Shown piece after piece: positions 1-64,000 of a stretch of 64,000 nucleotides of DNA. Both the position numbers and the translations under genes were made by a program. The notes below the pieces were generated by a model. The model ran no database searches. It was not told where the DNA came from and saw only the letters and a program-made list of their open reading frames with translations. Origin of the DNA: an uncultured Candidatus Saccharibacteria bacterium (GTDB lineage: Bacteria; Patescibacteriota; Minisyncoccia; Phycocordibacterales; PALSA-1337). Each line of letters starts with the position of its first letter. Within the stretch, counting starts at the first letter, position 1. The DNA is taken from positions 9,631-73,630 of the forward strand of contig CAYPPJ010000002.1 of the NCBI GenBank assembly GCA_964412585.1. Reading direction: 5' to 3'.

Positions 1-218
1 CGATGAACGATGCCAGGACGTGCGATTGGTGATCCATCAACACCTCGTGCTGGTTCCCCAACATTCTTTGTTTTTGGATAGTTTTCGAGGACCCAATCAC
101 TGAGAAAAGGGCCTTCGGTACGCCCATCAGAGTGCACCATAAGACCAGCGGGCTTGTTTACCACCAGAGAGTCCTTGTCCTCATAGAGGATCTCTATTTT
201 AGGTAACTTGTTGCTCAT
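1..218 (-). CDS. RluA-family pseudouridine synthase, N-terminal part (gene continues past window start)
   Basis: RC translation from ATG at 218: MSNKLPKIEILYEDKDSLVVNKPAGLMVHSDGRTEGPF...PGIVHR(LD) - classic RluA/RluD N-terminus with the HRLD catalytic motif region; runs off the window edge. Confidence 0.8.
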   Translation of the reverse strand, partial: MSNKLPKIEILYEDKDSLVVNKPAGLMVHSDGRTEGPFLSDWVLENYPKTKNVGEPARGVDGSPIARPGIVH

Positions 219-338
219 ACGATGAATATACGCTAATCTAGGAGAGTTCACAAGAAACGAGAAAATTTTGGTCTCGAATTTCCTTCAGCTTCGCTAAAGG
301 AAATCTCTCGATCCACATTTTCCTGGATAGGAAAATTT

Positions 339-411
339 GCGCCCTTAGCTCAGTTGGTAGAGCAGCGCTTTTACACAGCGAAGGTCGGGGGTTCGAATCC
401 CTCAGGGCGCA
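339..411 (+). tRNA. tRNA-Val (anticodon TAC)
   Basis: Cloverleaf read by eye: acceptor gcgccct/agggcgc, D-arm gctc..gagc, anticodon loop tttacac (U33, TAC, A37), T-arm ggggg ttcgaat ccctc; no encoded CCA. Confidence 0.85.
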
Positions 412-420
412 CAACATTAA

Positions 421-450
421 TCGCACACTTAGAGGAGTGTGCGATTTGCG
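421..450. terminator. Hairpin terminator after tRNA-Val (probably bidirectional)
   Basis: tcgcacac-ttagagga-gtgtgcga (8-bp stem) followed by ttt; sits between tRNA-Val (+) and the stop of the minus-strand ORF at 462. Confidence 0.55.
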
Positions 451-461
451 TTCCGCATGCG

Positions 462-722
462 CTATTTTCCAAGAGGATGGTGAATGTTCAACCTTTCTAA
501 CGTGTCATTACCAATTCTCATAAGAGCCTGACCCAATTGGTAAAAGCTGGTGTCTTGGTCTTCATCACAGTTAACATATCTCTTCGCAGCCTCAAGGATT
601 GAAATCTTGTGTTTGCGCGCAATTGGGAGCAGGTCATCTACAATCAATCTCAACGCCCCGCTGTATCCGTGTGATTCAAGTAACCGAGCAAATTCTTCAA
701 AATCTTTTTGCATAACACGCAT
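462..722 (-). CDS. hypothetical protein (86 aa)
   Basis: Clean ORF from the six-frame track; no recognisable motif. Confidence 0.45.
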   Translation of the reverse strand: MRVMQKDFEEFARLLESHGYSGALRLIVDDLLPIARKHKISILEAAKRYVNCDEDQDTSFYQLGQALMRIGNDTLERLNIHHPLGK

Positions 723-764
723 CTTTCTTTTGACATCATATGTTTAAATAAAACATTGTCAAAC

Positions 765-790
765 AAAAACCACCCTCTTGGGTGGTTTTT
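765..790. terminator. Rho-independent terminator hairpin
   Basis: aaaaaccaccc-tctt-gggtggttttt; perfect 11-bp stem with A/T tracts on both sides, downstream of minus-strand gene 811..1155. Confidence 0.7.
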
Positions 791-810
791 GCGAGCCAGA
801 GCTCTCGAGA

Positions 811-1155
811 TTACATCTGAGGAGCAACTGAACCAGACTTTGCTGAAAAACCGCAGATTGCAACGACGATACCTACGATGAGGTAGAAGACTGCTGTAGT
901 CGTATCATTGGCAATAAATGCCGCACCGATAAGACCAAGGATACCAAGGATAACGTAGATGATACCGATAGTCTTCAAAGCTGCTGCTGCTGAAGGCTTT
1001 GCGGCGACAACCAACAATACGAGACCGAGGACAATGTGAATAATGCTGCTTACATAATCAGCGGCGATAAAGCCAATTGCTGATTCTGAGAACAGACCCC
1101 AAATTCCGGCGACAACGAGAATAACGCCGAAGATGGCTGCTGATGTTTTTGCCAT
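811..1155 (-). CDS. small hydrophobic membrane protein (114 aa, internally duplicated 2x2 TM)
   Basis: Almost entirely hydrophobic; two similar halves (IGFIAADYVSSIIHIVLGLVLL / IGAAFIANDTTTAVFYLIVGIVVAI). Confidence 0.55.
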   Translation of the reverse strand: MAKTSAAIFGVILVVAGIWGLFSESAIGFIAADYVSSIIHIVLGLVLLVVAAKPSAAAALKTIGIIYVILGILGLIGAAFIANDTTTAVFYLIVGIVVAICGFSAKSGSVAPQM

Positions 1156-1292
1156 AAAAATTACGTATAATTAATGCTAATTTATAATGTCGATAACCAC
1201 TGCAATTATACCTCCAATCCTCCGTCTTGGAAAGACCCTAATCCACAGCTTGCCAACAAGATATCCCCCTATACTTATGAACCTATTTCTTG

Positions 1293-1364
1293 TCCCCTCG
1301 CGTGGAATCGAACCACGATCAACGGCTTAGAAGTCCGCTGTTCTATCCATTGAACTACAAGGGG
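1293..1364 (-). tRNA. tRNA-Arg (anticodon TCT)
   Basis: RC gives ccccttg ta gttc aatggat agaac a gcgga cttctaa gccgt tgat cgtgg ttcgatt ccacg cgagggg a. T-arm and acceptor are perfect; anticodon loop cttctaa gives UCU; one A-G mismatch in the anticodon stem. Confidence 0.75.
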
Positions 1365-1383
1365 GTATGGCCACAAAATACCA

Positions 1384-1713
1384 TTATAATGACGGGTCCG
1401 CCACCCCGCTATACCCTTTGATCAGAGTAGCCTGTTCATCGGCGCGTGCGCTAAAAGTCTTTAGAGTTCGATTCATGGCTTCAGTATCGAAAAGTGACTG
1501 ATGCACCCCTGTACCTCCAGTTGTTGGCGAACTCAATCGTATCTGGGTGTCATTGTATGAAATAAAACCAACACCAATAAGAACACCCGCTAGTATGACG
1601 GCGATAATCACTAGCATCATCCAGTCTAAATAAGGGTCATTGGCAATACGATGTCCAAATGAGTCCTGCTGGCGATTTCGTGATGAGTGTTCTTTTGAAT
1701 TGAATAATTTCAT
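1384..1713 (-). CDS. small single-TM protein, 4th gene of the pilM operon (PilP-like position)
   Basis: ORF 1384..1827 trimmed to ATG at 1713 (MKLFNSKEHSS...), 10 nt after the pilO-like stop; TM LDWMMLVIIAVILAGVLIGVGFI. Confidence 0.45.
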   Translation of the reverse strand: MKLFNSKEHSSRNRQQDSFGHRIANDPYLDWMMLVIIAVILAGVLIGVGFISYNDTQIRLSSPTTGGTGVHQSLFDTEAMNRTLKTFSARADEQATLIKGYSGVADPSL

Positions 1714-1723
1714 ACGAGTATTC

Positions 1724-2281
1724 TTAGAGTTGTCGACGAATAGAGATGCTGTCGAGTGCGAACGTGACTCGCCATTCCGTGTGTGCCGATTTTGAATCAC
1801 CAGCAACCACATCAACACGAACGGCACTCACTGTAGTCTTGTACGGAAGAGTCTCAACAAGCCGGAGCACACGCATCACGGATGACCAACTCCCCGATGC
1901 GTCAACTCTCAAACTCACTCGACCAAGTGTGCCTACAGGACTCGTCGCCAAATCATCGGCAACAATGTTTGAAAGAGTTATCTTTGCCCCAGTTGCCACA
2001 TCAAGTGATTCTATCTTTTCAATAAACGCGACCTTCTGGTCATCAGCGACAAAGAAGGAGCCGAGTTTTGCGCGGCTGGACGCGGTGTCGTTATAGAGAG
2101 TATTCAGATTTTGTTTCTGGCTCTTGTATACCTGCTCATTTTTTACCGCTTCACGCGCCGCAAGTGCTCGGTCAAGTGATGAGCCGATGGCAAACTGCAT
2201 GTACCCGTACAGAGCACAGACAAATATCGTTATGGAGAGCGCGATCATGAGGAGCGCAATGTGACTGTGATGATGCTTCAT
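1724..2281 (-). CDS. pilO: type IV pilus assembly protein PilO-like (bitopic)
   Basis: N-terminal TM (HIALLMIALSITIFVCALYGYMQF), coiled-coil region, position immediately after the PilN-like gene. Confidence 0.55.
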   Translation of the reverse strand: MKHHHSHIALLMIALSITIFVCALYGYMQFAIGSSLDRALAAREAVKNEQVYKSQKQNLNTLYNDTASSRAKLGSFFVADDQKVAFIEKIESLDVATGAKITLSNIVADDLATSPVGTLGRVSLRVDASGSWSSVMRVLRLVETLPYKTTVSAVRVDVVAGDSKSAHTEWRVTFALDSISIRRQL

Positions 2282-2847
2282 GGCAGTAGGTGAGTTACTC
2301 TGATCGAGAACGGCAAGTCCTTGCTCTTGGCAAATCCAGAAATCGGCAGTTCAACTTTATTGCCTGGACTTAGTCCCTCGAGTCGTGTTTTGAATGAAAC
2401 TAATGCTTCACGGGTCGGGGCAACTCCCTGCATAACAAGTACCGCAGTGGTTGTAGATAGTTCATTGATGGCGATAGATGATATACGAACCGGCCCGCGC
2501 ACTTCTACCACGCGAGCAATAACAGCTGATGGACGTACGACAGTTGCAACTTGTGCCAATGCAGTAATCTTTGCACTATCTGCCTGTAATTCTTTTTGAA
2601 TGCGAGTAGACTCGGTAGTATCTTTGTTCTCCTTCAGCGTTGCAACGGTATCAAGCTGAATGTGTTCCTCACTATATGCGGCTATAAACGATGGAAAAAG
2701 TGAACCAAGTCCTATGAGAACTGCAACGGATATGAGGAATAACGCCACAACCGCAACATGGACACGGTATGAACGCTTCAATTGTGTCTGCTCGGGAATT
2801 GGAAGAAAACTGTGTCTCATATTGTTATAAAGCAAGTCCGGCCGCAA
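2278..2847 (-). CDS. pilN: type IV pilus assembly protein PilN-like (bitopic)
   Basis: Single TM (VHVAVVALFLISVAVLIGLGSLF) after a short cytoplasmic N-terminus, directly downstream of pilM with ATGA overlap. Confidence 0.55.
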   Translation of the reverse strand: MRPDLLYNNMRHSFLPIPEQTQLKRSYRVHVAVVALFLISVAVLIGLGSLFPSFIAAYSEEHIQLDTVATLKENKDTTESTRIQKELQADSAKITALAQVATVVRPSAVIARVVEVRGPVRISSIAINELSTTTAVLVMQGVAPTREALVSFKTRLEGLSPGNKVELPISGFAKSKDLPFSIRVTHLLP

Positions 2848-3808
2848 TGGCGTATTCGAGCGATTCGGCTCGGGTTATTGGCGGCACGTACGAATTGACA
2901 TCAAATACGTTATGCCACACATCAGGTAACACACTACGGGAAACAGCCTCACCCCCATGGCCGCGAAGCATAAGCTCGCAGGCTTCGGCCCGAGACCCGA
3001 CAACGACCACTGAAGAAATTCCCGCGTGAATATCCGGACGAGTAAGCCAATATGAATAGACGCGATTGATCTCGGTAATGAGTGTATTCGGACCCTCAGT
3101 AGCTTCAGCAGCTGCAAGATCGTCACTTCCCCATCCAATAGTCGACGTAAAACAAACCACCCCTTCAGACACAATATAAAGGCCAGTTTTCTTTTTCATC
3201 ACGTGCACAATAAGACTGGTTCCCGGTTCATGCGTCGGTGTGCATGCGGCAACAATTGACTTTGGTGCCACTTCAAAAGCGACGGGTTCGAGATGCGCCT
3301 CGCGAAGCAACGAGATGTGGTGCTCGACATAGGTACGCGGAACAACCGACACACTCGCACGAAGAGTTTCACCAGCAACCGATTTTGGCATAAGATCAAA
3401 TTGGAATAGAGCATCCGCGGCCGAAAGAGGGACATTTTGATCCAGTTTAAATTCGATATTCTGCGCAATTGAACTAAAGTTTGCACTCGGAACCTCCGTC
3501 TGGAATAGATACGCTTTTTCTTCTGGCAAAGACACTTTCACATAACCAAGTGCGTTGGCTGTGGCAAATTCTTTGAGAAGAGCGACAAACTGTGGTTCGT
3601 CCTTGATGTCTCCCCCATCCACCAGACCCGGAGGCAGCTCTTTTGTGGCATATTTTGAAATAATCAGGCCACGAGATGTGCGATGGTACTCGATGCACTT
3701 GATGACATCATCAGAAATGTCGAGGCCCGCATGTGGCATAGCCAAAAAAGCCGGTGGAGGAAATAGTTTGAAGAATAACGAACTCGACATGCAGATATTA
3801 TACCGCAC
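2825..3808 (-). CDS. pilM: type IV pilus assembly ATPase-fold protein PilM
   Basis: Actin-like fold signature near N-terminus (AGLDISDDVIKCIEY...), ~320 aa, first gene of a pilMNO-like cluster. Confidence 0.7.
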   Translation of the reverse strand: MRYNICMSSSLFFKLFPPPAFLAMPHAGLDISDDVIKCIEYHRTSRGLIISKYATKELPPGLVDGGDIKDEPQFVALLKEFATANALGYVKVSLPEEKAYLFQTEVPSANFSSIAQNIEFKLDQNVPLSAADALFQFDLMPKSVAGETLRASVSVVPRTYVEHHISLLREAHLEPVAFEVAPKSIVAACTPTHEPGTSLIVHVMKKKTGLYIVSEGVVCFTSTIGWGSDDLAAAEATEGPNTLITEINRVYSYWLTRPDIHAGISSVVVVGSRAEACELMLRGHGGEAVSRSVLPDVWHNVFDVNSYVPPITRAESLEYAIAAGLAL

Positions 3809-3829
3809 TCTACGAGGCTAACGAAGCGC

Positions 3830-4441
3830 CTATGACTTCTTCAGGTACTGCTTACAAAGTTGGATAAATGTGGGGACTGCTGAAATAAGCACAATAACGA
3901 CGACGACGGGAATCACATAACGGTCTGGATTTGGTATAAGAGCGCCAAGTCCGTAACCAAGCCAGAGCATGCCCCAGGTCCATACGAAGCCTCCAATGAT
4001 ATTAAACAACACGAATGTACCGTATGGCATTGACCCTACTCCCGCAACAATAGGCGCGAAGGTTCGCACAATAGGGATAAATCGAGCCAAAATAATGGTT
4101 TTACGACCATGTTTTTCGTAAAAATGTTGTGCTTTGATTATATGTTTTTTGTTGAAAATAACAGAATCTTCGCGAGCAAAAAGGGCTGGGCCAACTTTTT
4201 TACCAAAAGCATATCCCACGCTATCGCCGATAATTGCCGCCAGAAAAGTACCGACCAGCAGCCACGAAAAAGATATATACCCCTGCGACGCCAGAAAACC
4301 CGCAGTAAACAAAAGTGAATCGCCCGGAAAAAAGAAACCAAAAAATAGACCCGTTTCAAGGAAAATAATACCTATCACGCCGAGAGTGCCCAACGTCATG
4401 ATGAGAATCTGTGGTTCGAGGAGTGAATGGATGAATTCCAT
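3830..4441 (-). CDS. DedA/SNARE-associated (VTT domain) membrane protein
   Basis: GDSLLFTAGFLA ... GRKTIILARFIPIVRTFAPIVAGVGSMPY - classic DedA family motifs. Confidence 0.85.
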   Translation of the reverse strand: MEFIHSLLEPQILIMTLGTLGVIGIIFLETGLFFGFFFPGDSLLFTAGFLASQGYISFSWLLVGTFLAAIIGDSVGYAFGKKVGPALFAREDSVIFNKKHIIKAQHFYEKHGRKTIILARFIPIVRTFAPIVAGVGSMPYGTFVLFNIIGGFVWTWGMLWLGYGLGALIPNPDRYVIPVVVVIVLISAVPTFIQLCKQYLKKS

Positions 4442-4464
4442 GAGTTATTTGATTGAACGCTGTG

Positions 4465-4890
4465 CTACTTCGCCTTGGTTCCTGGAGGAATTGATCCATT
4501 TGGCTCGAGAAGAGAAAATGATCCAGCATCAGTCGAAAGTGCAAAGATCATGCCGTTACTCTCATAACCTTTGATCGTGCGAGGCTCAAGATTGGTGACA
4601 AACATACAGGTTTTTCCTACCAATACAGACGGGTCTGGAAAATAAGCGGAGATGCCCGAGACAATTTGTCGAATATCCGCGACTTGTTCTATTACTGGTA
4701 CCGCCACAGGCGCCGTAACTATCTCATGTGAAACTGGTGCACCTGACACGACAGGAGTCTGCGCAGGCAGAGTTTTCATGCCAAAATCAACAGATAATTT
4801 GAGAAGTTTATCAGTATCTGGAATTTTCTCTGCTGACAGTATTTTTCCAGCTGAAATTTCTACTTTTTTGAAATCATCGTAGGTAATCAT
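4465..4890 (-). CDS. tRNA-binding domain protein (EMAP/Trbp111/CsaA-like)
   Basis: KVEISAGKILSAEKIPDTDKLLKLSVDFG ... IVSGISAYFPDPSVLVGKTCMFVTNLEPRTIKGYESNGMIFALS; start placed at MITYDDFKK (the longer ORF would overlap ruvX). Contains a 35-aa insert between the two conserved halves. Confidence 0.7.
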   Translation of the reverse strand: MITYDDFKKVEISAGKILSAEKIPDTDKLLKLSVDFGMKTLPAQTPVVSGAPVSHEIVTAPVAVPVIEQVADIRQIVSGISAYFPDPSVLVGKTCMFVTNLEPRTIKGYESNGMIFALSTDAGSFSLLEPNGSIPPGTKAK

Positions 4891-4930
4891 GGGGAGTAGT
4901 ATATAGCAAATAACCTTCAGTCTCCAGTCT

Positions 4931-5323
4931 CTAATCTCTCGTCTCTTTCTTTGTCCTATCAAGATAACTTTGCAAAATAAGCGCGGCAGCACTCGCGTCT
5001 GTCATGGCTGTTTTTCCCTGAAAACGCTCAGCATTAACACTGGTCATGAACTCGAGTTCCAAATGAACCGTGAATCCCTCCTGTTCCAATAATTTCTTGA
5101 ACGCATCCGCCTCTTCAAAAATAGCATTCGGTTGTTGCTTGTAGTTGCGCGACTCCCCTATCACCACTTCTCTAGCCTCATGTTGTCGTGCAATCTCAAC
5201 AATCTCTCGCAATGCAAGATTAGAGTTTTGAACTACCACCACCGGAACCGCTATCGTATGTGTTTCATCCGACACGGCGATACCGATACGCTTGGTTCCA
5301 TAATCTATACCGAGAATTCTCAT
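4931..5323 (-). CDS. ruvX: Holliday junction resolvase-like protein RuvX/YqgF
   Basis: MRILGIDYGTKRIGIAVSDE... canonical YqgF N-terminus, 130 aa. Confidence 0.9.
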   Translation of the reverse strand: MRILGIDYGTKRIGIAVSDETHTIAVPVVVVQNSNLALREIVEIARQHEAREVVIGESRNYKQQPNAIFEEADAFKKLLEQEGFTVHLELEFMTSVNAERFQGKTAMTDASAAALILQSYLDRTKKETRD

Positions 5324-5399
5324 AAACTAACAATATCACAAAATAAGTCCAAATGCGTTGCGAAACTGCGTATTTTCCTTTATGATGAGCGGACCATCT

Positions 5400-5486
5400 G
5401 GATGGGTGGCTGAGTGGTCTAAGGCAACGGTCTTGAAAACCGTCGCCCTCGCAAGGGGGCCGTGAGTTCGAATCTCACCCCATCCG
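5400..5486 (+). tRNA. tRNA-Ser (anticodon TGA), long variable arm
   Basis: ggatggg tg gctgagtggtctaaggc a acggt cttgaaa accgt cgccctcgcaagggggc cgtgag ttcgaat ctcac cccatcc g; class II tRNA, 87 nt. Confidence 0.9.
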
Positions 5487-5499
5487 CAGTGAACGTTCT

Positions 5500-6015
5500 T
5501 TGTATAACATAATTATGGAAATCCCAGAATTAAAACTAAATAGAGCAAAAGAATTAATTTATACAAGTAAGCATATTGCACTTGCTACCACAAATGCAGA
5601 TGGCTCTCCACACAATAGTCCTGTCAGATTTTTCTATGATGAAAAACTTGAAAATATATATTGGGGTTCGAATGCCGAAGCTTTACATTCTCAAAATATA
5701 TTTAGGACGGGTCAGTTATTTGGGGTTTTATTTGATAGGATAGAATTCGGTGGTGTTTATATAAAATGTGAAGGGGGCCATATACTTGACGGAAAAGAAT
5801 TGGAAGTTGGATTGGAGATTACCAACTCTTTTAGAGCAGCGGCAGGGGAACAAAAAATCACCCCAGATTATTATGCGGCAGGAAGTGTTCAAAAATTATG
5901 GTCAGCAAAAATTGCTAATATGTGGATAAATATGGCAGTCAGAGATGAAAATGGTCGCATATTAAAAGATGAGAGAGTAGAACTAGAAAGAAATATTTTG
6001 ACAAAGATGATTTAG
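5500..6015 (+). CDS. PNPOx-like FMN-binding / general-stress-protein-26-like protein
   Basis: HIALATTNADGSPHNSPVRFFYDE motif typical of the pyridoxamine-5'-phosphate-oxidase-like split-barrel family; markedly AT-rich compared with neighbours. Confidence 0.5.
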   Translation: MYNIIMEIPELKLNRAKELIYTSKHIALATTNADGSPHNSPVRFFYDEKLENIYWGSNAEALHSQNIFRTGQLFGVLFDRIEFGGVYIKCEGGHILDGKELEVGLEITNSFRAAAGEQKITPDYYAAGSVQKLWSAKIANMWINMAVRDENGRILKDERVELERNILTKMI

Positions 6016-6090
6016 GCCGTTCTGAACACTCTAAGTACCTCCACAGAAGTTATTAACATATCAAACTCCAAATAGTGTTATAATTTTGGC

Positions 6091-6555
6091 ATGGCCACTG
6101 AAGCTCTCATCACCTGGAACGCTCCCGAGCATCTCTATACTGAAAAAAAACCTGACTGGTATTGGTCCGTTGGCATTATTACACTCGCATTGGCTGCTGT
6201 TGCATTCATCTTTGGCAATGTCGTGACCGGTATTTTTGTCATTGTCGCTGCCGTAGCACTCGTATTGCACGCATCACGACCAGCACGAGTCGTCACCTAC
6301 CAGATCAACGACCGCGGTATTTTGGCAAACGACATCCTCTACCCCTTCCTCACGCTTGAGTCATTTTGTGTACCTCATGATGAATTTCCTGCAAAGCTGA
6401 TTATAAAATCACGAAAACTCTTTATGCCTTTCATCGTCATTTATATTGACGAGGTAGATCCTGAGCAAGTTCGCGAAGTTATGCTTACCTATATCGCCGA
6501 AACTATGCATCGTGAACCTATTCTCAAACACCTATTGGAACGTCTCGGCTTTTAG
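6091..6555 (+). CDS. hypothetical 2-TM membrane protein
   Basis: ORF with two adjacent hydrophobic helices (WSVGIITLALAAVAFIFGNVVTGIFVIVAAVALVL). Confidence 0.5.
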   Translation: MATEALITWNAPEHLYTEKKPDWYWSVGIITLALAAVAFIFGNVVTGIFVIVAAVALVLHASRPARVVTYQINDRGILANDILYPFLTLESFCVPHDEFPAKLIIKSRKLFMPFIVIYIDEVDPEQVREVMLTYIAETMHREPILKHLLERLGF

Positions 6556-6662
6556 TTGCTACCACGATACCCTATATTATTGCGACATAAAATATCCATT
6601 TGCGCATTTTTGCATGGAATAGCCACATGCTTATATAATACGTACCTCTTACTTATTATTAA

Positions 6663-7961
<1,299 letters not shown>

Positions 7962-8003
7962 GTATTGCACCGAGCAACGATTCATCACAACAATCTTCAA
8001 AAC

Positions 8004-8040
8004 AAAAAACCGCCCATCGATAAGCTCGGGGCGGTTTTTT
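8004..8040. terminator. bidirectional Rho-independent terminator between eno and the giant gene
   Basis: aaaaaaccgccc-atcgataagctcg-gggcggtttttt, flanked by A-tract and T-tract, between convergent genes. Confidence 0.8.
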
Positions 8041-8056
8041 GTTGCTGATAATCTAG

Positions 8057-11000
8057 CTAGTTCGAGAAGTATCCGTATACTGCTGCCGTATAGCCCATAT
8101 CGATGATAGTGAACTCTCCCATATCAACGATTGCACTACTATCTACATACCTACGCCATATTGGGAAGACGTCCCACTTGCTTACCAAACTTGGATACGT
8201 CAACTCATTCACCTTCCTATGAGGAGCACCGTCAGTCAGTTCACTTTGTATACCATATATTGGAATACCAGGAACTGGGTCATTCTTGCCATCTGTTGAT
8301 GAAATGGTATGAAGCGGTCTCATTGGAGGATTTGAACCGACTCCGGTGATAAAGGTTTTATTGAGTGGATTGCCTCCCAACTGGACATCGAGTGCGATCT
8401 TGGCGTTATCCAAATAAGTAGCAGCGAGGGTAGGATTGATACCCTTTACCAACTCACTTGCTTTGATAAGTGCCCACGCCCAACGAGTTGATTCGGAGAA
8501 TGCTCCCCACCCAGTACCTGGGGTATCTGTATACGAACCATTGTGATATGTGTTGTTTCGGATATTTGCCACTGTTTCATTGGCGAAAGCAAGCAATGTT
8601 GCAGGCCCAGGATTCGTAACTGTATACGCGGAGTTGTTACCGACGTAGAGGTATTTGTTCACAATGGTCTGATCGGCCCCCGCTGTACGGGCATACGTGA
8701 ATCCTGCACGACCTTCACTATCTGAACCATATGAGTTCCAAGTGGTCTGGAGAGCAACTCTGCCAGCCATATCTTTGAAATCAGTATGGAATGCTGACTC
8801 ACCTGTTGCGCGGAAGAGTTCCGCTGCAGCCCACAAGCGCTCGTCATCGGAATTACCTGAATCAGCATTCTCGCCACCACCGGTCGAAGTCTCTGGTACC
8901 GATGATCCATTGAATGTAACCATTGAACCGTTGCCCTTAATGAGACACGGGCGACCAGGATTAGGGTTTTTTGCTGCATCATAATCAACGCATCCAGAAG
9001 CGGGTCCATTGAATCCTGCACGTACAGAAGTGCCTATACCTGGATATCCTGCCGCATAGGCCATGCGTGCTCGAGCCAGATACGTAGCCGCAGCTGTTGG
9101 GAAATATGGCTTCATATCAACCGAAGCTTTGGCCATGATTGCCGCAAAACGCAGGGTTGCAGAAGTTGACTTCTCACTCAACCAGCGCGGGCTATTATCA
9201 TTCCATGGAACAAGATTGCCCCACTGTGAAGTAGCGACGCGGTGGTAGACAAAACCATCCGTCATATTTTGCATACTCAACATCCAATCGAGTTCCCACT
9301 TCGCTTCATCAAGAATATCGGGTGCGCCATTTCCACTTTCTGGAATGGTGAGCTGACTATCAACATACTTAGTCGGCTGTAATTCGTATGCAGTCAAAAG
9401 TTCATAAAGAGCCCCAGAACCACTCTCGACATATTTTCCATAATCCGCAGCGTCATACCAACCCTTTCGAGTATCGACAACCGCATGTACATCAGCTGCC
9501 TTGCCGAATGGATTCAACAAGACTGATGAGTGGACGAACGAGGTGGCATCGAGACCGCTTCCCGCAGCTCGAGCCCATGATTTGCCGAGACCCCACGCTA
9601 TGCCATCGGCGTACGGTGAGGTAAGTGCGATATCGTCACGCTGGAAATACAATCCTTTTGCCGCAATCTTGAAAACGTCATTATAGACTGACGAGCCGAT
9701 CGTAAACGGGTATGTTTTACCATAGCCAGGTGCATACACATAGTAATTTCCCGGAGTTTGGTAGCTCGCAAAGTCACAACTATATACACGTTCCCCGCTC
9801 ATACTGTATCTATGTGGCGCATAAATTGGATTGCTGTTGGTGTCGTACCCTATCACATGTTGTCCGATTCTGATGTCATTTCCCTCATCAGTTGCCGTAA
9901 CCGTTGCAAGTGGTGTCGCCGATTGCGGATTGGTAACGGACGCACTGAATAGCTTACATACAGGTGTTGCAGGTATCGGCATATTTCCGAATTCCTGATA
10001 ATCCCCGAGGTAATTTCCAATATACACATACTTGTGTGCTGATGGGACAAATCCAACCTGGTTTGCCTTTACTGAATTGGTTACCTTGTTGTCATCATAC
10101 GTGAATGTGATGACTTCAGGTCGTGGGTAATCTACGCCATCCGCGGTCTTTATGTTATTGATGGTAAGCGTGTACTGTTTGCCCGCAGCCATATCTGCAC
10201 CAAAGACAAGATACAAATTGTTGCTCGTGATAGGCGCATCCGCAGGAGGCAGGAGTAACGGGCCGATAAAACCAGTAAGCAATGATTCGCGTCCAACACC
10301 GACTATAGGAACAACAGTATTCGCCACTGTATCTTTGAGAATATAATTGCTAGTAGTAACTGCGCTTGCCCTGTCATATGCCTCACCCATACTAAGACGA
10401 ATCACCCTACTCGATATAGGTTCGTATGCTGGAGCATTGCCTTGTGTGTTCACGAGGTAAAATTCATCAACTGCAACAACTGTCTTGTCGTTGAATCTAA
10501 AGGTAAGATTCGTGGCACCTGGACGAACCAAATCACTTGTATTGATAACAACCTGATGCCAAGCGTTATTGACGGAACCTCCTTGAACATACGGTGTCGC
10601 TGTTGGGCCTGGAAGAGAGATGGTAGCGCTCTTTGTTGCAGGATCTGAACTACCAGCATTTGTTGACAAGAAGAATGTGACATCCGTTATACCTGTTGGG
10701 CTGTCGGACTTAATATAGAACACAAACTTGTCATATTGTGACGGGATGCTCAGAGAACTTATGGGAAGGTTCAGCCAATTGTCTGTTCCGTTACTCTGAG
10801 CAGCTTTACCTACAACACCTCCATTCACCAGACCACCACCACTAATAACCCCAGCGATTGTATCTCCATCCCAGATTTTAATACCGCCAGTAACATCAAT
10901 ATCCCCTGCAGGTGGGGGGTTTACCGGTGCACCTCCTCCAACAGCGAAGACACCTTGGCTTTGGTTAACATAGCTTCCACTCGGAGTGACTTCAAGCTTT

Positions 11001-14000
11001 ACTGCTCGTACCATATACGTATATTGTGCCCCACCGCTACTGTCTGTATACGTGGTTCCTGTTACTGGAGTTGCGGTGATCAATGTGAATGGTCCAGCCT
11101 TGCCATTCGTTGACTCGTACACATTGTATCCACGACCTGCATCAGGAGAAGCGTTCCAGGTGATTACCGTGCTTCCGGTACTGTCAGCTCTCGCAACGTT
11201 TGTCACTGGCGCAACCACCTGCATCCTGAGCGTTGGGTCACCCATGAGGTTCATGTGTACTCCTCTGTGTGATTCTGGCAACCCTGCATATCCAGGTAGG
11301 TTGTAGTAGGTGTTGTTGTTTTGACTCGTCTTTGCGCTAAATCCTATCTCTTTGCCAAGTCCCATGTGTGCGAATACCCATACTGGGTTATCAGACCACG
11401 CATTCGTGAGAGCATACCCCTTTGCTGCAAGTGGCGCGCGCAAGAAGTTGTTCTGCACATCCCATTCTTCAAAGTAGCTCGCGAACATTGAATTGAAGAC
11501 GACATTGTATCCGGCCGAAGAAGCAAAGTCGGACGTATAACCTATCCCTGTGGCGCCTGTTAACTGCCCGCCACCAGAACCGCGTGAGAACCAGAGATAG
11601 TTGTTATTACCTTCAACGTTGTTCCAGAATTCAGGTGAATAGAGTGCCTCAAACTGAATACTCTCAATATTCAAAGGCAAGGCTGATCCAAAGAACTGTC
11701 TCTGGAAACTCCTGTTTGTATCACTTGTCATCATTGCCGCTTTTGGATTGTTGTAAATTGCGGAATTGAATACCTTTGTCCTGAAGTCATGATCCTTATC
11801 GAGGTAACGTGACAACAAATCTGTCTCGGTAAGTGGAGTAAAGGCTGGCATATTGTACATATCTACCCTTCCAACCTCGAGTTCAATATCTGATGGAATA
11901 TATGTTGTTGATGTAGTCCATGTTCCATCCATATCTCCATAGAATCCATCAGCCGGCATTGATCTGCTTCCATGTCCATCCGGATTGAGATTGCCGCTCT
12001 TGAATACTGGTATGTGTCCGAGCAAGAATACAGCTTTAGTATTTGTCGGGTCCGCGGTGTAATCGGCCTTGATTGTGCTCTTTACTGAATCCGCCGTCGC
12101 CGTTGAAGGTACGCTATGGTCAAGTACAACCCAACCGTCACCAACCAAATCATCCTTGAGTCTATCTATTTTCGTGGCAAGACTAGTGGCGAATCTCGAG
12201 TCAACCATCAGTATTATTTTTCCTCGAGTTGTTACTTGAGGCAACTCAATACCAGTGTAGATATATGCATCAGCATTATGTTGAGTATTTGCCCTGTTGA
12301 CACGATACTCATATGCTGTGCCTGCCGTGACTGAGGTATCGGTATATGAAGTGATGCCTGTACCACTCCCTATCTGTGTCCATGTACCCGCACCACCTGC
12401 AGGTCCACCTATTACGGTTGAACGGTAGATCGTATAATTCGCACTTGCTTGAGCCCACGGATCTGGATACCAGCTCAGTGTTATTTGCGCTGGAGATTTT
12501 TGCACTACTGCACTCAGACCTAGGAAAGTAATATCCGTATTTGGATTTGCGTCCACGTGCCGTATGACAATAGTAGCTTTTGGCGATGTTCCCAGAGGTC
12601 CAGTACATGTCATTGAATAGCCTGTGCTAATGCTTGGTGAAACAGTCAATGTTCCTGAAGTTGTCGTAGCTCCACTCCAACCGTCTGAGTTATCGTCAAT
12701 ACCATCGGTTAATGTACACGAGGAAGCATTTGTCGAACTCCGAGTAATGAGAGCCTTCTCACCATACATGACCCCTGTCTTACTTGACGTAAGTGTTGCA
12801 GTCACCCCAGTCGATGTCGTCTGCGTTGTCGCCGATACTGCTGGACTCGATGAAGCAGAGACATTGTTTGCCGCATCAAAAGCCTTGATGACATACGAAT
12901 ATGTTGTCGCTGGCGTCAATCCTGAATCCGTAAATGCGAGCGCTGAGGTTGTTGATGCTACAACACCATCTCTGATGACACGATATCCTGCCACACCAAC
13001 ATCGTCGACCGCTGCTCCCCATGTCAGATTGATTGCGCTCGATGATACGGCTGTTGCGGTGACTGCATATGGAGCAAATGGTGGTTGACTATCGCCCCCA
13101 AGTGTCTTGGTTCTGAAAGTCATATCGGACGAGGTGGCAAGGTTGCCCGCAGCGTCTTTTGAATTGACTGAGAAGTGGTAAATCGCATTCGCGGTCAAAC
13201 CACTGATTGTTGCGGTATGACCTGTTACCTTGGTTGAATCAAGAGTAGTGTTGCTGCCATAGCCGTTGGTTGTACCGTAGAGCACTTGCGTGTCAGCAAG
13301 CTCATTGGTATTCCAGGTAATAGTCGCTGTAGTTGTAGTGGTCGTTGACGCAATCCCTGTGATGACTGGCTTGGTCGTATCCGTCTGATTGCCTGACTGA
13401 ATAGTGAATGTGTACTGCGTCGCATTTGGGTTGTCACCACTATATCCATAATCATCATTTTCAACATATACCTTGAGAGGCGTGCCTATGTAGGCAGTAT
13501 ATGTGGTAGAAGTTGGAATCGAGACAATCAAGTTTCCAGCCGCATTTGGGGATATGTTGTAGAAGGAAAATGGACCAATCTGAACTGTGTTATTTTGAGT
13601 AAAATGAGTACCAGAAATGGTCACCATCTGACCGAGCGGGCCTGTGCTTGGGGTCACTCCGGTTATTTTTGTGACATTATCAATCGATAAGATTTCAAAC
13701 GGAACAGCATTACTGATTTTCGTTACACCACCTACCGAGACAGTGTCGGTCAATAGGTACTTCCCTTCCACAATTGTCCCAGGAACATCAGCAACGAGCT
13801 GTGTTCCAGATGAATCAAGATTGCCAATATTTACACCATTGATACCTAGACTAGTGACCGCTCCTGTCGTCGTGCTCGTAAGTTTCAAGTTATTTCCCGT
13901 CAATGCAAAATTTATTCCCTGAATATCCTGTCGGCAGAAATATACGCCGCGAATACAATATGGAAGACTGATTGAATTGATCACGGGAGTCGGAACCTGT

Positions 14001-15307
14001 GCTGATCCTCCAATAGTAAACGTCCCTACTCTATACCTGTATGCGCCCGCATCAGTTGCACCAGCACTGGTATCAGCCTGTAACTCAAGCCTCTGCTCTC
14101 CAGAATACAATCCAACCATAACCGCATACGTACCTGATGGTGCATTCACAGGAACCTTGTACGAAACTGCAGTAGAGACAACGCCTGTACTTGGCCAATT
14201 GGTTGCTGATGGAGATGGATAGAAGTCCGCCCCTTTGAGATATGCCCCCGTGGTCATATTCTGGAAATGAACAAACGCCATCCATGTTGTCCCTTTGAGT
14301 GGCGCTGGAATAGGTGAGGTCGCGCTATAGTTTGCCCCTCCAACCCAATTCAGATCGAAACTAAGTGTGGATCCTGGGGACACATTGGTAACTGGCGCTG
14401 TCCAACCACGAACTTTAATCTTTTGATATGGCAACGGTGTGCCGGTGCCTGTAACTACAACAGCCGCTCCGACTGAAGCTGATATTCCGCTCGCGTTTGA
14501 ACACGCAAGTCCATACGTCGTATTTGTAGTCGGCGTAACTATTTGACTACCCGAAGCTGCTTTTGTCCCAGACCAGCCACCCGATGCTGTACATGAGGTG
14601 GGGCTATTGGTAGATGACCAGGTGAGAGTTACGTTTTGCCCTGCTGTAATGGAGGTTGGAGATGCTGAAAATGTGACCACAGGAACTGGAATTGGGTTAG
14701 GATTTGCTCCTGATGCCTTCAAAACAATGGAATCAATATAATATGTAGTACTGTTAGTGGTTTCTTTGAATCGAAGCTCTTGGGTACTTGAAAGATCCCA
14801 CGTGCCACTACCCTTGAGACTGGCCATCGAGATAGTAATCGTCGACCATGATCCCGTTGGGTTGGATGTGACTGGTTGACTATCAGCTGCCGCGGTATAG
14901 CTGTGCAGATATGTCACCAAAGGATCAGGGGTCGCGGTAGTTGCCTTTATGTGGATCTCAATACGATCATATCCACCAAAATTGATAGCTCCGCCACACG
15001 CATCAATGAACCTAAGGATTCCTCCGGTCCACTTTGTGGTCGCGATTGAGATAGAGTTACCTCCGTTTTCGGCAGTTCCGGAAGATATTGAGGCATTTGC
15101 ATCAAAACAGGTAAATGGAGTGGTTGGCCCGAAAAGTACCCTGTCTTGCGTCTCGGCCGTTACCTGTGCCAGATTTGAAACCCAGGCCGTCGGCACAGAT
15201 TTCTGATCAAACGCGTATATTAATGCCACTATGGCTACCAACAGAAGGATTGCTACAAGGACAAGGCTGGCAGCCCGTGAAAATGCACGCGTGAGTAATA
15301 TGCTCAT
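8057..15307 (-). CDS. giant (2416 aa) membrane-anchored surface protein with FN3/Ig-like repeats and C-terminal GH9-like glycoside hydrolase domain
   Basis: Uninterrupted 7.25-kb ORF; N-terminal TM/signal (LVLVAILLLVAIVALIYAF); Thr/Ser/Gly-rich beta-repeat modules (e.g. PPFAPYAVTATAVSSSAINLTWGAAVDDVGVAGYRV... FN3-like); C-terminal ~600 aa carry GH9 hallmarks KGWYDAADYGKY, DEAKWELDWMLSMQ, FITGVGSNPPMRPLHT and GEFTIIDMGYTAAV. Confidence 0.8.
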   Translation of the reverse strand: MSILLTRAFSRAASLVLVAILLLVAIVALIYAFDQKSVPTAWVSNLAQVTAETQDRVLFGPTTPFTCFDANASISSGTAENGGNSISIATTKWTGGILRFIDACGGAINFGGYDRIEIHIKATTATPDPLVTYLHSYTAAADSQPVTSNPTGSWSTITISMASLKGSGTWDLSSTQELRFKETTNSTTYYIDSIVLKASGANPNPIPVPVVTFSASPTSITAGQNVTLTWSSTNSPTSCTASGGWSGTKAASGSQIVTPTTNTTYGLACSNASGISASVGAAVVVTGTGTPLPYQKIKVRGWTAPVTNVSPGSTLSFDLNWVGGANYSATSPIPAPLKGTTWMAFVHFQNMTTGAYLKGADFYPSPSATNWPSTGVVSTAVSYKVPVNAPSGTYAVMVGLYSGEQRLELQADTSAGATDAGAYRYRVGTFTIGGSAQVPTPVINSISLPYCIRGVYFCRQDIQGINFALTGNNLKLTSTTTGAVTSLGINGVNIGNLDSSGTQLVADVPGTIVEGKYLLTDTVSVGGVTKISNAVPFEILSIDNVTKITGVTPSTGPLGQMVTISGTHFTQNNTVQIGPFSFYNISPNAAGNLIVSIPTSTTYTAYIGTPLKVYVENDDYGYSGDNPNATQYTFTIQSGNQTDTTKPVITGIASTTTTTTATITWNTNELADTQVLYGTTNGYGSNTTLDSTKVTGHTATISGLTANAIYHFSVNSKDAAGNLATSSDMTFRTKTLGGDSQPPFAPYAVTATAVSSSAINLTWGAAVDDVGVAGYRVIRDGVVASTTSALAFTDSGLTPATTYSYVIKAFDAANNVSASSSPAVSATTQTTSTGVTATLTSSKTGVMYGEKALITRSSTNASSCTLTDGIDDNSDGWSGATTTSGTLTVSPSISTGYSMTCTGPLGTSPKATIVIRHVDANPNTDITFLGLSAVVQKSPAQITLSWYPDPWAQASANYTIYRSTVIGGPAGGAGTWTQIGSGTGITSYTDTSVTAGTAYEYRVNRANTQHNADAYIYTGIELPQVTTRGKIILMVDSRFATSLATKIDRLKDDLVGDGWVVLDHSVPSTATADSVKSTIKADYTADPTNTKAVFLLGHIPVFKSGNLNPDGHGSRSMPADGFYGDMDGTWTTSTTYIPSDIELEVGRVDMYNMPAFTPLTETDLLSRYLDKDHDFRTKVFNSAIYNNPKAAMMTSDTNRSFQRQFFGSALPLNIESIQFEALYSPEFWNNVEGNNNYLWFSRGSGGGQLTGATGIGYTSDFASSAGYNVVFNSMFASYFEEWDVQNNFLRAPLAAKGYALTNAWSDNPVWVFAHMGLGKEIGFSAKTSQNNNTYYNLPGYAGLPESHRGVHMNLMGDPTLRMQVVAPVTNVARADSTGSTVITWNASPDAGRGYNVYESTNGKAGPFTLITATPVTGTTYTDSSGGAQYTYMVRAVKLEVTPSGSYVNQSQGVFAVGGGAPVNPPPAGDIDVTGGIKIWDGDTIAGVISGGGLVNGGVVGKAAQSNGTDNWLNLPISSLSIPSQYDKFVFYIKSDSPTGITDVTFFLSTNAGSSDPATKSATISLPGPTATPYVQGGSVNNAWHQVVINTSDLVRPGATNLTFRFNDKTVVAVDEFYLVNTQGNAPAYEPISSRVIRLSMGEAYDRASAVTTSNYILKDTVANTVVPIVGVGRESLLTGFIGPLLLPPADAPITSNNLYLVFGADMAAGKQYTLTINNIKTADGVDYPRPEVITFTYDDNKVTNSVKANQVGFVPSAHKYVYIGNYLGDYQEFGNMPIPATPVCKLFSASVTNPQSATPLATVTATDEGNDIRIGQHVIGYDTNSNPIYAPHRYSMSGERVYSCDFASYQTPGNYYVYAPGYGKTYPFTIGSSVYNDVFKIAAKGLYFQRDDIALTSPYADGIAWGLGKSWARAAGSGLDATSFVHSSVLLNPFGKAADVHAVVDTRKGWYDAADYGKYVESGSGALYELLTAYELQPTKYVDSQLTIPESGNGAPDILDEAKWELDWMLSMQNMTDGFVYHRVATSQWGNLVPWNDNSPRWLSEKSTSATLRFAAIMAKASVDMKPYFPTAAATYLARARMAYAAGYPGIGTSVRAGFNGPASGCVDYDAAKNPNPGRPCLIKGNGSMVTFNGSSVPETSTGGGENADSGNSDDERLWAAAELFRATGESAFHTDFKDMAGRVALQTTWNSYGSDSEGRAGFTYARTAGADQTIVNKYLYVGNNSAYTVTNPGPATLLAFANETVANIRNNTYHNGSYTDTPGTGWGAFSESTRWAWALIKASELVKGINPTLAATYLDNAKIALDVQLGGNPLNKTFITGVGSNPPMRPLHTISSTDGKNDPVPGIPIYGIQSELTDGAPHRKVNELTYPSLVSKWDVFPIWRRYVDSSAIVDMGEFTIIDMGYTAAVYGYFSN

Positions 15308-15396
15308 AAATAGATTGATTAACTGCTAAATGATAAAGTTTGCATTAATTGTAACATGGCAATAAACATGTCAAACCCCCCTTACTTATGGGTATA

Positions 15397-15427
15397 AGAA
15401 AAATCACCGAAAATCGGTGATTTTTCT
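15397..15427. terminator. hairpin terminator downstream of tRNA-Arg(GCG)
   Basis: gaaaaatcaccg-aaaa-tcggtgatttttc perfect stem followed by T-run. Confidence 0.6.
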
Positions 15428-15443
15428 CAAAAGTATCCGGCTG

Positions 15444-15515
15444 TGCCCTCAGTAGGAATCGAACCTACATTGCAAGATCCGCAATCTTGCGTCCTATCCA
15501 TTGAACGATGAGGGC
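15444..15515 (-). tRNA. tRNA-Arg (anticodon GCG as read)
   Basis: RC: gccctca tc gttc aatggata ggac g caaga ttgcgga tcttg caat gtagg ttcgatt cctac tgagggc a; perfect acceptor, anticodon and T stems; anticodon loop ttgcgga gives GCG. Confidence 0.75.
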
Positions 15516-15527
15516 GAGACCTCAATA

Positions 15528-15791
15528 TTACGCTATTTTTTTGAGCGCTGCCATCACGCGAGACTTGGTGCGTGATGAAGTGTTGGCCTTGATATAGCCG
15601 GTCTTTACGGCCTTATCGAGAGCCTGATAAATAGTTGGGACAAGCTTACCTGCCCCATTCTTATCTTTTGCAGCCACGAGTTTACGGAACTCTTTGATCT
15701 GCTTTTCTATAGTAGACTTGCGGCGGAGATTGAAAACACGCTTAGACTTTGAAGCGCGAAGTGCTTTGTGGGCTGATGAGGTAATAGGCAT
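15528..15791 (-). CDS. rpsT: 30S ribosomal protein S20
   Basis: MPITSSAHKALRASKSKRVFNLRRKST... canonical S20; start trimmed to the MPITSS methionine. Confidence 0.85.
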   Translation of the reverse strand: MPITSSAHKALRASKSKRVFNLRRKSTIEKQIKEFRKLVAAKDKNGAGKLVPTIYQALDKAVKTGYIKANTSSRTKSRVMAALKKIA

Positions 15792-15920
15792 ATAAGTTGT
15801 ATGTAGACGATAAGTTAACACGTCATGAGAGAAAAGTAAATAGTAACTAGTAAATAGAGGCTGAAACGTGTGATTTTCTCATTACTAGTTACTAATTACT
15901 ATATACTATATACTATTCTC

Positions 15921-16493
15921 ATGATCTCCCTCCTTCGTGGCCCCATCATAGAAACAGGCAATCGTTTTTGCGTCGTTGATATTGGCGGTATCGGCTACAA
16001 GGTCTTTGTGACCGAAGACACTCTTCACGGGCTTAAAATTGGGGCTGAAAAAACACTTTGGACATACCTCGCTGTGCGTGAAGATGCTCTCGACCTCTAT
16101 GGCTTCCCTTCCCCAAAGGAAAAAAGCTTCTTTGAATTGCTTATTAGCATTTCCGGTATTGGACCAAAGGGTGCACTCAACATTCTTTCACTTGTTTCTG
16201 TTGATACTCTCACCAGTTCAATCAGGAGTGGTTCAGTTGCACACCTGGTCAAAGTTTCTGGCATTGGAAAAAAGACGGCGGAAAAGATTGTACTCGAACT
16301 CAAAGACAAACTTGGTGGCATTGAAAGCGGTGGCGACATGTCTGCTGGCATGTCCAGTGACATGGATGCCATCGAAGCTCTGCGCGCACTCGGCTACGAT
16401 GCCGATGAAGCTCGAGAGGCCCTCAAAAAGATTGATCCTGAGATTGAAGACACGGGTAAGAAGGTAAAAGCGGCATTAAAGATGTTGGGATAA
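15921..16493 (+). CDS. ruvA: Holliday junction DNA helicase subunit RuvA
   Basis: MISLLRGPIIETGNRFCVVDIGGIGYKVFV... ELLISISGIGPKGALNILS (HhH) ... C-terminal RuvB-interacting domain; start trimmed from 15870. Confidence 0.9.
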   Translation: MISLLRGPIIETGNRFCVVDIGGIGYKVFVTEDTLHGLKIGAEKTLWTYLAVREDALDLYGFPSPKEKSFFELLISISGIGPKGALNILSLVSVDTLTSSIRSGSVAHLVKVSGIGKKTAEKIVLELKDKLGGIESGGDMSAGMSSDMDAIEALRALGYDADEAREALKKIDPEIEDTGKKVKAALKMLG

Positions 16494-16504
16494 ACACTAC
16501 AATC

Positions 16505-17785
16505 ATGATCGACCAAATACTTGGAGTCATACGCAGAGCCCTCCCGGAAAAAGTATTCGGGGTGATCCAGCCTCCCTATCACTGGACACTCGCCTTCCTT
16601 GCCGCACTCTGGTATCGATTTCCGTCACGAAAAATAAAAGTTATCGGGGTTACGGGAACAAAAGGAAAAAGTTCTACTGTAGAACTTATCAATGCCATGC
16701 TCATGGAGGCCGGGTACAAAACCGCTCTCTCCAATACCATCCGTTTTAAGGTTGGTGACCTATCTTCAGAAAATCTCTATAAAATGAGTATGCCGGGACG
16801 ATTTGCTGTGCAAAAACTTATTCGAAAGGCGGTAAACAATGGATGTTCACATATGGTTATAGAAATGACATCACAGGGCGCCCTCCTCTATCGACACCGC
16901 TTTATCGAGCTCGACGCTTTTGTATTCACCAATCTTTCGTATGAGCACGTTGAGGCACATGGTTCATACGAAAAATATGTACTCTCAAAACTTTCTATCT
17001 GTGAAAATATGAAGCGTTCGCATAAAAAAGATACGGTCATTATCACAAACGCGGACGACAAAGAGAGCTATCGATTTGCCGCATGTCCATCAGACCGCAA
17101 GATGAGTTTTGGTGTGCATGATGCTCAGCCATATGCACTCAAAAAAGAAGGGTCTCAATTCACTTATGAGGGAAAATTGGTGTCCACTCGCCTCTCAGGA
17201 TTATTTAATATCTATAATATTCTGGCGGCAGCAACAGCGGCCAAGAGCCAAGGTATTCAAAGTGCAGAAATTATTCGTGCAGTCGAACGATTTGATGGCA
17301 TCCCCGGTCGTGTCCAGAGGATTGATGTGGGTCAAGATTTTACGGTAATCGTCGATTACGCTCACACGCCAGATTCTCTTGAAAAGCTTTACCAAGTATT
17401 CCAATCATCAAAAAGTATTTGTGTTCTCGGTGGCACCGGTGGTGGCAGAGACAAATCAAAGCGCGCAATCATGGGAAAAATTGCAGATGAATATTGTGAC
17501 GAGATTATTTTGACCAACGAAGATCCGTACGATGAAGATCCAAAAGAAATAATCGACGAAGTAGCACGGGGTATCACCTCCCAAATACCATTAATCATTA
17601 TGGATCGTCATGCGGCAATCAAAGAAGCATTGAAGCGCGCACAGACTGGCGACACTGTCCTTATTACTGGCAAAGGTACTGATCCGTTTATTATGGGACC
17701 AAAAAATGAAAGAACTCCGTGGAGTGATGCGCGAGTCGTCCGTGAAGAGTTGGAGCTCATGAGACAGCGAGCCACTGTCGAATAG
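16505..17785 (+). CDS. murE: Mur ligase family protein (MurE-like UDP-MurNAc-tripeptide synthetase)
   Basis: VIGVTGTKGKSST P-loop, central Mur ligase domain, VIVDYAHTPDSL motif; 426 aa is short for MurE, so exact substrate uncertain. Confidence 0.65.
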   Translation: MIDQILGVIRRALPEKVFGVIQPPYHWTLAFLAALWYRFPSRKIKVIGVTGTKGKSSTVELINAMLMEAGYKTALSNTIRFKVGDLSSENLYKMSMPGRFAVQKLIRKAVNNGCSHMVIEMTSQGALLYRHRFIELDAFVFTNLSYEHVEAHGSYEKYVLSKLSICENMKRSHKKDTVIITNADDKESYRFAACPSDRKMSFGVHDAQPYALKKEGSQFTYEGKLVSTRLSGLFNIYNILAAATAAKSQGIQSAEIIRAVERFDGIPGRVQRIDVGQDFTVIVDYAHTPDSLEKLYQVFQSSKSICVLGGTGGGRDKSKRAIMGKIADEYCDEIILTNEDPYDEDPKEIIDEVARGITSQIPLIIMDRHAAIKEALKRAQTGDTVLITGKGTDPFIMGPKNERTPWSDARVVREELELMRQRATVE

Positions 17786-17812
17786 AAGCAAATAAAACCA
17801 GGCAGTTAGTTT

Positions 17813-19066
17813 CTACAAATTCCTCCCCGAAAATCTTCTATTCAACTCTTGGACAGTCTTTTCTCCCAAACCTTTTTCGTTAATATTGTATTTCTTTTGA
17901 AATGACTCGATTGCAGCTTGAGTGCATGGACCAATCTTGCCCGTGCGTGGACAATCATTTTTTGTTTTATCTTTTGGCGGGTAGAGTCCATCCACCAGAA
18001 GCGCGGTCTGTAGAGCAAAAACGTCGGGCGATTTATTATTCTTTTCAGAAAATGTTGGACTCCATGTATGAGGTAACGCCAGCGTGTCATAAACTGCAGC
18101 CAATGATGATGAGCCTTGCGGATGGAAAAAGTCTTCGAGACCAAGGTAGGTCTGAAATGCCAAGTCTTTGATAGCAGTTTTGTAAGCGGCCGAGTCGGTA
18201 AACTGCGTTTCGTAAATATACCCGTACTCGATGAGGAGACTTGCCGCGTCAGCTGTATCGTTGGCACCAATCGCGATGAGTTCTCTCTCATCAATAATAC
18301 CCTCAGATTCTCCTGGGAAATCACTGACTGGATTGTATCTGCTCAGACGATTGAAGATGGCCTGCGCGACTGCGCGGGTGGTCGTACTATTAGAGTATTG
18401 TTTTTCAGGACTGTAGATTGCAAAACCACTATACTTCCCTGGCGTAAGATACGGATGACCTGGATAATCATTGAAATGTATATGTATGGCAATATCAATA
18501 TTATTCTCATTTGACCATTTCGTCATGCCATAGAGACGATACGCCACATCGTTAGGAGCGCTGTTGTGGTAGACCTTTGGCGCAGGCAATGGTGCGGAGT
18601 TCGCGACCTTACGCAGCGATTCTTGGCGATGATCTTTTTGCCAAGAAATAATGTTGTTCCACTGTGTTTTGAAATAATCAGCAAACGTCGGGTTCCAATT
18701 TTTCTGGTCACGCGCAATGACAACGTCATACTTGGTATTTGCACTCAAAAAAGTCCCGAGTTCTTCCGCAAGATCAACGGTCATTTCACGCTCCTTGAGA
18801 GAACCGTACTCCGCACCTCCATATCCCGGTTCATGACCAGGAACAAGGAGGATGCGGATTCTGGCCTTACCTTTTTCAGCTTCAGTCGTATATTTTTGTT
18901 GTAGTCCAACAATAGTGCGCGGATTGTGTGTCACAACCGCCGCAACCTGATCACCAATACCATGCAGCCAGGCAACAATGCGATCAGCCTGTTCAGGATA
19001 TTGTGTCGCCAACCATGGCACCATGAAGATGGTGACCGCAAGAGAAAGTGCAACGTAGTAACGCAT
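17813..19066 (-). CDS. N-acetylmuramoyl-L-alanine amidase (Amidase_3) with C-terminal peptidoglycan-binding domain
   Basis: LLVPGHEPGYGGAEY ... EREMTVDLAEEL ... DIAIHIHFN (Amidase_3 zinc ligands) and C-terminal PG_binding_1-like LQTALLVDGLY... Confidence 0.8.
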   Translation of the reverse strand: MRYYVALSLAVTIFMVPWLATQYPEQADRIVAWLHGIGDQVAAVVTHNPRTIVGLQQKYTTEAEKGKARIRILLVPGHEPGYGGAEYGSLKEREMTVDLAEELGTFLSANTKYDVVIARDQKNWNPTFADYFKTQWNNIISWQKDHRQESLRKVANSAPLPAPKVYHNSAPNDVAYRLYGMTKWSNENNIDIAIHIHFNDYPGHPYLTPGKYSGFAIYSPEKQYSNSTTTRAVAQAIFNRLSRYNPVSDFPGESEGIIDERELIAIGANDTADAASLLIEYGYIYETQFTDSAAYKTAIKDLAFQTYLGLEDFFHPQGSSSLAAVYDTLALPHTWSPTFSEKNNKSPDVFALQTALLVDGLYPPKDKTKNDCPRTGKIGPCTQAAIESFQKKYNINEKGLGEKTVQELNRRFSGRNL

Positions 19067-19080
19067 GACACTAGTATAGC

Positions 19081-19203
19081 AGAGAGTCGGAGCCGAGGAG
19101 GGTGTGCACTGTTCCTGTTATTACAATAAACGATGAGGTATGCGGATAACGTGGTAGCTACTATTTCCATAACAGGAACAGTGCACACCCTCCTCGGCTC
19201 TCT
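19081..19203. repeat. Family-1 palindromic element, copy A: 47-nt conserved core in the loop of a 36-bp inverted repeat
   Basis: Arms agagag(tcgga)gccgaggagggtgtgcactgttcctgttat / ataacaggaacagtgcacaccctcctcggctctct (30 bp perfect plus 6 bp with a 5-nt bulge). Loop 19122..19168 tacaataaacgatgaggtatgcggataacgtggtagctactatttcc matches copies B and C. Confidence 0.85.
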
Positions 19204-19239
19204 CTTGCAAAAGAGTGAGATTTCGTCTCTACTTATGAC

Positions 19240-20178
19240 ATGCCTGAACTTCCTGAAGTACAAACAACCGTCAATGGTCTCAAAGAGCGCATAGTTGGAC
19301 TCTGCATCACTGATGTATGGTCTGACTATAACAGCCTTTATTTCAAGGGCTCTGAAACTATCAAAGATCCTGTGTATTTTAGTCGCATCAAAAAAGAAAT
19401 TATCGGTTCAACCATCGTTGACGTGACTCGACGAGCAAAAAATATTCTCATCCATTTACGATCATCAAAAAAAGGCGAGCGTATACTCCTCGTACACATG
19501 AAGATGACTGGCCATCTCCTCTACGGTCGATATACCTTCGACACGCAAGCTAAAAAGGATCCGTGGATTCCTCGTGAGCCAGAATCACTCAGGGACCCCT
19601 ACAATCGTCATGTTCATTTCCTTATTTCATTTTCAAATAAAAAACATCTGGCTCTTTCTGATGTGAGAAAGTTTGCAAAAGTAACAGTGATCGAGACCTC
19701 CTCCCTACATCATTCTGATCACATAAAAAATATTGGGCCTGAACCATTGGAACCTACATTTACGTTCGACATGTTCAAAGAACGCATCCTGCTCCGTCCT
19801 CAAGGAAAAATAAAGCAGGTCCTCATGGATCAATCGATCATTGCGGGTATTGGAAATATTTACGCTGACGAATCACTCTGGCGCGCGGGTATTCACCCTT
19901 TGGAACAAGTAAAAAATATTTCTCCACGGCACATGAAAGTATTGTATACCGCGATTCAAAAAACATTGTCACGTGGAATAGATTTTGGCGGTGACTCAAC
20001 GTCTGATTACCGTAACGTTGATGGAAACAAAGGTGAATTCCATGAGAAGCACTGCGCCTACCAGCGTACGGGGGAAAAATGTAGCAAAAGAGGTTGCACT
20101 GGGGTCATACAGCGTATCGTACTTGCTGGACGAGGCACTCATTTGTGCGATACTCATCAAGTGATTCGCGGTAAATAA
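19240..20178 (+). CDS. fpg: formamidopyrimidine-DNA glycosylase (Fpg/MutM family)
   Basis: MPELPEVQTTVNGL N-terminus (catalytic Pro2/Glu3), H2TH, C-terminal C4 zinc finger CAYQRTGEKCSKRGC...C. Confidence 0.9.
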   Translation: MPELPEVQTTVNGLKERIVGLCITDVWSDYNSLYFKGSETIKDPVYFSRIKKEIIGSTIVDVTRRAKNILIHLRSSKKGERILLVHMKMTGHLLYGRYTFDTQAKKDPWIPREPESLRDPYNRHVHFLISFSNKKHLALSDVRKFAKVTVIETSSLHHSDHIKNIGPEPLEPTFTFDMFKERILLRPQGKIKQVLMDQSIIAGIGNIYADESLWRAGIHPLEQVKNISPRHMKVLYTAIQKTLSRGIDFGGDSTSDYRNVDGNKGEFHEKHCAYQRTGEKCSKRGCTGVIQRIVLAGRGTHLCDTHQVIRGK

Positions 20179-20182
20179 AAAA

Positions 20183-20232
20183 GGTAGATCCATTTAGTCC
20201 ATGCGCTCACACGAGCGTAGGATGGATCCACC
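20183..20232. terminator. composite hairpin between convergent fpg and trmL-like genes
   Basis: ggtagatccat ... gcgctc-acac-gagcg ... atggatccacc nested inverted repeats. Confidence 0.5.
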
Positions 20233-20293
20233 GTGAGGTCTCAAGCAGAGACAGTGATTTGCAACAGGTGCCATCATATAGGGACTAACGAAA

Positions 20294-20758
20294 TTAATCA
20301 AGTAATCTAAACAATGCCACCCCGGCAGCCACCGAGACATTGAGTGACTCTTTTTTGCCCTGTAATGGAATCTCGGCAATAACGTCTGAAAGGTCAAGAA
20401 GTTCTTTTGAGACACCACCAACCTCATTCCCTACGATAATAAGTGCCGTATCTTTCACCTTCACTTTTTTGTAATCAACCGATTTTTCATCCTGCTCAAT
20501 TGAAATAATCTGAAACCCCTTGTTAGCAAGTTCCGCAACCAACCCCGCGGCATGATCAGTGTGTTCCCAAGGGATCATATCCTCCCCGCCAAGTGAAACT
20601 TTTGCAATATCAGCACGTTTCCTTCCAAATCGATCGATGGGTGTTGGTGTCGTACCGCCACAATATATCTTTGAAATACCGAGTGTTTCTGCTGTTCTAA
20701 AAATTGAACCGACATTGTGGGTACTACGGATATTGTCGAGGAGTAGTCGTATGTCCAT
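20294..20758 (-). CDS. trmL: SpoU-family tRNA 2'-O-methyltransferase (TrmL-like)
   Basis: NVGSIFRTAETLG ... GNEVGGVS ... SLNVSVAAGVALF SPOUT motifs; 154 aa matches TrmL size. Confidence 0.8.
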   Translation of the reverse strand: MDIRLLLDNIRSTHNVGSIFRTAETLGISKIYCGGTTPTPIDRFGRKRADIAKVSLGGEDMIPWEHTDHAAGLVAELANKGFQIISIEQDEKSVDYKKVKVKDTALIIVGNEVGGVSKELLDLSDVIAEIPLQGKKESLNVSVAAGVALFRLLD

Positions 20759-20799
20759 ATTTCCACTATAATACTCTTGTTACCCATTAATCAACTATC

Positions 20800-21168
20800 A
20801 TGCCCTCTTTATTTCCGTATCTATTTACCTTTGATCAAGCGGCGCCATTTATTTTGCGTCTTATTCTCGGCATAACTCTCGCCTATTTTGGATACAGAAA
20901 AATACAGAAAAAAGGCAAAAGTTCTGGCAGCAACTCGCTCATGTATGGTGCCGTAGAGATTATTATCGCCATTTTCCTGGTCATTGGACTGTTCACCCAA
21001 CTTGCCGCAATGCTCAACGCCGTTATTCTTATTATCAAGCTGGGCTACAAGATCCGCGACAGAGCATTTCTCACTGATGGTATCAACTACTACATTTTGT
21101 TGTTGGCGATTGCTATTGCAGTCATCTTCCTCGGACCAGGATGGTTCGCATTTGATCTACCACTCTAG
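20800..21168 (+). CDS. DoxX-family membrane protein
   Basis: 4 predicted TM, ~120 aa, LRLILGITLAYFG start typical of DoxX. Confidence 0.55.
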   Translation: MPSLFPYLFTFDQAAPFILRLILGITLAYFGYRKIQKKGKSSGSNSLMYGAVEIIIAIFLVIGLFTQLAAMLNAVILIIKLGYKIRDRAFLTDGINYYILLLAIAIAVIFLGPGWFAFDLPL

Positions 21169-21317
21169 ATTTGACGAGAGGGCCAAAATACTAGTATGCT
21201 GTGCAACACAGTAGCAAACCAGAGTGCGCTGTAAGTTTGTTTGCGCCCATATATACATATAGGCGCTTCGCTCGAACTTACTGCGAGTGCATGAACACTC
21301 GCGACAAGTTCTCACTC

Positions 21318-21390
21318 GCGCCCATAGCTCAGGTGGTAGAGCAACTCCCTTTTAAGGAGTGGGTCCTTGGTTCGAATCCAAGTGGGCGCA
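21318..21390 (+). tRNA. tRNA-Lys (anticodon TTT)
   Basis: gcgccca ta gctc aggtggtag agc a actcc cttttaa ggagt gggtc cttgg ttcgaat ccaag tgggcgc a. Confidence 0.9.
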
Positions 21391-21426
21391 CACCTATGCT
21401 CGTGATATACTAATACGCATACATTC

Positions 21427-22458
21427 ATGCGTATTTGGAAAATACCTCTTATTATTTGGGTTGTCGCGCTTATTCTCACAATTGCTTCCGGCTTTTTTCT
21501 CGACGTCCGATTTGATATCAATCCCATAATTCAATGGGCAATCGCCATTATTTTTGGCGGGACTCTTCTTGCAACTGCACACAAGGGATTACCGCAATTC
21601 TTTTTAACACTTCTCATTGGTCCAACAACATTCTCGGCCCTCACGTGCGGATTTGCTACCGCCCCCATCGCCACTTCACCACTTGGATTACCATTCATAC
21701 TTGGGCCCGAGATTATCTTCATTCTGACCGCCATCATCACCTTTGGTGCCCTCATCTGGTATCAGTATTCAACATCTTCGAATCGTTTTGCCCACATTCT
21801 TTTTTGGGTATTTGTCATCAATTGGGTAGTACTGGCATTCAATGTGAGCTATTTCGATGATTGGAAAATGGAAAACTACCTGACCATCCCTTTCATCATC
21901 ATTATCTATGTTACCCATCGCTGGTTCCGTCTTTCAAACTTGTCATACGGACTCATATTTTTGTATATGATGCTCCACATCTATGGCAGCCACTATACCT
22001 ATTCAGAGGTGCCTTTTGGCTATTGGCTTGACCATACGTTCGAGCTTGGCCGCAACCATTATGACCGAATAGTACATTTCTCCTTCGGTTTCTTGCTCGC
22101 GTACCCTATCCGAGAAATGATCATTCGCATCAGTAATGTCAAAGGTTTCTGGGGGCTCTATTCCCCTATCGAGTTCGTCCTAGCCTTTAGTGCCATTTAC
22201 GAGATCATTGAATGGGCGGTGGCGGTCATTTACGGTGGTGATCTCGGTATCGCCTATCTCGGTACTCAAGGTGACGTCTTCGATGCTATAAAAGACATGG
22301 CCCTTGCAGGACTCGGGTCAGTGATCACCATGGCCGTTGTTGCTATCATCCACTTCTGGTATAAACCAAAAGATTTTTGGCAGGAATGTTGGAACAGTCT
22401 CAAGGTCAAAAAACACACACCGCTCGGTGAGGAGATGTTGGATAAGATTATGAAATAG
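21427..22458 (+). CDS. polytopic membrane protein, C-terminal half DUF2238/YjdF-like
   Basis: ~8 TM; segment GSHYTYSEVPFGYWLDHTFELGRNHYDRIVHFSFGFLLAYPIRE resembles the YjdF/DUF2238 core. Confidence 0.5.
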   Translation: MRIWKIPLIIWVVALILTIASGFFLDVRFDINPIIQWAIAIIFGGTLLATAHKGLPQFFLTLLIGPTTFSALTCGFATAPIATSPLGLPFILGPEIIFILTAIITFGALIWYQYSTSSNRFAHILFWVFVINWVVLAFNVSYFDDWKMENYLTIPFIIIIYVTHRWFRLSNLSYGLIFLYMMLHIYGSHYTYSEVPFGYWLDHTFELGRNHYDRIVHFSFGFLLAYPIREMIIRISNVKGFWGLYSPIEFVLAFSAIYEIIEWAVAVIYGGDLGIAYLGTQGDVFDAIKDMALAGLGSVITMAVVAIIHFWYKPKDFWQECWNSLKVKKHTPLGEEMLDKIMK

Positions 22459-23173
22459 ACAGAAGTATTCTCTCTGCACCCAATTCCATATTTACCTTCC
22501 CTCGATGACCATCATGATAGAGTGTGATGAACTTTCGTGTAAGTTCCCGCAATTCATCCGTTGAATAATAACCGGCCGCTTTTTTTGCCTTTGAAAAAAC
22601 AAACGGACTCAACCCTGACTCGGATGCGCTAGAGGAATGAGCCGCCAACATCATCGACTTCAATTGCCAAAAGATCGTACCAATAATATTTTCCGGCTCT
22701 GTACCCCTGTCTATCGCTTGTCTATACATTGTCCATGCCTTGAATGAATCCCTCGAGCCGACAGCATCTGCAAGTGCGAAAATATTAAATTCTTCCTTTG
22801 GCGCACCAGTAGGCGCGCCCATGTCTGACACCACAATTTTTTCAGCATGCTTTTCGAATGCCTTCGTCAATTCTGCATTCACTTTCCCCTCAAGAACAAT
22901 GAAAATATTTGGCGACTCCTGCATGACAGAAACGCTCTCAACAAGGCCGTCTTTTGCCTCTGAGTTTTCGGTCACTCGATCAAGAAAAATAATATATTTA
23001 TTTGAAAAAAGTCCCTGCCCACCAAGATGTTCCTCAATGATAGATGGCGACCACTGCCCCGCTTCGATACGTACATATGACGCATCAGTTTTCTTGGTGC
23101 GCAATGAAGCAATCAGCGCTGAAGCCTTGTGTGAACTGAGTGGTGTATTGCTGCCGTGAAAAACGTATAACAT
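22448..23173 (-). CDS. holA: DNA polymerase III delta subunit (HolA-like)
   Basis: N-terminal MLYVFHGSN... clamp-loader delta fold start, size and position downstream of polA; weak sequence signal. Confidence 0.5.
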   Translation of the reverse strand: MLYVFHGSNTPLSSHKASALIASLRTKKTDASYVRIEAGQWSPSIIEEHLGGQGLFSNKYIIFLDRVTENSEAKDGLVESVSVMQESPNIFIVLEGKVNAELTKAFEKHAEKIVVSDMGAPTGAPKEEFNIFALADAVGSRDSFKAWTMYRQAIDRGTEPENIIGTIFWQLKSMMLAAHSSSASESGLSPFVFSKAKKAAGYYSTDELRELTRKFITLYHDGHRGKVNMELGAERILLSIS

Positions 23174-23207
23174 GTGGCCTTTCTAGTTACTAATTACTAA
23201 TTACTTT

Positions 23208-25826
23208 CTATTTAAGCTCCCCCCAATTGTCCCCGATCGCTGCCGATGCCCTGAGCACGACACCCTTGGTATCTTTCGGGTCCATAACTGACTCCATAAT
23301 CTTCTCGATCTCACGCGCAACTTTTTCCGCTTTATCTTCACGAATCTCGTACACCAATTCATCGTGAACTTGGAGCAATGCATGCACATCGTCATCAAGC
23401 TTGTTCTGTGTGATATATGCGTCTATCTCAATCATGGCCAGCTTGATAACATCAGCCTCCGTGCCCTGAATAGGAGCATTGATTGCCATGCGCTCCGCAG
23501 CCGCTTTGATGAAAGGAATTTTGGAATTGATACCTTCAAAATAGCGTCGTCGCCCATAAAATGTCTCAGTATAGCCACGCGCTGCCGTCTCTTGTTTGAC
23601 TGAATCTAGATATGAAGCAAGTGTTGAAAATGTTTTGAAGTAATCTTCATAGAATTTCTGAGCCTCTGCGCGGCTGGTACCAATACTTTTTTGAAGCGAT
23701 GTCACGCCCATGCCATAAATGATGCCGAAGTTAATTATTTTTGCTTGGCGACGCATTTCGGAAGTAACCTGATCTTGCGACACACCAAACACGAATGATG
23801 CAACAGATGAATGAACATCCTTCCCTTCTTTGAAAATCTGTATCATCTTTTCATCCCCCGACAAAAAGGCGGCGATGCGCAATTCCATTTGAGAATAATC
23901 AAAACTGCACATCTTGAATCCCTTCTCAGCTACAAATGCGTGACGAATGGCTTTGCCGAGATCAGTGCGCACCGGGATATTTTGCAGGTTTGGATTGATT
24001 GATGCCATGCGACCCGTGGTTGTCCCCGCAGATACAAGGTGTGAATGGAGTCGTTTGTCTGCCCCAAGAAGTGGTGGGATAGCGTCGATGTAAGTTGAGA
24101 GCAATTTGGTAAGCTCGCGATAGTCAAAAATCATCGGCACAATCGGGTGTAGGTCGCGAAGCTTCTCAAGCTCAGACTCCTTTGTAGAACGTGCCCCACC
24201 AGCCGTTTTCTTCATATTCTTGGCCGTCAAATTGAGTTTATCAAAAAGAACCTCTCCAAGCTGTTTTGGTGAGCTAATGTTGAATTCCATACCCGCATGC
24301 TTCCAAATTTCCTTCTGCAATCGATCTGCCTCAGTGTGATATTTTTTCGAAAGATCCAACAGAAACGCATCATCAATCTTGATACCGCGCTTTTCCATTT
24401 TTTCGGTAATAGCAATCAAAGGAAGCTCAATGGTGTCATATATCTCTCGCACATTTCTTTTTTCAAGTTCTGCAAAAATAACTTTTTTTGCTTCTTCATA
24501 GGAATCAGTATTCGCAAAATTGAGGATGTCTTCCATGGTTGGATTGGTGACATTGGAATTGACGAGCCACAGAGCGACGGCGGTTTGGTTGAAATCTGTT
24601 GGGATGGCTTCGGAAACGAAACCTTCTTCACCCACGATTGGTTTTGCTCGCACCACGGAATCGCTCGCAAAACCATCTTTTCTCGGCGTCGCCTCAAGGG
24701 ATAAACCTAGAGTCTGGTTCCGCGACGCCTGCGAAGAGGGTTCAGAAGGTTTGTTCCCTTCGCCATCTTTCGACAGACTTACACCTGTTCGCTCTTTAGT
24801 AGAAACGATAGTCTTGTTTCCGGCGTCGGCACCACCCACCGCTTTTTGTAATCGTTGTACTAGTCTTCTAAACTCCAACTGTTGCCAGAGTGCCGTTACT
24901 TTCTTTATATCTAGACTTTCTTTGAATGTTTTCTCAGGTAATGTAAAGGTAATCGGCGCATCTCGACGAATAGTCGCGAGCATTTTACTGAATTCTGCTT
25001 CTTCCTTGTTATCTTTGAGCAACTGAATAATGCGCGGGGTTATACCAGCCTTAATAAACTTGTCATCATGACCTTTTTCGAGTTCCTCATACATCTCTTC
25101 GATAGTGCCGAAAGCCTGCAACAAAATAGTCGCTGTCTTTTCCCCGATACCTTTAACGCCGATAATATTATCTGACGGATCTCCGCGCAAACCTTTGTAG
25201 TCAGCAACGAGCTCGGGACCAAATCCGTAGCGTTCATTGACCATCTTTTCGTCATACATGATGGTATCTTTTATCCCCTTCTTGAATGTGTAGACCTGCA
25301 CTTCTTCTCCTTTGACGAGTTGGAGTGTGTCCATATCACCTGAAGCAATGATTATTTGGAGATTGGAGACTTGAGACTTGAGACTTGAAGTTCCTTTTGT
25401 CTTTTTTTCTTTCCCATTTCTTCCTGCTTCCTTATTCTTACCTGTCAGTTGCTCGACAATGGTGCCGAGCATATCATCGGCTTCAAATCCTGCTTTGTCA
25501 TAAATAGGAATATCCAGTGCCGCAAAAATATCTCTCGAGCGACCCATCTGTGCGACTAGGGCTTCATCAGGAGTTTTTCGTTGTGCCTTGTATTCTTTGT
25601 ACGCCTCATGACGATAGGTTGGGCCTTTGACGTCATAACATGCCACAACATAGTCAGGCTTCAGACTCTCAATAATGCCGATAAGCATCGCAGAAAGGCC
25701 GTATAGGGCCCCCGTCGGCTCACCACGCGTCGTAGCAAAGTCAGGGAGCGCATGATAGGCACGATGCAAGATAGCGTGCGCATCGAGTAAAACGAGGCGT
25801 TTCTGTTCAGTTTTTTTCTTGGCAGC
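23208..25826 (-). CDS. polA: DNA polymerase I (5'-3' exonuclease + polymerase; 3'-5' exo motifs not evident)
   Basis: LVLLDAHAILHRAYHA (5' nuclease), ... RRQAKIINFGIIYGMG (motif B), LQVHDELVYE (motif C); start set to MAAKKK. Confidence 0.95.
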   Translation of the reverse strand, partial: AAKKKTEQKRLVLLDAHAILHRAYHALPDFATTRGEPTGALYGLSAMLIGIIESLKPDYVVACYDVKGPTYRHEAYKEYKAQRKTPDEALVAQMGRSRDIFAALDIPIYDKAGFEADDMLGTIVEQLTGKNKEAGRNGKEKKTKGTSSLKSQVSNLQIIIASGDMDTLQLVKGEEVQVYTFKKGIKDTIMYDEKMVNERYGFGPELVADYKGLRGDPSDNIIGVKGIGEKTATILLQAFGTIEEMYEELEKGHDDKFIKAGITPRIIQLLKDNKEEAEFSKMLATIRRDAPITFTLPEKTFKESLDIKKVTALWQQLEFRRLVQRLQKAVGGADAGNKTIVSTKERTGVSLSKDGEGNKPSEPSSQASRNQTLGLSLEATPRKDGFASDSVVRAKPIVGEEGFVSEAIPTDFNQTAVALWLVNSNVTNPTMEDILNFANTDSYEEAKKVIFAELEKRNVREIYDTIELPLIAITEKMEKRGIKIDDAFLLDLSKKYHTEADRLQKEIWKHAGMEFNISSPKQLGEVLFDKLNLTAKNMKKTAGGARSTKESELEKLRDLHPIVPMIFDYRELTKLLSTYIDAIPPLLGADKRLHSHLVSAGTTTGRMASINPNLQNIPVRTDLGKAIRHAFVAEKGFKMCSFDYSQMELRIAAFLSGDEKMIQIFKEGKDVHSSVASFVFGVSQDQVTSEMRRQAKIINFGIIYGMGVTSLQKSIGTSRAEAQKFYEDYFKTFSTLASYLDSVKQETAARGYTETFYGRRRYFEGINSKIPFIKAAAERMAINAPIQGTEADVIKLAMIEIDAYITQNKLDDDVHALLQVHDELVYEIREDKAEKVAREIEKIMESVMDPKDTKGVVLRASAAIGDNWGELK

Positions 25827-25847
25827 CATATGTGAATTGTACACTAT

Positions 25848-26324
25848 TTATACCGAGGTAATAGGGCCTTCGGTAAAGACGATGTTGCGCTCGTTTTCGT
25901 TTCTCGAAGGTATAGAAAATGAGATGGTTGAATATGATGGCCGTCCCGTTAATGCCTCCTTTACGTTCTCGGGCCATTCGATCAGAATCAAGTGCTTCGG
26001 ATCACTCGCAAGCTCTTCGAACTTTAGTGTGGCCAATTCTTTTCCTTGTTCCAAACGATATGCGTCAATATGAACAAGTGTATTCCAAATAGGATGAGTT
26101 ATCGGGTACATCTTCATTATCACGAATGTTGGACTGGTAATCTCTTCACTGATGCCAAGTACTTTTCCTGCGGCTTTTGTGAATGCTGTCTTACCCGCAC
26201 CCAGCTGGCCTGACAACCCAACAATAGTCGCCCCCGATGTAACCGCGTGTTTTGAAAGCTGGTCAAGAATGTGGCCGGCAATCTCTGAGGTCTCTTCTAT
26301 CGAATGAGAAACAAATGATTTCAT
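25848..26324 (-). CDS. tsaE: tRNA threonylcarbamoyladenosine biosynthesis protein TsaE (YjeE)
   Basis: LSGQLGAGKTAFTKAAGKVLGI ... SPTFVIMKMY ... HIDAYRL; start trimmed to MKSFVSHS. Confidence 0.85.
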   Translation of the reverse strand: MKSFVSHSIEETSEIAGHILDQLSKHAVTSGATIVGLSGQLGAGKTAFTKAAGKVLGISEEITSPTFVIMKMYPITHPIWNTLVHIDAYRLEQGKELATLKFEELASDPKHLILIEWPENVKEALTGRPSYSTISFSIPSRNENERNIVFTEGPITSV

Positions 26325-26444
26325 ATGAGTATAGTACGCAAGGTTGCCCTGCACAGCAAGTCTACATGCAAAAAGACCGCCCTCAACAAGTTGAGTGCGG
26401 TCTTCGCGAGTCGGCTGTGCCGACAAAGATCTGATTGGAACAAA

Positions 26445-27188
26445 TTACCGATGACCTCCACGTCCGCCACCCGAATGTCCTCCCCCATGTTGTGGAGGTG
26501 GGCTCGAGGGTGAGCTATGGTGCGATGGTGGTGATGGCGGTCGGGGGTTATTGGGAGGTCGGTACGAATGACCTCCCCCCTGATGCCCACTCCCGCTCGG
26601 CTGGGCATAATTTTGCCGTGGCAGCCGTGGAACTGGGTGACCAACGGGCGTGGTATAAACCTGCCGCGGTGGCCTATCACTTCCACCTCGATGCCGATAG
26701 GCACTCGAGGGGATAGAGAAATGTCGGTGGTCTCTGACCCCGTAGAACACCCGTTCGTAATACGGGTCATTCGCATACCACGTGACGCCGTTGTACCAGA
26801 CTGGTTGTCCCCACACAAAGTGGGACGACAACGATACTCCTACCCAACACCCACACAAGTGCAGATCATGGTTGTGGCCATAGCCAGAACACTTTTCGGC
26901 CCGATCCTCGACTTGAGGCGATTCCGACTGATTTGGCGTAGAAGTCGCCGGCCGCGAATCCGGCTCGGGAGCCGCGTAGATTGTGGTTGAGGTTCCTACA
27001 GGTGCAGGAACCTGAACTGGTGTCGGCGCAGTCGAGGGCACCGCCTCCGCATACACAGTATTGACCGTGATGCCTGCAGAACGTGTTCCACTGGCACCGT
27101 TGATTACGACTCGGGCTTCACCAGCCCAGGCCGTGACAAGTTGAGCGGCGATGCAAATCGCCATCCCAACTATGAGTTTGATGTTCAT
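26445..27188 (-). CDS. secreted Cys/His-containing protein with His/Pro/Gly/Ser-rich low-complexity C-terminus
   Basis: Signal peptide MNIKLIVGMAICIAAQLVTAWAG; CSGYGHNHDLHLCGCW cluster; tail ...PPSHHSSPSSPPPQHGGGHSGGGRGGHR; locally GC-rich. An alternative-frame ORF (26321..26818) overlaps it. Confidence 0.5.
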   Translation of the reverse strand: MNIKLIVGMAICIAAQLVTAWAGEARVVINGASGTRSAGITVNTVYAEAVPSTAPTPVQVPAPVGTSTTIYAAPEPDSRPATSTPNQSESPQVEDRAEKCSGYGHNHDLHLCGCWVGVSLSSHFVWGQPVWYNGVTWYANDPYYERVFYGVRDHRHFSIPSSAYRHRGGSDRPPRQVYTTPVGHPVPRLPRQNYAQPSGSGHQGGGHSYRPPNNPRPPSPPSHHSSPSSPPPQHGGGHSGGGRGGHR

Positions 27189-27306
27189 TGTAAAGCTTTC
27201 TTGAACACAGGGAACCCCCTGCATCCTTCGAGTTGGATTATATCATATATAGGTAAAAAGTCAATACATGGCTCAAATACGTCAAATATCGTGTATAATA
27301 TTCGCA

Positions 27307-28977
27307 ATGATTCAATTTGATGAAGATAAACAAAGAAGAAAGCTCGACGAGTTGCTTCATAAAGAAGAGGAAGACCTTGTGCAGATTCTTTCGGCAAAAT
27401 ATGGTGTCGAATATGTAAACCTTCTAGGCACACCAGTAAACACTGATGCTCTCCGCCTCATCCCAGAAGAAATTGCTCGACCATCCCAAGTTGCCGCTTA
27501 TGCTCTTATAGACAAAAAAGTTAAAATCGCCGCACGCAATCCTCAAGATGAAAAAGTCGTCGGAATCATGAAAGATATTGAGACAAAAGGCTATCAACCT
27601 GAGTTGTACATTACTTCGACACAGGGACTCGAGAAAGCATGGAAAGTATACAAAGATTTGTCATTTGCGTACGAGAGTAAAGCTGGCTCGCTCGAGATTT
27701 CCAGTGAAGAAATAGCGGCCATCATCGATCAAGCAAAAAGCCTGCCAACAATCATCTCCATTTTGAATAATACGATGGCAGCAAAAAAGAGCTACCGTAT
27801 TTCGAGAATACTCGAGACCGTCGTAGCTGGCGCCCTCGCTATTGATGCATCTGATATCCATCTCGAACCAGAAGAAGCCTATGTCCAACTGAGATACCGC
27901 CTCGATGGTGTCTTGCAGGAAGTGCTCCGTTTCGATAATGAAACATATGGTCTCATCCTTTCGCGCATCAAACTTATTTCTGGAATGAAATTGAATGTTA
28001 AAAAAGATTCGCAGGATGGCCGTTTTAGCATTCGCCTCCCTATTGGAGATGTAGAAGTTCGTGTTTCTATTCTTCCTGGCGCTTACAATGAGTCAATCGT
28101 GATGCGTCTTCTCAATCCAAAATCAATCGATGTGCCTTTGGAGTCTCTTGGTATCAACAAAAAGCTGCTTGATATACTGCTCAAGGAAATCGACCGTCCT
28201 GACGGCATGATTCTCACCACTGGACCAACGGGCTCTGGAAAGACCACGACTCTTTATTCATTTCTCAAGAAAATTCATGATCCGAAAGTAAAGATTATCA
28301 CCATTGAAGATCCTATCGAATATCACCTGCCAGGTATTGTTCAGACTCAAGTCAATGACAAGGGGTACAATTTTGCTGAAGGTCTTCGTGCCGCGGTTCG
28401 CCAAGATCCCGATATCATCATGATCGGTGAAATCCGTGACAACGAGACCGCAGAGATCGCTGTTAACTCTGCCCTGACTGGCCACCTTGTTTTTTCTACC
28501 CTCCACACCAATGACGCTGCAGGCACCTTCCCTCGCCTCATCGATTTGGGAGTAAACTCAAAAGTTCTTACATCCGCAATTCGTGTCGCTATGGCACAAC
28601 GTCTTGTGCGCAAATTGTGCACATTCTGTAAGAAAGAGGTTGTTGTTACCGGCGTAGACCAAAAAGAAATTGAGGACACTGTTGCTTTGATTGAAGACAA
28701 AACAGTAGTTCCAACTGAACGCAACAAGATGTATGTGGCTGTTGGGTGCGAGAAATGTAACAACACCGGCTACAAAGGTCGTGTTGGTATCTATGAGGCT
28801 ATTTTGAGTGATAAAAAGATTGAGGATGCCGTCGAGATGAATCCAAGCGAACGTGAGATATGGATTGCCGCACAAGGACAAGGAATTCTTACCTTGAAAC
28901 AAGATGGGGTGCTCAAGATTTTAGATGGCACCACATCGATCGATGAGCTTCGTCGTGTTATTTCACTTACTGATTAA
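27307..28977 (+). CDS. pilB: type IV pilus / type II secretion assembly ATPase (PilB/GspE family)
   Basis: N-terminal T2SSE_N-like domain, Walker A LTTGPTGSGKTTTLY, ITIEDPIEY, Walker B/His box, C-terminal CxxC...CxxC zinc motif; start trimmed to MIQFDEDKQ with TATAAT 8 nt upstream. Confidence 0.9.
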   Translation: MIQFDEDKQRRKLDELLHKEEEDLVQILSAKYGVEYVNLLGTPVNTDALRLIPEEIARPSQVAAYALIDKKVKIAARNPQDEKVVGIMKDIETKGYQPELYITSTQGLEKAWKVYKDLSFAYESKAGSLEISSEEIAAIIDQAKSLPTIISILNNTMAAKKSYRISRILETVVAGALAIDASDIHLEPEEAYVQLRYRLDGVLQEVLRFDNETYGLILSRIKLISGMKLNVKKDSQDGRFSIRLPIGDVEVRVSILPGAYNESIVMRLLNPKSIDVPLESLGINKKLLDILLKEIDRPDGMILTTGPTGSGKTTTLYSFLKKIHDPKVKIITIEDPIEYHLPGIVQTQVNDKGYNFAEGLRAAVRQDPDIIMIGEIRDNETAEIAVNSALTGHLVFSTLHTNDAAGTFPRLIDLGVNSKVLTSAIRVAMAQRLVRKLCTFCKKEVVVTGVDQKEIEDTVALIEDKTVVPTERNKMYVAVGCEKCNNTGYKGRVGIYEAILSDKKIEDAVEMNPSEREIWIAAQGQGILTLKQDGVLKILDGTTSIDELRRVISLTD

Positions 28978-28995
28978 TATAATCAATCTACTACC

Positions 28996-29331
28996 ATGAT
29001 TATGATCAATGGAAAATTTAATGAGGATCTCGGTAATGTTGGAAAAGAAGTTTCTGAGATATCACACAAAGTTCAACTAGAACAAGCTGAGTTGCAGAAA
29101 AAAAAGCTTGAAGTTCCTGTGCTGCACAAAGAGGCAGAAGAATTTCGTAAAAAAGCTACTGAGTCTGAGCGTAAGGCGAGACTCGATGAAATGGAAATCC
29201 CAAAAATCACCATGGAAATTCATCGTGACCAAGCTGAGCTCCAAAAAAGACACGCTGCTTTTGAGCAAGCACAACGAAAAGCTGCCCAGGATGCAAACAA
29301 GGCCGGGCTCAAGAACGTCAAACTACGTTAA
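28996..29331 (+). CDS. coiled-coil hypothetical protein (111 aa)
   Basis: K/E/Q-rich heptad-like sequence immediately after pilB. Confidence 0.4.
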   Translation: MIMINGKFNEDLGNVGKEVSEISHKVQLEQAELQKKKLEVPVLHKEAEEFRKKATESERKARLDEMEIPKITMEIHRDQAELQKRHAAFEQAQRKAAQDANKAGLKNVKLR

Positions 29332-29745
29332 AACAGAAAATAACAGCCAGTGTCAATTGCTTTTTGGCTGTGGATAGCGCTAGGCTACAAATTAGAGAAC
29401 GTTCGAACTATTCGAACATTCAAGCTAGAGAATCTCTAAGCAATATCTCGATGCATGATGCATCAAGCGAGGTAGAGTCCCGAGGATAATGCCAGTACGC
29501 ATGACCGAAGTTATGCAACCAATATGTCCTTAGCACTATACCCAAACCTGGGAAGGCCATTGCTTAGAGGTTCACGAGCTCGAATAAGGAAAATCACCTG
29601 GTGGTGACTATAATTTCGTCGAGTAAACAACTAAAAAAGCGACTCTCGCGAGTTCGCATTATGATTGTTGTGTTGGTACACTGTACCTATAGGAATCCCC
29701 GAGGGATCTATAGGTTCCCCAATACACTATCACAATCGTATTAAA

Positions 29746-30756
29746 ATGTCAATACCCCCTCAAAACTCCCCTACGGAAGACAAAGATGTCGGTTTTCTTG
29801 ACCAGACACTCCGCCCTGCACGCTGGGACGAATATATTGGCCAGAAAAACATCAAAGACAACCTCCACATTCTCCTTACTGCCGCCAAGGAGCGTGAACA
29901 TCCTCCAGAACACGTCCTTTTTTACGGACCACCAGGCCTTGGAAAGACCACATTGGCGCATCTCATTGCAAAAGAAACGGGAGCTCAAATGAAGGTTACT
30001 TCTGGCCCAGCTATACTCAAGGTCGGCGATTTGGCCTCGATCGTCACCAACCTTTCGGCTGGAGACATTCTATTCATCGATGAGATCCACCGTCTGAATA
30101 AGGCTATTGAAGAAGTGCTCTATCCTGCCATGGAGTCAGGAACGCTCGATATTATCATAGGAAAAGGACCATCTGCAAGGACCATCCAGCTCGATCTTCC
30201 CCCATTTACTCTCATCGCTGCGACGACTCGTATTGCCATGATTTCTTCCCCTCTGAGGTCACGCTTCTCGGGAGGAGTATTCAAATTGGAGTTTTATTCT
30301 GACAAAGAGATCGCCGAGATCATCAAACGTTCTGCAAAGATTCTTGGTATAGGGATTCACCCAGATGCAGTCCATGAGATCGCCATTCGCTCACGATTTA
30401 CTCCACGCACTGCCAATTACCATTTGAAGCGTTGTCGTGATTACGCCCAAATCAACAAAACAACACTCACAAAAGAGGTTGTTGAGAAGGCGTTGGCGAT
30501 GCTCGGTGTTGATATTCTCGGCCTCACCTCTGCCGACCGTGAGATTCTGAAAGTTATTATTGGAAAATTTGGCGGCGGACCAGTAGGTTTGAATACGATT
30601 GCCGCTGCCCTATCTGAAGAACAGGCTACTATTGAGGAAGTGTACGAGCCGTACCTGATTCAGCTAGGGCTTCTTGAGCGAACACCACGAGGAAGAGTGG
30701 TGACCGATAAAGCGTATGCGCATATGGGCGAGAAAGGTGCGGCGAAGTTGATGTAA
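29746..30756 (+). CDS. ruvB: Holliday junction DNA helicase RuvB
   Basis: RPARWDEYIGQ ... LFYGPPGLGKTTLAHLIAKE (Walker A) ... LFIDEIHRL (Walker B); start trimmed to MSIPPQ. Confidence 0.95.
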   Translation: MSIPPQNSPTEDKDVGFLDQTLRPARWDEYIGQKNIKDNLHILLTAAKEREHPPEHVLFYGPPGLGKTTLAHLIAKETGAQMKVTSGPAILKVGDLASIVTNLSAGDILFIDEIHRLNKAIEEVLYPAMESGTLDIIIGKGPSARTIQLDLPPFTLIAATTRIAMISSPLRSRFSGGVFKLEFYSDKEIAEIIKRSAKILGIGIHPDAVHEIAIRSRFTPRTANYHLKRCRDYAQINKTTLTKEVVEKALAMLGVDILGLTSADREILKVIIGKFGGGPVGLNTIAAALSEEQATIEEVYEPYLIQLGLLERTPRGRVVTDKAYAHMGEKGAAKLM

Positions 30757-30757
30757 T

Positions 30758-31342
30758 ATGCTTAAAATTATTTTTGGTATTTTATCGTTTCTAATCGTTG
30801 CGGTTTCTTTTATTCCTTATATAAAAGATGTCCTGAAGAGAAATACCACTCCTCACATTTATTCTTGGTTAGTTTGGACAATTCTACAAACGACCGCTGC
30901 AGTTGCCATTTTGCAGGAGAATCAAGTGTGGAGCGCGCTTGGAACTGCAGCACTAGGACTAGAGTCGATACTCGTTTTTCTGCTCTGTTTTAAATACGGC
31001 ACAAAAAATATTGCCCTGTTCGATGTTATATGTTTGATTGGCGCACTTCTGGCAATAGGTATCTGGGTATTTGTACACAATGCCATGCTTTCAATCATAC
31101 TAGTAACAATAATTGATTTTGTTGGTTTTTTGCCAACATACCGAAAAGCATACCGGGAACCTCAGAGTGAGACTCTGTTTCTGTACATATGCAGCGCACT
31201 TTCAAATATATTTTCGTTACTATCGATAACTCACCATTCTGTAACATCTTCTTTGTATGTATTAAGCCTTATTTTCACTAACACCCTCTTCGTTAGCTTA
31301 GTGTTCATAAGAAGAAGGTCTCAAGTAAAAAATGTGATTTAA
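30758..31342 (+). CDS. hypothetical 6-TM membrane protein (AT-rich gene)
   Basis: ORF abuts ruvB stop; six hydrophobic helices; codon usage strongly AT-biased. Confidence 0.5.
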   Translation: MLKIIFGILSFLIVAVSFIPYIKDVLKRNTTPHIYSWLVWTILQTTAAVAILQENQVWSALGTAALGLESILVFLLCFKYGTKNIALFDVICLIGALLAIGIWVFVHNAMLSIILVTIIDFVGFLPTYRKAYREPQSETLFLYICSALSNIFSLLSITHHSVTSSLYVLSLIFTNTLFVSLVFIRRRSQVKNVI

Positions 31343-31382
31343 ACTTTGCATTTTCCATTATTAATTGTAAACTTCACTTACT

Positions 31383-31913
31383 ATGTCCGGCCACAATAAA
31401 TACTCAAAAATAAAGCATATCAAGGCAAAGAATGACGCTCAGAAGAGTAAGAACTTCGGCAAGCTTGTTCGACTTATCACTGTAGAAGCAAAAAAAGCCA
31501 ATGGGCTCCTCACTTCCCCAGGATTGGCGGCTGCCATTGAAAAGGCTCGTGGAGAGAACATGCCAAATGACACTATTGATCGTGCGATCAAGAAAGCAAC
31601 GACCGACAACTCGGCCGCAATGGAATCTATTATCTATGAGTCCTATGGTCCAGGTGGTGTAGCCATCCTTGTTGAAGCACTCACCGATAATCGCAACAAG
31701 GCGGCACAGGAAATAAAACATATCCTTTCAAAAAACGGTTTTGAGCTTGCCTCCCCCGGCAGCGCCTCATGGGCATTCAAAAAAGATCACGCGACATGGA
31801 CTGCAACCACAACTATGCCCCTTGAAGATGCTGACATCGAACTTCTCACTAAGCTCGTTGAAGAACTTGAAGAAAACGACGAGGTCCAGTCCGTCTATAC
31901 GAATGCTGAATAG
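31383..31913 (+). CDS. yebC: YebC/PmpR-family DNA-binding regulator (compact 176-aa form)
   Basis: MSGHNKYSKIKHIKAKNDAQKSKNFGKL ... NMPNDTIDRAIKKA ... EVQSVYTNAE; conserved N- and C-termini but ~60 aa shorter than typical. Confidence 0.8.
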   Translation: MSGHNKYSKIKHIKAKNDAQKSKNFGKLVRLITVEAKKANGLLTSPGLAAAIEKARGENMPNDTIDRAIKKATTDNSAAMESIIYESYGPGGVAILVEALTDNRNKAAQEIKHILSKNGFELASPGSASWAFKKDHATWTATTTMPLEDADIELLTKLVEELEENDEVQSVYTNAE

Positions 31914-31929
31914 GTCTGTGTTGTTAGGA

Positions 31930-32045
31930 GAGTAAAATACGGCACACATGTTTTTGTACATTGCACAGGCCGCTCTCGGCCGAGCATAGGAACTTTTCAG
32001 CAGAAAAGTATCCGCGTACAAAAACATGTGTGCCGTATTTTACTC
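31930..32045. repeat. Family-2 palindromic element, copy 1: 56-nt structured core inside a perfect 30-bp inverted repeat
   Basis: Arms gagtaaaatacggcacacatgtttttgtac / gtacaaaaacatgtgtgccgtattttactc. Loop attgc-[ggccg ctct cggcc]-gagcataggaa-[cttttc agca gaaaag]-tatccgc; core matches 54090..54143. Confidence 0.85.
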
Positions 32046-32048
32046 AAC

Positions 32049-32327
32049 CTACTCCTCCCACCTATCCCCAAAAGGATTTATCTCCTCACCATCAAGACTG
32101 ATTTCTTCTGCTGTATCATCCTCTTCTACAGCACCTACCAATGGATCATCTTCAACTTTTTCATCAATAGCAACAGCCACTTCTGGCTCATCAATCTCTA
32201 TCGGCTTCTTTGCTTTTCCTGGTTTAACATCAAGATCAGTCTCGGGGTGGCCCGATTCTTCAGCGTGTTCTTCAACGACCGGATCTGGTTTTTTTGTTTT
32301 GACTCGCGATTTGGTTGCCGTTGCCAT
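32049..32327 (-). CDS. small acidic protein (92 aa), hypothetical
   Basis: D/E-rich ORF (MATATKSRVKTKKPDP...EEINPFGDRWEE); two overlapping plus-strand Ser-rich ORFs are less plausible. Confidence 0.35.
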   Translation of the reverse strand: MATATKSRVKTKKPDPVVEEHAEESGHPETDLDVKPGKAKKPIEIDEPEVAVAIDEKVEDDPLVGAVEEDDTAEEISLDGEEINPFGDRWEE

Positions 32328-32421
32328 ATACGTTATTGGTTAAACTAATTTCTATGCAGACAGTTGTAACAAAGATAGGCTTTTTGTGCAAGAAATAAGA
32401 GTTGTGGATAACCCTAGCCCA

Positions 32422-32901
32422 TCATCTCAAGCACGCACTATGTGTGAGCGCGACGGCGATTGCGTCATATTCATCGTCAATCACCTTTTTTGCAGGAAGG
32501 GACACAAGTAAATGAACCATTTTAATAACCCGCTCTTTGTCACTCCTCCCGTCACTCGTAACTGCCATCTTTATTTGCATAGGGGTGTACTCATGTATAG
32601 ATATGGCGCGCTTTATTGCTTCAACCAAGATAATACCGCGAACTTCAGCAACTCTCATGGCCGTCTTTTGATTTTTGGTAATAAACAAGGTTTCGATCGC
32701 AAGTGCACTCGGCTTGTATGTTTCAAGAATATTTCCAACTCGCACAGCAACTTGACCAAAACGTGTGTAAATATCGTCCCGCGCTGATGTCTGAAAACAT
32801 TCTGAATGAAGGACTATTTCCCTACCCTTTTTCGCTTTTTCGATGATGGCAATACCAAGGCGGTCATATCCAGGGTCTATACCAATGATTCGTGTGGTCA
32901 T
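32422..32901 (-). CDS. ruvC: crossover junction endodeoxyribonuclease RuvC
   Basis: MTTRIIGIDPGYDRLGIAIIE ... catalytic D/E/D/D pattern, 159 aa. Confidence 0.9.
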   Translation of the reverse strand: MTTRIIGIDPGYDRLGIAIIEKAKKGREIVLHSECFQTSARDDIYTRFGQVAVRVGNILETYKPSALAIETLFITKNQKTAMRVAEVRGIILVEAIKRAISIHEYTPMQIKMAVTSDGRSDKERVIKMVHLLVSLPAKKVIDDEYDAIAVALTHSACLR

Positions 32902-32974
32902 GGGTCAATTATACCTTTATGGATAGTAGTAGTGTACTCATATATAGATGGTAGAATAGGCTATAATAATACCT

Positions 32975-35512
32975 ATGTCATCACACCGACGTAAGAAAGC
33001 ACGACATGTTGTAAAAAGAATCTTGGTACTCGTTGTATCTGTAGGCCTCATTGTAGTAGGTTTGGTTGCTCTCTGGGTCGCCACATTGAAAATGCCGGAC
33101 CTTACTTCGTTCCAAAACCGAAAAGTTACTGAGTCAACAAAAATTTATGACCGTACGGGGACAATTCTGCTATTTGATACAGGAAAGGATGCAAAACGTA
33201 CTGCCGTCGCGTTGGAGCAAATTTCTCCATTCATTCAAGACGCCACGATCGCTATCGAGGATTCTGATTTTTATACCAATATAGGTGTTGAGCCTACCTC
33301 CATTATCCGAGCCGTCTTGGCGAACATCGCAACGGGCGGGTACGGTCAGGGCGCATCGACGATAACACAACAAGTCGTCAAAAATTCCCTGCTTACCAAG
33401 GATAAAACTATCACCAGGAAAATAAAGGAGTGGGTTATAGCGGTCAAACTGACTCGTGTAATGTCGAAGCCTCAAATCTTGGAAACATACCTCAATGACA
33501 CCTCTTACGGGGGGACTATTTTTGGGGTTGAGGAAGCCAGCCGTGCGTTCTTTGGTAAGCCTGCGAAAGATGTAAGTCTCGCTCAAGCTGCCTATCTAGC
33601 CGCTATTCCTCAGGCTCCCACGTACTATTCCCCATACGGCACACATCGTGATGATTTGGATGCTCGAAAAAAACTGGTATTACAACGCATGAAAAGTTTG
33701 GGGAAAATTTCATCTACTGATTATGATGCTGCCCTTGCGGAAAAAGTTCAGTTTCTTTCAAGAAACGATGCGTCGATTCGCGCTCCGCATTTTGTGATGT
33801 ACGTAAAAGATTTGGTCACGCAAAAATATGGTGAGGATATGGTTACCAATGGTGGATTACGAGTGATCACAACTCTCGATTTTAACTTGCAAGAGACCGC
33901 GGAGGATGTGATTACCAAATTCTCTCCATCACTTGAATCGAATTTCAATGCAAGCAATACCGCGATGGTCGCTATTGATCCGAAAACGGGTGATATTTTA
34001 ACGATGGTTGGATCGCGCGATTATTTTAGTTCAAAAATAGAAGGAAATTTTAATATTGCGCTTGCAAAACGACAGCCCGGGTCGACATTCAAACCATTTG
34101 TGTACGCAACAGCATTTAAAAAAGGATTTACCCCAGAAACTGTTTTGTTTGATTCAAAAACAGAATTCTCACTTCGTTGCACCGTCGAAGGAAAACCAAA
34201 AGATCCAGCTGAAGATCCTGAGAAAGTCTGTTATTCTCCTGATGAATTTGATTTCAATTATACCGGTCCTATGACAATTCGAGAGGCTCTTGCCCATTCC
34301 CGCAACATTCCTGCGGTAAAAACCCTTTACATGACCGGCCTCAGGGACTCAATGGAAACCGCTGCTGATATGGGTATTACTGGTCTCAATGATCCAAACC
34401 GTTACGGACTAACATTGGTGCTGGGCGGTGGTGAAGTATCTCTACTTGATTTGACGAGTGCGTATGGAGTATTCGCAAACGACGGTTTAAGAAACCCGTA
34501 CCGATCCATCCTCCGTGTTGAAGATAGTAAGGGAACAATTCTTGAAAGTGTTCCCGCAACAGTCTCCCCTGTTCAAGCACTTGAGCCAGAAATTGCCAGA
34601 CAGATTTCAAGTATTCTTTCTGACCCAAAAGTTCGCATGGAAAGTTTGAAAGCTATTGGTGAAAGTGTTGGTCGCCCTGTTGCCATGAAAACAGGTACTA
34701 CAAATGATTATCGTGATGTGTGGGCAGTAGGCTATACTCCGAATCTTGTTGTTGGAGCCTGGGCAGGTAAAAACGATAACTCTCCAATGCGCCAAAACGT
34801 TGCTGGTTTGATTATTTCCCCAGTATGGGGCGCCTTTATGTCCCAAGCTGTTAAAAGTCTTCCTGTTGAAAACTTCCAATCTCCCCCACCACCATTAACT
34901 GATAATAAGCCAGTACTTCGTGGTATCTGGGAAGGAGGTCAATCATACTGGAAAGACACGATTTCTGGAAAATTGGCAACTGAAAACACTCCACCTGAAA
35001 CTAAGAGTGAAGTTATTGCCCGAAACGTACATTCAATATTGTATTGGCTAGACAAAAATGACCCCCGCGGCCCGGCCCCACAAGATCCAAAACAAGATCC
35101 TCAGTTTGAATATTGGGAATATGGTGTCCGTAAATGGTTTGAAGGGTATCAAAAAACTCATCCGGACTTCAAAGAAGCAACTTCTATCGTCATGCCAAAC
35201 CAGGTTGATGATGCTCATACCCCAGAAAAAGCTCCTCATGTAAGTTTCGTGTCTCCTGTAGCCGGATCATCGATCACCTCTCACGATGCCCTAACTATTC
35301 GCCTCCAATCAACCGGTTTCTATCCCGCAAAAAAGACTGAAGTGTACCTCAATGGTAAATATGTACTCACCTCAGAAAATGACCCCCTTAATATCTCCTT
35401 CTTCCCTTCTGATGTTGGTGGCCTTGGTGAAAGTAATACTCTTTCAGTCACACTGTATGACAGTGTCTTCAATAAAGGAACAGCGACTACCACCTTCTCC
35501 TCTACTCCTTAA
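32975..35512 (+). CDS. mrcA: class A penicillin-binding protein (glycosyltransferase GT51 + transpeptidase)
   Basis: N-terminal TM; GT51 motifs (EDSDFYTNIGVEP, GASTITQQVVKN); transpeptidase SGSTFKPF (SxxK), KTGTTND; ~150-aa C-terminal extension. Confidence 0.93.
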   Translation: MSSHRRKKARHVVKRILVLVVSVGLIVVGLVALWVATLKMPDLTSFQNRKVTESTKIYDRTGTILLFDTGKDAKRTAVALEQISPFIQDATIAIEDSDFYTNIGVEPTSIIRAVLANIATGGYGQGASTITQQVVKNSLLTKDKTITRKIKEWVIAVKLTRVMSKPQILETYLNDTSYGGTIFGVEEASRAFFGKPAKDVSLAQAAYLAAIPQAPTYYSPYGTHRDDLDARKKLVLQRMKSLGKISSTDYDAALAEKVQFLSRNDASIRAPHFVMYVKDLVTQKYGEDMVTNGGLRVITTLDFNLQETAEDVITKFSPSLESNFNASNTAMVAIDPKTGDILTMVGSRDYFSSKIEGNFNIALAKRQPGSTFKPFVYATAFKKGFTPETVLFDSKTEFSLRCTVEGKPKDPAEDPEKVCYSPDEFDFNYTGPMTIREALAHSRNIPAVKTLYMTGLRDSMETAADMGITGLNDPNRYGLTLVLGGGEVSLLDLTSAYGVFANDGLRNPYRSILRVEDSKGTILESVPATVSPVQALEPEIARQISSILSDPKVRMESLKAIGESVGRPVAMKTGTTNDYRDVWAVGYTPNLVVGAWAGKNDNSPMRQNVAGLIISPVWGAFMSQAVKSLPVENFQSPPPPLTDNKPVLRGIWEGGQSYWKDTISGKLATENTPPETKSEVIARNVHSILYWLDKNDPRGPAPQDPKQDPQFEYWEYGVRKWFEGYQKTHPDFKEATSIVMPNQVDDAHTPEKAPHVSFVSPVAGSSITSHDALTIRLQSTGFYPAKKTEVYLNGKYVLTSENDPLNISFFPSDVGGLGESNTLSVTLYDSVFNKGTATTTFSSTP

Positions 35513-35534
35513 TAATATAGGTAAAACACGCTAC

Positions 35535-35795
35535 TTATCTTATTTCAGTAAGTATTTTAATGGCTTGTTGATCTGTTATATCCTTTAGGATTGATTGTTT
35601 TTTTATAAAAATACATGAGCGAGCAGTTGAGGATATGTTTTTCAAGACAATAGTGTCGGAGGAAAAAGATATGTCCTCTGGTTTAATGCTGATAGATGTG
35701 TGTTTTTGTATCACATCAACAACAACAGTTCTCACAAACATCTCCTTGGTATGTTTGTTTTGTATTTTTTTAAAAAATTGTCCGATTGATAACAT
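35535..35795 (-). CDS. DUF721-family small protein (DciA-like), downstream of dnaN
   Basis: 86 aa; pattern DTIVLKNISSTARSCIFIKKQSILKDI fits the DUF721 core; genomic context dnaA-dnaN-X. Confidence 0.45.
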   Translation of the reverse strand: MLSIGQFFKKIQNKHTKEMFVRTVVVDVIQKHTSISIKPEDISFSSDTIVLKNISSTARSCIFIKKQSILKDITDQQAIKILTEIR

Positions 35796-35798
35796 ATA

Positions 35799-36905
35799 CT
35801 AACGATTCATTGGCATGACCAGGTACAAAAAGCTTTGATCACCAGAGATTGGCTTTATAACAACAGGTTTATTGAGGCCATTGAGTAATAACGTCACACT
35901 ATCAGCATGTATTGATTGGAAACCGTCAATAAGATACTTGTAATTGAAGTTAATCTCCATCCTATCTCCTTTGAGAGCCGCGTCTACTTGTGTCTGATTC
36001 TCACCCACATCGCTATTTTTGGTTTGAATTTCAAACATTTTTCCTTTTGGATCGATAGTAAGATGGACTTGATTGAATTTGTCAGAAAAAATATTAGAGA
36101 TTTTAAGAGCATTCATAATGTCTTGTTTCAGCGCAACAATCTCTGTCGTAGATGTTTTTGGGATAATTTGTCGGTAATCAGGAAACGTTCCATCAATAAT
36201 ACGAGAAACTATATATACACCTTCATTTTCAAAAGATATGAGGTTTTTGGTCGCCTTGACCGTAGCTGTTGAATTGAAACTCTCTAGTACCCTAATAATG
36301 TCGGGTATGTTCTTGAAAGGGATCAATATATCATTGAGTTTGTTGGTAATAGGGGTTTGGATTTTCTTTTCAGCAAGACGAAATGAGTCTGTAGCAACAA
36401 AAACAAGGTTATCTGCGTCTTTGTATATATACACACTGGAAAGTTCTGGTTTTACACTGGAAATGGAGGCACTATATGAAACTGAGGTTAGGCCGTTAAT
36501 AAAATCTGCTGTGGGAATTTGATATTCTTGCCCATCTTGGATCTTTGGAATACTAGGGAAATCCTCAGGAGGAACTGTTTTGATAACTCCTTTAGATTTT
36601 GCAGTCTTTATGTGTACATTTCCAGAGACCAATTCAAGGGTAACAACTTGGCTCTGTTCTTGGATTTGAGCAAGAAAAGAAGAGAGGGTTTGAGCTGGAA
36701 CAGCTATTACCCCAGAGGTATCTGATTTTATTGGTATAGACACTTCAACCCCCACATCAAGGTTGGTTGCTTTGAATATGGCTGAATTTTTTGAAAATTC
36801 AATCAGAATACAAGAAAGGACTGGGAGGGTCTGGTGTTTGTGGGCTACTTTATCTACCAAACTAACTGCTTCTTTGAATTTTTTAAATCCCAACTCTAAT
36901 TTCAT
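35799..36905 (-). CDS. dnaN: DNA polymerase III beta sliding clamp
   Basis: MKLELGFKKFKEAVSLVDKV... three-domain clamp, 368 aa, directly downstream of dnaA. Confidence 0.93.
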   Translation of the reverse strand: MKLELGFKKFKEAVSLVDKVAHKHQTLPVLSCILIEFSKNSAIFKATNLDVGVEVSIPIKSDTSGVIAVPAQTLSSFLAQIQEQSQVVTLELVSGNVHIKTAKSKGVIKTVPPEDFPSIPKIQDGQEYQIPTADFINGLTSVSYSASISSVKPELSSVYIYKDADNLVFVATDSFRLAEKKIQTPITNKLNDILIPFKNIPDIIRVLESFNSTATVKATKNLISFENEGVYIVSRIIDGTFPDYRQIIPKTSTTEIVALKQDIMNALKISNIFSDKFNQVHLTIDPKGKMFEIQTKNSDVGENQTQVDAALKGDRMEINFNYKYLIDGFQSIHADSVTLLLNGLNKPVVIKPISGDQSFLYLVMPMNR

Positions 36906-37129
36906 TGTATTTTTTTATTTTTATAAACCCAATCTACTATTAGGACTGTGAATATGTTGATATCTTCTAACCACCTATATTTCTCAACATATTTTGGAAG
37001 TAGTAATCTATTCTCAAACTGTTATCAATAATACCCAATTAAACTTACGTATCATCTGTGTATTACCTCCCTACTTACTCACATACTAACCATCCTCTAC
37101 ACACAAACTATTCACAGGTTTGTCCCCAC
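36906..37129. promoter_or_regulatory. AT-rich dnaA-dnaN intergenic region with degenerate DnaA-box-like 9-mers (candidate oriC segment)
   Basis: ~30% GC, 224 nt; motifs tgtgaatat, gttatcaata, ctattcacag resemble TTATCCACA with 1-2 mismatches. Confidence 0.4.
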
Positions 37130-38476
37130 TTATAACATAGTACGAACCTGGGTTATTTCCTGCGACAGGAGCTGATCGGTTTTTATCTCCTCTCGCATCT
37201 TTTCATACGAATGGATAACCGTGGTGTGGTCTCTACCACCCAATTTTTCTCCAATCGAAGGAAAAGATATCCCAAAATCCTCACGGAGGATATACATGAC
37301 TACCTGACGAGGGCGGACCACCTCTTTTCGGCGTGTTTTATTGTAGATACTGTCCTCATCTATGTTATAAAATTCAGAAACAATCTTAACCACATCCTTC
37401 ACAGACATCATTTTCTTTGGTTTTAGGTTGTTTTTGAGGATATTTCTAATCTCATTAAGATTCAATTCCCTATTTTTTAGCTGCGTCTGACAAGCAATCA
37501 CATTGATAATACCCTCTATCTCACGGATATTATCTTCAATTGACGTGGCAATATAATCAATAATTTCATCAGACAAAGTAATGTTGTGTGTGCCACACTT
37601 GGTGCGCACGATCATCATACGTGATTCTTGGTCAGGTTCAGGGATGTCGACAATCATTCCCATCGAGAAACGGCCTTTTAGACGATCTTCAAGCCCAGGT
37701 ATAACATTTGGGTGTTTATCTCCTGAAAAGACAAGCTGGCGTGCTGTATCGTAGAAAGTGTTGAAGAAATGGAACAATTCTTCCTGAAACTTCTCCTTAC
37801 TTGCGAAGAACTGGATATCATCCATGATAATAACGTCATATTTCCTATACTTATCCTTGAAAGCCTGCACTTTACCCTCTTGGATGGCTGTAAAAAGTTC
37901 AGAACCAAAGCGTTCAGAGGTCAAATAAAACACTTTCTTATCCGGATGTAACTTTTTTATCTGATTTCCAACCGCCTGGATGATGTGGGTCTTTCCTCTT
38001 CCGGTTTGTCCATAAATAAAGAGCGGGTTATATGAGTGCCCGGGGTTTTTTACAACCATTTGTGAGGCGGCATGGGCAAGTTCGTTGAAAGGACCAACAA
38101 CAAGGCTTTCAAAGGTATAGCGTGGATTGAGGTTATCTTCCTTGTTAATGTAGAAGTCCTGCAATGGCATAGCAATAGTGGGTGTAGGAGAAGACTCTTT
38201 GCGAGAATGCTGCCCGCCCTTGCCATCCTCTCGGACAATAACGTACTCCAGCGCTCGCACACGCTCATTCATCTGCCTTAGAATGCGTAAAATTGAGTTA
38301 TGGAACTTTTTTTGGAGCCACTCGTGGGTAAATGAGTTTGGAACGCCGAGGTAGATGGTGCCCTCGTCTTCACGAAGGATACGAATATCTTTGAACCACG
38401 TGGAAAAGTTTGCCTGAGATACAGCGCTTTCAATTTCTATGAGGGCAGTTTGCCACATTTTGCTGTGATCATTCAT
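37130..38476 (-). CDS. dnaA: chromosomal replication initiator protein DnaA
   Basis: AAA+ Walker A GQTGRGKTHIIQAVGNQ, Walker B IIMDDIQF, sensor motifs, C-terminal DNA-binding domain (RRKEVVRPRQVVMYIL). Confidence 0.97.
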   Translation of the reverse strand: MNDHSKMWQTALIEIESAVSQANFSTWFKDIRILREDEGTIYLGVPNSFTHEWLQKKFHNSILRILRQMNERVRALEYVIVREDGKGGQHSRKESSPTPTIAMPLQDFYINKEDNLNPRYTFESLVVGPFNELAHAASQMVVKNPGHSYNPLFIYGQTGRGKTHIIQAVGNQIKKLHPDKKVFYLTSERFGSELFTAIQEGKVQAFKDKYRKYDVIIMDDIQFFASKEKFQEELFHFFNTFYDTARQLVFSGDKHPNVIPGLEDRLKGRFSMGMIVDIPEPDQESRMMIVRTKCGTHNITLSDEIIDYIATSIEDNIREIEGIINVIACQTQLKNRELNLNEIRNILKNNLKPKKMMSVKDVVKIVSEFYNIDEDSIYNKTRRKEVVRPRQVVMYILREDFGISFPSIGEKLGGRDHTTVIHSYEKMREEIKTDQLLSQEITQVRTML

Positions 38477-38571
38477 GATAGGTGTAAATAGGTAGAGTAA
38501 GTATATACCTGTTTATAAATTTGCAAACTTGTGGAGAGTAAAAAAATATGTTGATAAGGTGGGGATAGGGA

Positions 38572-38680
38572 GAACAAGGGGCGGAACAGGTACTTTTTCA
38601 GCTACAATAAAAGATGCGGTATGCGAATTGAGTGGTAGCTACTATTTCCGCTTCAAAAGTACCTGTTCCGCCCCTTGTTC
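38572..38680. repeat. Family-1 palindromic element, copy B (in the dnaA-rpmH divergent region)
   Basis: Arms gaacaaggggcggaacaggtactttttcagc / gcttcaaaagtacctgttccgccccttgttc (26 bp perfect plus imperfect tip). Loop 38603..38649 tacaataaaagatgcggtatgcgaattgagtggtagctactatttcc. Confidence 0.85.
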
Positions 38681-38735
38681 GTGCAAAGCACTATTACTTG
38701 ATAAGAACACACAAATATGTAATAGTGTGTGAACT

Positions 38736-38870
38736 ATGTCATTCACATACAAACCAAAAAAGCGTAAGCGAGCAAAGTCCCACGGATTTCGTGTGCGCAT
38801 GAAGACGACAGGAGGACGCAATGTTCTTGCGCGTCGTCGAGCAAAAGGTCGTAAACGAGTCGCGGTGTAG
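38736..38870 (+). CDS. rpmH: 50S ribosomal protein L34
   Basis: [44 protein letters not shown], 44 aa; below the ORF-track length cutoff but unmistakable; followed by rnpA. Confidence 0.93.
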
Positions 38871-38882
38871 TCGTTTTCTCGT

Positions 38883-39218
38883 ATGCTTCCACGTTCGCTG
38901 CGGATTTCCGCCGAACAACTTGATCAGATTATGGACAAAGGGAGAGTTTTTCACTCTTCCCTTTTTGTCTTGAGGGTGTTGTCGCACCAAAAAGACACAC
39001 GAATTTCGGCAGTTTCCCCGAAGAAAATAACAAAGACAGCTACCTCAAGGAATGCACTTCGTAGAAAAATCTACTCGGCGGTTAGGAAAGTGGGGACATT
39101 GTTTATTGTTCCTGCGCACCTAGCATTATTTTCGAAGCAAGGAGCAGAAAGGGTAAGTCAGGCAGAAATGGTGGCAGACATACGCGCACTCTTTGTGAAA
39201 GCCGGCCTTTTGCGCTAG
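38883..39218 (+). CDS. rnpA: ribonuclease P protein component
   Basis: 111 aa basic protein, FVLRVL...SAVSPKK...RNALRRKIY pattern, rpmH-rnpA-yidC synteny. Confidence 0.85.
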   Translation: MLPRSLRISAEQLDQIMDKGRVFHSSLFVLRVLSHQKDTRISAVSPKKITKTATSRNALRRKIYSAVRKVGTLFIVPAHLALFSKQGAERVSQAEMVADIRALFVKAGLLR

Positions 39219-39255
39219 TATTACGTAGTTATCTTTTCGTCCTACATCTACCATC

Positions 39256-40008
39256 ATGTATCACACAATTATCTTCCTCCCTCTCTATAACGGGCTTGTC
39301 GCTATTATGAATATTCTGCCGTGGGCTGATATTGGTGTGGCCGTGATCATATTTACAGCCATTGTAAAGCTTGTGCTGTTTCCTCTTTCAAAATCTTCAC
39401 TTTTGACTCAGGTCAAAATGAAGGAGATTGAACCTGAGGCAAACAAGATTCGTGCCCAGTATGCAAGCGACAAGCAAGCCCAGACACTCAAAGTCATGGA
39501 GCTCTACAAGACAAGAGGGGTAAAACCATTTTCAGGTGTCCTACTCCTCCTCATTCAGCTACCCATACTCCTTGCGCTTATCTCAGTTTTTTACAAAATT
39601 ATTCCCTCGATTCACCCAGAGTTCCTCTATAGTTTCATATCAATGCCAGATATAAGCACTAAGATACATTTTCTAGGCATCATTGACCTTGCACAGAAGA
39701 GTTTTATTTTGTCACTTATTACAGCGATTGTTCAATATTTCCAGCTCCACTACTCGATTGCGACTCGCGCCCCAGCAACTGACGCAGTAGTAGATACTTC
39801 GGCGGCTGGTTCAATGGCTATGACAGCCAACTCAATGACAAAGAATATGAAGTTTTTCCTCCCTATTCTTGCGTTTGCATCAACATACTGGCTTATCCCA
39901 GCACAATTTCCTCAAGCCGCCTCGATTATCGCCATCTATTGGACGATCAGTACCCTCTTTACCTTAGGTCAGGAGCTTTATATTAGGAAGAAGTACGTAA
40001 GTAAATAG
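39256..40008 (+). CDS. yidC: membrane protein insertase YidC (short Gram-positive/CPR type)
   Basis: KMKEIEPEANKIRAQYASDKQAQTLKVMELYKTRGVKPFSG...LLIQLPILLAL - YidC/Oxa1 core. Confidence 0.9.
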   Translation: MYHTIIFLPLYNGLVAIMNILPWADIGVAVIIFTAIVKLVLFPLSKSSLLTQVKMKEIEPEANKIRAQYASDKQAQTLKVMELYKTRGVKPFSGVLLLLIQLPILLALISVFYKIIPSIHPEFLYSFISMPDISTKIHFLGIIDLAQKSFILSLITAIVQYFQLHYSIATRAPATDAVVDTSAAGSMAMTANSMTKNMKFFLPILAFASTYWLIPAQFPQAASIIAIYWTISTLFTLGQELYIRKKYVSK

Positions 40009-40114
40009 CACCGCAGGGGAGCACACATCCTCGCTGCTCCAATAAACGATGCGGTATGCAAATTATGTGGTAGCTACTATTTACGCAGCGAGGATGTGTG
40101 CTCCCCTGCGGTGC
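40008..40114. repeat. Family-1 palindromic element, copy C (between yidC stop and end of the T4SS-like operon)
   Basis: Perfect 30-bp arms gcaccgcaggggagcacacatcctcgctgc / gcagcgaggatgtgtgctcccctgcggtgc. Loop 40038..40084 tccaataaacgatgcggtatgcaaattatgtggtagctactatttac. Confidence 0.85.
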
Positions 40115-40122
40115 GGACTCTA

Positions 40123-41442
40123 TTACTTTGCAGTGAGATCAAGAGACCAAAGAGAGAGGTCGTTCTTGTTCATGAATATTAGAAAACGATCCTTTTCATC
40201 AAGGCCAAGATTGAATGCGTCGATGATTCGGTCAGACGTGTCAACAATTGAGGATATTAGATGAACTTCCCCTGTCGTTGCACTAACCTGCCATATTTTA
40301 TCGACGAACGAAACGGTGCCTTTGTACCAATCATCTGGATAGGTCGCCGCGACTGGTTGGGCGGGAACGGCACAATAGATCATGTCTTTATAGAAGTTAC
40401 CCCAGACGCATTTGTCGGCAAGTGTGCGAATGACCGCGTCAGTTCCTTTCTTTTTATCAACATCAAATATACTTGAAACGATATTGTCCGCGCTTCCCGC
40501 CGCAGAAAGGAAGACCTTTTTCGCATCAACACTTACTTTTGTGCTCAAGCCAGGCAATGGACCAAGAATTTTCTTCCATACGCCTGTTTTTGCATTGACG
40601 AAGTAGAGAAAACCACGTTCGTCTGCCGCGCCCTTTGTTGTGAGAGCGATAGTGTTTTCTTCAGGCCACTCAGCATTTACTTGGGTCACTGGGGTGCTAA
40701 AGAGTGGTAGTGGGGCTGAACCGTCAAATTTGAGTATGTATCCCGCGCCAGCACCCTTTTCATTGATTAACACAAATACACGATCTTTTTTAGGGGATAC
40801 CGCAAAAGTCAGAATATTTTCTGGTAGGTTTTTTCCTTTGAGCTCATAAGGGGTCAGTGCAGAATCGGTTACTGATGTAGTTGTTGATACTTTTGGCATA
40901 ACTCGAGCCCGGAGCTCTGCCCAGATTCCTCCAACATTATTTTTTTCGGTTATACCAAAGGCCAAGAAAGACGAGAGGTTTTTGTTCCACACACTTTCAT
41001 ACATTTTAGGAACAACCGTATTCGAAATAGTTTTGATATCAAGAGTATTTCCGCGTGCCTCATAGACATTACCACGTCCCCTATCGATCCAACGGATAGC
41101 TGTTGTGGTGCTCGCAGCTTTTGCATTGACTGGACCTGTCGTACTTGCCCCATATCCCGCTACTGGCGTATTACTCAAAAGACGAAGGGTTGGAATTTTG
41201 AGCTGTGTACCAGAAGCTGTTGAACCGGTGCCATTTGTGCCTACACGAGGAGTACTTGTGCTCGTGCCTGACGATTGTGTTGGTGTACGACCAAATGGGG
41301 TGAAGCCATTTTGTTGTGTGTTTGATGGTTCGCCAAAGTCTGTTGTACCGATTCCCCGCACAAAGAAGTACCAGTATGCGCCACCAGCGATGATGAGTAG
41401 AATAATGAGGCCTATGATGTATTTTAGGGATTTTGAGGTCAT
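40123..41442 (-). CDS. membrane-anchored protein with S/T-rich linker and beta-propeller-like domain (last gene of T4SS-like operon)
   Basis: N-terminal TM IIGLIILLIIAGGAYWYFFV, then TPTQSSGTSTSTP... low complexity, then ~330-aa globular domain. Confidence 0.55.
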   Translation of the reverse strand: MTSKSLKYIIGLIILLIIAGGAYWYFFVRGIGTTDFGEPSNTQQNGFTPFGRTPTQSSGTSTSTPRVGTNGTGSTASGTQLKIPTLRLLSNTPVAGYGASTTGPVNAKAASTTTAIRWIDRGRGNVYEARGNTLDIKTISNTVVPKMYESVWNKNLSSFLAFGITEKNNVGGIWAELRARVMPKVSTTTSVTDSALTPYELKGKNLPENILTFAVSPKKDRVFVLINEKGAGAGYILKFDGSAPLPLFSTPVTQVNAEWPEENTIALTTKGAADERGFLYFVNAKTGVWKKILGPLPGLSTKVSVDAKKVFLSAAGSADNIVSSIFDVDKKKGTDAVIRTLADKCVWGNFYKDMIYCAVPAQPVAATYPDDWYKGTVSFVDKIWQVSATTGEVHLISSIVDTSDRIIDAFNLGLDEKDRFLIFMNKNDLSLWSLDLTAK

Positions 41443-42902
41443 GGTGTTCCGCCGAGGCCCGTTATAAGAGCACTGGTTTGTTTATCAAATAATTGCCTGA
41501 CTGAAGGGTCACTTATTGTTGGCAAAGCTGCAGTTCTCATTCTCTTTACATCAGCAATTGTTGTCTGGGCAGCCTCCTTGTAAAGTGTTAGTTCGCCCGC
41601 TTTCACGCCCGCATTTACAAATTGTGCTGCAGTGAAGCCGGCCGCACCGCCGAGTACACCCCCTGCCGATGTTCCTGCGATGGTGAAAAGGGTTGTGACA
41701 CTTGATTGGAAGGTATCCACCATAGCTTTTACCGATGGACTCTTTGACATACCGTACAGTATAGTGGAGTTTATCTTGGTTATAGCCTCCGCATATTTTT
41801 GATAATCAAGGACTTGTCCCGAAGCGACATCATTTCCAGATTTCTTCAACATTTCACTGTATTTTGTGCTCTCGTCAGCTATTTCTTTAAGGCACGTTGC
41901 TTGATCGTAATTATTTCCATAGTTCCACCACAAAAAACTACTTGATTCAGTGGTTATACCATAGCATTTTTGGATTATTGCGTTCATTATACCAACTCCC
42001 TGTTTAGTGGTGATTGATGCAGTCAGATCTTTTTGCTGGTTATTAATATCGGCAATACGTGCTGCAAGTGCCCGAGAAGCTGGGTCAAGTATAGATGACT
42101 GATCTATAAGTGATTGACATACGTTGGTTGTTCCCGCGGGGACAATTCGATCGTCGATACTATCCATACCGTTTGGATCCGGAACGAATGAATTGACTGA
42201 ATCAATCAATTGTTTACATAAGTCAGCTTTTTGTTGGTCGAGTTCGTCGGATTTTTTCTTTGCCTCAGCAACGGATTTTATAAGATCCATATTATCGCTT
42301 CGGAACTTGCTTGCATCGCGGTTTAGTTGGTCAAATATACCGCTCAATGCCTGAGGTTCATATTTTATATCAAGTGGTTTTACCAACGTCGTTGGTATAT
42401 CAACGAGCCTCGGGTCAACTGTTTTCAGAATAAGATATGAACACAGCACAAGTAATAGGCCGAGCAACGCATTTTGTATTTTTTTAATACCATCAGTTTT
42501 TTGATTATACGCATCGGAGCTCATATACTCGAAACCGCCCCAGACAATCATAAATACCGCCGCAACAGCGCAGAGTGCAATAAGAAGGTTGAATGCATAC
42601 TGTACATAATCTTTAAATTTGACTGAAGTGATTTGTGTCCCTGTTTGGCAATCTACGGCCGGTGTGGTGATTTTTCCGGTAGCATCCTTGACGGCCGGGC
42701 TTGGAACGCATGGCAATGGTTCTAGAAGCGTATAACTAGATTCAGTGTTACAGACGGGGTTGTTTTTTGCATTTGCCGCACTACAATCTGGCCCCGTGGT
42801 TTGTGCCGAAGTGATTGATGTTGAACCAAGTAAAATAACTGCCATTAAGGCTATAAGAGGGATGTTGCAAACTATTTTTCTAAGTATGGAGTATGTATTC
42901 AT
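41439..42902 (-). CDS. secreted/membrane protein with Cys-rich N-terminal region, two central TM helices and C-terminal coiled-coil (T4SS-like operon)
   Basis: Signal peptide, PDCSAANAKNNPVCNTE..., TM pair VQYAFNLLIALCAVAAVFMIVWGGF / IQNALLGLLLVLCSYLIL; 4-nt overlap with downstream gene. Confidence 0.55.
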   Translation of the reverse strand: MNTYSILRKIVCNIPLIALMAVILLGSTSITSAQTTGPDCSAANAKNNPVCNTESSYTLLEPLPCVPSPAVKDATGKITTPAVDCQTGTQITSVKFKDYVQYAFNLLIALCAVAAVFMIVWGGFEYMSSDAYNQKTDGIKKIQNALLGLLLVLCSYLILKTVDPRLVDIPTTLVKPLDIKYEPQALSGIFDQLNRDASKFRSDNMDLIKSVAEAKKKSDELDQQKADLCKQLIDSVNSFVPDPNGMDSIDDRIVPAGTTNVCQSLIDQSSILDPASRALAARIADINNQQKDLTASITTKQGVGIMNAIIQKCYGITTESSSFLWWNYGNNYDQATCLKEIADESTKYSEMLKKSGNDVASGQVLDYQKYAEAITKINSTILYGMSKSPSVKAMVDTFQSSVTTLFTIAGTSAGGVLGGAAGFTAAQFVNAGVKAGELTLYKEAAQTTIADVKRMRTAALPTISDPSVRQLFDKQTSALITGLGGTP

Positions 42903-42908
42903 AGGTAA

Positions 42909-43931
42909 TTAAAAATTCAACCCCTCCCCTTGTGTTGGTGTTCTATTAAATTGCACCGAAAAAGTGGCGTCTGTACCTTGAAGTATTTTCTCAATATTAC
43001 GAATACTCACTTGGACATTTGATGATCCTGTAGAGTCGTCTGGTGCACGTAACACAACTGACTCTTTGTTCGTCAAGCTTGACCTTCCTGAATTGTTAAG
43101 ACCCCACGACCAATCAAGATCACCAGTTCCCACGCGAGGCTTATTGAACCCAAAAGGAACGGCGAGGACACTCGTCTCTTTGTTTGAACCAATGCGCAAA
43201 GTTGAACCTATCGATCTGTTAAAGAGGGTTCCATATAAAGGATCCTCTATATAAAATTGTATCTCAGGACCTCGGGTTATTACTTGAGTATAGGCGCTTG
43301 CGGATGAATCATTATCTTTTGGCCACACAGTTACTGAAATATCATATGGTCGAGGCACTACATCACCCACAAGCACAATAGATTGTTTATTATATCCAGA
43401 CTGGTCTTCAAGGGCTCTCCCGTTCTTTTTCCATTGGTACACTAGTGCAGAAGGACTGTATTCGATACCAGCTGAATTGGCAATGTGAGGTACCGCAATG
43501 ATGGTTACTGAATTTTGATATACAGCTGGAATCTTCCCTTTAAAAAATGGAGGAGTATAGCCATCAGTTTCTAATAGCAGATCGACTGACCCAGAACCAA
43601 TAATGATTGAAGATTTAACAATTACCCCATCAACATTGGTGGCCGTTACTTCAATTGATATTTTCTTTCCTAAAGCAGGAGCCACAACGTCAAACGATGT
43701 CATTCCCGCACCTGACTTCGAAAGCTTTCCATCGACATACCAGGATACTTTGGAAGAATTAATATCTATTGTATAGCTCCGAGCGGTGACGGTGATAGTT
43801 TGTCCCGGAGAAGGGTTGTTACTGGATGGTGATAATTCTAGTCCACCAATGGAAGTTGGCACTTGAGCATGTGCAACAGCCGAAAACATAAAAGCGCACA
43901 GTAGAATTACCCCAAAGAAACGAGATTTCAT
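42909..43931 (-). CDS. secreted Ig-like/beta-repeat protein (T4SS-like operon)
   Basis: Start placed at MKSRFFGVILLCAFMFSAVAHAQ (signal peptide); the longer ORF to 44024 would overlap the upstream gene. Confidence 0.5.
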   Translation of the reverse strand: MKSRFFGVILLCAFMFSAVAHAQVPTSIGGLELSPSSNNPSPGQTITVTARSYTIDINSSKVSWYVDGKLSKSGAGMTSFDVVAPALGKKISIEVTATNVDGVIVKSSIIIGSGSVDLLLETDGYTPPFFKGKIPAVYQNSVTIIAVPHIANSAGIEYSPSALVYQWKKNGRALEDQSGYNKQSIVLVGDVVPRPYDISVTVWPKDNDSSASAYTQVITRGPEIQFYIEDPLYGTLFNRSIGSTLRIGSNKETSVLAVPFGFNKPRVGTGDLDWSWGLNNSGRSSLTNKESVVLRAPDDSTGSSNVQVSIRNIEKILQGTDATFSVQFNRTPTQGEGLNF

Positions 43932-43986
43932 TAGCTTTATTTTACCACGCCCTTTCAATACAGTCTGCAGTAATTTCGGGGATAAT

Positions 43987-44421
43987 TTATTTCGGTAACG
44001 AGCCGTTTGGTGGTCTGAAATCACCCTGGTGAATAGGGTTTTTCGGTGGAGCGTGTCTCATCCCCTCAACGTTCATTTTTGGGCCCATTTTTCCTTTAGT
44101 TAGTACATTGGCTGAAATCCCCGTTTTATCCTCAAGTCGCGTTGTGCCTACTATGATGAGCATTGCGACAAAAATGGTAGGCAATTCCTGCACACCTGGA
44201 ATAAGCTCCGCTATTGTGGAGATAATTTTTGTAACTCCCTGTTTTCCGCTGACAATTCCCATACCCTGTCTCCAAAAGTACACACTCGCAAGGACCCAAA
44301 ATATAGGACCGACAAAGTCGCCGACAAGAGGGATTAAGGTGAATAGGTCAGCAACAAGGGCCGCAACAACCAAAATGGCCCCTGCGGCGTTAGTAATTCG
44401 GTTCTTTTTGGATGTATCCAC
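43987..44421 (-). CDS. small polytopic membrane protein (T4SS-like operon)
   Basis: 3-4 TM helices (ILVVAALVADLFTLIPLVGDFVGPIFWVLASVYFW...). Confidence 0.5.
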   Translation of the reverse strand: MDTSKKNRITNAAGAILVVAALVADLFTLIPLVGDFVGPIFWVLASVYFWRQGMGIVSGKQGVTKIISTIAELIPGVQELPTIFVAMLIIVGTTRLEDKTGISANVLTKGKMGPKMNVEGMRHAPPKNPIHQGDFRPPNGSLPK

Positions 44422-44458
44422 GGTTCAATTATAACAAACTAACCTTTGGATTGTGACA

Positions 44459-46273
44459 CTACCCGGCCTGCTCCAGTTGCCTCTTTGCATCCTTGATAGC
44501 CAACACCTGAGCTGGATTTGTAGTAATAATCTGATCTTCTGTATATGATCCAACCACTTTAATAGCGACGTGTTTGAGCCCTACGAAGAAAATGCCCTCC
44601 CCCACATCAGACTCGAGGAGTAGGTATTTTTCCTCATCCGTGAGGTTGAATGTTTTTTGGATATGATCTATGACTGTTGGCGATTGTTTCAAAAGGATCT
44701 GGATGGATGAGTTTGTCACAATAGGCAATCCATACGGTGAATTCAAGAAGTCATCCACGTCTTGGGTGATGGTAGCAAGACCAAGGAAATATTTACGTCC
44801 GCGCTTTGCCAAACCAAAGAGGAAGGATGCGGTATCTTCGGATTTCATCATCCACCACGCCTCATCAATGACAAGGAGACGGCGCTTGAGATTTTTACGA
44901 ATAGCATTCCATATATAGTGTGTGACGATATACATTGCAACCGGCTTGAGCTCATCTTCCATGTCGCGGAGCGAAAATACCACGAACTTCTTGTTAATAT
45001 CGACATTCGAAGGTCTATTTATGAAGCCGGCCCACGTACCTTTTGTATACTTACTGAGGCGCTGTACGAGTGAGTCACCACCCTCCATGCCTGCGAGGAC
45101 GAGCTCAAAGTCTGAGAGTAATGGCGGTTCTACAGTACGAAAATCTGCCTCAGGCGTGATATCTTTGAGGGCATAGGTCTCACTGATCGCTCGGTCGATG
45201 ATCGCGTCCTCTTCTTGGGTGAGTCCGCCTAACATGATACGGAAGAGGCCGACCAGGTTGATGATGTTTGAACGCAACACATCGGCTGCAGATTCATCTT
45301 CACGAGGTATTGGTAGGTCAAATGGGTTGATATGATGTTCTGAGTTCAAGGAAATATTAAAGTACTTCCCTCCAGTTGCTTCGGCCATATACTCGTATTC
45401 TTTTTCTGGGTCGATAACTATGACATCTGTATCGAACATCAGGGTACGGAGAATTTCGAGCTTGGTTGCGTATGATTTACCAGCGCCGGCCGTTGCGAAG
45501 GTGACAGAGTTGTAATTTTCTAGGGAAAATCGATCAAAGAGCACCAATGAAGAGTTGTGGCGGTTGATACCGTATAGAATGCCTTTGTCTGAGGTGAGGT
45601 CAAATGAGACAAATGGAAAGAGTGACGATAGTGGCGATGAATTGAGCTTCGAGTGTACTGTCAATTGGTCATCTGCAATCGGAATAACTGATTTGAAGCC
45701 TTGTTCTTGCTGGAATAGGGCAGGTTTGACATACACTAGCTTTGATTCGAGGATAGATTTGATCTCGGACTCAAGCTTGTCGAGCTCACCTTCAGAGTCG
45801 GCGAAAAGTGTAATGTAGACACCCACATCAAATAGGTGTTCCTGTGCCTGCATGAGCTGATCACGGAGCTGCTCGAGATCTTGGTATGCAGTATCCAATG
45901 CCGGATCACGCACCAATCCCTTCTCTTCCCTACGCAAAATCTGGCTCTGAACTTCAGCAACCTTCTTTTGGAAATGGCGGAGAATCTTTGCCGTATCAAC
46001 CGGATGGATGAATATTGAGATATTAAAAATCTTATCGAGGTTAATGATCGGTGCAAACCAGCTTTCGTCCAAGAAACGTGGATATGAAATGACAAAAAGC
46101 GTACGGCCTACCTTTTCACCAAGATTGAGGTCTTTTGGGCTTATTTTGAGTGCGGATGGAGAAATGACATCTTTGAGCTCCAACACCCCAGCCTGATAGA
46201 TTTCCTCGGGCAGGATGGAGACGATAGGTGATGAGTCGTCTTTCTTTCCAAATAAATTACCAAAAAATGACAT
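44459..46273 (-). CDS. VirB4/TrbE/CagE-family T4SS ATPase, main (ATPase) part
   Basis: Walker A TFATAGAGKSYATK, Walker B LLVIDEAWWMM, AAA_10/CagE_TrbE_VirB architecture; 604 aa. Confidence 0.85.
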   Translation of the reverse strand: MSFFGNLFGKKDDSSPIVSILPEEIYQAGVLELKDVISPSALKISPKDLNLGEKVGRTLFVISYPRFLDESWFAPIINLDKIFNISIFIHPVDTAKILRHFQKKVAEVQSQILRREEKGLVRDPALDTAYQDLEQLRDQLMQAQEHLFDVGVYITLFADSEGELDKLESEIKSILESKLVYVKPALFQQEQGFKSVIPIADDQLTVHSKLNSSPLSSLFPFVSFDLTSDKGILYGINRHNSSLVLFDRFSLENYNSVTFATAGAGKSYATKLEILRTLMFDTDVIVIDPEKEYEYMAEATGGKYFNISLNSEHHINPFDLPIPREDESAADVLRSNIINLVGLFRIMLGGLTQEEDAIIDRAISETYALKDITPEADFRTVEPPLLSDFELVLAGMEGGDSLVQRLSKYTKGTWAGFINRPSNVDINKKFVVFSLRDMEDELKPVAMYIVTHYIWNAIRKNLKRRLLVIDEAWWMMKSEDTASFLFGLAKRGRKYFLGLATITQDVDDFLNSPYGLPIVTNSSIQILLKQSPTVIDHIQKTFNLTDEEKYLLLESDVGEGIFFVGLKHVAIKVVGSYTEDQIITTNPAQVLAIKDAKRQLEQAG

Positions 46274-46277
46274 ACGT

Positions 46278-46922
46278 TTAGGTTATCTGTATAGGCTTCT
46301 CTGTTTCTCCTGGGTTGAAGAGTTTGTAGAACAATTCTACCACCTCTTCTGTCCCAAGTTCTGCGGCTCGAATACCACAGCGTACCAGCCCCTGTTCGAC
46401 CACAGCGACACGTTGTTCAAGTTGGCTGCGGTATTCCTGAAATTTTGCATCAGCACTTGCCGTCTGTTCTTTTGCCGTGCCCTTGCTGGGAAATATATTC
46501 GAAATCGGATTTTTGCTTGCGGTCATGAGTGGTGGGTCATAGGGTATGACGACAAAGAAGCTCTTTGACATGATGTTGGTGTTTTCAACAAAGGTTTTGA
46601 TGAACTCTATATATTCACGTACCTGGATTTTCATGAGTTCCGTAGCCTGTTCTTTGTAGCGGTCTTCGAGGAGAGCGATGTAGGGTCTAATATCCAGCTT
46701 TTTTGATTGAACGAATATCTGGATAGAAAAATCGAGCGAATTAACGAAGTTCTGGAACTGCATCAGAATAGAACTTTGCTCATCTTGGGATTTCAAGGCA
46801 AAGTTGAGAGATGATACCAAGACGATTGCGCGCATACCGCCATTCTTGAGGATAATGACACCGTCGCGTATCTCCTGTATCGGAATAAAATCTTGGGTTG
46901 TTTTTGATGATACGGCAGCCAT
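46278..46922 (-). CDS. VirB4-family N-terminal domain encoded as a separate ORF
   Basis: IPIQEIRDGVIILKNGGMRAIVLVSSLNFALKSQDEQSSI... matches the first ~200 aa of VirB4/TrbE proteins; stops 4 nt before the ATG of the 604-aa ORF (taa-acgt-atg). Confidence 0.6.
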   Translation of the reverse strand: MAAVSSKTTQDFIPIQEIRDGVIILKNGGMRAIVLVSSLNFALKSQDEQSSILMQFQNFVNSLDFSIQIFVQSKKLDIRPYIALLEDRYKEQATELMKIQVREYIEFIKTFVENTNIMSKSFFVVIPYDPPLMTASKNPISNIFPSKGTAKEQTASADAKFQEYRSQLEQRVAVVEQGLVRCGIRAAELGTEEVVELFYKLFNPGETEKPIQIT

Positions 46923-47356
46923 TATCGTTGATTTTTATTTGAATACATACTTTCTTTGATATCCAGGCTCCAGCTTAGGTCTTTCAATTTGCTGTCAGAA
47001 ATTTTCGGAACCATGATAGAGGCATAGTTTTTAACATCTGTAGCCTCCGCCTCGGTCGTTTGAGGCGTTGTTCTATCCGCCTTTCTCCATATATAGAGCT
47101 TACTGCCGAGATAGTATTTAAATGCAGCTTCGACAACAGTTATAAAAGGTTTGTTATTTATCTTATAGAAAGCGAGTGCGCCTGATATGGCCATAATCAA
47201 GATGATCGGTACAATGGCCAGGGTTACGTTTCCAAGAAATACATAGACTACGAAAGACAGTCCTCCCCCACCAGCCAAGTAGATAAACTGCTTGAGCGTG
47301 AGTGGCCCGAAGATCTTATCCTCGACTTCTATAAATTGGGGAACTTGAAATCGCAT
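46922..47356 (-). CDS. PrgI/VirB3-like small 2-TM T4SS protein
   Basis: MRFQVPQFIEVEDKIFGPLTLKQFIYL + two TM helices; sits directly upstream of VirB4 as in Gram-positive T4SS loci. Confidence 0.55.
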   Translation of the reverse strand: MRFQVPQFIEVEDKIFGPLTLKQFIYLAGGGGLSFVVYVFLGNVTLAIVPIILIMAISGALAFYKINNKPFITVVEAAFKYYLGSKLYIWRKADRTTPQTTEAEATDVKNYASIMVPKISDSKLKDLSWSLDIKESMYSNKNQR

Positions 47357-47395
47357 TGCTCATATTATAGCGTCAAGCGAGGATATGGGAAAGCG

Positions 47396-48088
47396 TTATT
47401 TAATAGGCTCTCGGTATGGATCAGGTCCTCCAGATGATTTTGGTGTAGGAACCGTGATTTTTGGCTTTTGAACCGCAGTCGGCGTTGCCACTACATTTTG
47501 CATAGACTGCCCTGCGGGTTTACTGAGTAGGAGGTCTACAAGTGGCTCTGTATGGCTTTCCTCCTTTTTGGTAGATTTGGCCGCACTAGTCTCACTAAAT
47601 GGACCCGCTTCCTCCTCTCCTACAGGTAAGTTTTGTGGTGGTTGACTGGTGTGAGCTGTGCTTGAGGGTGGATTTTCAAGTCCGGCAAGGATGTTTCCCC
47701 TGTCAGCAGGAGTGACCATCTTGTTTTCTGATTCTGGTTCAGGTTTTTCAATGGTGATGCCACCCATACGCTCTAGATTTTCGCTTGTCTCTGGAGCCGG
47801 GCTGGTTTGTTTTTGCAAATTTGTTTTTAGTACACTAAATACATTTGAGTTAATTTCCACCACAACTTTATCCGCGAGTTCCTGGTCGATAGAGAGTCGG
47901 GTCATTATGTGTCTAGTAAAGTCTGCAGAGGTACTGACACCTTTCAACACATCGCATACTTCAGCATACAGTTCTCCCATTTGGTCGATATTCAACCCTA
48001 ACTTTTTTGAGGTAATTTCCAGGGTATCATAAAACTGCGGTGATGATATGTAGCTTTTTATTTGTTCCAATTGGTTATTTTTGTCCAT
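47396..48088 (-). CDS. hypothetical cytoplasmic protein with P/S/E-rich C-terminus (T4SS-like operon)
   Basis: No TM; ORF in operon context only. Confidence 0.45.
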   Translation of the reverse strand: MDKNNQLEQIKSYISSPQFYDTLEITSKKLGLNIDQMGELYAEVCDVLKGVSTSADFTRHIMTRLSIDQELADKVVVEINSNVFSVLKTNLQKQTSPAPETSENLERMGGITIEKPEPESENKMVTPADRGNILAGLENPPSSTAHTSQPPQNLPVGEEEAGPFSETSAAKSTKKEESHTEPLVDLLLSKPAGQSMQNVVATPTAVQKPKITVPTPKSSGGPDPYREPIK

Positions 48089-48099
48089 AATTGTTCATG

Positions 48100-50139
48100 C
48101 TAATTCCACCAGTGGTGATTTTCAGGCTTATTCATAAATGACAATGCCTTATGAGTTGAACCTCCGCTATGTCTTGTATGGTTTGTGTCCCAAAAGGCAA
48201 TCGCCTCGCCTATCGCTTTCTTTTTAGTATTATCAATACCCTCGTCGTTCATTTCTTTGAGTTGTGAAGGCTTCAAGAAGGCAATAACTGCTGGGCGTAC
48301 CACATCATCAAGACCCATCAGTTCTTTACCACTCATACCGTTTACGATTGCCTCGACAGTTTTCGAGCCACCAACACCTACCGGGTTCTTCTCCACCGCT
48401 TCGTGCAAGGCCTCCTCTCTCGTCTTGGAGAGTGTGCGTTTGTCGTCATCACTCATGTTACCCATCATAAACTTAAGCGTCTCGACATCGTCATTTTTTG
48501 CAGCGGTGACCAGTGCCGCCTTACGTGCGTCAACAATCTCTGCCTGATCATCGGCTGAAATATCATCAGATTTCGCAATCGCCTCAAAGTCTGATTTTTT
48601 GAGATGTTTAACAATATTTGGATCTTTCAAAACTTTTGAACCTAGTGCAAGACGTTCCTTCTCGTTCATCTTACTCATAGCATCTTTGTATTCTTGTGAT
48701 GTAGTACTCTTGGACGACATCAGGCTCTGTAAATGAGAGCCACGGTCAAGTTCGCGTTGCTTCTTTGTTACTTCTTTTTGAGTCTTTGCTATATCTTCGT
48801 ATGACCTGTCACTACCAAATTTAGCTTTCGCAGCTGCTCCTGTTGTTACTGCCCTCAAGTCACGACCAAACAGGCTGTTGCCAAATCGACTTTTGTCCAG
48901 TTTTTTATCCAAATAATTACCCGCATACCCAATCGTTCCTCTACCCGCTATACCCCCCGTCCACCCACCAACTTTTTTCCAAATGGCATCTGCTCCGACC
49001 TTATCTGCCCACTTTGGCATCATTGCCCCCATACTCATTGCACCTAATAGAGGTAGATTGAGCATAACGATCACGAGGACTGCGTTCACGGCAAGAATCA
49101 TGAGATCACTCAAGAAATTCCCACTTGGGCTGAGTGATCCAACGTATCCATCTTTGAATATTGATGTAGAGGTGAGTACTGAGAGCGCAAAATACATCAA
49201 GAGCAAATACACTGGCATGAATATGAGCTGTTCTTTGAGGTATTTTCTCCACAAACCTGCATATTGATCAATTTCTGGCACAACATAGGACGCAAAGAAA
49301 ATAGGTGAAAACGCCAGCAAGAATATCAAAATAACAAAACGAACAATAAAGGCCAGTGACGCCAAGAATAAGCTCAGTGCCGTAGTGACCATGATAATAA
49401 TAGAGGTGATGCCAGTGAGGATAATCTTGAGTGAGGTGCTCACAAAGCCATTTCCAGACTGTATTACTTTCTGGCCATTTGCACTCAAAGTGCCATCAGG
49501 GTTGTATAAACGGGTCACACCAAGAGATTGCATGAATATGGTCGAAATGCCCCCGTCGGCATTGCTTGTGTTTATAAATTTCTTCATATCCAACGATCCG
49601 TCCAGTGTTTGTTGAGGTGCGATTGCGCTATACAATTGCAAGGAGACGATATTGGACACATCGATTGCCAATCCAGTCAGGAAAAAACTGAAGTTGATGA
49701 GAATGCCTGCAACGACAATATTCTTGATGCGATCGCCAAACTTTGGGCTCTCAAATCCGGTGATGAGCTGTATCGCAGAGTATAAGAGTCCGAAAATAAT
49801 GAACATACCTGAGATATCTCTGATCGCCTTCCATACGGTATAAATAGCATCAGTTGATGCTACGAACTCCTTGATATGCATTGTCAGATTGATCGAGAAG
49901 TTCATGAGCGAACCAGCCAGATAGACGAGCCAGCTTGCCATGGTCTGGAAAGAGTAGAAGAGGTTAGCCAAACTATCGGCAATAAGTGTTGTCAGATTGA
50001 AACTGAACATATTTCCCTCTGCATGGGCGATCGGAGTCAGTGCGATTGTTACGGCCAACACACATACAACGACAAACCCAGCACGTGTGAAGTGTCGAGA
50101 GGTTAAAATATGTATTGATCTAATAATGCGTGACAACAT
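48100..50139 (-). CDS. VirB6/TrbL-like polytopic membrane protein with C-terminal coiled-coil/hydrophilic domain
   Basis: Signal/TM at N-terminus, ~7 further TM helices over the first 400 aa, then 280-aa charged domain; size and topology match VirB6/TrbL/PrgH-type channel proteins. Confidence 0.6.
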   Translation of the reverse strand: MLSRIIRSIHILTSRHFTRAGFVVVCVLAVTIALTPIAHAEGNMFSFNLTTLIADSLANLFYSFQTMASWLVYLAGSLMNFSINLTMHIKEFVASTDAIYTVWKAIRDISGMFIIFGLLYSAIQLITGFESPKFGDRIKNIVVAGILINFSFFLTGLAIDVSNIVSLQLYSAIAPQQTLDGSLDMKKFINTSNADGGISTIFMQSLGVTRLYNPDGTLSANGQKVIQSGNGFVSTSLKIILTGITSIIIMVTTALSLFLASLAFIVRFVILIFLLAFSPIFFASYVVPEIDQYAGLWRKYLKEQLIFMPVYLLLMYFALSVLTSTSIFKDGYVGSLSPSGNFLSDLMILAVNAVLVIVMLNLPLLGAMSMGAMMPKWADKVGADAIWKKVGGWTGGIAGRGTIGYAGNYLDKKLDKSRFGNSLFGRDLRAVTTGAAAKAKFGSDRSYEDIAKTQKEVTKKQRELDRGSHLQSLMSSKSTTSQEYKDAMSKMNEKERLALGSKVLKDPNIVKHLKKSDFEAIAKSDDISADDQAEIVDARKAALVTAAKNDDVETLKFMMGNMSDDDKRTLSKTREEALHEAVEKNPVGVGGSKTVEAIVNGMSGKELMGLDDVVRPAVIAFLKPSQLKEMNDEGIDNTKKKAIGEAIAFWDTNHTRHSGGSTHKALSFMNKPENHHWWN

Positions 50140-50145
50140 GTGTTT

Positions 50146-51951
50146 TTAGTGGAAACCAACAAGTAGTGGATTGACAAATGTGTGGTATGGGAAACCGCCG
50201 AATGTCAGATTATATGGCAACTCGTTACAAATCCTTTGGAATGTTCCAGCGTCCTTGTCGAGAATGGTCATAAGTGAATCGACACTCTTTTTGCTCTGCG
50301 TTGCATCTTCTGAGCCGTCGACACCTGCCTGTGCACCCTGGAGGGTTGAACTAATTGAAGCATCAACACGATTGAAACCAGCGCTTATATCATTGTCAGT
50401 TACACCTCGAATCTGAGCATTGGTTGATGAGTTGGTTGTGTTTTTGTAACTATCAATTTTATTTTGTAGCACCATCTTCTTTTCAGTGGTGGAGGATATC
50501 ATCAAGTCAATGCTTTGTGCCAAAACCAAGTCGACACCGCCAATCATCCTCTGTCCGTATTCACGTTGTGATGTGGGGAAATTTGCTGTTGAAATTTTTG
50601 TACTAAAGCATGCTCGGATAGAGACGTATTTTGTTCTTTCGGTACTGAGCAAGCTCAACGTTTGGTCATATTGGTTTATAGTATCTTGACCAAGATTAAT
50701 CACTGAATTTGAGCCACTGAGGGATCTGTTTTTGGTCGATTGAATATCGAAACTGTTTTGGTTGTACGATTCATCACTAAGCTGAGTGAGATAGGCCTTG
50801 GAGTTTCCACCAAGTCCTGATCCGTGACCACTGAGTGCCGCCAGTCCTTGAGTAAACATTTGATTGACGAGCGCGCCGGTAATAGCGTCGATGCTATCGC
50901 TTATTGTTTTAACAAGGACAAGCTTGTCAGATGGAATGTTGAGTTGTTTTTGGAGCGATCCAGCAATCATTGATCCTGGGGTTTGAACAGAACAATCCTG
51001 ATAAGTGGTCTTACCATTTTTTGTTGTTTTCTTGATGCCCGTTGCCTTGCCAAAGTCATCAAACCCAGATGAACCAAATCCATTTTTCTCAAGATCTCTG
51101 ATATCAGATGCATTTAGACCATACTGTGAACCTGCTATCTCGACAGTGCTACGTCCATCGGCGGGTACATCATATCCCCCACCCGAAGGATCAATAGTAA
51201 ATTGATTGGTGACATCTGTACATTTATTCCATGACAAGAAGCCGGCACCACGATTCAAATCATTGTTAACGGACGCTTTTCTCTCGGCTATCTTTTGTTT
51301 CAAATCTGAATCAGCAAGAAGATATGCTCCGACTGGATTGTTTTGGGCTTGCGTAGTGTATGCAAGAAATCCTCCCCAGCCTCCCTGCGAAAAGTCGCCA
51401 TTCATGAAATTTCCCAGCGTTGCTCCGTCGGCCGAGCCTGTCAATGTAATCCCGCTATTACGCCCAATATTCTGCACTGAGTTTCGTGTATTATTTATGA
51501 CGGTACTCAACGTACACGAGTACCGTTTGTTCATTGATGAAGCTTGGTTGAGCGCTATGTTTAGACGCAAATCAAAACTAAATGGCGAACATAACTGTGA
51601 CAGTGCACCAGTTTTCTCGAGGAGCTCCCCGGTAATTTGATCACCAACATCCATGAAAAAGCCCTCTGGGTTTGTGATAAATGCCGGACTCCCTTCAAAC
51701 CCCGTATTAATCCAATTGACCACGCTTGCGGTCATGCGCTGGATAAGCTGGTTGGCGATCATCACGGCGAGCTTGTTTCCAACGAACTCTTTCCAGTTAT
51801 CCATGATGCAGTACACGTCGAATAGTCCGCAGGCGGTCGGTACCGGTAGTGCTTGCGCTTTCTTTGCTGGAATTGCAGCAAATGGCGAGGCGATAACACA
51901 GAGCATGAGTATTCCGATCAACAATTTTTTTATGTACGAATTCGTTTTCAT
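50146..51951 (-). CDS. secreted 601-aa G/S/N/T-rich protein (T4SS-like operon)
   Basis: Signal peptide LLIGILMLCVIASPFAAIPA; no recognisable catalytic motif. Confidence 0.5.
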   Translation of the reverse strand: MKTNSYIKKLLIGILMLCVIASPFAAIPAKKAQALPVPTACGLFDVYCIMDNWKEFVGNKLAVMIANQLIQRMTASVVNWINTGFEGSPAFITNPEGFFMDVGDQITGELLEKTGALSQLCSPFSFDLRLNIALNQASSMNKRYSCTLSTVINNTRNSVQNIGRNSGITLTGSADGATLGNFMNGDFSQGGWGGFLAYTTQAQNNPVGAYLLADSDLKQKIAERKASVNNDLNRGAGFLSWNKCTDVTNQFTIDPSGGGYDVPADGRSTVEIAGSQYGLNASDIRDLEKNGFGSSGFDDFGKATGIKKTTKNGKTTYQDCSVQTPGSMIAGSLQKQLNIPSDKLVLVKTISDSIDAITGALVNQMFTQGLAALSGHGSGLGGNSKAYLTQLSDESYNQNSFDIQSTKNRSLSGSNSVINLGQDTINQYDQTLSLLSTERTKYVSIRACFSTKISTANFPTSQREYGQRMIGGVDLVLAQSIDLMISSTTEKKMVLQNKIDSYKNTTNSSTNAQIRGVTDNDISAGFNRVDASISSTLQGAQAGVDGSEDATQSKKSVDSLMTILDKDAGTFQRICNELPYNLTFGGFPYHTFVNPLLVGFH

Positions 51952-51952
51952 A

Positions 51953-52831
51953 TTATTTAATCATGCTAAAAATAATTGCGGGCTCGGCACTGGAAAATTG
52001 TAGGTTATGCTGGGCAAAAACAAACTTGAGATCCAAAAGCCCATCACGAAGCTGGCCTAAAGATTTTTCATAGGTTGCGAGAGCGGCGATGCTCTGGATC
52101 GGGTCCGTGAAAACTTTTGTCATACCGTGTGAACCAAAAGCAATCGCACTTACACCGTTGACCAAATTTACATGGAACGTCGCAAGGGACTGCGGAGCGG
52201 GCACACTGAGGATACCGGTCAAAATGGCATCATACGAACTAGCAATTGATTCTACTGTTTTGATTTGAGATGGATCTTCATCTTCCAGTGCCTGTAGTGC
52301 AACGGTGGCAGCATCTGATGTTGGCATGTGAGCAGAAAAGATGGTACCGATTGCATTTGCGTACACTCGTTCTAAGCCACTGTCTTGCGATGTTGATATA
52401 TTTATTTCACGAATGTCATACACGCGCGCTTGTGGCGCAGCGTCGACGAGGTTGTTTGTCGTCTGATCAACAAGCGCCTTGATCGCTTGTGGGTCCTCGC
52501 TCAAATTATTTTGTTTGAGATACATATATTGCTCAAAAAACTTTTTGCCGAATTGGCCTGTGAGAGTATCTGGTTCCGATGGCACGGTTTTTTCGGCTGT
52601 ACCGGATGTTTTGATCGTAGTACTTCCTGTTAAAAATTGTTTTTTCCAATCCACAGACGAAGAAATGGTCCCCTGTTCAGTGGATGAAGAAACAACTGCA
52701 TCAACTTGTTTTATTTGATCAGTTTTTTCGCTCACTGATGTGCCGAATGCTGCATATCCGGCGGCTGCGACTGCCAGGATGCACACAACCAGTATCACCA
52801 ACGTCTGAACATGCTGTCGGGGTAGGGACAT
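51953..52831 (-). CDS. bitopic membrane protein, first gene of T4SS-like operon (VirB8-like topology)
   Basis: N-terminal TM VQTLVILVVCILAVAAAGYAAF then ~260-aa extracytoplasmic domain; assignment by topology/position only. Confidence 0.4.
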   Translation of the reverse strand: MSLPRQHVQTLVILVVCILAVAAAGYAAFGTSVSEKTDQIKQVDAVVSSSTEQGTISSSVDWKKQFLTGSTTIKTSGTAEKTVPSEPDTLTGQFGKKFFEQYMYLKQNNLSEDPQAIKALVDQTTNNLVDAAPQARVYDIREINISTSQDSGLERVYANAIGTIFSAHMPTSDAATVALQALEDEDPSQIKTVESIASSYDAILTGILSVPAPQSLATFHVNLVNGVSAIAFGSHGMTKVFTDPIQSIAALATYEKSLGQLRDGLLDLKFVFAQHNLQFSSAEPAIIFSMIK

Positions 52832-52917
52832 ACGACATAATTATATAGTAATACGGCCTTATTTGCTGGATTTTCTGTGGACAATAGATCACGATAGATT
52901 CGTGGTACAATTGTTAT

Positions 52918-53250
52918 ATGAAAAAACACGTTATCGTTCTGGCTTTAGCCGTAATTTTATTGCTTGTTCCGGCACTAATGACGCGCGCCGCAGTCCCACT
53001 TCCTTTCGGGGGATTGGTGACGGCAGTTACCCCGTGCGATGAGGGTCTTCTAACTTATGTGCTTACACCGCTTACTGGGGTGATTCCGTTAATGTGGCTT
53101 TGGGGTGAATTGCCATTTCTCATGTATATTCCTCCTCATCCGGGGCAAGAGTTGCTCGGTTGGACCGCCACTGTTCCGATTCCATGTACCATATCAGGCA
53201 TTCCATACAATGGTGGTCTCCCTATCCTCATGCACGGATCTAGTATTTAG
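52918..53250 (+). CDS. small secreted protein with two hydrophobic segments (candidate VirB2-like pilin), divergent from T4SS-like operon
   Basis: 110 aa; signal peptide MKKHVIVLALAVILLLVPALMTRAAVP, then GLLTYVLTPLTGVIPLMWLWGELPFLMYIPP. Confidence 0.4.
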   Translation: MKKHVIVLALAVILLLVPALMTRAAVPLPFGGLVTAVTPCDEGLLTYVLTPLTGVIPLMWLWGELPFLMYIPPHPGQELLGWTATVPIPCTISGIPYNGGLPILMHGSSI

Positions 53251-54036
53251 CTATATTTTGAGCCATTCTTCGACTTTTAGGTCCTCAGCACGGACGTTTT
53301 TGTCGAATCCTGCCTTTTCCCAAATAGCCCCAATTTCTTCCTTTGAGAGGACATCTTCTAAATTTCTGGCCAAAAGTTTCCTTTTGTGAGCAAACCCCGC
53401 TTTAACAATGCTGAAAAAGCGCTTAACATCAAGGTTTTTTGAGGTAAATGCGATATTTGATATATGTTCAATCGATAAAATTGCTGAATCTACCGTCGGT
53501 GGAGGTGTAAACGCTCCCGGAGGAACTTTGGCTATAATATGAGGCGTGCCAAAGGCTTTTACCGAAATTGAAAGAATACTTTCCTTGCCATCTCGTGCAC
53601 AGATTCGCTCAGCAACCTCTTTTTGCACCAGTAATACCATACGAGTCGGCCGTGGCCCGTGTTCAAGAAATTTTTCCAATATGGCACCGGTGATGTAGTA
53701 CGGAATGTTGGCGACGAGTGCGAATGATCCATCCAAAATAGATTCCGTTGATAAGGTGTGTTCGTACAATACATCCCCAGAAATAATTTTTAATGCACCA
53801 TTTTTGATTTCAATGAAAAAATCCTGCTCGAGCATAGCAATGGCGCGTTGATCTTTTTCAACAGCGATGACATGTGCACCCGCGCTCAATAATGCGCGAG
53901 TTAATACTCCAGTACCGGGTCCAATCTCAAGTACTGTCTCCCCTTTTTGTATGTGTGACGCAGAAATAATCTGCTCAAGCACATGTGTTGAGTTCAAGAA
54001 ATGTTGCCCCAGTGATTTTTTCGCAGTTAATTTCAT
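53251..54036 (-). CDS. rsmA: 16S rRNA (adenine1518/1519-N6)-dimethyltransferase RsmA/KsgA
   Basis: KKSLGQHFLNSTHVLEQII ... VLEIGPGTGVLTRALL ... NIPYYIT motifs. Confidence 0.93.
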   Translation of the reverse strand: MKLTAKKSLGQHFLNSTHVLEQIISASHIQKGETVLEIGPGTGVLTRALLSAGAHVIAVEKDQRAIAMLEQDFFIEIKNGALKIISGDVLYEHTLSTESILDGSFALVANIPYYITGAILEKFLEHGPRPTRMVLLVQKEVAERICARDGKESILSISVKAFGTPHIIAKVPPGAFTPPPTVDSAILSIEHISNIAFTSKNLDVKRFFSIVKAGFAHKRKLLARNLEDVLSKEEIGAIWEKAGFDKNVRAEDLKVEEWLKI

Positions 54037-54065
54037 CGTGGTGTGTGATTCCTAGCTTAGCACAA

Positions 54066-54167
54066 GTGAGTTGAGTATGGGTGAAGATACATTGCGGAGC
54101 GCGACGGCGCGAGCATAGCAATTTTTCAGCAGAAAAATATGCGCGTATCTGAACCCATGCTCGACGA
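54066..54167. repeat. Family-2 palindromic element, copy 2 (between pcrA end and rsmA start)
   Basis: Imperfect 18-24-bp arms gagtatgggtgaagatac / gtatctgaacccatgctc around core attgcggagcgcgacggcgcgagcatagcaatttttcagcagaaaaatatgcgc. Confidence 0.8.
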
Positions 54168-54180
54168 ACGATGTGCGTCC

Positions 54181-56178
54181 CTAGAAATCAATAAACAGCG
54201 CTTTTGCCCCCGTTGGTTTTTCCGGAGGCGCTTGATTTTCAATCAATTCTTTTTCAATATCATCAATAAATTCTGATGAAGTGTTTACACGTTGAGCGCC
54301 ATACACGGTTCGTATAAGTGTGTGGCTCAAATGTACCTTGTTTCGTGCGCGCGTCAATGCGACATAGAATAGTCGTCGTTCTTCTTCTGCTTCTGCAGGA
54401 CTTATACCCGCGTCATCCATGTGTTTAAATGGGAATAAATCTTGTTCGAGTCCCGCAATAAACACATGATCGAACTCCAATCCTTTTGAGGCGTGAACAG
54501 TCATCAGTTTTACAGCGTCCTGATCCTTTTGGAGGTCATCTTGATCGCTTGCCAGTGCAGCATTCTCGAGAAACTTTTCGATGCCCGCACTCTGACTCGT
54601 TGGCTCATCAGTCGTGGTCTCTTTGTATTCGTCGTACTGCGCAGCCACGGTGACCAATTCTCTAATGTTGAGCAGGCGCTCCTCATCTTCCGCATCTCCA
54701 CTGAGCAACACTCGCTCCATACCGCTCTCTTGAATAACGAATTTTACGGCCTCAGATGGGCGTTTTGACATTATTTCAGCACGTATATCCTCAAGTAGTT
54801 TCCAAAAGTTTTCAATCTTGGCTTTCATTGCTGGTGGCAATAGGTCAGGTCGCCCAGACATGATTTTTGCCACTGTCGCTTTACCGATACCACGAGTAGG
54901 TACGTTTATAATTCGCCCAATATCACCCCACGATTCCCTATTCAATGATGCGCGAATATATGAGAGCACGTCTTTGACTTCTTTTCGTTCAAAAAAGCGA
55001 ACACCTACGAGTTGGTACGGAATATTTTTCTTGATGAAAGCCTCTTCGATCGCGCGAGACTGGAAATTGGCACGATACAAGACTGCAATATTTCGTGCAG
55101 GTGTTCCCTTTTCGATCAAATCACGCGCAGTGTCAGCAATATTTCGGGCCTCGTCTACTTCTGTATATGACGCATTGAGTGCAATCTTTTCACCATCGGC
55201 ATTATCGGTGTATAACGTCTTCTTTTTTCTGAGTGTATTCTTTTCGATGACACTGTTTGCTGCTGCGAGAATAGTTTTTGTTGAGCGATAATTTTTTTCA
55301 AGTGCAATCACCGTTGTGTTCGGATAATCTTTTTCAAAATTGAGAATATTTTCTATGGTCGCACCACGCCAGCTGTAAATATTTTGGTCAGCATCTCCTA
55401 CTACACAGATGTTTCGGTGCGCTTGTGCCAAAAGCTCGGTCATTTTGTATTGAACTTTGTTTGTATCCTGATATTCATCAACATGGATATATTTCCAGAT
55501 CCCCTGGTATCTTTTCCTCACTAGTTCATTGGTCGCGAGAAGTCGCGTGGCCTTCCATAATAGATCATCAAAGTCGAGAGCCTTCTCTTTCGCGACGATT
55601 GCGTCGTATTTTTCCCACACTTGGGCCGCCAGTTCTTCCATGTACGACTTTGCGGTATCTGCGTACTCAATCCTACCTACGTTGTCCCCTTTGGCGCGTG
55701 AAATCATGTTCAATAGTGTGCCGGGGTCAAACTGTTTTGGGTCGACGGAGCACTCTTCCATGGCCTGTTTTATGGCTCGACGTGAATCGGCACGGTCAAA
55801 AATGGTGAAATGTCGGGTAAGCCCAAGTAAAGCCGCATTTTCTCGAATAATATGAACTCCGAGGGCATGAAATGTGCTCACGAAGGGTCGTTCAAATGTA
55901 GAAATAGGACGATTTATACCCGCATTGTTCGCAATCAGCGCCTCGACGCGCTCTCGCATCTCCTTTGCGGCCTTGTTGGTGAAGGTAATTGCAAGAATGT
56001 TATGTGGAGCGATGCCCTTTTGGATCAAATTGAGAATGCGATGTGTGATAACCTTTGTTTTTCCAGATCCTGCGCCGGCAATAATAAGAACAGGTCCTTC
56101 CAAGGTGTTGACTGCGCGTTGTTGTGCATCATTGAGACTATTCATGGACGGTAGTGTATCAGAAGAATCGATATTCAC
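54181..56178 (-). CDS. pcrA: UvrD/PcrA-family ATP-dependent DNA helicase
   Basis: LIIAGAGSGKTKVITHRI (motif I), ILAITFTNKAAKEM, VDEYQDTN, ... TVHASKGLEFDHVFI (motif VI). Confidence 0.93.
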   Translation of the reverse strand: MNIDSSDTLPSMNSLNDAQQRAVNTLEGPVLIIAGAGSGKTKVITHRILNLIQKGIAPHNILAITFTNKAAKEMRERVEALIANNAGINRPISTFERPFVSTFHALGVHIIRENAALLGLTRHFTIFDRADSRRAIKQAMEECSVDPKQFDPGTLLNMISRAKGDNVGRIEYADTAKSYMEELAAQVWEKYDAIVAKEKALDFDDLLWKATRLLATNELVRKRYQGIWKYIHVDEYQDTNKVQYKMTELLAQAHRNICVVGDADQNIYSWRGATIENILNFEKDYPNTTVIALEKNYRSTKTILAAANSVIEKNTLRKKKTLYTDNADGEKIALNASYTEVDEARNIADTARDLIEKGTPARNIAVLYRANFQSRAIEEAFIKKNIPYQLVGVRFFERKEVKDVLSYIRASLNRESWGDIGRIINVPTRGIGKATVAKIMSGRPDLLPPAMKAKIENFWKLLEDIRAEIMSKRPSEAVKFVIQESGMERVLLSGDAEDEERLLNIRELVTVAAQYDEYKETTTDEPTSQSAGIEKFLENAALASDQDDLQKDQDAVKLMTVHASKGLEFDHVFIAGLEQDLFPFKHMDDAGISPAEAEEERRLFYVALTRARNKVHLSHTLIRTVYGAQRVNTSSEFIDDIEKELIENQAPPEKPTGAKALFIDF

Positions 56179-56431
56179 GAATTTTTTTGAATGCGTCCGC
56201 TTTTTCTACAGATTTTAGGTCAGTATTTCACACTATTAATTGACATAACTGCAATATTTGTGACTGTGTACAGTGTTCATTGACAATAGTTTGGCACCTG
56301 ATACCCTGAATAGGTACCCGCAATGGTATGCGTTTAAATATGGCTTAGCAGAGCCATTTATGCTTTATACCATCGGGCACCGATTATCTGCAAAACCATC
56401 GCGAAAGACTTGCCAGAAAACGAAAAATAGT

Positions 56432-57526
56432 ATGCAATTAGATACCTCACCGATACGTACATACTCGCGCATTTCCACACGAACCTTGGTTAGGCTCGTG
56501 GTCCTTGTTTTAGTCCTTATAGGTCTCGCCTTTTATACCAAGACCGCTCGTGCTGGTCTTATTTCATATATGCAAACCGTCATTGGGGGAAACAAGGTCT
56601 CCGCAAAAGTTACCCAGTCCAAGACACCCCTCGCTTCTCAAACTCTTGCATTACTTCAGGCTGCCACCAATCTTGATCCAAACCCTGAAAAATACTCTGA
56701 AGTGGCCCCAGTTGTTGGTAATGCTTTGTCAGCCGATGTTGTTCTATCCGAGGGTGCACAAGCAGAGACGAGCACGACTATTAGTTCATATGTGGTGCGT
56801 GAAGGTGATACAGTCTCAAGTATTGCCCAGATGTTTGGCGTTTCAGCAAACACAGTGATGTGGGCAAATGGTATTAGCCGTGCCACCGCGCTCCCTGTTG
56901 GCCAACACCTCATCATTCTCCCTGTAACTGGCATCAGTTATACTGTCAAAAAAGGAGATACTATCAAAGGTATCGCCACAAAATATGGTGCAGATATTAC
57001 GGAAATACTTCATTTTAACGACATTTCACTTGGTTCAACGCTGGTTGTTGGTCAAAAAATCATTATTCCAGATGCGGAACAAGCAACACCAATCAAGGCT
57101 AATACAACTCTCGTTAAGGGGTATGTCAGAGACAATCGTGCCCACGACACAAACGGTCCTGATTACGGATCTTACTATATGCGCCCTTGTGACATAAGCG
57201 AGTGTGTTAAATCACAAGGACTTCATGGTCACAATGCGGTAGACCTGGCTTCTTCTTATCACAAGATTGGTGCTCCTATTTATGCTTCAGCACCGGGCAC
57301 AGTCATTCTAAGTAAAATGGGTGGATGGAATGGTGGATATGGTAATTACATCATTATTTCGCATGACAATGGCACGCAAACTGTGTATGGGCACCTTTCA
57401 CAAACACTTGCCGTCGCAGGTCAGCGTGTTGAAAAGGGTCAGGTCATCGGATATATGGGCAATTCAGGAAATTCGACGGGCCCACATCTTCATTTTGAGA
57501 TTCGTGGCGCAAAAAATCCCTTTTAA
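56432..57526 (+). CDS. LysM-domain M23-family peptidoglycan endopeptidase
   Basis: TM anchor, two LysM repeats (YVVREGDTVSSIAQMFGV..., YTVKKGDTIKGIATKYGA...), M23 motifs HNAVDLA...GNSGNSTGPHLHFEI; start set to MQLDTS. Confidence 0.85.
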   Translation: MQLDTSPIRTYSRISTRTLVRLVVLVLVLIGLAFYTKTARAGLISYMQTVIGGNKVSAKVTQSKTPLASQTLALLQAATNLDPNPEKYSEVAPVVGNALSADVVLSEGAQAETSTTISSYVVREGDTVSSIAQMFGVSANTVMWANGISRATALPVGQHLIILPVTGISYTVKKGDTIKGIATKYGADITEILHFNDISLGSTLVVGQKIIIPDAEQATPIKANTTLVKGYVRDNRAHDTNGPDYGSYYMRPCDISECVKSQGLHGHNAVDLASSYHKIGAPIYASAPGTVILSKMGGWNGGYGNYIIISHDNGTQTVYGHLSQTLAVAGQRVEKGQVIGYMGNSGNSTGPHLHFEIRGAKNPF

Positions 57527-57534
57527 TCGTCGCA

Positions 57535-59055
57535 TCACCCAAGTTGTGGTCGGTATTGGAGCGCCTCGAGGAGGTGCTCTTTTTGTATATGACTGTCCCC
57601 TGCTAGATCAGCAATAGTTTGGGCAACTTTGATGACGCGATGAAATGAACGACCCGAAAGCCCGAGCCTTTCAGCAGAAGTCTTGAGGGTTTGACGGACA
57701 TCGTCACTCATTGATACCAATACATCGAGGTGTTCTGCCCCCATTTCACTATTGAACACGAGATGACTCGCGTGCGCTTCAAAACGTTGTCGCTGTCTGT
57801 CACGCGCGCGCTCGATACGTCGACGGATTGTTGAGGAACGTTCCGATACTGATGTTTTTGAGGCAAGTTGTTCATAATCAATCTTTGAAACAGGAATCCA
57901 GATATCTATACGATCTACAATAGGACCGGACAGCTTTTGCCAATATGCACGAACGATACGTTCGGCACAGGTGCACCCGGCATGTTTACCTCGTCCACAG
58001 GGGCATGGGTTCATAGAAGCAATAAGTATGCATTGCGCGGGAAATGTAAGAGATCCTTGAGATCTGGATACAGTGATCTTCCTGTCTTCAAGAGGCTGGC
58101 GGAGCGATTCGATGACGTCTCTACTAAACTCTGGTAACTCATCCAAAAATAGTACACCACGATGTGCCAGTGTTACTTCTCCCGGCTTTGGGAAGCTTCC
58201 TCCTCCGACAATAGATGGATATGACGCTGTATGGTGGGGCGCCCTGAACGGTGGGGTTGCTATAAGTCCAGTCGAAAGCAAGTGCGCTGCGGAATATATA
58301 CTCGTCACCTCGATGGAGTGCTCATATGAAAGCGGTGGTAACAAGGAATGAAAACTTCGTGCCAGCATGCTCTTTCCCGTGCCGGGCGGTCCAAGTAATA
58401 CTACGTTGTGTGCACCAGCTGCCGCTATTTCGAGACCACGTTTGGCAGCCTCATTGCCCCGAATATGCACCATGTCATCAGTATATGATGGTGGATCCTG
58501 CAGGACGATGACTGGCGGTAGAGGCGTGATGCGTACTGATCCATCCATATGGTTCAGGATTTCTTTTAGTGAGTGTACTGGATACATAGTAATCCCTCGC
58601 GCCAAAGACGCTTCCTCAGCATTTTCCGCAGGAATAAAAACAGAAGTGAATCCCTGCTCAACTGCTTGGTGAACTATTGGTAGAACTCCGGCAATTCTAC
58701 GAATCTTGCCATCAAGTGATAATTCTCCAAGAAATAGTTTATTGTCCGCATCCAATTCTATATCACTGCATGCTGCCAGATATGCCAGTGCCATCGCCAC
58801 GTCAAATGACGGTCCAACCTTACGAAGGTCTGCGGGCGCGAGGGAAATGATAACCTTTTGATTTTTTTGTTTTGGAGATATGTACCCACTGTTCTTTATA
58901 GCAGCGGAGATCCTATCTCGAGCCTCATCGACAGCACGATCGCCAAGTCCAACAATGGAAAATGAGTGTAGACCATTTGAAATGTCTACTTCTATGGTAA
59001 CTATGTGCGAACGAAGACCAATAAGCTGTGCGCTGTATACTCTGATAAGTGGCAT
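57535..59055 (-). CDS. comM: Mg-chelatase-like AAA+ ATPase YifB/ComM
   Basis: N-terminal Lon-protease-like domain, Walker A LLGPPGTGKSMLA, Walker B VLFLDELPEF, C-terminal Mg_chelatase_C. Confidence 0.9.
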   Translation of the reverse strand: MPLIRVYSAQLIGLRSHIVTIEVDISNGLHSFSIVGLGDRAVDEARDRISAAIKNSGYISPKQKNQKVIISLAPADLRKVGPSFDVAMALAYLAACSDIELDADNKLFLGELSLDGKIRRIAGVLPIVHQAVEQGFTSVFIPAENAEEASLARGITMYPVHSLKEILNHMDGSVRITPLPPVIVLQDPPSYTDDMVHIRGNEAAKRGLEIAAAGAHNVVLLGPPGTGKSMLARSFHSLLPPLSYEHSIEVTSIYSAAHLLSTGLIATPPFRAPHHTASYPSIVGGGSFPKPGEVTLAHRGVLFLDELPEFSRDVIESLRQPLEDRKITVSRSQGSLTFPAQCILIASMNPCPCGRGKHAGCTCAERIVRAYWQKLSGPIVDRIDIWIPVSKIDYEQLASKTSVSERSSTIRRRIERARDRQRQRFEAHASHLVFNSEMGAEHLDVLVSMSDDVRQTLKTSAERLGLSGRSFHRVIKVAQTIADLAGDSHIQKEHLLEALQYRPQLG

Positions 59056-59150
59056 GTTTTCAGCCTATCAAATCAGTATGAAGAAACGCTGAAGAATCGA
59101 TAAAGATTCGCTGGAGATTGATTTGTGTGTCCGAATTGCTCCAGCTACTA

Positions 59151-59519
59151 CTAAGCAGTGTGAGCGTGCTTTATAGAGATGCGTGCTGAAGGATTTGCGA
59201 GAAGCCGCTCTTCCTCAATAGGTTTGCCACAGGTTTCGCAATTGCCATAAGTACCGTTATCGATCCGTTCAAGGGCTGCCGATACATCCATGAGCTGTTT
59301 ATCGAGTTGACTTACGATACTTGTGTTTTCCTCGAGCTCTTCGAGTTTGTCAGCGACCTCATTTTCATCTGCTGAGTCTACTTGCATATCAGCTGTTGTG
59401 GCTTCCCAGTTACCTGCTACCCCGGGATTGCGGCGCCCGATACCACCGAGCTGACTCTCCAAGTCGGCTTTTTCTGCGAGCAGTTTCTTTTTGAATTGTT
59501 CGAGCGACTTTTTATTCAT
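59151..59519 (-). CDS. dksA: DksA/TraR-family C4 zinc-finger protein
   Basis: Coiled-coil N-terminus and C-terminal CETCGKPIEEERLLANPSARIC... motif. Confidence 0.8.
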   Translation of the reverse strand: MNKKSLEQFKKKLLAEKADLESQLGGIGRRNPGVAGNWEATTADMQVDSADENEVADKLEELEENTSIVSQLDKQLMDVSAALERIDNGTYGNCETCGKPIEEERLLANPSARISIKHAHTA

Positions 59520-59528
59520 ACCAACATC

Positions 59529-61352
59529 CTATCGTATAAAAGACTGTTTTTCAAGTCGGCTCAGGATTTCTGCGAGGGTCGATTCTGTGTCTGAAATCAC
59601 TAACTTTGTATTGTCGATAAATGAATACAGGAAGAGTATCTGTCCACTATCGGTGCGAAATGCTCGCACGTCCTTGTTTTTGACAATACGATCTTCAAAT
59701 TTGCCACGGATGGTGAGATATTGTCGAAGGGGGGCAACGGTCTCCACCGTCGTTGAAGCTGTCCCTGATCGGGTAGAAGAGGCTGTGGCATTTCTTGTCG
59801 TTGCGGTGCTTGTTGCTTGTGCCATGGAACTGGTGGCAGCCGTTGTACTTCCAGCAAAAGGCAAAATTGAGTCTATTCCACTGAGTGGGTTTACCGGAAC
59901 GACGGCACGTGATGTTCCATTGGCGTTCAGAATACCCTCAACGTTGTCTGGGTATAGGAATTGTCGGAGATCGTCAGCCATGACTCGTTCCCACTGGAGC
60001 ATGCCCGCAAAAGTATTTTGGAAGAAGTTTGTTGTTCCTACGATGAAAACACTTTTTACATTGTCAGGACTATTGTATACACCAAGCATCCAGTTTGGTG
60101 TGAGTGACCTGGTCAGTATATCGGGCGCGTTGATATCCAACCGTTTGATCATGTCTGTCGCAGAGACACGTACAAGCTGGCCAGAAGTATCTTTGGTTGC
60201 CATGATAATTTCTCTTATGGAGTTAGGTTCTTGTGGCTTGTTTATTTCTTGTGCGATGGTCGCTCTCATAAGATTGGGACTCTGTGAAGCTATAGTTAGC
60301 ACAGCTTGAGTATCAGCCGGTATGATACTTGGAGAGGCCTTCTGCTGCGGGATTATTGGAGTGACCGGTGCCAGAGCGCTTTTACTGTAGAGGTAGTATG
60401 CTCCGTACGCCCCTCCCCCCAGTAATAATATGCTAATGACCAACATGGTAATCTTGCGTCCTGCATGACTCGGCGTCTCGTCCCCAACTCGCTCAGCCCC
60501 CTGTTGTTTCTTGCTTTCCGCAATAGCGATTGAAGCCGTCGATGTTCTTTTGTGCGACATTGCTTCCGCGACATCTCCTTCATACGTGCGTACAGGCTTT
60601 ATTGTCTCACGCTGAAATCCCTGCTGTTCTTGCGGAGCAGTTGAAACAGGTGTCTGCGGTGCTTGCGGGGCCAGACTTTGTTGTGGAACGTTTTGGGAGG
60701 GGACTTGAGGACTTCCTGGTCGTGCTGCGACAGGCGCTGTATTTGCTCGGGCTGTGTCAGGACGAACATTTGTATGCAACGCAGCTGCAATTTCGTCTTG
60801 CAATAAACGAGCACGTTGCTGATCAGGAACTAACGGGGCTACAGGTTTTTGTATAGGTGTCTGAGGCTGGCTTTTTACTAGTATTGGTCCAGATTGATAC
60901 GTAGGCTGAGGACGTTTCTGAATAACTGGACTTGATGAGGTGGCCGGCCTTGGAGCAGAGGGAGCAATAGGTTTTGCTTGGGATGCCACCACTGGCTTGA
61001 AAACAGGCTGTGGGGCTGGTGCGGTCCGAGGCGCAGTCGGTGCGCCTGGCATAACTGCTGCTACTGAAGGGGCAAATGGGGTAGCATCAAAGCTCCCAAT
61101 CTTCTGGTCGAGCAGTTCCTCTTCAGGTGGTGGCGTCGAACGCTTTTCGGTCTCAATAGTTTGCGAGACGGGAGCCTGAGACGGAGAAACTACTTCAGAA
61201 TCACCGGCGAATGCGTCGCTCGATATAGGGGATATGTTGTCCTCTGATATATCGAAAATTTGATTCGATAAATTAGCCGGCGGCGTTTCCGAGGCTGGTG
61301 CTGGCGCACTTAGGTTGTCTGATGAGAACTCCTCTTGTTGATCCATTACCAT
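59529..61352 (-). CDS. Pro/Ala/Gln-rich bitopic membrane protein with C-terminal extracytoplasmic domain
   Basis: ~300-aa proline-rich cytoplasmic region, single TM ITMLVISILLLGGGAYGAYYLY, then 270-aa globular domain; plus-strand ORF 59491..60309 inside it judged spurious. Confidence 0.55.
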   Translation of the reverse strand: MVMDQQEEFSSDNLSAPAPASETPPANLSNQIFDISEDNISPISSDAFAGDSEVVSPSQAPVSQTIETEKRSTPPPEEELLDQKIGSFDATPFAPSVAAVMPGAPTAPRTAPAPQPVFKPVVASQAKPIAPSAPRPATSSSPVIQKRPQPTYQSGPILVKSQPQTPIQKPVAPLVPDQQRARLLQDEIAAALHTNVRPDTARANTAPVAARPGSPQVPSQNVPQQSLAPQAPQTPVSTAPQEQQGFQRETIKPVRTYEGDVAEAMSHKRTSTASIAIAESKKQQGAERVGDETPSHAGRKITMLVISILLLGGGAYGAYYLYSKSALAPVTPIIPQQKASPSIIPADTQAVLTIASQSPNLMRATIAQEINKPQEPNSIREIIMATKDTSGQLVRVSATDMIKRLDINAPDILTRSLTPNWMLGVYNSPDNVKSVFIVGTTNFFQNTFAGMLQWERVMADDLRQFLYPDNVEGILNANGTSRAVVPVNPLSGIDSILPFAGSTTAATSSMAQATSTATTRNATASSTRSGTASTTVETVAPLRQYLTIRGKFEDRIVKNKDVRAFRTDSGQILFLYSFIDNTKLVISDTESTLAEILSRLEKQSFIR

Positions 61353-61399
61353 TCATTATAGCCTACTCGTTACAATTTCTACAAAATCTCTTCCCCATC

Positions 61400-61430
61400 A
61401 AAAACGCCCCTGTCCGGGGCGTTTTCTTTT
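61400..61430. terminator. Rho-independent terminator downstream of pnp
   Basis: aaaacgcccc-tgtcc-ggggcgtttt followed by cttttg. Confidence 0.8.
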
Positions 61431-61442
61431 GCGGTGTAGTTT

Positions 61443-63599
61443 TTAGTATCTTTTCTTGAAATCTTTTCGCGGTCCTCTGTCTCCCATTGGTTTTGGTGTT
61501 TCTTCCCTCTTGGTGAAGAAGTCTGGGTTAGCTCCCTTGATTGAGAGATTGAGTCTACCCTTTTCATCTACTTCCTTCACAACAACTGGAACCTTGTCAC
61601 CTTCTTTGATATAGGTTTCAACACGCTCGACACGGAACGGTGCGATTTCTGAGACGTGTACAAGACCTTCTGCATTCGGACCGATCTTCACAAAGGCACC
61701 AAAGTCCATCATGCGTACGACTTCCCCTTCAAACTTTTCTCCCGGCATATATTCACGAGTCATGTTGAAGATGATTTCCTTTGCCTTGAGTGCAGTCTCA
61801 TTTTTTCCAGTGATGAATATTGATCCATCATCTTCGATAGTAATATCATCGACGTGCGTTACGTCGCGGATTTCATTGATTGTTTTGCCACCAGTACCGA
61901 TGACGAGACCAATCTGATCAGGTTTGATCTTCATGACAATAATCTCTGGAGCATTTGGTGAAATCTTTGGTCGAGGTGCGGCGATCTCTTTTTGGATGAC
62001 GTCGAGTATCTTGAAGCGTGCTGCCTTTGCCTTTTCAAATGCTTCAGCAAGGATCTTGAGCGGAATACCGCCGACTTTCACATCCATTTGGACGGCTGTG
62101 ATACCCTCTCGAGTGCCTGCGACTTTGAAGTCCATATCACCGTGGTGATCTTCTGGTCCCTGGATATCAGTGAGAACTTTATATTCCTTTTCATTTTTCA
62201 TCATCAACCCACTGGCGATGCCGGCGACTGGTGCCTTTATTGGAACACCGCCGTCCATGAGTGCGAGTGTTGATCCGCAGACCGATCCCATCGAAGTAGA
62301 ACCGTTGGAGGCCATAGCCTCTGAGACGAGACGGATCGTATAAGGAAATGCGTCCTTTGCTGGGATTACGGGAAGCAGTGCTTTTTCTGCGAGTGCACCG
62401 TGACCGATCATGCGGCGATTTGTATTGCCGACACGACCTGTCTCACCTGTTGAGAATGGGGGGAAATTGTAATGGTGCATGAAGCGCTTGTTTTCTTGGA
62501 CAATCAAACCGTCTATAACTTGTGCATCACCAGGGCTTCCTAGCGTAAGGGCTGAAAGAATATGGGTTCCTCCGCGGAAGAATATGCCAGATCCATGGAG
62601 AATTGGTGAAACGCCTCCAGCCTGTGCGAAAAGTGGACGGACTTCATCCATGCCACGGCCATCTGCGCGCTTGCCATTTTGTATAGCTTCTTCATGAAGA
62701 AGATCATTTGTTGCTTCTTCAAAAACTTCTTGTGCCATTGCAGCATTTCCCTCGGGGAATTTTTCAGTGAACAACGTCGTCCACATGCCATTGATTTCAC
62801 TGATGCCTTCGTGTCCAGGCTTGCCGCTCATAACATATGTAGCGAGCTTTGGTGCAATTTCTGCTGCAAATAATTCCTTCGTGCCAGGAGTTGCTTCAGG
62901 CAAAACAACCTCGGCTTTCTTTTTGCCAATTTCTTTGATAATTTTTTGCTGCCATGCCTGAACTTTTTCTATTTCCGCAGAAGCACGAGTGAGGGCCTCG
63001 TTGACAATATCTTCCCCAACTTCTTTACTTCCCACTTCGATCATATTGATCATGCCATCTTTTCCACAGGCGACCATTTCGAGGACGATACCTGCTTCTT
63101 CGCGCGCCTTGAAGTCTGGGTTGATGAGCCAGTTGCCATCTTTGCCGATACGTACGGCTGAAACAGGTCCATTCCATGGGATATCAGAAATGCCAAGCGC
63201 CAGAGACGCAGCTATAACTGATACTACATCTGGATCATCTTGATCAATAGAGAGAGTGGTGATGATGACCTGTACTTCATTGCGAATCTTTTGGTTAAAA
63301 AGAGGGCGAATGGTGCGGTCGACGATACGTCCAGCGAGGATTGCTTCTGTCGAAGGTCTTCCCTCGCGGCGGACAAATCGTGAGCCAAGAATTTTTCCGG
63401 TTGCATAAAAGCGCTCCTCGTAATCAACGGTGAGTGGGAAGAAATCGCCATCCTTGAGTCCACCCATGACGGCGGTAGCCAGGACGGTTGTGTTTCCGTA
63501 ACGCAACATGACGGAGCCATTTGCGTTCTCTGCGAGATCGTTAAATTCAGCAGTCATTGTCTTGCCGCCAAGTTCGATCGAATATTCTTTTTTGTTCAT
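61443..63599 (-). CDS. pnp: polynucleotide phosphorylase (polyribonucleotide nucleotidyltransferase)
   Basis: Two RNase PH domains, KH and S1 domains (EGEVVRMMDFGAFVKIGP...), start set to MNKKEYSIELGG. Confidence 0.95.
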   Translation of the reverse strand: MNKKEYSIELGGKTMTAEFNDLAENANGSVMLRYGNTTVLATAVMGGLKDGDFFPLTVDYEERFYATGKILGSRFVRREGRPSTEAILAGRIVDRTIRPLFNQKIRNEVQVIITTLSIDQDDPDVVSVIAASLALGISDIPWNGPVSAVRIGKDGNWLINPDFKAREEAGIVLEMVACGKDGMINMIEVGSKEVGEDIVNEALTRASAEIEKVQAWQQKIIKEIGKKKAEVVLPEATPGTKELFAAEIAPKLATYVMSGKPGHEGISEINGMWTTLFTEKFPEGNAAMAQEVFEEATNDLLHEEAIQNGKRADGRGMDEVRPLFAQAGGVSPILHGSGIFFRGGTHILSALTLGSPGDAQVIDGLIVQENKRFMHHYNFPPFSTGETGRVGNTNRRMIGHGALAEKALLPVIPAKDAFPYTIRLVSEAMASNGSTSMGSVCGSTLALMDGGVPIKAPVAGIASGLMMKNEKEYKVLTDIQGPEDHHGDMDFKVAGTREGITAVQMDVKVGGIPLKILAEAFEKAKAARFKILDVIQKEIAAPRPKISPNAPEIIVMKIKPDQIGLVIGTGGKTINEIRDVTHVDDITIEDDGSIFITGKNETALKAKEIIFNMTREYMPGEKFEGEVVRMMDFGAFVKIGPNAEGLVHVSEIAPFRVERVETYIKEGDKVPVVVKEVDEKGRLNLSIKGANPDFFTKREETPKPMGDRGPRKDFKKRY

Positions 63600-63772
63600 A
63601 GTTCGTGTTCGCCCCAAGATTTCAGCTTTGAATGAATCGCGCACTGGCGCATGCCTTGCGGCGCTTCAAATCTGCCTATCCGGGGGCGAGTTAGTTAATA
63701 AGGTGCTTCGAGCACACGTAATGTAGCACATCGTCAAATGCTTTGACAATTGGCGTGTTTGTTCTTGTCTCG

Positions 63773-64000
63773 CTATTTCTTCCCACCCGATCTCAAGAGA
63801 TACTTGCTCGAATTTTCATCGAGGTCCATAAAGTGGTCAACAGCATCAATAAGTTTAGCTGATGTTGATTTTCCAAATGAGGCAACCTCAACCTGGCATC
63901 CTTCTTTTCGTTTGAGGTATTCAACGAGAGGCACAAAGTCACCGTCACCGGTAACAAGGATAACCGCGTCAATTTTTGGAGCCATACTGACCGCGTCAAT
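63773..64000 (-). CDS. NYN/LabA-like (PIN-fold) domain protein, C-terminal part (gene continues past window end)
   Basis: DAVILVTGDGDFVPLVEYLKRKEGCQVEVASFGKSTS...LIDAVDHFMDL; reading frame remains open upstream to position 64000. Confidence 0.6.
   Translation of the reverse strand: MDAVSMAPKIDAVILVTGDGDFVPLVEYLKRKEGCQVEVASFGKSTSAKLIDAVDHFMDLDENSSKYLLRSGGKK

Follow-up and report, generated by a model that had tools for sequence, protein, structure and literature searches.

A dispersed perfect palindrome between yidC and a T4SS-like operon is probably an insertion-type repeat and not a purpose-built terminator

Introduction

At the point where yidC converges on an operon for proteins resembling those of type IV secretion systems (T4SS-like operon), the genome of an uncultured Saccharibacteria bacterium carries a long, perfectly paired hairpin. 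Does this hairpin exist to stop transcription from both sides, or is it a copy of something that occurs elsewhere and merely came to rest here? Members of the Patescibacteria (CPR) have small, tightly packed genomes, for which the literature searched yielded no report of such repeat elements. The answer also has a practical side: elements of this type may pass for terminators, small-RNA genes or miRNA-like hairpins, and they can break metagenome assemblies.

Structure of the hairpin at the yidC junction

The window, that is, the whole 64,000-nt stretch of DNA analysed here, contains a hairpin of 107 bases between yidC and the secretion-system operon (copy C; Table 1). A preliminary description of the locus had reported a perfect 30-bp stem with a 47-nt loop, and the arms were indeed exact reverse complements at 30/30 positions. 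The arm pattern matched the window twice (the two arms) against 0 matches expected by chance, and the stem sequence did not occur anywhere else in the window. The hairpin starts at the last base of the yidC stop codon (TAG), as described; at its other end, 8 nt (40115-40122) lie between the hairpin and the stop codon of the last operon gene, which correspond to 9 nt in the earlier way of counting. When copy C was folded as RNA with short flanks, the + strand gave -79.2 kcal/mol (z = -10.6, with 0/200 shuffles as good) and the - strand -77.8 kcal/mol, and the hairpin alone folded as DNA gave -45.1 kcal/mol (z = -13.4). The hairpin is real and non-random.

The converging operon spans 12.7 kb (40123-52831), and its products include a TraG/VirB4-like P-loop ATPase and PrgI, plus a weak, sub-threshold match to T4SS_pilin. 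The spacer between yidC and the 439-aa gene is 114 nt long and holds copy C as its only structure; transcripts from both sides must therefore enter the hairpin. Among the 40 window ORFs scanned with Pfam, which cover about 15.5-64 kb, none had a transposase, HUH or reverse transcriptase domain.

In the loop, a 5' conserved block, CAATAAACG (40040-40048), is followed by GGTATGC (40053-40059), a variable stretch of 7 nt (40060-40066) and a 3' conserved 16-mer, GTGGTAGCTACTATTT (40067-40082), of which the window holds exactly three occurrences. These blocks are invariant columns of alignment A2, which comprises the five copies described below. RNAalifold predicted small AAU/AUU and GGUAUGC/GCUACU helices for the family, in columns that carry no informative variation.

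Table 1 Positions in the window of the copy C hairpin, its neighbouring genes and the other long hairpins.
Feature	Position	Strand	Description
yidC	39256..40008	+	250 aa, PF02096; converging gene upstream of hairpin
Last gene of T4SS-like operon	40123..41442	-	439 aa, without Pfam match; other converging gene
Copy C left arm	40008..40037		30 nt; exact reverse complement of 40085-40114
Copy C loop (apical module)	40038..40084	+	47 nt
Copy C right arm	40085..40114		30 nt; separated by 8 nt from the stop codon of the 439-aa gene
Family-1 copy A	19090..19200	+	32-bp perfect stem, 47-nt loop
Family-1 copy B	38572..38680	+	26-bp perfect stem, 2 mismatches, 3 more pairs beside the 47-nt core
Family-2 copy	31930..32045		30-bp perfect stem, 56-nt structured loop; convergent YebC / 92-aa ORF junction
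Degenerate Family-2 copy	54068..54165		18-bp stem with 3 mismatches; between uvrD/pcrA and rsmA

A family of hairpins with a common apical core

Copies A, B and C have the loop core CAATAAAnGATGnGGTATGC-N7-GTGGTAGCTACTATTT in common, on the + strand in all three, and the earlier assignment of copy C to a family (Family 1) was accordingly borne out. Copy A sits between the divergent amidase gene (17813-19066, - strand) and mutM/fpg (19240-20178, + strand), and copy B between the divergent genes dnaA and rpmH. Copy B is flanked by a predicted dnaA promoter (38527-38500, - strand) and a predicted rpmH promoter (38698-38726, + strand) and lies upstream of both; the promoter scan found none at copy A. 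Both copies are predicted not to be transcribed, B on the basis of consensus promoter matches and A as judged by eye only.

Five Family-1 copies are known in all, and the other two are found in the closest relative, the MAG nzgw447. One of them (L011) lies between co-directional genes; the other (L030) is the orthologous copy C, kept at the yidC junction. The apical sequence is conserved across the two genomes, with CAATAAACG and GTGGTAGCTACTATTT as its conserved ends. The loop of copy C is closer to those of the paralogues A, B and L011 than to that of its positional orthologue L030, a likeness that counts against the insertion reading favoured below unless loop conversion or a relaxed constraint in L030 is assumed in addition. 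The tetranucleotide ATAG stands 0-11 nt before the hairpin in A, B, C and the L030 copy; it is absent in L011, and its spacing is inconsistent.

An exact-match scan of the genome collection with the Family-1 core gave one true match, L011. Three matches in the metagenome collection were chance matches inside coding sequence, and no match was found in viral contigs. The diverged L030 orthologue was missed in these scans because they demanded exact matches. A covariance model found no further copies in 307 kb of fetched loci, and the whole element had no match in phage or plasmid collections. In the window and five loci, the gathering scores of Rfam 15 were reached only by tRNAs and by no other known RNA family; E-value scans of copy C and the Family-2 copy gave only sub-threshold, miRNA-precursor-like matches.

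The loop reading frames are MRYADN in A, MRYAN followed by TGA in B, and MRYANY in C. The preliminary description had regarded this resemblance as incidental, and we agree: a loop-encoded peptide is rejected by the in-frame TGA in copy B and by the L030 orthologue, which has no ATG at that position.

Covariation and maintenance of the arms

Between copy C and its L030 orthologue, the stem differs at 8/30 positions, each of them mirrored on the other arm. These eight compensated changes comprise 5 transitions and 3 transversions, with zero mismatch or wobble. The two orthologous stems are still recognisably similar (z = 6.8), in contrast to the paralogous stems, which are essentially unrelated (z <= 2.4). 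In the five-copy alignment, 30/30 pairs change on both sides and 98% of the cells are paired, with one G·U in 150 cells, while the paired share in shifted-register controls is 29-50%. Perfect stems totalling about 420 bp contained no G·U pair. Apart from the orthologous pair, a handful of stem pairs from different families outscore almost every shuffle (GCACACAT; GAGT.TGGTGAA.ATA), as might be seen if stems were retained during an exchange of loops.

Three reports (PMC8794818, PMC8604942, PMC13100816) describe template switching as a process that homogenises and expands the arms of inverted repeats and makes compensatory changes in single events. The perfect pairing could instead reflect strong selection acting on double-stranded RNA or a DNA hairpin; selection on each pair is less likely, since a stem of 30-42 bp would be hardly destabilised by a single mismatch. 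In the orthologous C pair, nature provides an exceptionally clear case in which 8 positions of a 30-bp helix have changed and no mismatched or wobble intermediate is seen; the pair bears on the question of whether 'compensatory' substitutions in long hairpins are selected singly or made in single template-switch events.

Three other accounts of the stems were rejected. That they act as spacer-like guides was rejected as far as testable, as the stem 22-mers of C and A had no exact match in viral contigs. Growth of the stems from the local flanks (outward palindrome growth) is contradicted by flanks that are not complementary and by empty sites that contain neither arm. Insertion into the loop of an older terminator was suggested by the likeness of GGGGAGC/GCTCCCC to the terminator stem in L015, which the other copies do not support. 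Separately, an arm in L019 overlaps the last 4 codons of yidC, one suggestive, ambiguous case for flank-derived stems.

Presence and absence at orthologous sites

At site A, the spacer in a relative (L035) is otherwise collinear but empty, giving a clean 118-bp difference with unambiguous breakpoints. The inserted segment (19086-19203) consists of GTCG, the hairpin and TCT: the filled site reads ...GCAGAGA/GTCG-hairpin-TCT/CTTGCAA... and the empty site ...GCAGAGA/CTTGCAA.... No target-site duplication was found at these junctions when the filled window was compared with empty L035. This clean filled/empty pair suggests that Family 1 behaves as an insertion, although a precise deletion in L035 may instead account for the difference.

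Site C is filled in the window, in L030, in L017 with another loop family, and in L019 with a Family-2 loop. In L015, the spacer is 46 nt long and holds a short terminator-like hairpin with A- and T-runs on its flanks. The same gene pair is separated by gaps of 7-25 nt in L021, L024 and L026, the genes overlap in L031 and L034, and L032 has a 33-nt spacer without a long hairpin. As the converging genes abut or overlap in five relatives and the L032 spacer is free of the hairpin, the junction does not require the element. Copy B is likewise absent from the orthologous spacer in six relatives (L017, L031, L032, L021, L024 and L026), and hairpins with other loops occupy it in L015 and L019. Presence/absence polymorphism was thus seen at sites A, B and C, and different loop families take the same permissive sites in different relatives. 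Copy C had identical orientation and sequence in 10/10 contigs with the same yidC from different samples, and copy B in 9/9 of those contigs that reach its site.

Other loop families on the same architecture

Perfect inverted repeats fell into two modes, a short terminator-like class with 14-17 bp stems and 3-13 nt loops and a long class with perfect stems of 22-42 bp and loops of 36-63 nt, the loops falling into families. The long elements measure about 105-130 bp each and have sharp boundaries, the flanks outside the stems not being complementary. The window holds 4 of them, nzgw447, L015 and L017 hold 2 each, and L019 holds 3; other relatives, sampled over about 130 kb, had none. In this lineage, long perfect palindromes occur about once in every 10-16 kb of the sequence sampled. 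With a threshold of 14 bp or more, the window yielded 6 perfect repeats, compared with 0.05 in shuffles. The class is restricted to a small set of closely related uncultivated Patescibacteria, a 'Candidatus Taylorbacteria'/Paceibacteria-like lineage.

Family-2 loops contain two sub-hairpins whose pairing is kept through sequence changes. With respect to the flanking genes, Family-2 and Family-3-like loops are oriented either way in different genomes. The longest loop word common to different families was a 9-mer, approximately the estimated chance level. Copies of the class occur at divergent, convergent and co-directional junctions: hairpins of other families, among them that at 4336-4455 of L017, sit between co-directional genes, including one inside the T4SS-like operon of L017. 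The spacer beside dnaA, convergent gene ends and gaps inside operons are sites that have been occupied repeatedly.

Terminator and other readings of copy C

The preliminary description had called copy C the only candidate terminator for both converging transcription units. The half of this claim that concerns its setting stands: the hairpin is the sole structure in the spacer and very stable as RNA on both strands, and its - strand tail, UAUUUACUU, is U-rich, with 5 U in the first 8 nt, and resembles a terminator tail. The half that makes it a candidate for both units was weakened, because the tail on the + strand, GGACUCUAUU, is a weak one that lacks a U-tract, no call was made at 40008-40114 by the terminator scan, and copies A and B lie at divergent genes. 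That the hairpin exists to stop both converging units, the family being a set of related terminators, is in our judgement unlikely. Such a role would suit copy C, the Family-2 copy at 31930-32045 and several hairpins in relatives, all of which lie at convergent junctions, as well as the terminator-like hairpin that L015 carries at the same place. Against it, the L030 orthologue does not share the U-rich tail; A, B and the copies of three relatives are placed between predicted divergent promoters, and others lie inside operons; five relatives have no spacer at the yidC junction; other convergent pairs in the window abut without a hairpin; and termination needs neither 30-42 perfect pairs nor a conserved 47-nt loop. 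Location at the ends of transcription units, which fits C, does not fit A, B, L011 or the L017 hairpin at 4336-4455. Short hairpins of the A-run/stem/T-run type, resembling bidirectional terminators, are found elsewhere in the window (8001-8043 and 15397-15427). Copy C is probably not a purpose-built terminator but a scattered insertion-type palindromic repeat.

A structured non-coding RNA, such as an sRNA or UTR element with a long helix as RNase III substrate and an apical module that binds protein or RNA, seems to us improbable, more so than a terminator. It would explain the very strong covariation, the apical sequence kept across two genomes and the two sub-hairpins of Family-2 loops that stay paired despite sequence change, and every Family-1 copy could share a + strand transcript with at least one neighbouring gene. 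However, the near-complete lack of G·U pairs noted above is unlike RNA helices, perfect pairing over 30-42 bp is beyond any plausible folding need, and B, and probably A, lies upstream of the predicted flanking promoters; moreover, presence varies at orthologous sites, unrelated loop families replace one another, and no Rfam match rose above the generic miRNA-precursor-like level. We give still less credence to a cis-acting DNA site, namely a cruciform or protein-binding palindrome for replication initiation or supercoiling control between divergent promoters. Copy B in the dnaA-rpmH spacer adjoins a DnaA-box-like sequence (TGTTGATAAGG) near the minimum of the cumulative GC skew, three lineages have a long hairpin in that spacer, and cruciform extrusion would be favoured by divergent transcription. 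Yet the same spacer is empty in the six relatives listed above, its loops differ among lineages, and other copies are at unrelated places, gene 3' ends included. Least credible of all is an inverton, an arrangement that would let the segment between the repeats switch its orientation. A spacer of 36-63 bp is too short for recombinase synapsis. Copies C and B each showed a single orientation (10/10 and 9/9 contigs), and no promoter was evident in the loop. What speaks for inversion is the occurrence of Family-2 and Family-3-like loops in both orientations across different genomes, together with the inversion of an inverted-repeat spacer by template switching that is reported in PMC8604942.

Proposed origin and effects

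Taken together, these findings make it probable that copy C belongs to a dispersed set of non-autonomous, insertion-type DNA palindromes of REPIN/MITE-like character, with arms homogenised at the DNA level. Its insertion at the point where yidC and the last T4SS-like gene meet with their 3' ends would date back to a recent ancestor that the window organism shared with MAG nzgw447. Its arms may be kept perfect at the DNA level by intramolecular template switching or arm-to-arm conversion, by which one arm is copied from the other, and the apical module may be recognised by a trans-acting protein on the extruded or single-stranded hairpin, as RAYT/IS200-type enzymes recognise REP hairpins. At site C, both converging transcripts would meet an RNA hairpin of about -79 kcal/mol, probably resulting in a block to 3' exonucleases and partial termination; the latter would be stronger for the strand of the T4SS operon, which has the U-rich tail. 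A terminator or RNA-stabilising effect at copy C is probably an incidental by-product of a tolerated location. There is no direct sign of recent replicative bursts, since Family 1 has just five known copies, no two of them nearly the same in sequence.

We also consider, as a speculation that is more doubtful than not, that the class is an undescribed type of bacterial mobile DNA. Its identity would reside in the 36-63 nt apical module carried on a shared chassis. It would make no target duplication; the stem would be rebuilt on the template of one arm, through fold-back or template-switch synthesis, whenever the element moves and also while it stays in place, and would thus drift yet remain perfect; and an enzyme that reads the module on single-stranded or cruciform DNA would mobilise the element.

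Comparison with known systems

Copy C was compared with several known systems. Retrons have an adjacent reverse transcriptase and msr/msd; the neighbours here are yidC, dnaA, rpmH, amidase, mutM and T4SS-like genes. Integron attC sites are likewise recombination substrates recognised as folded single-stranded hairpins, with conserved structure and variable sequence. They differ in having outer R''/R' core sites (RYYYAAC ... GTTRRRY), extrahelical bases and a variable centre, and in lying in cassette arrays beside an integrase, whereas the present stems are perfect without bulged bases, their outer ends are off the core consensus, and the copies are solitary among housekeeping genes. Elements derived from IS200/IS605 (PATE) target a fixed tetra- or pentanucleotide, integrating on its 3' side and leaving no target duplication; at site A no duplication is present, and ATAG stands 0-11 nt before the hairpin in four of the five copies, the exception being L011. 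A single hairpin spans the whole element in place of separate left and right subterminal hairpins. With a canonical intrinsic terminator, copy C has in common a stable hairpin at a gene 3' end and a partly U-rich tail on the - strand; such a terminator has a short GC-rich stem of about 5-15 bp, directly followed on the transcribed strand by a U run, and a small loop of 3-8 nt, in contrast to the 30 bp and 47 nt of copy C.

Bacterial MITEs of the Correia type are often found at gene 3' ends, and the long hairpins that they form in RNA can act as terminators, lend stability to transcripts or serve as RNase III cleavage sites. Like the present elements, MITEs such as the Neisseria Correia elements (PMC10969869) are short palindromic intergenic insertions with presence/absence polymorphism between strains. 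Their terminal inverted repeats, however, are conserved across copies, while the arms here differ between copies, and they are flanked by target-site duplications, in contrast to the one clean filled/empty pair found here. Template switching at quasipalindromes (PMC7202029, PMC8794818, PMC8604942, PMC13100816), which homogenises and expands inverted-repeat arms, fits the arm complementarity far past structural need and the simultaneous change of both arms, G-C to C-G flips included, without G·T intermediates. It is a mutational process and not an element, and leaves the dispersal of the loops and the clean insertion boundaries unexplained.

REPINs differ from the present elements in the part that is invariant. 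In a REPIN, this is the pair of outer REP 16-mers, with a variable spacer in the middle, whereas here the 47-nt apical module is invariant and the outer stem is weakly conserved (roughly G-A-R-C-M..AGGRGG), all outer stem columns of alignment A2 being variable. Also unlike REPINs, the stems are perfect over 22-42 bp, the five copies are highly diverged and form no cloud of near-identical sequences, several unrelated loop families use one architecture, and the Pfam scan of 40 window ORFs turned up no RAYT (Y1 HUH transposase) gene. On the other side, REPINs are hairpins of about 100 nt in which compensatory changes are common (PMC3116915), and the likeness to the REPIN/RAYT system (PMC3116915, PMC3337134) is broad: a single long hairpin of about 100 nt that is dispersed, extragenic, non-coding and non-autonomous, is predicted to form in single-stranded DNA or mRNA, has a stem that is partly variable between copies with frequent compensatory changes, and persists vertically in its lineage.

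Copy C and its neighbours

The preliminary description gave copy C, the Family-1 hairpin between yidC and the T4SS-like operon, a perfect 30-bp stem and a 47-nt loop, starting at the yidC stop codon and ending near that of the converging gene. This geometry was borne out: the two arms are exact reverse complements (30/30), the last base of yidC is the first base of the hairpin, and the stop codon of the converging 439-aa gene lies 8 nt past the last one. The arm sequence occurs at two places in the window, namely the two arms, with 0 expected by chance. With short flanks, the plus-strand RNA folded at -79.2 kcal/mol (z = -10.6) and the minus-strand RNA at -77.8 kcal/mol, and the isolated hairpin, as single-stranded DNA, at -45.1 kcal/mol (z = -13.4). 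The MRYAN/MRYAD match between copies is indeed non-coding, as codon 5 of copy B is followed by a TGA and a relative's orthologous copy has no ATG. The T4SS-like run encodes a TraG/VirB4-like P-loop ATPase and PrgI; its T4SS_pilin match was weak and sub-threshold.

Two kinds of perfect inverted repeat

The perfect Watson-Crick inverted repeats counted here showed a bimodal distribution. The short group, with 14-17 bp stems including A/T tracts, loops of 3-13 nt, and A- and T-runs on the flanks, is read as bidirectional intrinsic terminators; if two such hairpins in the window, AACAAAAAACCGCCC...GGGCGGTTTTTTGTT and AGAAAAATCACCGA AAA TCGGTGATTTTTCT, are terminators, the organism also uses ordinary ones. 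In the long group, stems are perfect over 22-42 bp and loops measure 36-63 nt; it has four members in the window, two in MAG nzgw447 (loci L011 and L030), two each in the relatives' loci L015 and L017, and three in L019; none was found in approximately 130 kb of the other relatives. The window has six perfect repeats of 14 bp or more, against 0.05 in shuffled window sequence. The palindromes end abruptly, as complementarity did not exceed chance in the 30 nt on each side. No Rfam family fits the long hairpins, the only matches being generic, sub-threshold miRNA-precursor ones.

The loops form three families and three singletons. Family 1 proved real, with a loop core common to copies A, B, and C, and also includes the two nzgw447 copies. 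Family 2 shares the overall architecture; its loop of 54-56 nt forms two sub-hairpins, GGCCG/CGGCC and GGAACTTTTC/GAAAAGTATCC, whose pairing is kept despite sequence differences among copies. An inverted repeat in L011 with 25-nt arms, 88% complementary (16 perfect), and a centre of 87-105 nt could belong to the long class as a larger or a decaying form.

Positions of the hairpins and associated features
Locus	Feature	Position	Strand	Remark
Window	Short hairpin	8001-8043		A-/T-run flanked
Window	Single ORF, 2416 aa	8057-15307	-	
Window	Short hairpin	15397-15427		A-/T-run flanked
Window	AT-rich direct and inverted repeats	15835-15912, 23180-23210		on TTACTAGTTACTAATTACTA; near tRNA/rpsT and near polA
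Window	amidase	17813-19066	-	
Window	Copy A	19090-19200	core on +	between divergent amidase and mutM/fpg
Window	mutM/fpg	19240-20178	+	
Window	Convergent pairs	22448/22458, 57526/57535		overlap or abut, no hairpin between
Window	Gap upstream of ruvB	29332-29664		L015: 18276-18622
Window	Family-2 hairpin	31930-32045		outer imperfect arms span 31910-32065
Window	ruvC block	32049-32901		
Window	Small acidic ORF, 92 aa	32049-32327	-	
Window	dnaA	37130-38476	-	
Window	dnaA-rpmH spacer	38477-38735		
Window	Predicted dnaA promoter-like site	38527-38500	-	promoter scan
Window	Copy B	38572-38680	core on +	between divergent dnaA and rpmH
Window	Predicted rpmH promoter-like site	38698-38726	+	promoter scan
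Window	rpmH	38736-38870	+	
Window	yidC	39256-40008		PF02096
Window	Copy C	40008-40114	core on +	arms 40008-40037 and 40085-40114
Window	439-aa gene	40123-41442	-	last member of T4SS-like operon
Window	T4SS-like operon	40123-52831	-	12.7-kb gene run
Window	Degenerate Family-2 copy	~54068-54165		decayed stem, 18 bp with 3 mismatches
Window	PNPase gene	61443-63644		
L011	Family-1 hairpin	3058-3174		
L011	Inverted repeat	4680-4816		
L030	Family-1 hairpin	6139-6245		
L019	Family-2 hairpin	8360-8489		
L019	Hairpin	15875-16005		between co-directional genes
L015	Family-3-like hairpin	9794-9909		
L017	Family-3-like hairpin	4336-4455		between co-directional genes, within T4SS-like operon
L017	Family-3-like hairpin	8496-8603		

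Copy C lies between convergent genes and copies A and B between divergent ones. The two promoter-like sites place copy B upstream of both predicted promoters, and the spacer around it is probably not transcribed. A terminator role cannot account for copy A or copy B. The blocks flanking copy B, on the dnaA and rpmH promoter sides, are both conserved among relatives. The dnaA-rpmH spacer, here and in L015-L032, holds the strongly conserved blocks AAGTATATACCTGTTTATAAATTTGCAAACTTGTGGAG and DnaA-box-like TGTTGATAAGGTGGGGATAG, and probably comprises both the origin and the dnaA promoter. The minimum of cumulative GC skew falls at about 36-40 kb, without a clear rise thereafter.

Gain and loss among relatives

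In contigs with identical YidC, from JGI metagenomes 33000453xx and Logan assemblies of SRR237024xx, copy C was unchanged in 10/10 and copy B in all nine that reach its site. DnaA homologues (76-92% identity to the window protein) form a richly sampled clade labelled Patescibacteria, Paceibacterota, or 'Candidatus Taylorbacteria'. The order of the T4SS-like operon, yidC-rnpA-rpmH, and dnaA-dnaN is syntenic across all fetched loci. The nearest relative found was MAG nzgw447 (GCA_023269245.1), whose 439-aa protein is 85% identical and whose region shows 76-82% nucleotide identity to the window.

Content of the intergenic sites of copies C and B
Locus	Site C	Site B
Window	Family-1 copy C	Family-1 copy B
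L030 (nzgw447)	orthologous Family-1 copy	beyond contig end
L017	36-bp stem, Family-3 loop	no hairpin
L019	38-bp stem, Family-2 loop	32-bp stem, yet another loop
L015	short terminator-like hairpin (AAAAAGGGGGCCACAGCCCCTTTTT)	38-bp stem, Family-3-like loop
L032	33-nt spacer without long hairpin	no hairpin
L021, L024, L026	7-25 nt gap	no hairpin
L031	gene overlap	no hairpin
L034	gene overlap	beyond contig end

Throughout this turnover, the flanks of site B were conserved, both towards the DnaA-box-like GTTGATAAGGTGGGGATAG and towards the rpmH promoter. One hairpin arm in L019 overlaps the final four yidC codons. Hairpins between co-directional genes were found not only in L017 and L019 but also in L011, after a 365-aa gene (PilM-like by eye) and before the next gene.

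Site A is empty in L035, a relative's locus whose amidase has 94% amino-acid identity and whose flanks have approximately 86% nucleotide identity to the window. Its amidase-mutM spacer of 55 nt reads ...GCAGAGA/CTTGCAAAAG..., and the window reads ...GCAGAGA/GTCG, hairpin A, TCT/CTTGCAAAAG... (slashes, breakpoints), an unambiguous 118-bp difference; no target-site duplication or repeated bases were found at these breakpoints. Together with the turnover at sites B and C, this pair shows that these are discrete units, which have been gained or lost at intergenic positions that tolerate them; the direction of the difference at site A is inferred. The neighbouring mutM has 68% nucleotide identity to that of L035 (543-1493) against 86% for the adjacent amidase and murE-like genes, which suggests local replacement or accelerated divergence beside insertion site A.

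Elsewhere, the block of ruvC and the small acidic ORF is inverted relative to most relatives (compared: L017, L019, L021, L024, and L026), L015 has the orientation of the window, and the window's perfect Family-2 hairpin lies at one junction of the block. The gene-free gap of approximately 330 nt upstream of ruvB is kept in relatives, and no Rfam family reached threshold in it.

Stem changes and loop conservation

The L030 hairpin has the same junctions, stem length (30 bp), and loop length (47 nt) as copy C. The arms, GCACCGCAGGGGAGCACACATCCTCGCTGC in the window and GTAGCGCAGCGAAGTACACGTCCTCACGGC in L030, differ at 8 of 30 positions, by five transitions and three transversions; all eight differences are mirrored on the opposite arm, and both stems are perfect. 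Their similarity is far above that of shuffles (z = 6.8), whereas the stems of paralogues are essentially unrelated (z of 2.4 or less). Some stem motifs recur between loop families. When the five Family-1 copies were aligned without gaps, all 30 stem pairs had changed on both sides, with standard pairs in 98% of stem cells and G·U in 1/150, and shifting the register by 1-3 columns lowered pairing to 29-50%.

The invariant loop columns were CAATAAA.G, part of the GGTATGC block (G47, T50, G51, and C52 only), and GTGGTAGCTACTATTT. RNAalifold proposed small AAU/AUU and GGUAUGC/GCUACU helices, in columns without informative variation. The loop centre of copy C (GATGCGGTATGCAAATTATG) is nearer to those of A, B, and L011 than to that of its positional orthologue L030 (GTGAAAGGTTGCGGAGAAGG), reflecting either homogenisation of paralogue loops or constraint lost in the L030 copy.

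Nature of the element

Copy C had been proposed as the sole candidate terminator for both converging transcription units. Transcripts from both sides must enter this extremely stable RNA hairpin, and its 3' tails are UAUUUACUU on the minus strand and GGACUCUAUU on the plus strand. The transcript of the T4SS-like operon could plausibly be terminated there to some extent, and both 3' ends could plausibly be protected from exonucleases; a PNPase gene lies in the window. The terminator reading is supported in part, as a possible local effect, and does not account for the element itself. We treat this effect as a side effect of a tolerated insertion site, because five relatives are without any spacer at the yidC/T4SS junction, there are further convergent pairs in the window that abut with no hairpin between them, and the U-rich tail is not conserved in the L030 orthologue. 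Given the two hairpin-free pairs, convergent junctions often lack a terminator in this genome.

The near absence of wobble pairs, perfect pairing over 22-42 bp in 13 elements (approximately 420 bp), well past what folding stability needs, the sharp boundaries, and a placement indifferent to transcription favour a DNA-level element over a dedicated terminator and over an RNA gene. Selection pair by pair is an unlikely source of this perfection, since a single mismatch would hardly alter stem stability. Intramolecular template switching is documented at quasipalindromes: it homogenises and extends the arms of an inverted repeat, can invert the spacer, and gives rise to 'compensatory' changes through single events (PMC7202029, PMC8794818, PMC8604942, PMC13100816). 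Such switching fits the observed stems. That the apical module is conserved among paralogues and between two genomes implies that it is recognised in a sequence-specific manner.

A scan of 40 window ORFs revealed no mobilising enzyme. A typical MITE does not fit, as the terminal repeats vary among copies and target-site duplication is lacking. Copy C is best classified as a REPIN/MITE-like mobile palindrome, carried by a Patescibacteria lineage and unusual in its architecture. Among precedents the REPIN/RAYT system comes nearest; REPINs are dispersed hairpins of approximately 100 nt with common compensatory changes (PMC3116915). The outer REP 16-mers of a REPIN are invariant, whereas Family 1 is reversed, with a weakly conserved outer stem and an invariant apical part.

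Follow-up and report, generated by a model that had tools for sequence, protein, structure and literature searches.

The 64-kb window, by which we mean the whole stretch of 64,000 nucleotides that was analysed, carries at positions 40123-52831 a series of tightly packed minus-strand ORFs, eleven in the ORF map and named A to K here, with dnaN-dnaA-rnpA-yidC on one side and ksgA-uvrD on the other. The intergenic gaps within this operon range from -4 to 39 nt, the H/I junction apart; this apparent exception arises when I is read from its first start, a GTG, and then overlaps H by 38 nt, and JGI lists I in two versions, of 371 and 340 aa. The same genes are present in the independent JGI calls on identical contigs. 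The ORF map bears out the tight packing, small gaps and overlaps described in an earlier note on this DNA. The compact operon of that note stands, while its count of ten genes does not, as its own list already contained eleven items. In GC content the operon does not differ from the rest of the window. Hydropathy profiles back the topologies previously claimed, with one N-terminal hydrophobic segment each in A, B, I, K and P110 (a divergent ORF next to the operon), 6-7 segments in C, two in E, three in H, and a signal peptide plus two transmembrane (TM) helices in J; D, F and G are without a hydrophobic segment by this measure. The A-K genes are a genuine operon for a monoderm-type type IV secretion system (T4SS).

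The comparisons described below involve 80 related loci from GTDB species representatives, picked as the best VirB4 matches. The G product (44459-46273, 604 aa) matches the NCBIfam model of the CD1110-family VirB4 (1.5e-110, 370.7 bits against a cut-off of 325, model positions 185-732) as well as Pfam P-loop_TraG (1.7e-26). It carries the Walker A motif AGAGKS and the Walker B motif LLVIDEAW, is the VirB4 ATPase body and the only T4SS ATPase in the window, and is 78-96% identical across the 80 species representatives; the nearest plasmid VirB4s, from Firmicutes and Actinobacteria, reach 28-37%. The F product (46278-46922, 214 aa) aligns with the N-terminal part of five NCBIfam VirB4 models and with TrsD, all of these matches falling under the curated cut-offs (Mbov_0397, 3.6e-12; TrsD, 2e-6; CD1110, positions 1-116; TIGR00929, positions 4-170), and has a precomputed Pfam annotation as TraC-like (PF26593). 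Judged by these alignments, F is a TrsD-like protein, that is, the N-terminal domain of VirB4 with a gene of its own, and the split VirB4 recognised earlier is upheld. We considered whether the split was a peculiarity of one genome and rejected this, since the TrsD+VirB4 arrangement is kept in 80/80 loci, where stop codons, frames and spacers vary and where, in five cases, an unrelated gene of ~125 aa is inserted between F and G. Directly adjoining F, the E gene (46922-47356, 144 aa) encodes a two-TM PrgI/VirB3-like protein; the earlier PrgI/VirB3 call is confirmed by its match to Pfam PrgI (1.7e-12, 48.1 bits against a cut-off of 27, profile positions 6-87 of 91), and E was found in all the related loci with an identity of 50-86%.

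The C product (48100-50139, 679 aa) is a polytopic channel protein of the VirB6 fold whose C-terminal part is an alpha-helical repeat domain, an “extended VirB6”. Pfam TrbL does not match it, and its likeness to VirB6/TrwI of the R388 T4SS stalk (PDB 7o3v, 8rtd) and to DotA of Dot/Icm (9ngy) is accompanied by a sequence identity of only 10-15% and by Foldseek E-values that are not significant. The helical-repeat domain, of ~250 aa, is an addition relative to these proteins and is probably cytoplasmic, because it comes after a K/R-rich stretch past the last TM helix.

The pilin of the system is encoded by J (41439-42902, 487 aa), the protein previously listed as “Cys-rich 2-TM”. It consists of a signal peptide, a YxLLxPLP motif, two TM helices at about residues 100-160 and a Cys-containing extracytoplasmic extension of ~320 aa. 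The match of J itself to Pfam T4SS_pilin (PF18895; 7.2e-5, 23.2 bits) lies under the cut-off of 26.6, whereas 54 of its 55 orthologs match this family, the best at 4.7e-10, and J is the sole ORF in the window that matches a local pilin-domain HMM (1.3e-42). The ortholog ORFs are 106 to 948 aa long; they keep the pilin core, and the length of the C-terminal extension differs among species. J is a VirB2-like T4SS pilin domain with a variable extension. A 320-aa extension on each subunit fits poorly with a canonical VirB2 helical pilus unless it is cleaved or the structure is short. The earlier note had assigned a pilin-like role to P110 (52918-53250, plus strand, 110 aa), a small, secreted, Pro/Gly-rich protein with a signal-like N-terminus. 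The ORF exists and is also called as a gene by JGI, but as a pilin it was rejected in favour of J: it matches neither Pfam nor the local pilin-domain HMM and is present at the same position in only two of the 80 related loci (L012 and L040, identity 45-48%). P110 probably does not belong to the core of the system, nor is it likely to be a VirB2-type pilin.

Six further genes (A, B, D, H, I and K) have no assigned T4SS family, in line with the accessory components without recognisable homology noted earlier. The first gene of the operon, A (51953-52831, 292 aa), encodes a bitopic protein with an N-terminal TM segment (hydrophobic residues 11-29) and an extracytoplasmic domain; it has no Pfam, NCBIfam or PDB-profile match and was detected at the same position in 40/80 loci, with bacterial TSP3 Ca-binding repeats in 11 of the 40 orthologs. 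Immediately upstream of C, B (50146-51951, 601 aa) encodes a Cys-rich, secreted protein whose N-terminal domain is conserved and whose C-terminal part is a long three-helix bundle; adhesin-type domains (discoidin, Ig-like, TSP3) occur in B and A orthologs. The D product (47396-48088, 230 aa) is soluble and presumably cytoplasmic, evolves fast, is P/S/T/E-rich in its C-terminal half, and was detected in 31/80 loci with 23-46% identity. The H product (43987-44421, 144 aa) is a small polytopic membrane protein with 2-4 TM helices, and in most of the related loci with a gap between G and I its position is taken by a small multi-TM ORF that has motifs in common with it. Neither D nor H matches a Pfam or NCBIfam family.

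The I protein (42909-44024, 371 aa, or 340 aa from an internal ATG), detected in 76/80 loci, contains three repeats of a W-x-x-NG-type motif in which W95, W198 and W307 are invariant. It had been described as a secreted Ig-like repeat protein; the secreted repeat protein holds, while all the matches behind “Ig-like” are weak and sub-threshold (a PDB profile to Hoc Ig-like at 0.0027; Ig_3 and BiPBP_C in 7/59 orthologs each). I is secreted or anchored, and its repeats are probably Ig-like beta-sandwich domains. Similarly, the final gene of the operon, K (40123-41442, 439 aa), encodes an anchored protein, as stated before, with a TM anchor at residues 9-27, a low-complexity linker and a C-terminal domain of ~300 aa. 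K was detected in 60/80 loci; C345 and C357 are invariant, and several Trp residues are conserved. Its C-terminal domain is possibly a beta-propeller, the part of the former description for which all matches are weak and sub-threshold (TolB propeller, E 0.022; DPPIV_N in 2/50 orthologs).

The fast evolution of the surface components, the lectin-, Ig- and TSP3-type domains in A and B orthologs and the variable extracytoplasmic extension on J would suit an organelle for adhesion only, in which a VirB2-like pilus and fast-evolving surface proteins attach the cell to its host with no passage of macromolecules. We regard this as improbable. The window also has type IV pilus genes, a PilM-like one at 2825-3808 and one for a PilB-type ATPase at 27268-28977 (569 aa), and in Saccharibacteria it is this type of pilus that has been linked to adhesion (PMC10633639); moreover, VirB4, PrgI and TrsD are extremely conserved and are accompanied by a VirB6-fold channel, which points to an active translocon. 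The PilB-type ATPase is the sole T2SSE-family ATPase of the window, and its MshEN domain and PilB type assign it to the type IV pilus and not to VirB11.

Pfam scans of all large ORFs of the 64-kb window found no relaxase, coupling protein (T4CP) or VirB11, as the earlier note had stated for relaxase, VirD4 and VirB11, and the window contains no integrase. Neither a VirB8-like nor a VirB1-like subunit was recognised among the operon products, and the operon neither contains nor adjoins any candidate effector or chaperone gene. The order and position of the operon are collinear in 79 of the 80 species-representative genomes, and hence the arrangement is not due to chance. VirB4 is more conserved than DnaA in all 32 loci that have both (median identity 83% vs 59%, the choice of loci by VirB4 match slightly inflating VirB4 identity relative to neighbouring genes). 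In the closest genome, the surface genes A-D are only 31-40% identical, compared with 96% for VirB4 and 90% for DnaA.

These data bear on whether the operon is what is left of, or is carried by, an integrated conjugative element with its relaxase and T4CP beyond the window. Its VirB4 does belong to the CD1110/MPF-FATA conjugation family, and among plasmids its nearest relatives sit on conjugative ones from Firmicutes and Actinobacteria; however, these are only 28-37% identical, and the position and order between dnaA-rnpA-yidC and ksgA-uvrD in 79/80 species, a VirB4 more conserved than DnaA, 64 kb without integrase, relaxase or T4CP, and the uniform GC content bring this reading close to refuted. 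In addition, relaxases occur in only 103 of 3,035 genomes, and only 15 of 109 relaxase genes are near virB4 (PMC12102498). The operon is a core, vertically inherited, origin-proximal apparatus and not a mobile element, in agreement with the earlier view that it is not conjugative.

Such loci have been reported in Patescibacteria, as the earlier note said. Quinonero-Coronel et al. 2025 (PMC12102498) described TrsD, PrgI, VirB6 and PF18895 pilins without a relaxase, and a dnaA/dnaN/rnpA/ksgA neighbourhood in Paceibacteria, with VirD4-like genes present in most Patescibacteria genomes and rarely near virB4. Wang et al. 2023 (PMC10633639) showed that the T4SS and its pilins are essential when a Saccharibacterium grows as an epibiont; neither a coupling protein nor a relaxase was recognised for the system. 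Our operon shares with these systems (including Saccharibacteria SEML1_0006-0019) the VirB4 of MPF-FATA ancestry, the adjacent TrsD-like gene, PrgI/VirB3, the VirB6-like protein, the PF18895 VirB2-like pilin, the lack of relaxase and T4CP at the locus, and the chromosomal site by dnaA, dnaN, rnpA and ksgA as in Paceibacteria. It differs in having one pilin gene, whose product carries a long and variable extension at its C terminus, compared with arrays of 2-11 short pilins in Saccharimonadia and Microgenomatia; in lacking the peptidase/lysozyme genes found directly downstream of virB4 in S. epibionticum; and in its six conserved Paceibacteria accessory genes outside assigned T4SS families. With Gram-positive MPF-FATA conjugation systems (CD1110/CTn2 type, pCF10 Prg, pGO1/pSK41 Trs) it has in common a PrgI gene directly upstream of VirB4, the CD1110-family VirB4 (28-37% identity), a separate TrsD-like N-domain as in the pGO1 subclass (PMC12102498), and a monoderm architecture without VirB7, VirB9, VirB10 and VirB11. 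Unlike those systems, from which VirB2 pilins are absent (PMC12102498, PMC12857230), this locus has one. The conjugative C. perfringens plasmid NZ_CP143494.1 encodes MobC, a relaxase, a VirD4-like CD1115 protein, an SLT-domain hydrolase and PrgI, of which only PrgI accompanies our operon, and its VirB4 is unsplit (783 aa).

From the known homologous subunits, we infer the following mechanism. The TrsD-like F and the VirB4 body G would form a single motor ATPase at the cytoplasmic face, which would dock onto the PrgI/VirB3-like E and the VirB6-fold channel C. VirB4 would then pull the Sec-inserted VirB2-like pilin J out of the membrane and feed it into a pilus or tube on the VirB6 platform, while A, B, I, K and the J extension, which evolve much faster than the motor, would make up or decorate the parts that span the cell wall and the distal parts, and would touch the host cell. 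The function would be pilus-mediated host contact, with import or export.

The same apparatus might export effectors, placing epibiont proteins inside or on the host cell so as to manipulate that cell or make it permeable, with substrates recruited via a coupling protein elsewhere, via the VirB6-like helical-repeat domain, or from the extracytoplasmic side as in Ptl. We consider this possible but rather unlikely. The large, probably cytoplasmic helical-repeat domain of C could be a docking platform, and a gene for a T4CP may lie beyond the 64-kb window; yet T4CP, VirB11 and candidate effector or chaperone genes are absent in or beside the operon, and the known T4CP-less exporters, to our knowledge, keep VirB11. 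Examples of such exporters are Ptl and Brucella VirB (cited in PMC12102498, PMC12857230). Protein export is among the options proposed in PMC10633639, and T4CP-like genes occur elsewhere in most Patescibacteria genomes, but in S. epibionticum the t4cp homologue is non-essential while the T4SS genes are essential (PMC12102498).

We lean instead towards a host-contact conduit that would acquire host macromolecules, because the locus is without coupling protein and relaxase and because the well-studied VirB4-only systems are importers. H. pylori ComB and Sulfolobales Ced are VirB4-only DNA importers, and we know of no other well-studied VirB4-only systems. Ced is also cited in PMC12102498. Both share with our locus a VirB4-family protein as the only ATPase, the absence of relaxase and T4CP, and a polytopic VirB6/CedA-like protein with small TM proteins, and ComB also has a pilin. 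However, G is not a member of the Ced family (CedB model, 32.6 bits against a cut-off of 700), equivalents of ComB7-10 are absent here, and the operon has no DNA-processing gene. Tubular structures at a parasite-host interface, which may be T4SS pili, and host-RNA acquisition have been described in a preprint (10.64898/2026.06.21.733656).

The finding is correct but largely known, as relaxase-free host-interaction T4SSs of Patescibacteria were described in 2023-2025. The locus is most likely a core, vertically inherited, origin-proximal T4SS of a Paceibacteria (Parcubacteria) cell, belonging to the Patescibacteria clade of monoderm MPF-FATA-derived systems, which would serve the cell as a non-conjugative conduit for contact with its host.

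According to our ORF map, eleven minus-strand open reading frames, A to K, fill positions 40123-52831, with an intergenic spacing that goes from a 4-nt overlap up to 39 nt, and the same gene set is found in the JGI gene calls of contigs carrying an identical VirB4 protein. The earlier note on this DNA announced ten genes in its title; its own list holds eleven, as does the map, and the topologies that it proposed for the operon proteins agree with our hydropathy scan. An apparent 38-nt overlap between H and I appears because the first GTG was taken as the start of I. The scan for promoters and terminators gave no enrichment of sites over shuffled sequences, and the Rfam search returned only tRNAs.

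Relatives of G, the VirB4 ATPase, were sought by scanning one genome per GTDB species; 585 were confirmed, and the best 80 of these 585 make up our comparative set. All 80 are Patescibacteria MAGs with 78-96% identity, labeled as Paceibacterota, Parcubacteria, Taylorbacteria or Zambryskibacteria, and as Saccharibacteria in the TPA assemblies. When the locus is compared across these related genomes, as the earlier note had proposed, all detectable genes and the housekeeping flanks are collinear with the window in 79 of the 80 loci. The only non-collinear one, L052 (3635-8387), has I between B and C and not downstream of virB4. In another locus, L009, B and C are two genes with a stop codon between them.

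The VirB3-like and VirB4 components are encoded by three minus-strand genes. The product of the first, E (46922-47356, 144 aa), belongs to the PrgI/VirB3 family (Pfam PrgI, 1.7e-12, 48.1 bits against a cut-off of 27) and neighbors VirB4, in accordance with the PrgI/VirB3-like assignment made previously. G (44459-46273, 604 aa) carries Walker A and Walker B motifs, matches Pfam P-loop_TraG at 1.7e-26 and scores 370.7 bits against the NCBIfam CD1110-family VirB4 model (cut-off 325), in an alignment that starts at model position 185. F (46278-46922, 214 aa) matches the first ~120-170 positions of five VirB4 models and the TrsD/TraD family, with all NCBIfam scores below the curated cut-offs, and has a precomputed Pfam "TraC-like" match on record. 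Judged by these profile alignments, F is the N-terminal part of VirB4 that is missing from G. The F/G split is present in all 80 loci, with stop codons, frames and spacers that vary from one to another, which rules out a frameshift or a sequencing artefact, as does a further gene that separates F from G in five loci. The "split VirB4" of the earlier note is thus confirmed as two ORFs and is better described as a conserved TrsD arrangement. The inserted gene, an unrelated ORF of ~125-140 aa between the TrsD-like gene and virB4 in five related species (L039:9619-9990, L058:1560-1934, L068:4351-4752, L071:2999-3382 and L080:2592-3020), presumably resembles the four-helix-bundle family of "23S rRNA intervening-sequence proteins".

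The pilin of the system is encoded within the operon. On its own, the window protein J (41439-42902, minus strand, 487 aa) scores 23.2 bits against Pfam T4SS_pilin (PF18895), under the cut-off of 26.6; this family is matched by 54 of the 55 J orthologs, with a best value of 4.7e-10, and by these matches J is identified as a VirB2-like pilin near virB4. The orthologs have in common a signal peptide, a YxLLxPLP motif and two hydrophobic helices. Past this pilin core, J continues with a ~320-aa Cys-containing extension, and, depending on the species, the ortholog ORFs measure between 106 aa, in essence the pilin core alone, and 948 aa, as the C-terminal extension varies. By analogy with VirB2 topology, the extension would be on the pilus exterior. 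When the pilin domains of the J orthologs were made into an HMM, J was the only window ORF that it matched. The pilin-like role had earlier been given to P110 (52918-53250, plus strand, 110 aa), a small secreted Pro/Gly-rich protein encoded divergently between A and ksgA, and it does not hold: P110 has no match in Pfam or to the pilin-domain HMM and is present in only 2 of the 80 loci. These two relatives, non-adjacent and with 45-48% identity, occupy the same divergent site upstream of the operon (L012:3109-3426 and L040:3022-3351).

The polytopic protein C (48100-50139, minus strand, 679 aa) is the VirB6-like component found in the T4SS of the Patescibacteria clade, an identity that has support at the level of its predicted structure. 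The remaining proteins, all encoded on the minus strand, are A (51953-52831, 292 aa), the secreted Cys-rich B (50146-51951, 601 aa), the soluble D (47396-48088, 230 aa), H (43987-44421, 144 aa), I (42909-44024, 371 aa) and K (40123-41442, 439 aa). None of these six gave a significant family or PDB-sequence match, and the search of PDB sequences with ortholog profiles of C, B, K, A and I returned nothing significant. The signals behind the "Ig-like" label previously given to I and the "beta-propeller" label given to K (TolB/DPPIV propeller) do exist; they are weak, and the labels themselves are poorly supported. By hydropathy, A, I and K are bitopic, and no sequence match to a VirB8-like (PrgL/TcpC/TraM) subunit was found for them. 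Most loci with a gap between G and I have a small multi-TM gene at the position of H. Among the orthologs, 11 of 40 A proteins carry TSP3 repeats, discoidin or Ig-like domains are present in some B proteins, and a few B proteins match weakly DUF4141, a family of Bacteroides conjugative transposons listed beside traJ (PMC10434189). The domains in the A and B orthologs are compatible with surface exposure and prove nothing further.

The components of the operon differ widely in their conservation. In the 32 loci with a full set of flanking genes, the median identities are 83% for VirB4, 65% for the TrsD-like protein and 59% for PrgI, compared with 59% for DnaA, 54% for UvrD, 52% for DnaN and only 28-37% for A-D and I-K. 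VirB4 is more conserved than DnaA (37130-38476) in 32 of the 32 loci having both, a comparison with some bias, given that the loci were chosen by VirB4 similarity. In the closest genome, VirB4 has 96% and DnaA 90% identity, and A-D only 31-40%. By these identities, the channel and extracytoplasmic module changes at a much higher rate than the motor, and a frozen VirB4 stands in striking contrast to a hypervariable exterior.

According to its VirB4, the system belongs to the MPF-FATA lineage, and it is closest to the Patescibacteria VirB4s, by similarity rather than by a tree. In their survey of 3,035 Patescibacteria genomes, Quinonero-Coronel et al. 2025 (PMC12102498) reported that the Patescibacteria VirB4s form a monophyletic clade nested in MPF-FATA; that TrsD, PrgI/VirB3, VirB6 and VirB2-like (PF18895) genes are widespread near virB4; that relaxases are nearly absent and T4CP-like genes mostly distant from virB4; and that the Paceibacteria virB4 neighborhood includes dnaA, dnaN, rnpA, ksgA and rpmH. 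The window operon has the adjacent TrsD-like gene, the PrgI/VirB3 and VirB6-like proteins, the VirB2-like pilin and a chromosomal dnaA/dnaN/rnpA/ksgA neighborhood, with neither relaxase nor T4CP in the window. A Saccharibacterium T4SS without coupling or relaxase proteins was likewise noted by Wang et al. 2023, whose Tn-seq experiments showed that epibiotic growth requires the T4SS cluster and its pilins (PMC10633639), and a 2025 review describes the Patescibacteria systems as "newcomers" to the T4SS superfamily (PMC12857230). In view of these published descriptions, the operon is an already described system, correctly recognized in the earlier note, whose overall interpretation stands with corrections to the pilin identity, the TrsD arrangement and the labels of I (Ig) and K (propeller); the window brings in no type of system beyond those already known.

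A conjugative MPF-FATA system, with a linked relaxase (MOB) and oriT and a coupling protein of the VirD4 or TcpA family, is not what we find in the window. In agreement with the earlier note, Pfam scans of the sizeable ORFs of the 64-kb window detected no relaxase, coupling-protein or VirB11 domain. The context is not that of a mobile element either: the same locus is present in 79 of 80 species, GC content is uniform between the operon and the window, and no integrase was found in the window. The nearest plasmid VirB4s, of the CD1110 family from Firmicutes and Actinobacteria, have 28-37% identity. A C. perfringens plasmid used as comparator encodes MobC, a relaxase, a VirD4-like CD1115 coupling protein ~1.9 kb upstream of virB4, PrgI, an unsplit 783-aa VirB4 and an SLT hydrolase, and the window operon has none of these partners save PrgI and VirB4. 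What the data themselves show is which subunits are encoded, that the window lacks conjugation genes and that the operon behaves as part of the core genome, and the last two points bear out the earlier view that this is not a conjugative element.

One flank of the operon contains dnaN, dnaA, rnpA, with rpmH called beside it by JGI, and yidC; the other contains ksgA, a UvrD/PcrA helicase, an M23/LysM peptidase, a ComM-like ATPase and PNPase. The peptidase (56273-57526, plus strand) has two LysM domains and lies ~3.4 kb upstream of the operon on the opposite strand; M23/LysM-containing VirB1 candidates are associated with virB4 in Paceibacteria (PMC12102498). A 607-aa ORF between the genes for the ComM-like ATPase and PNPase (59529-61352, minus strand) has no Pfam match at E<=0.1. 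The operon, ksgA and uvrD are on the opposite strand from rnpA-yidC (window 38000-56200), so that their transcription is directed towards dnaA, and the sign of the GC skew flips near 38 kb. If oriC adjoins dnaA, replication would run head-on into the ~13-kb operon. DnaA boxes (TTATCCACA, up to one mismatch) were searched for, and the matches were neither enriched nor clustered. Elsewhere in the window, a T2SSE-family ATPase (27268-28977, plus strand) is of the PilB type and not a VirB11, as decided by its length and its MshEN domain; together with a PilM-like gene (2825-3808, minus strand), it indicates that the cell has both a type IV pilus and a T4SS. A giant 2416-aa ORF (8057-15307, minus strand), with a GH9 glycosyl hydrolase domain (1.9e-43), fn3, a CelD_N Ig-like domain and a purple-acid-phosphatase N-domain, may encode a surface protein that degrades or binds polysaccharides.

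From homologous machines, we propose that F and G would act as the motor on E and C, that VirB4 would dislocate the pilin J and power the construction of a pilus or tube, with VirB6 as its platform, and that A, B, I and K, along with the extension of J, would be extracytoplasmic parts in contact with the host. Such an apparatus could export effectors, or its role could be purely adhesive. The well-studied systems with VirB4 as their only ATPase, ComB and Ced, are importers, and since VirB4 is also the sole ATPase at this locus, we lean towards the uptake of host macromolecules. The likeness to these DNA-import T4SS is architectural only, as VirB4 scores 32.6 bits against the CedB model (cut-off 700) and falls outside the Ced/ComB family. 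The uptake hypothesis has also been voiced by others (PMC12102498), and a 2026 preprint describes tubes at the parasite-host interface, maybe T4SS pili, and the acquisition of host RNA (10.64898/2026.06.21.733656). Joined together as uptake, these elements give a tentative and rather doubtful reading, by analogy, of a VirB4-only importer with a VirB2-type tube on a VirB6-fold platform, decorated or tipped by the fast-evolving, host-specific B, A, I, K and J extension, through which a nucleotide-auxotrophic Paceibacterium would draw nucleic acids or other macromolecules from its host.

If this importer reading is true, the hypervariable module of A-D and J would set the host range, and the motor would be frozen by selection, evolving more slowly than DnaA. 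The window offers a clean Paceibacteria example of the system, in which the VirB6-like subunit is structure-supported and the pilin continues into a long extension of variable length, and structural and genetic studies would naturally turn to its six syntenic accessory proteins without an assigned fold. Patescibacteria represent a large share of bacterial diversity and are obligate epibionts; their T4SS ranks with the machines that they conserve best and is essential in the only lineage where this has been tested, and knowing its cargo would explain how these cells feed.
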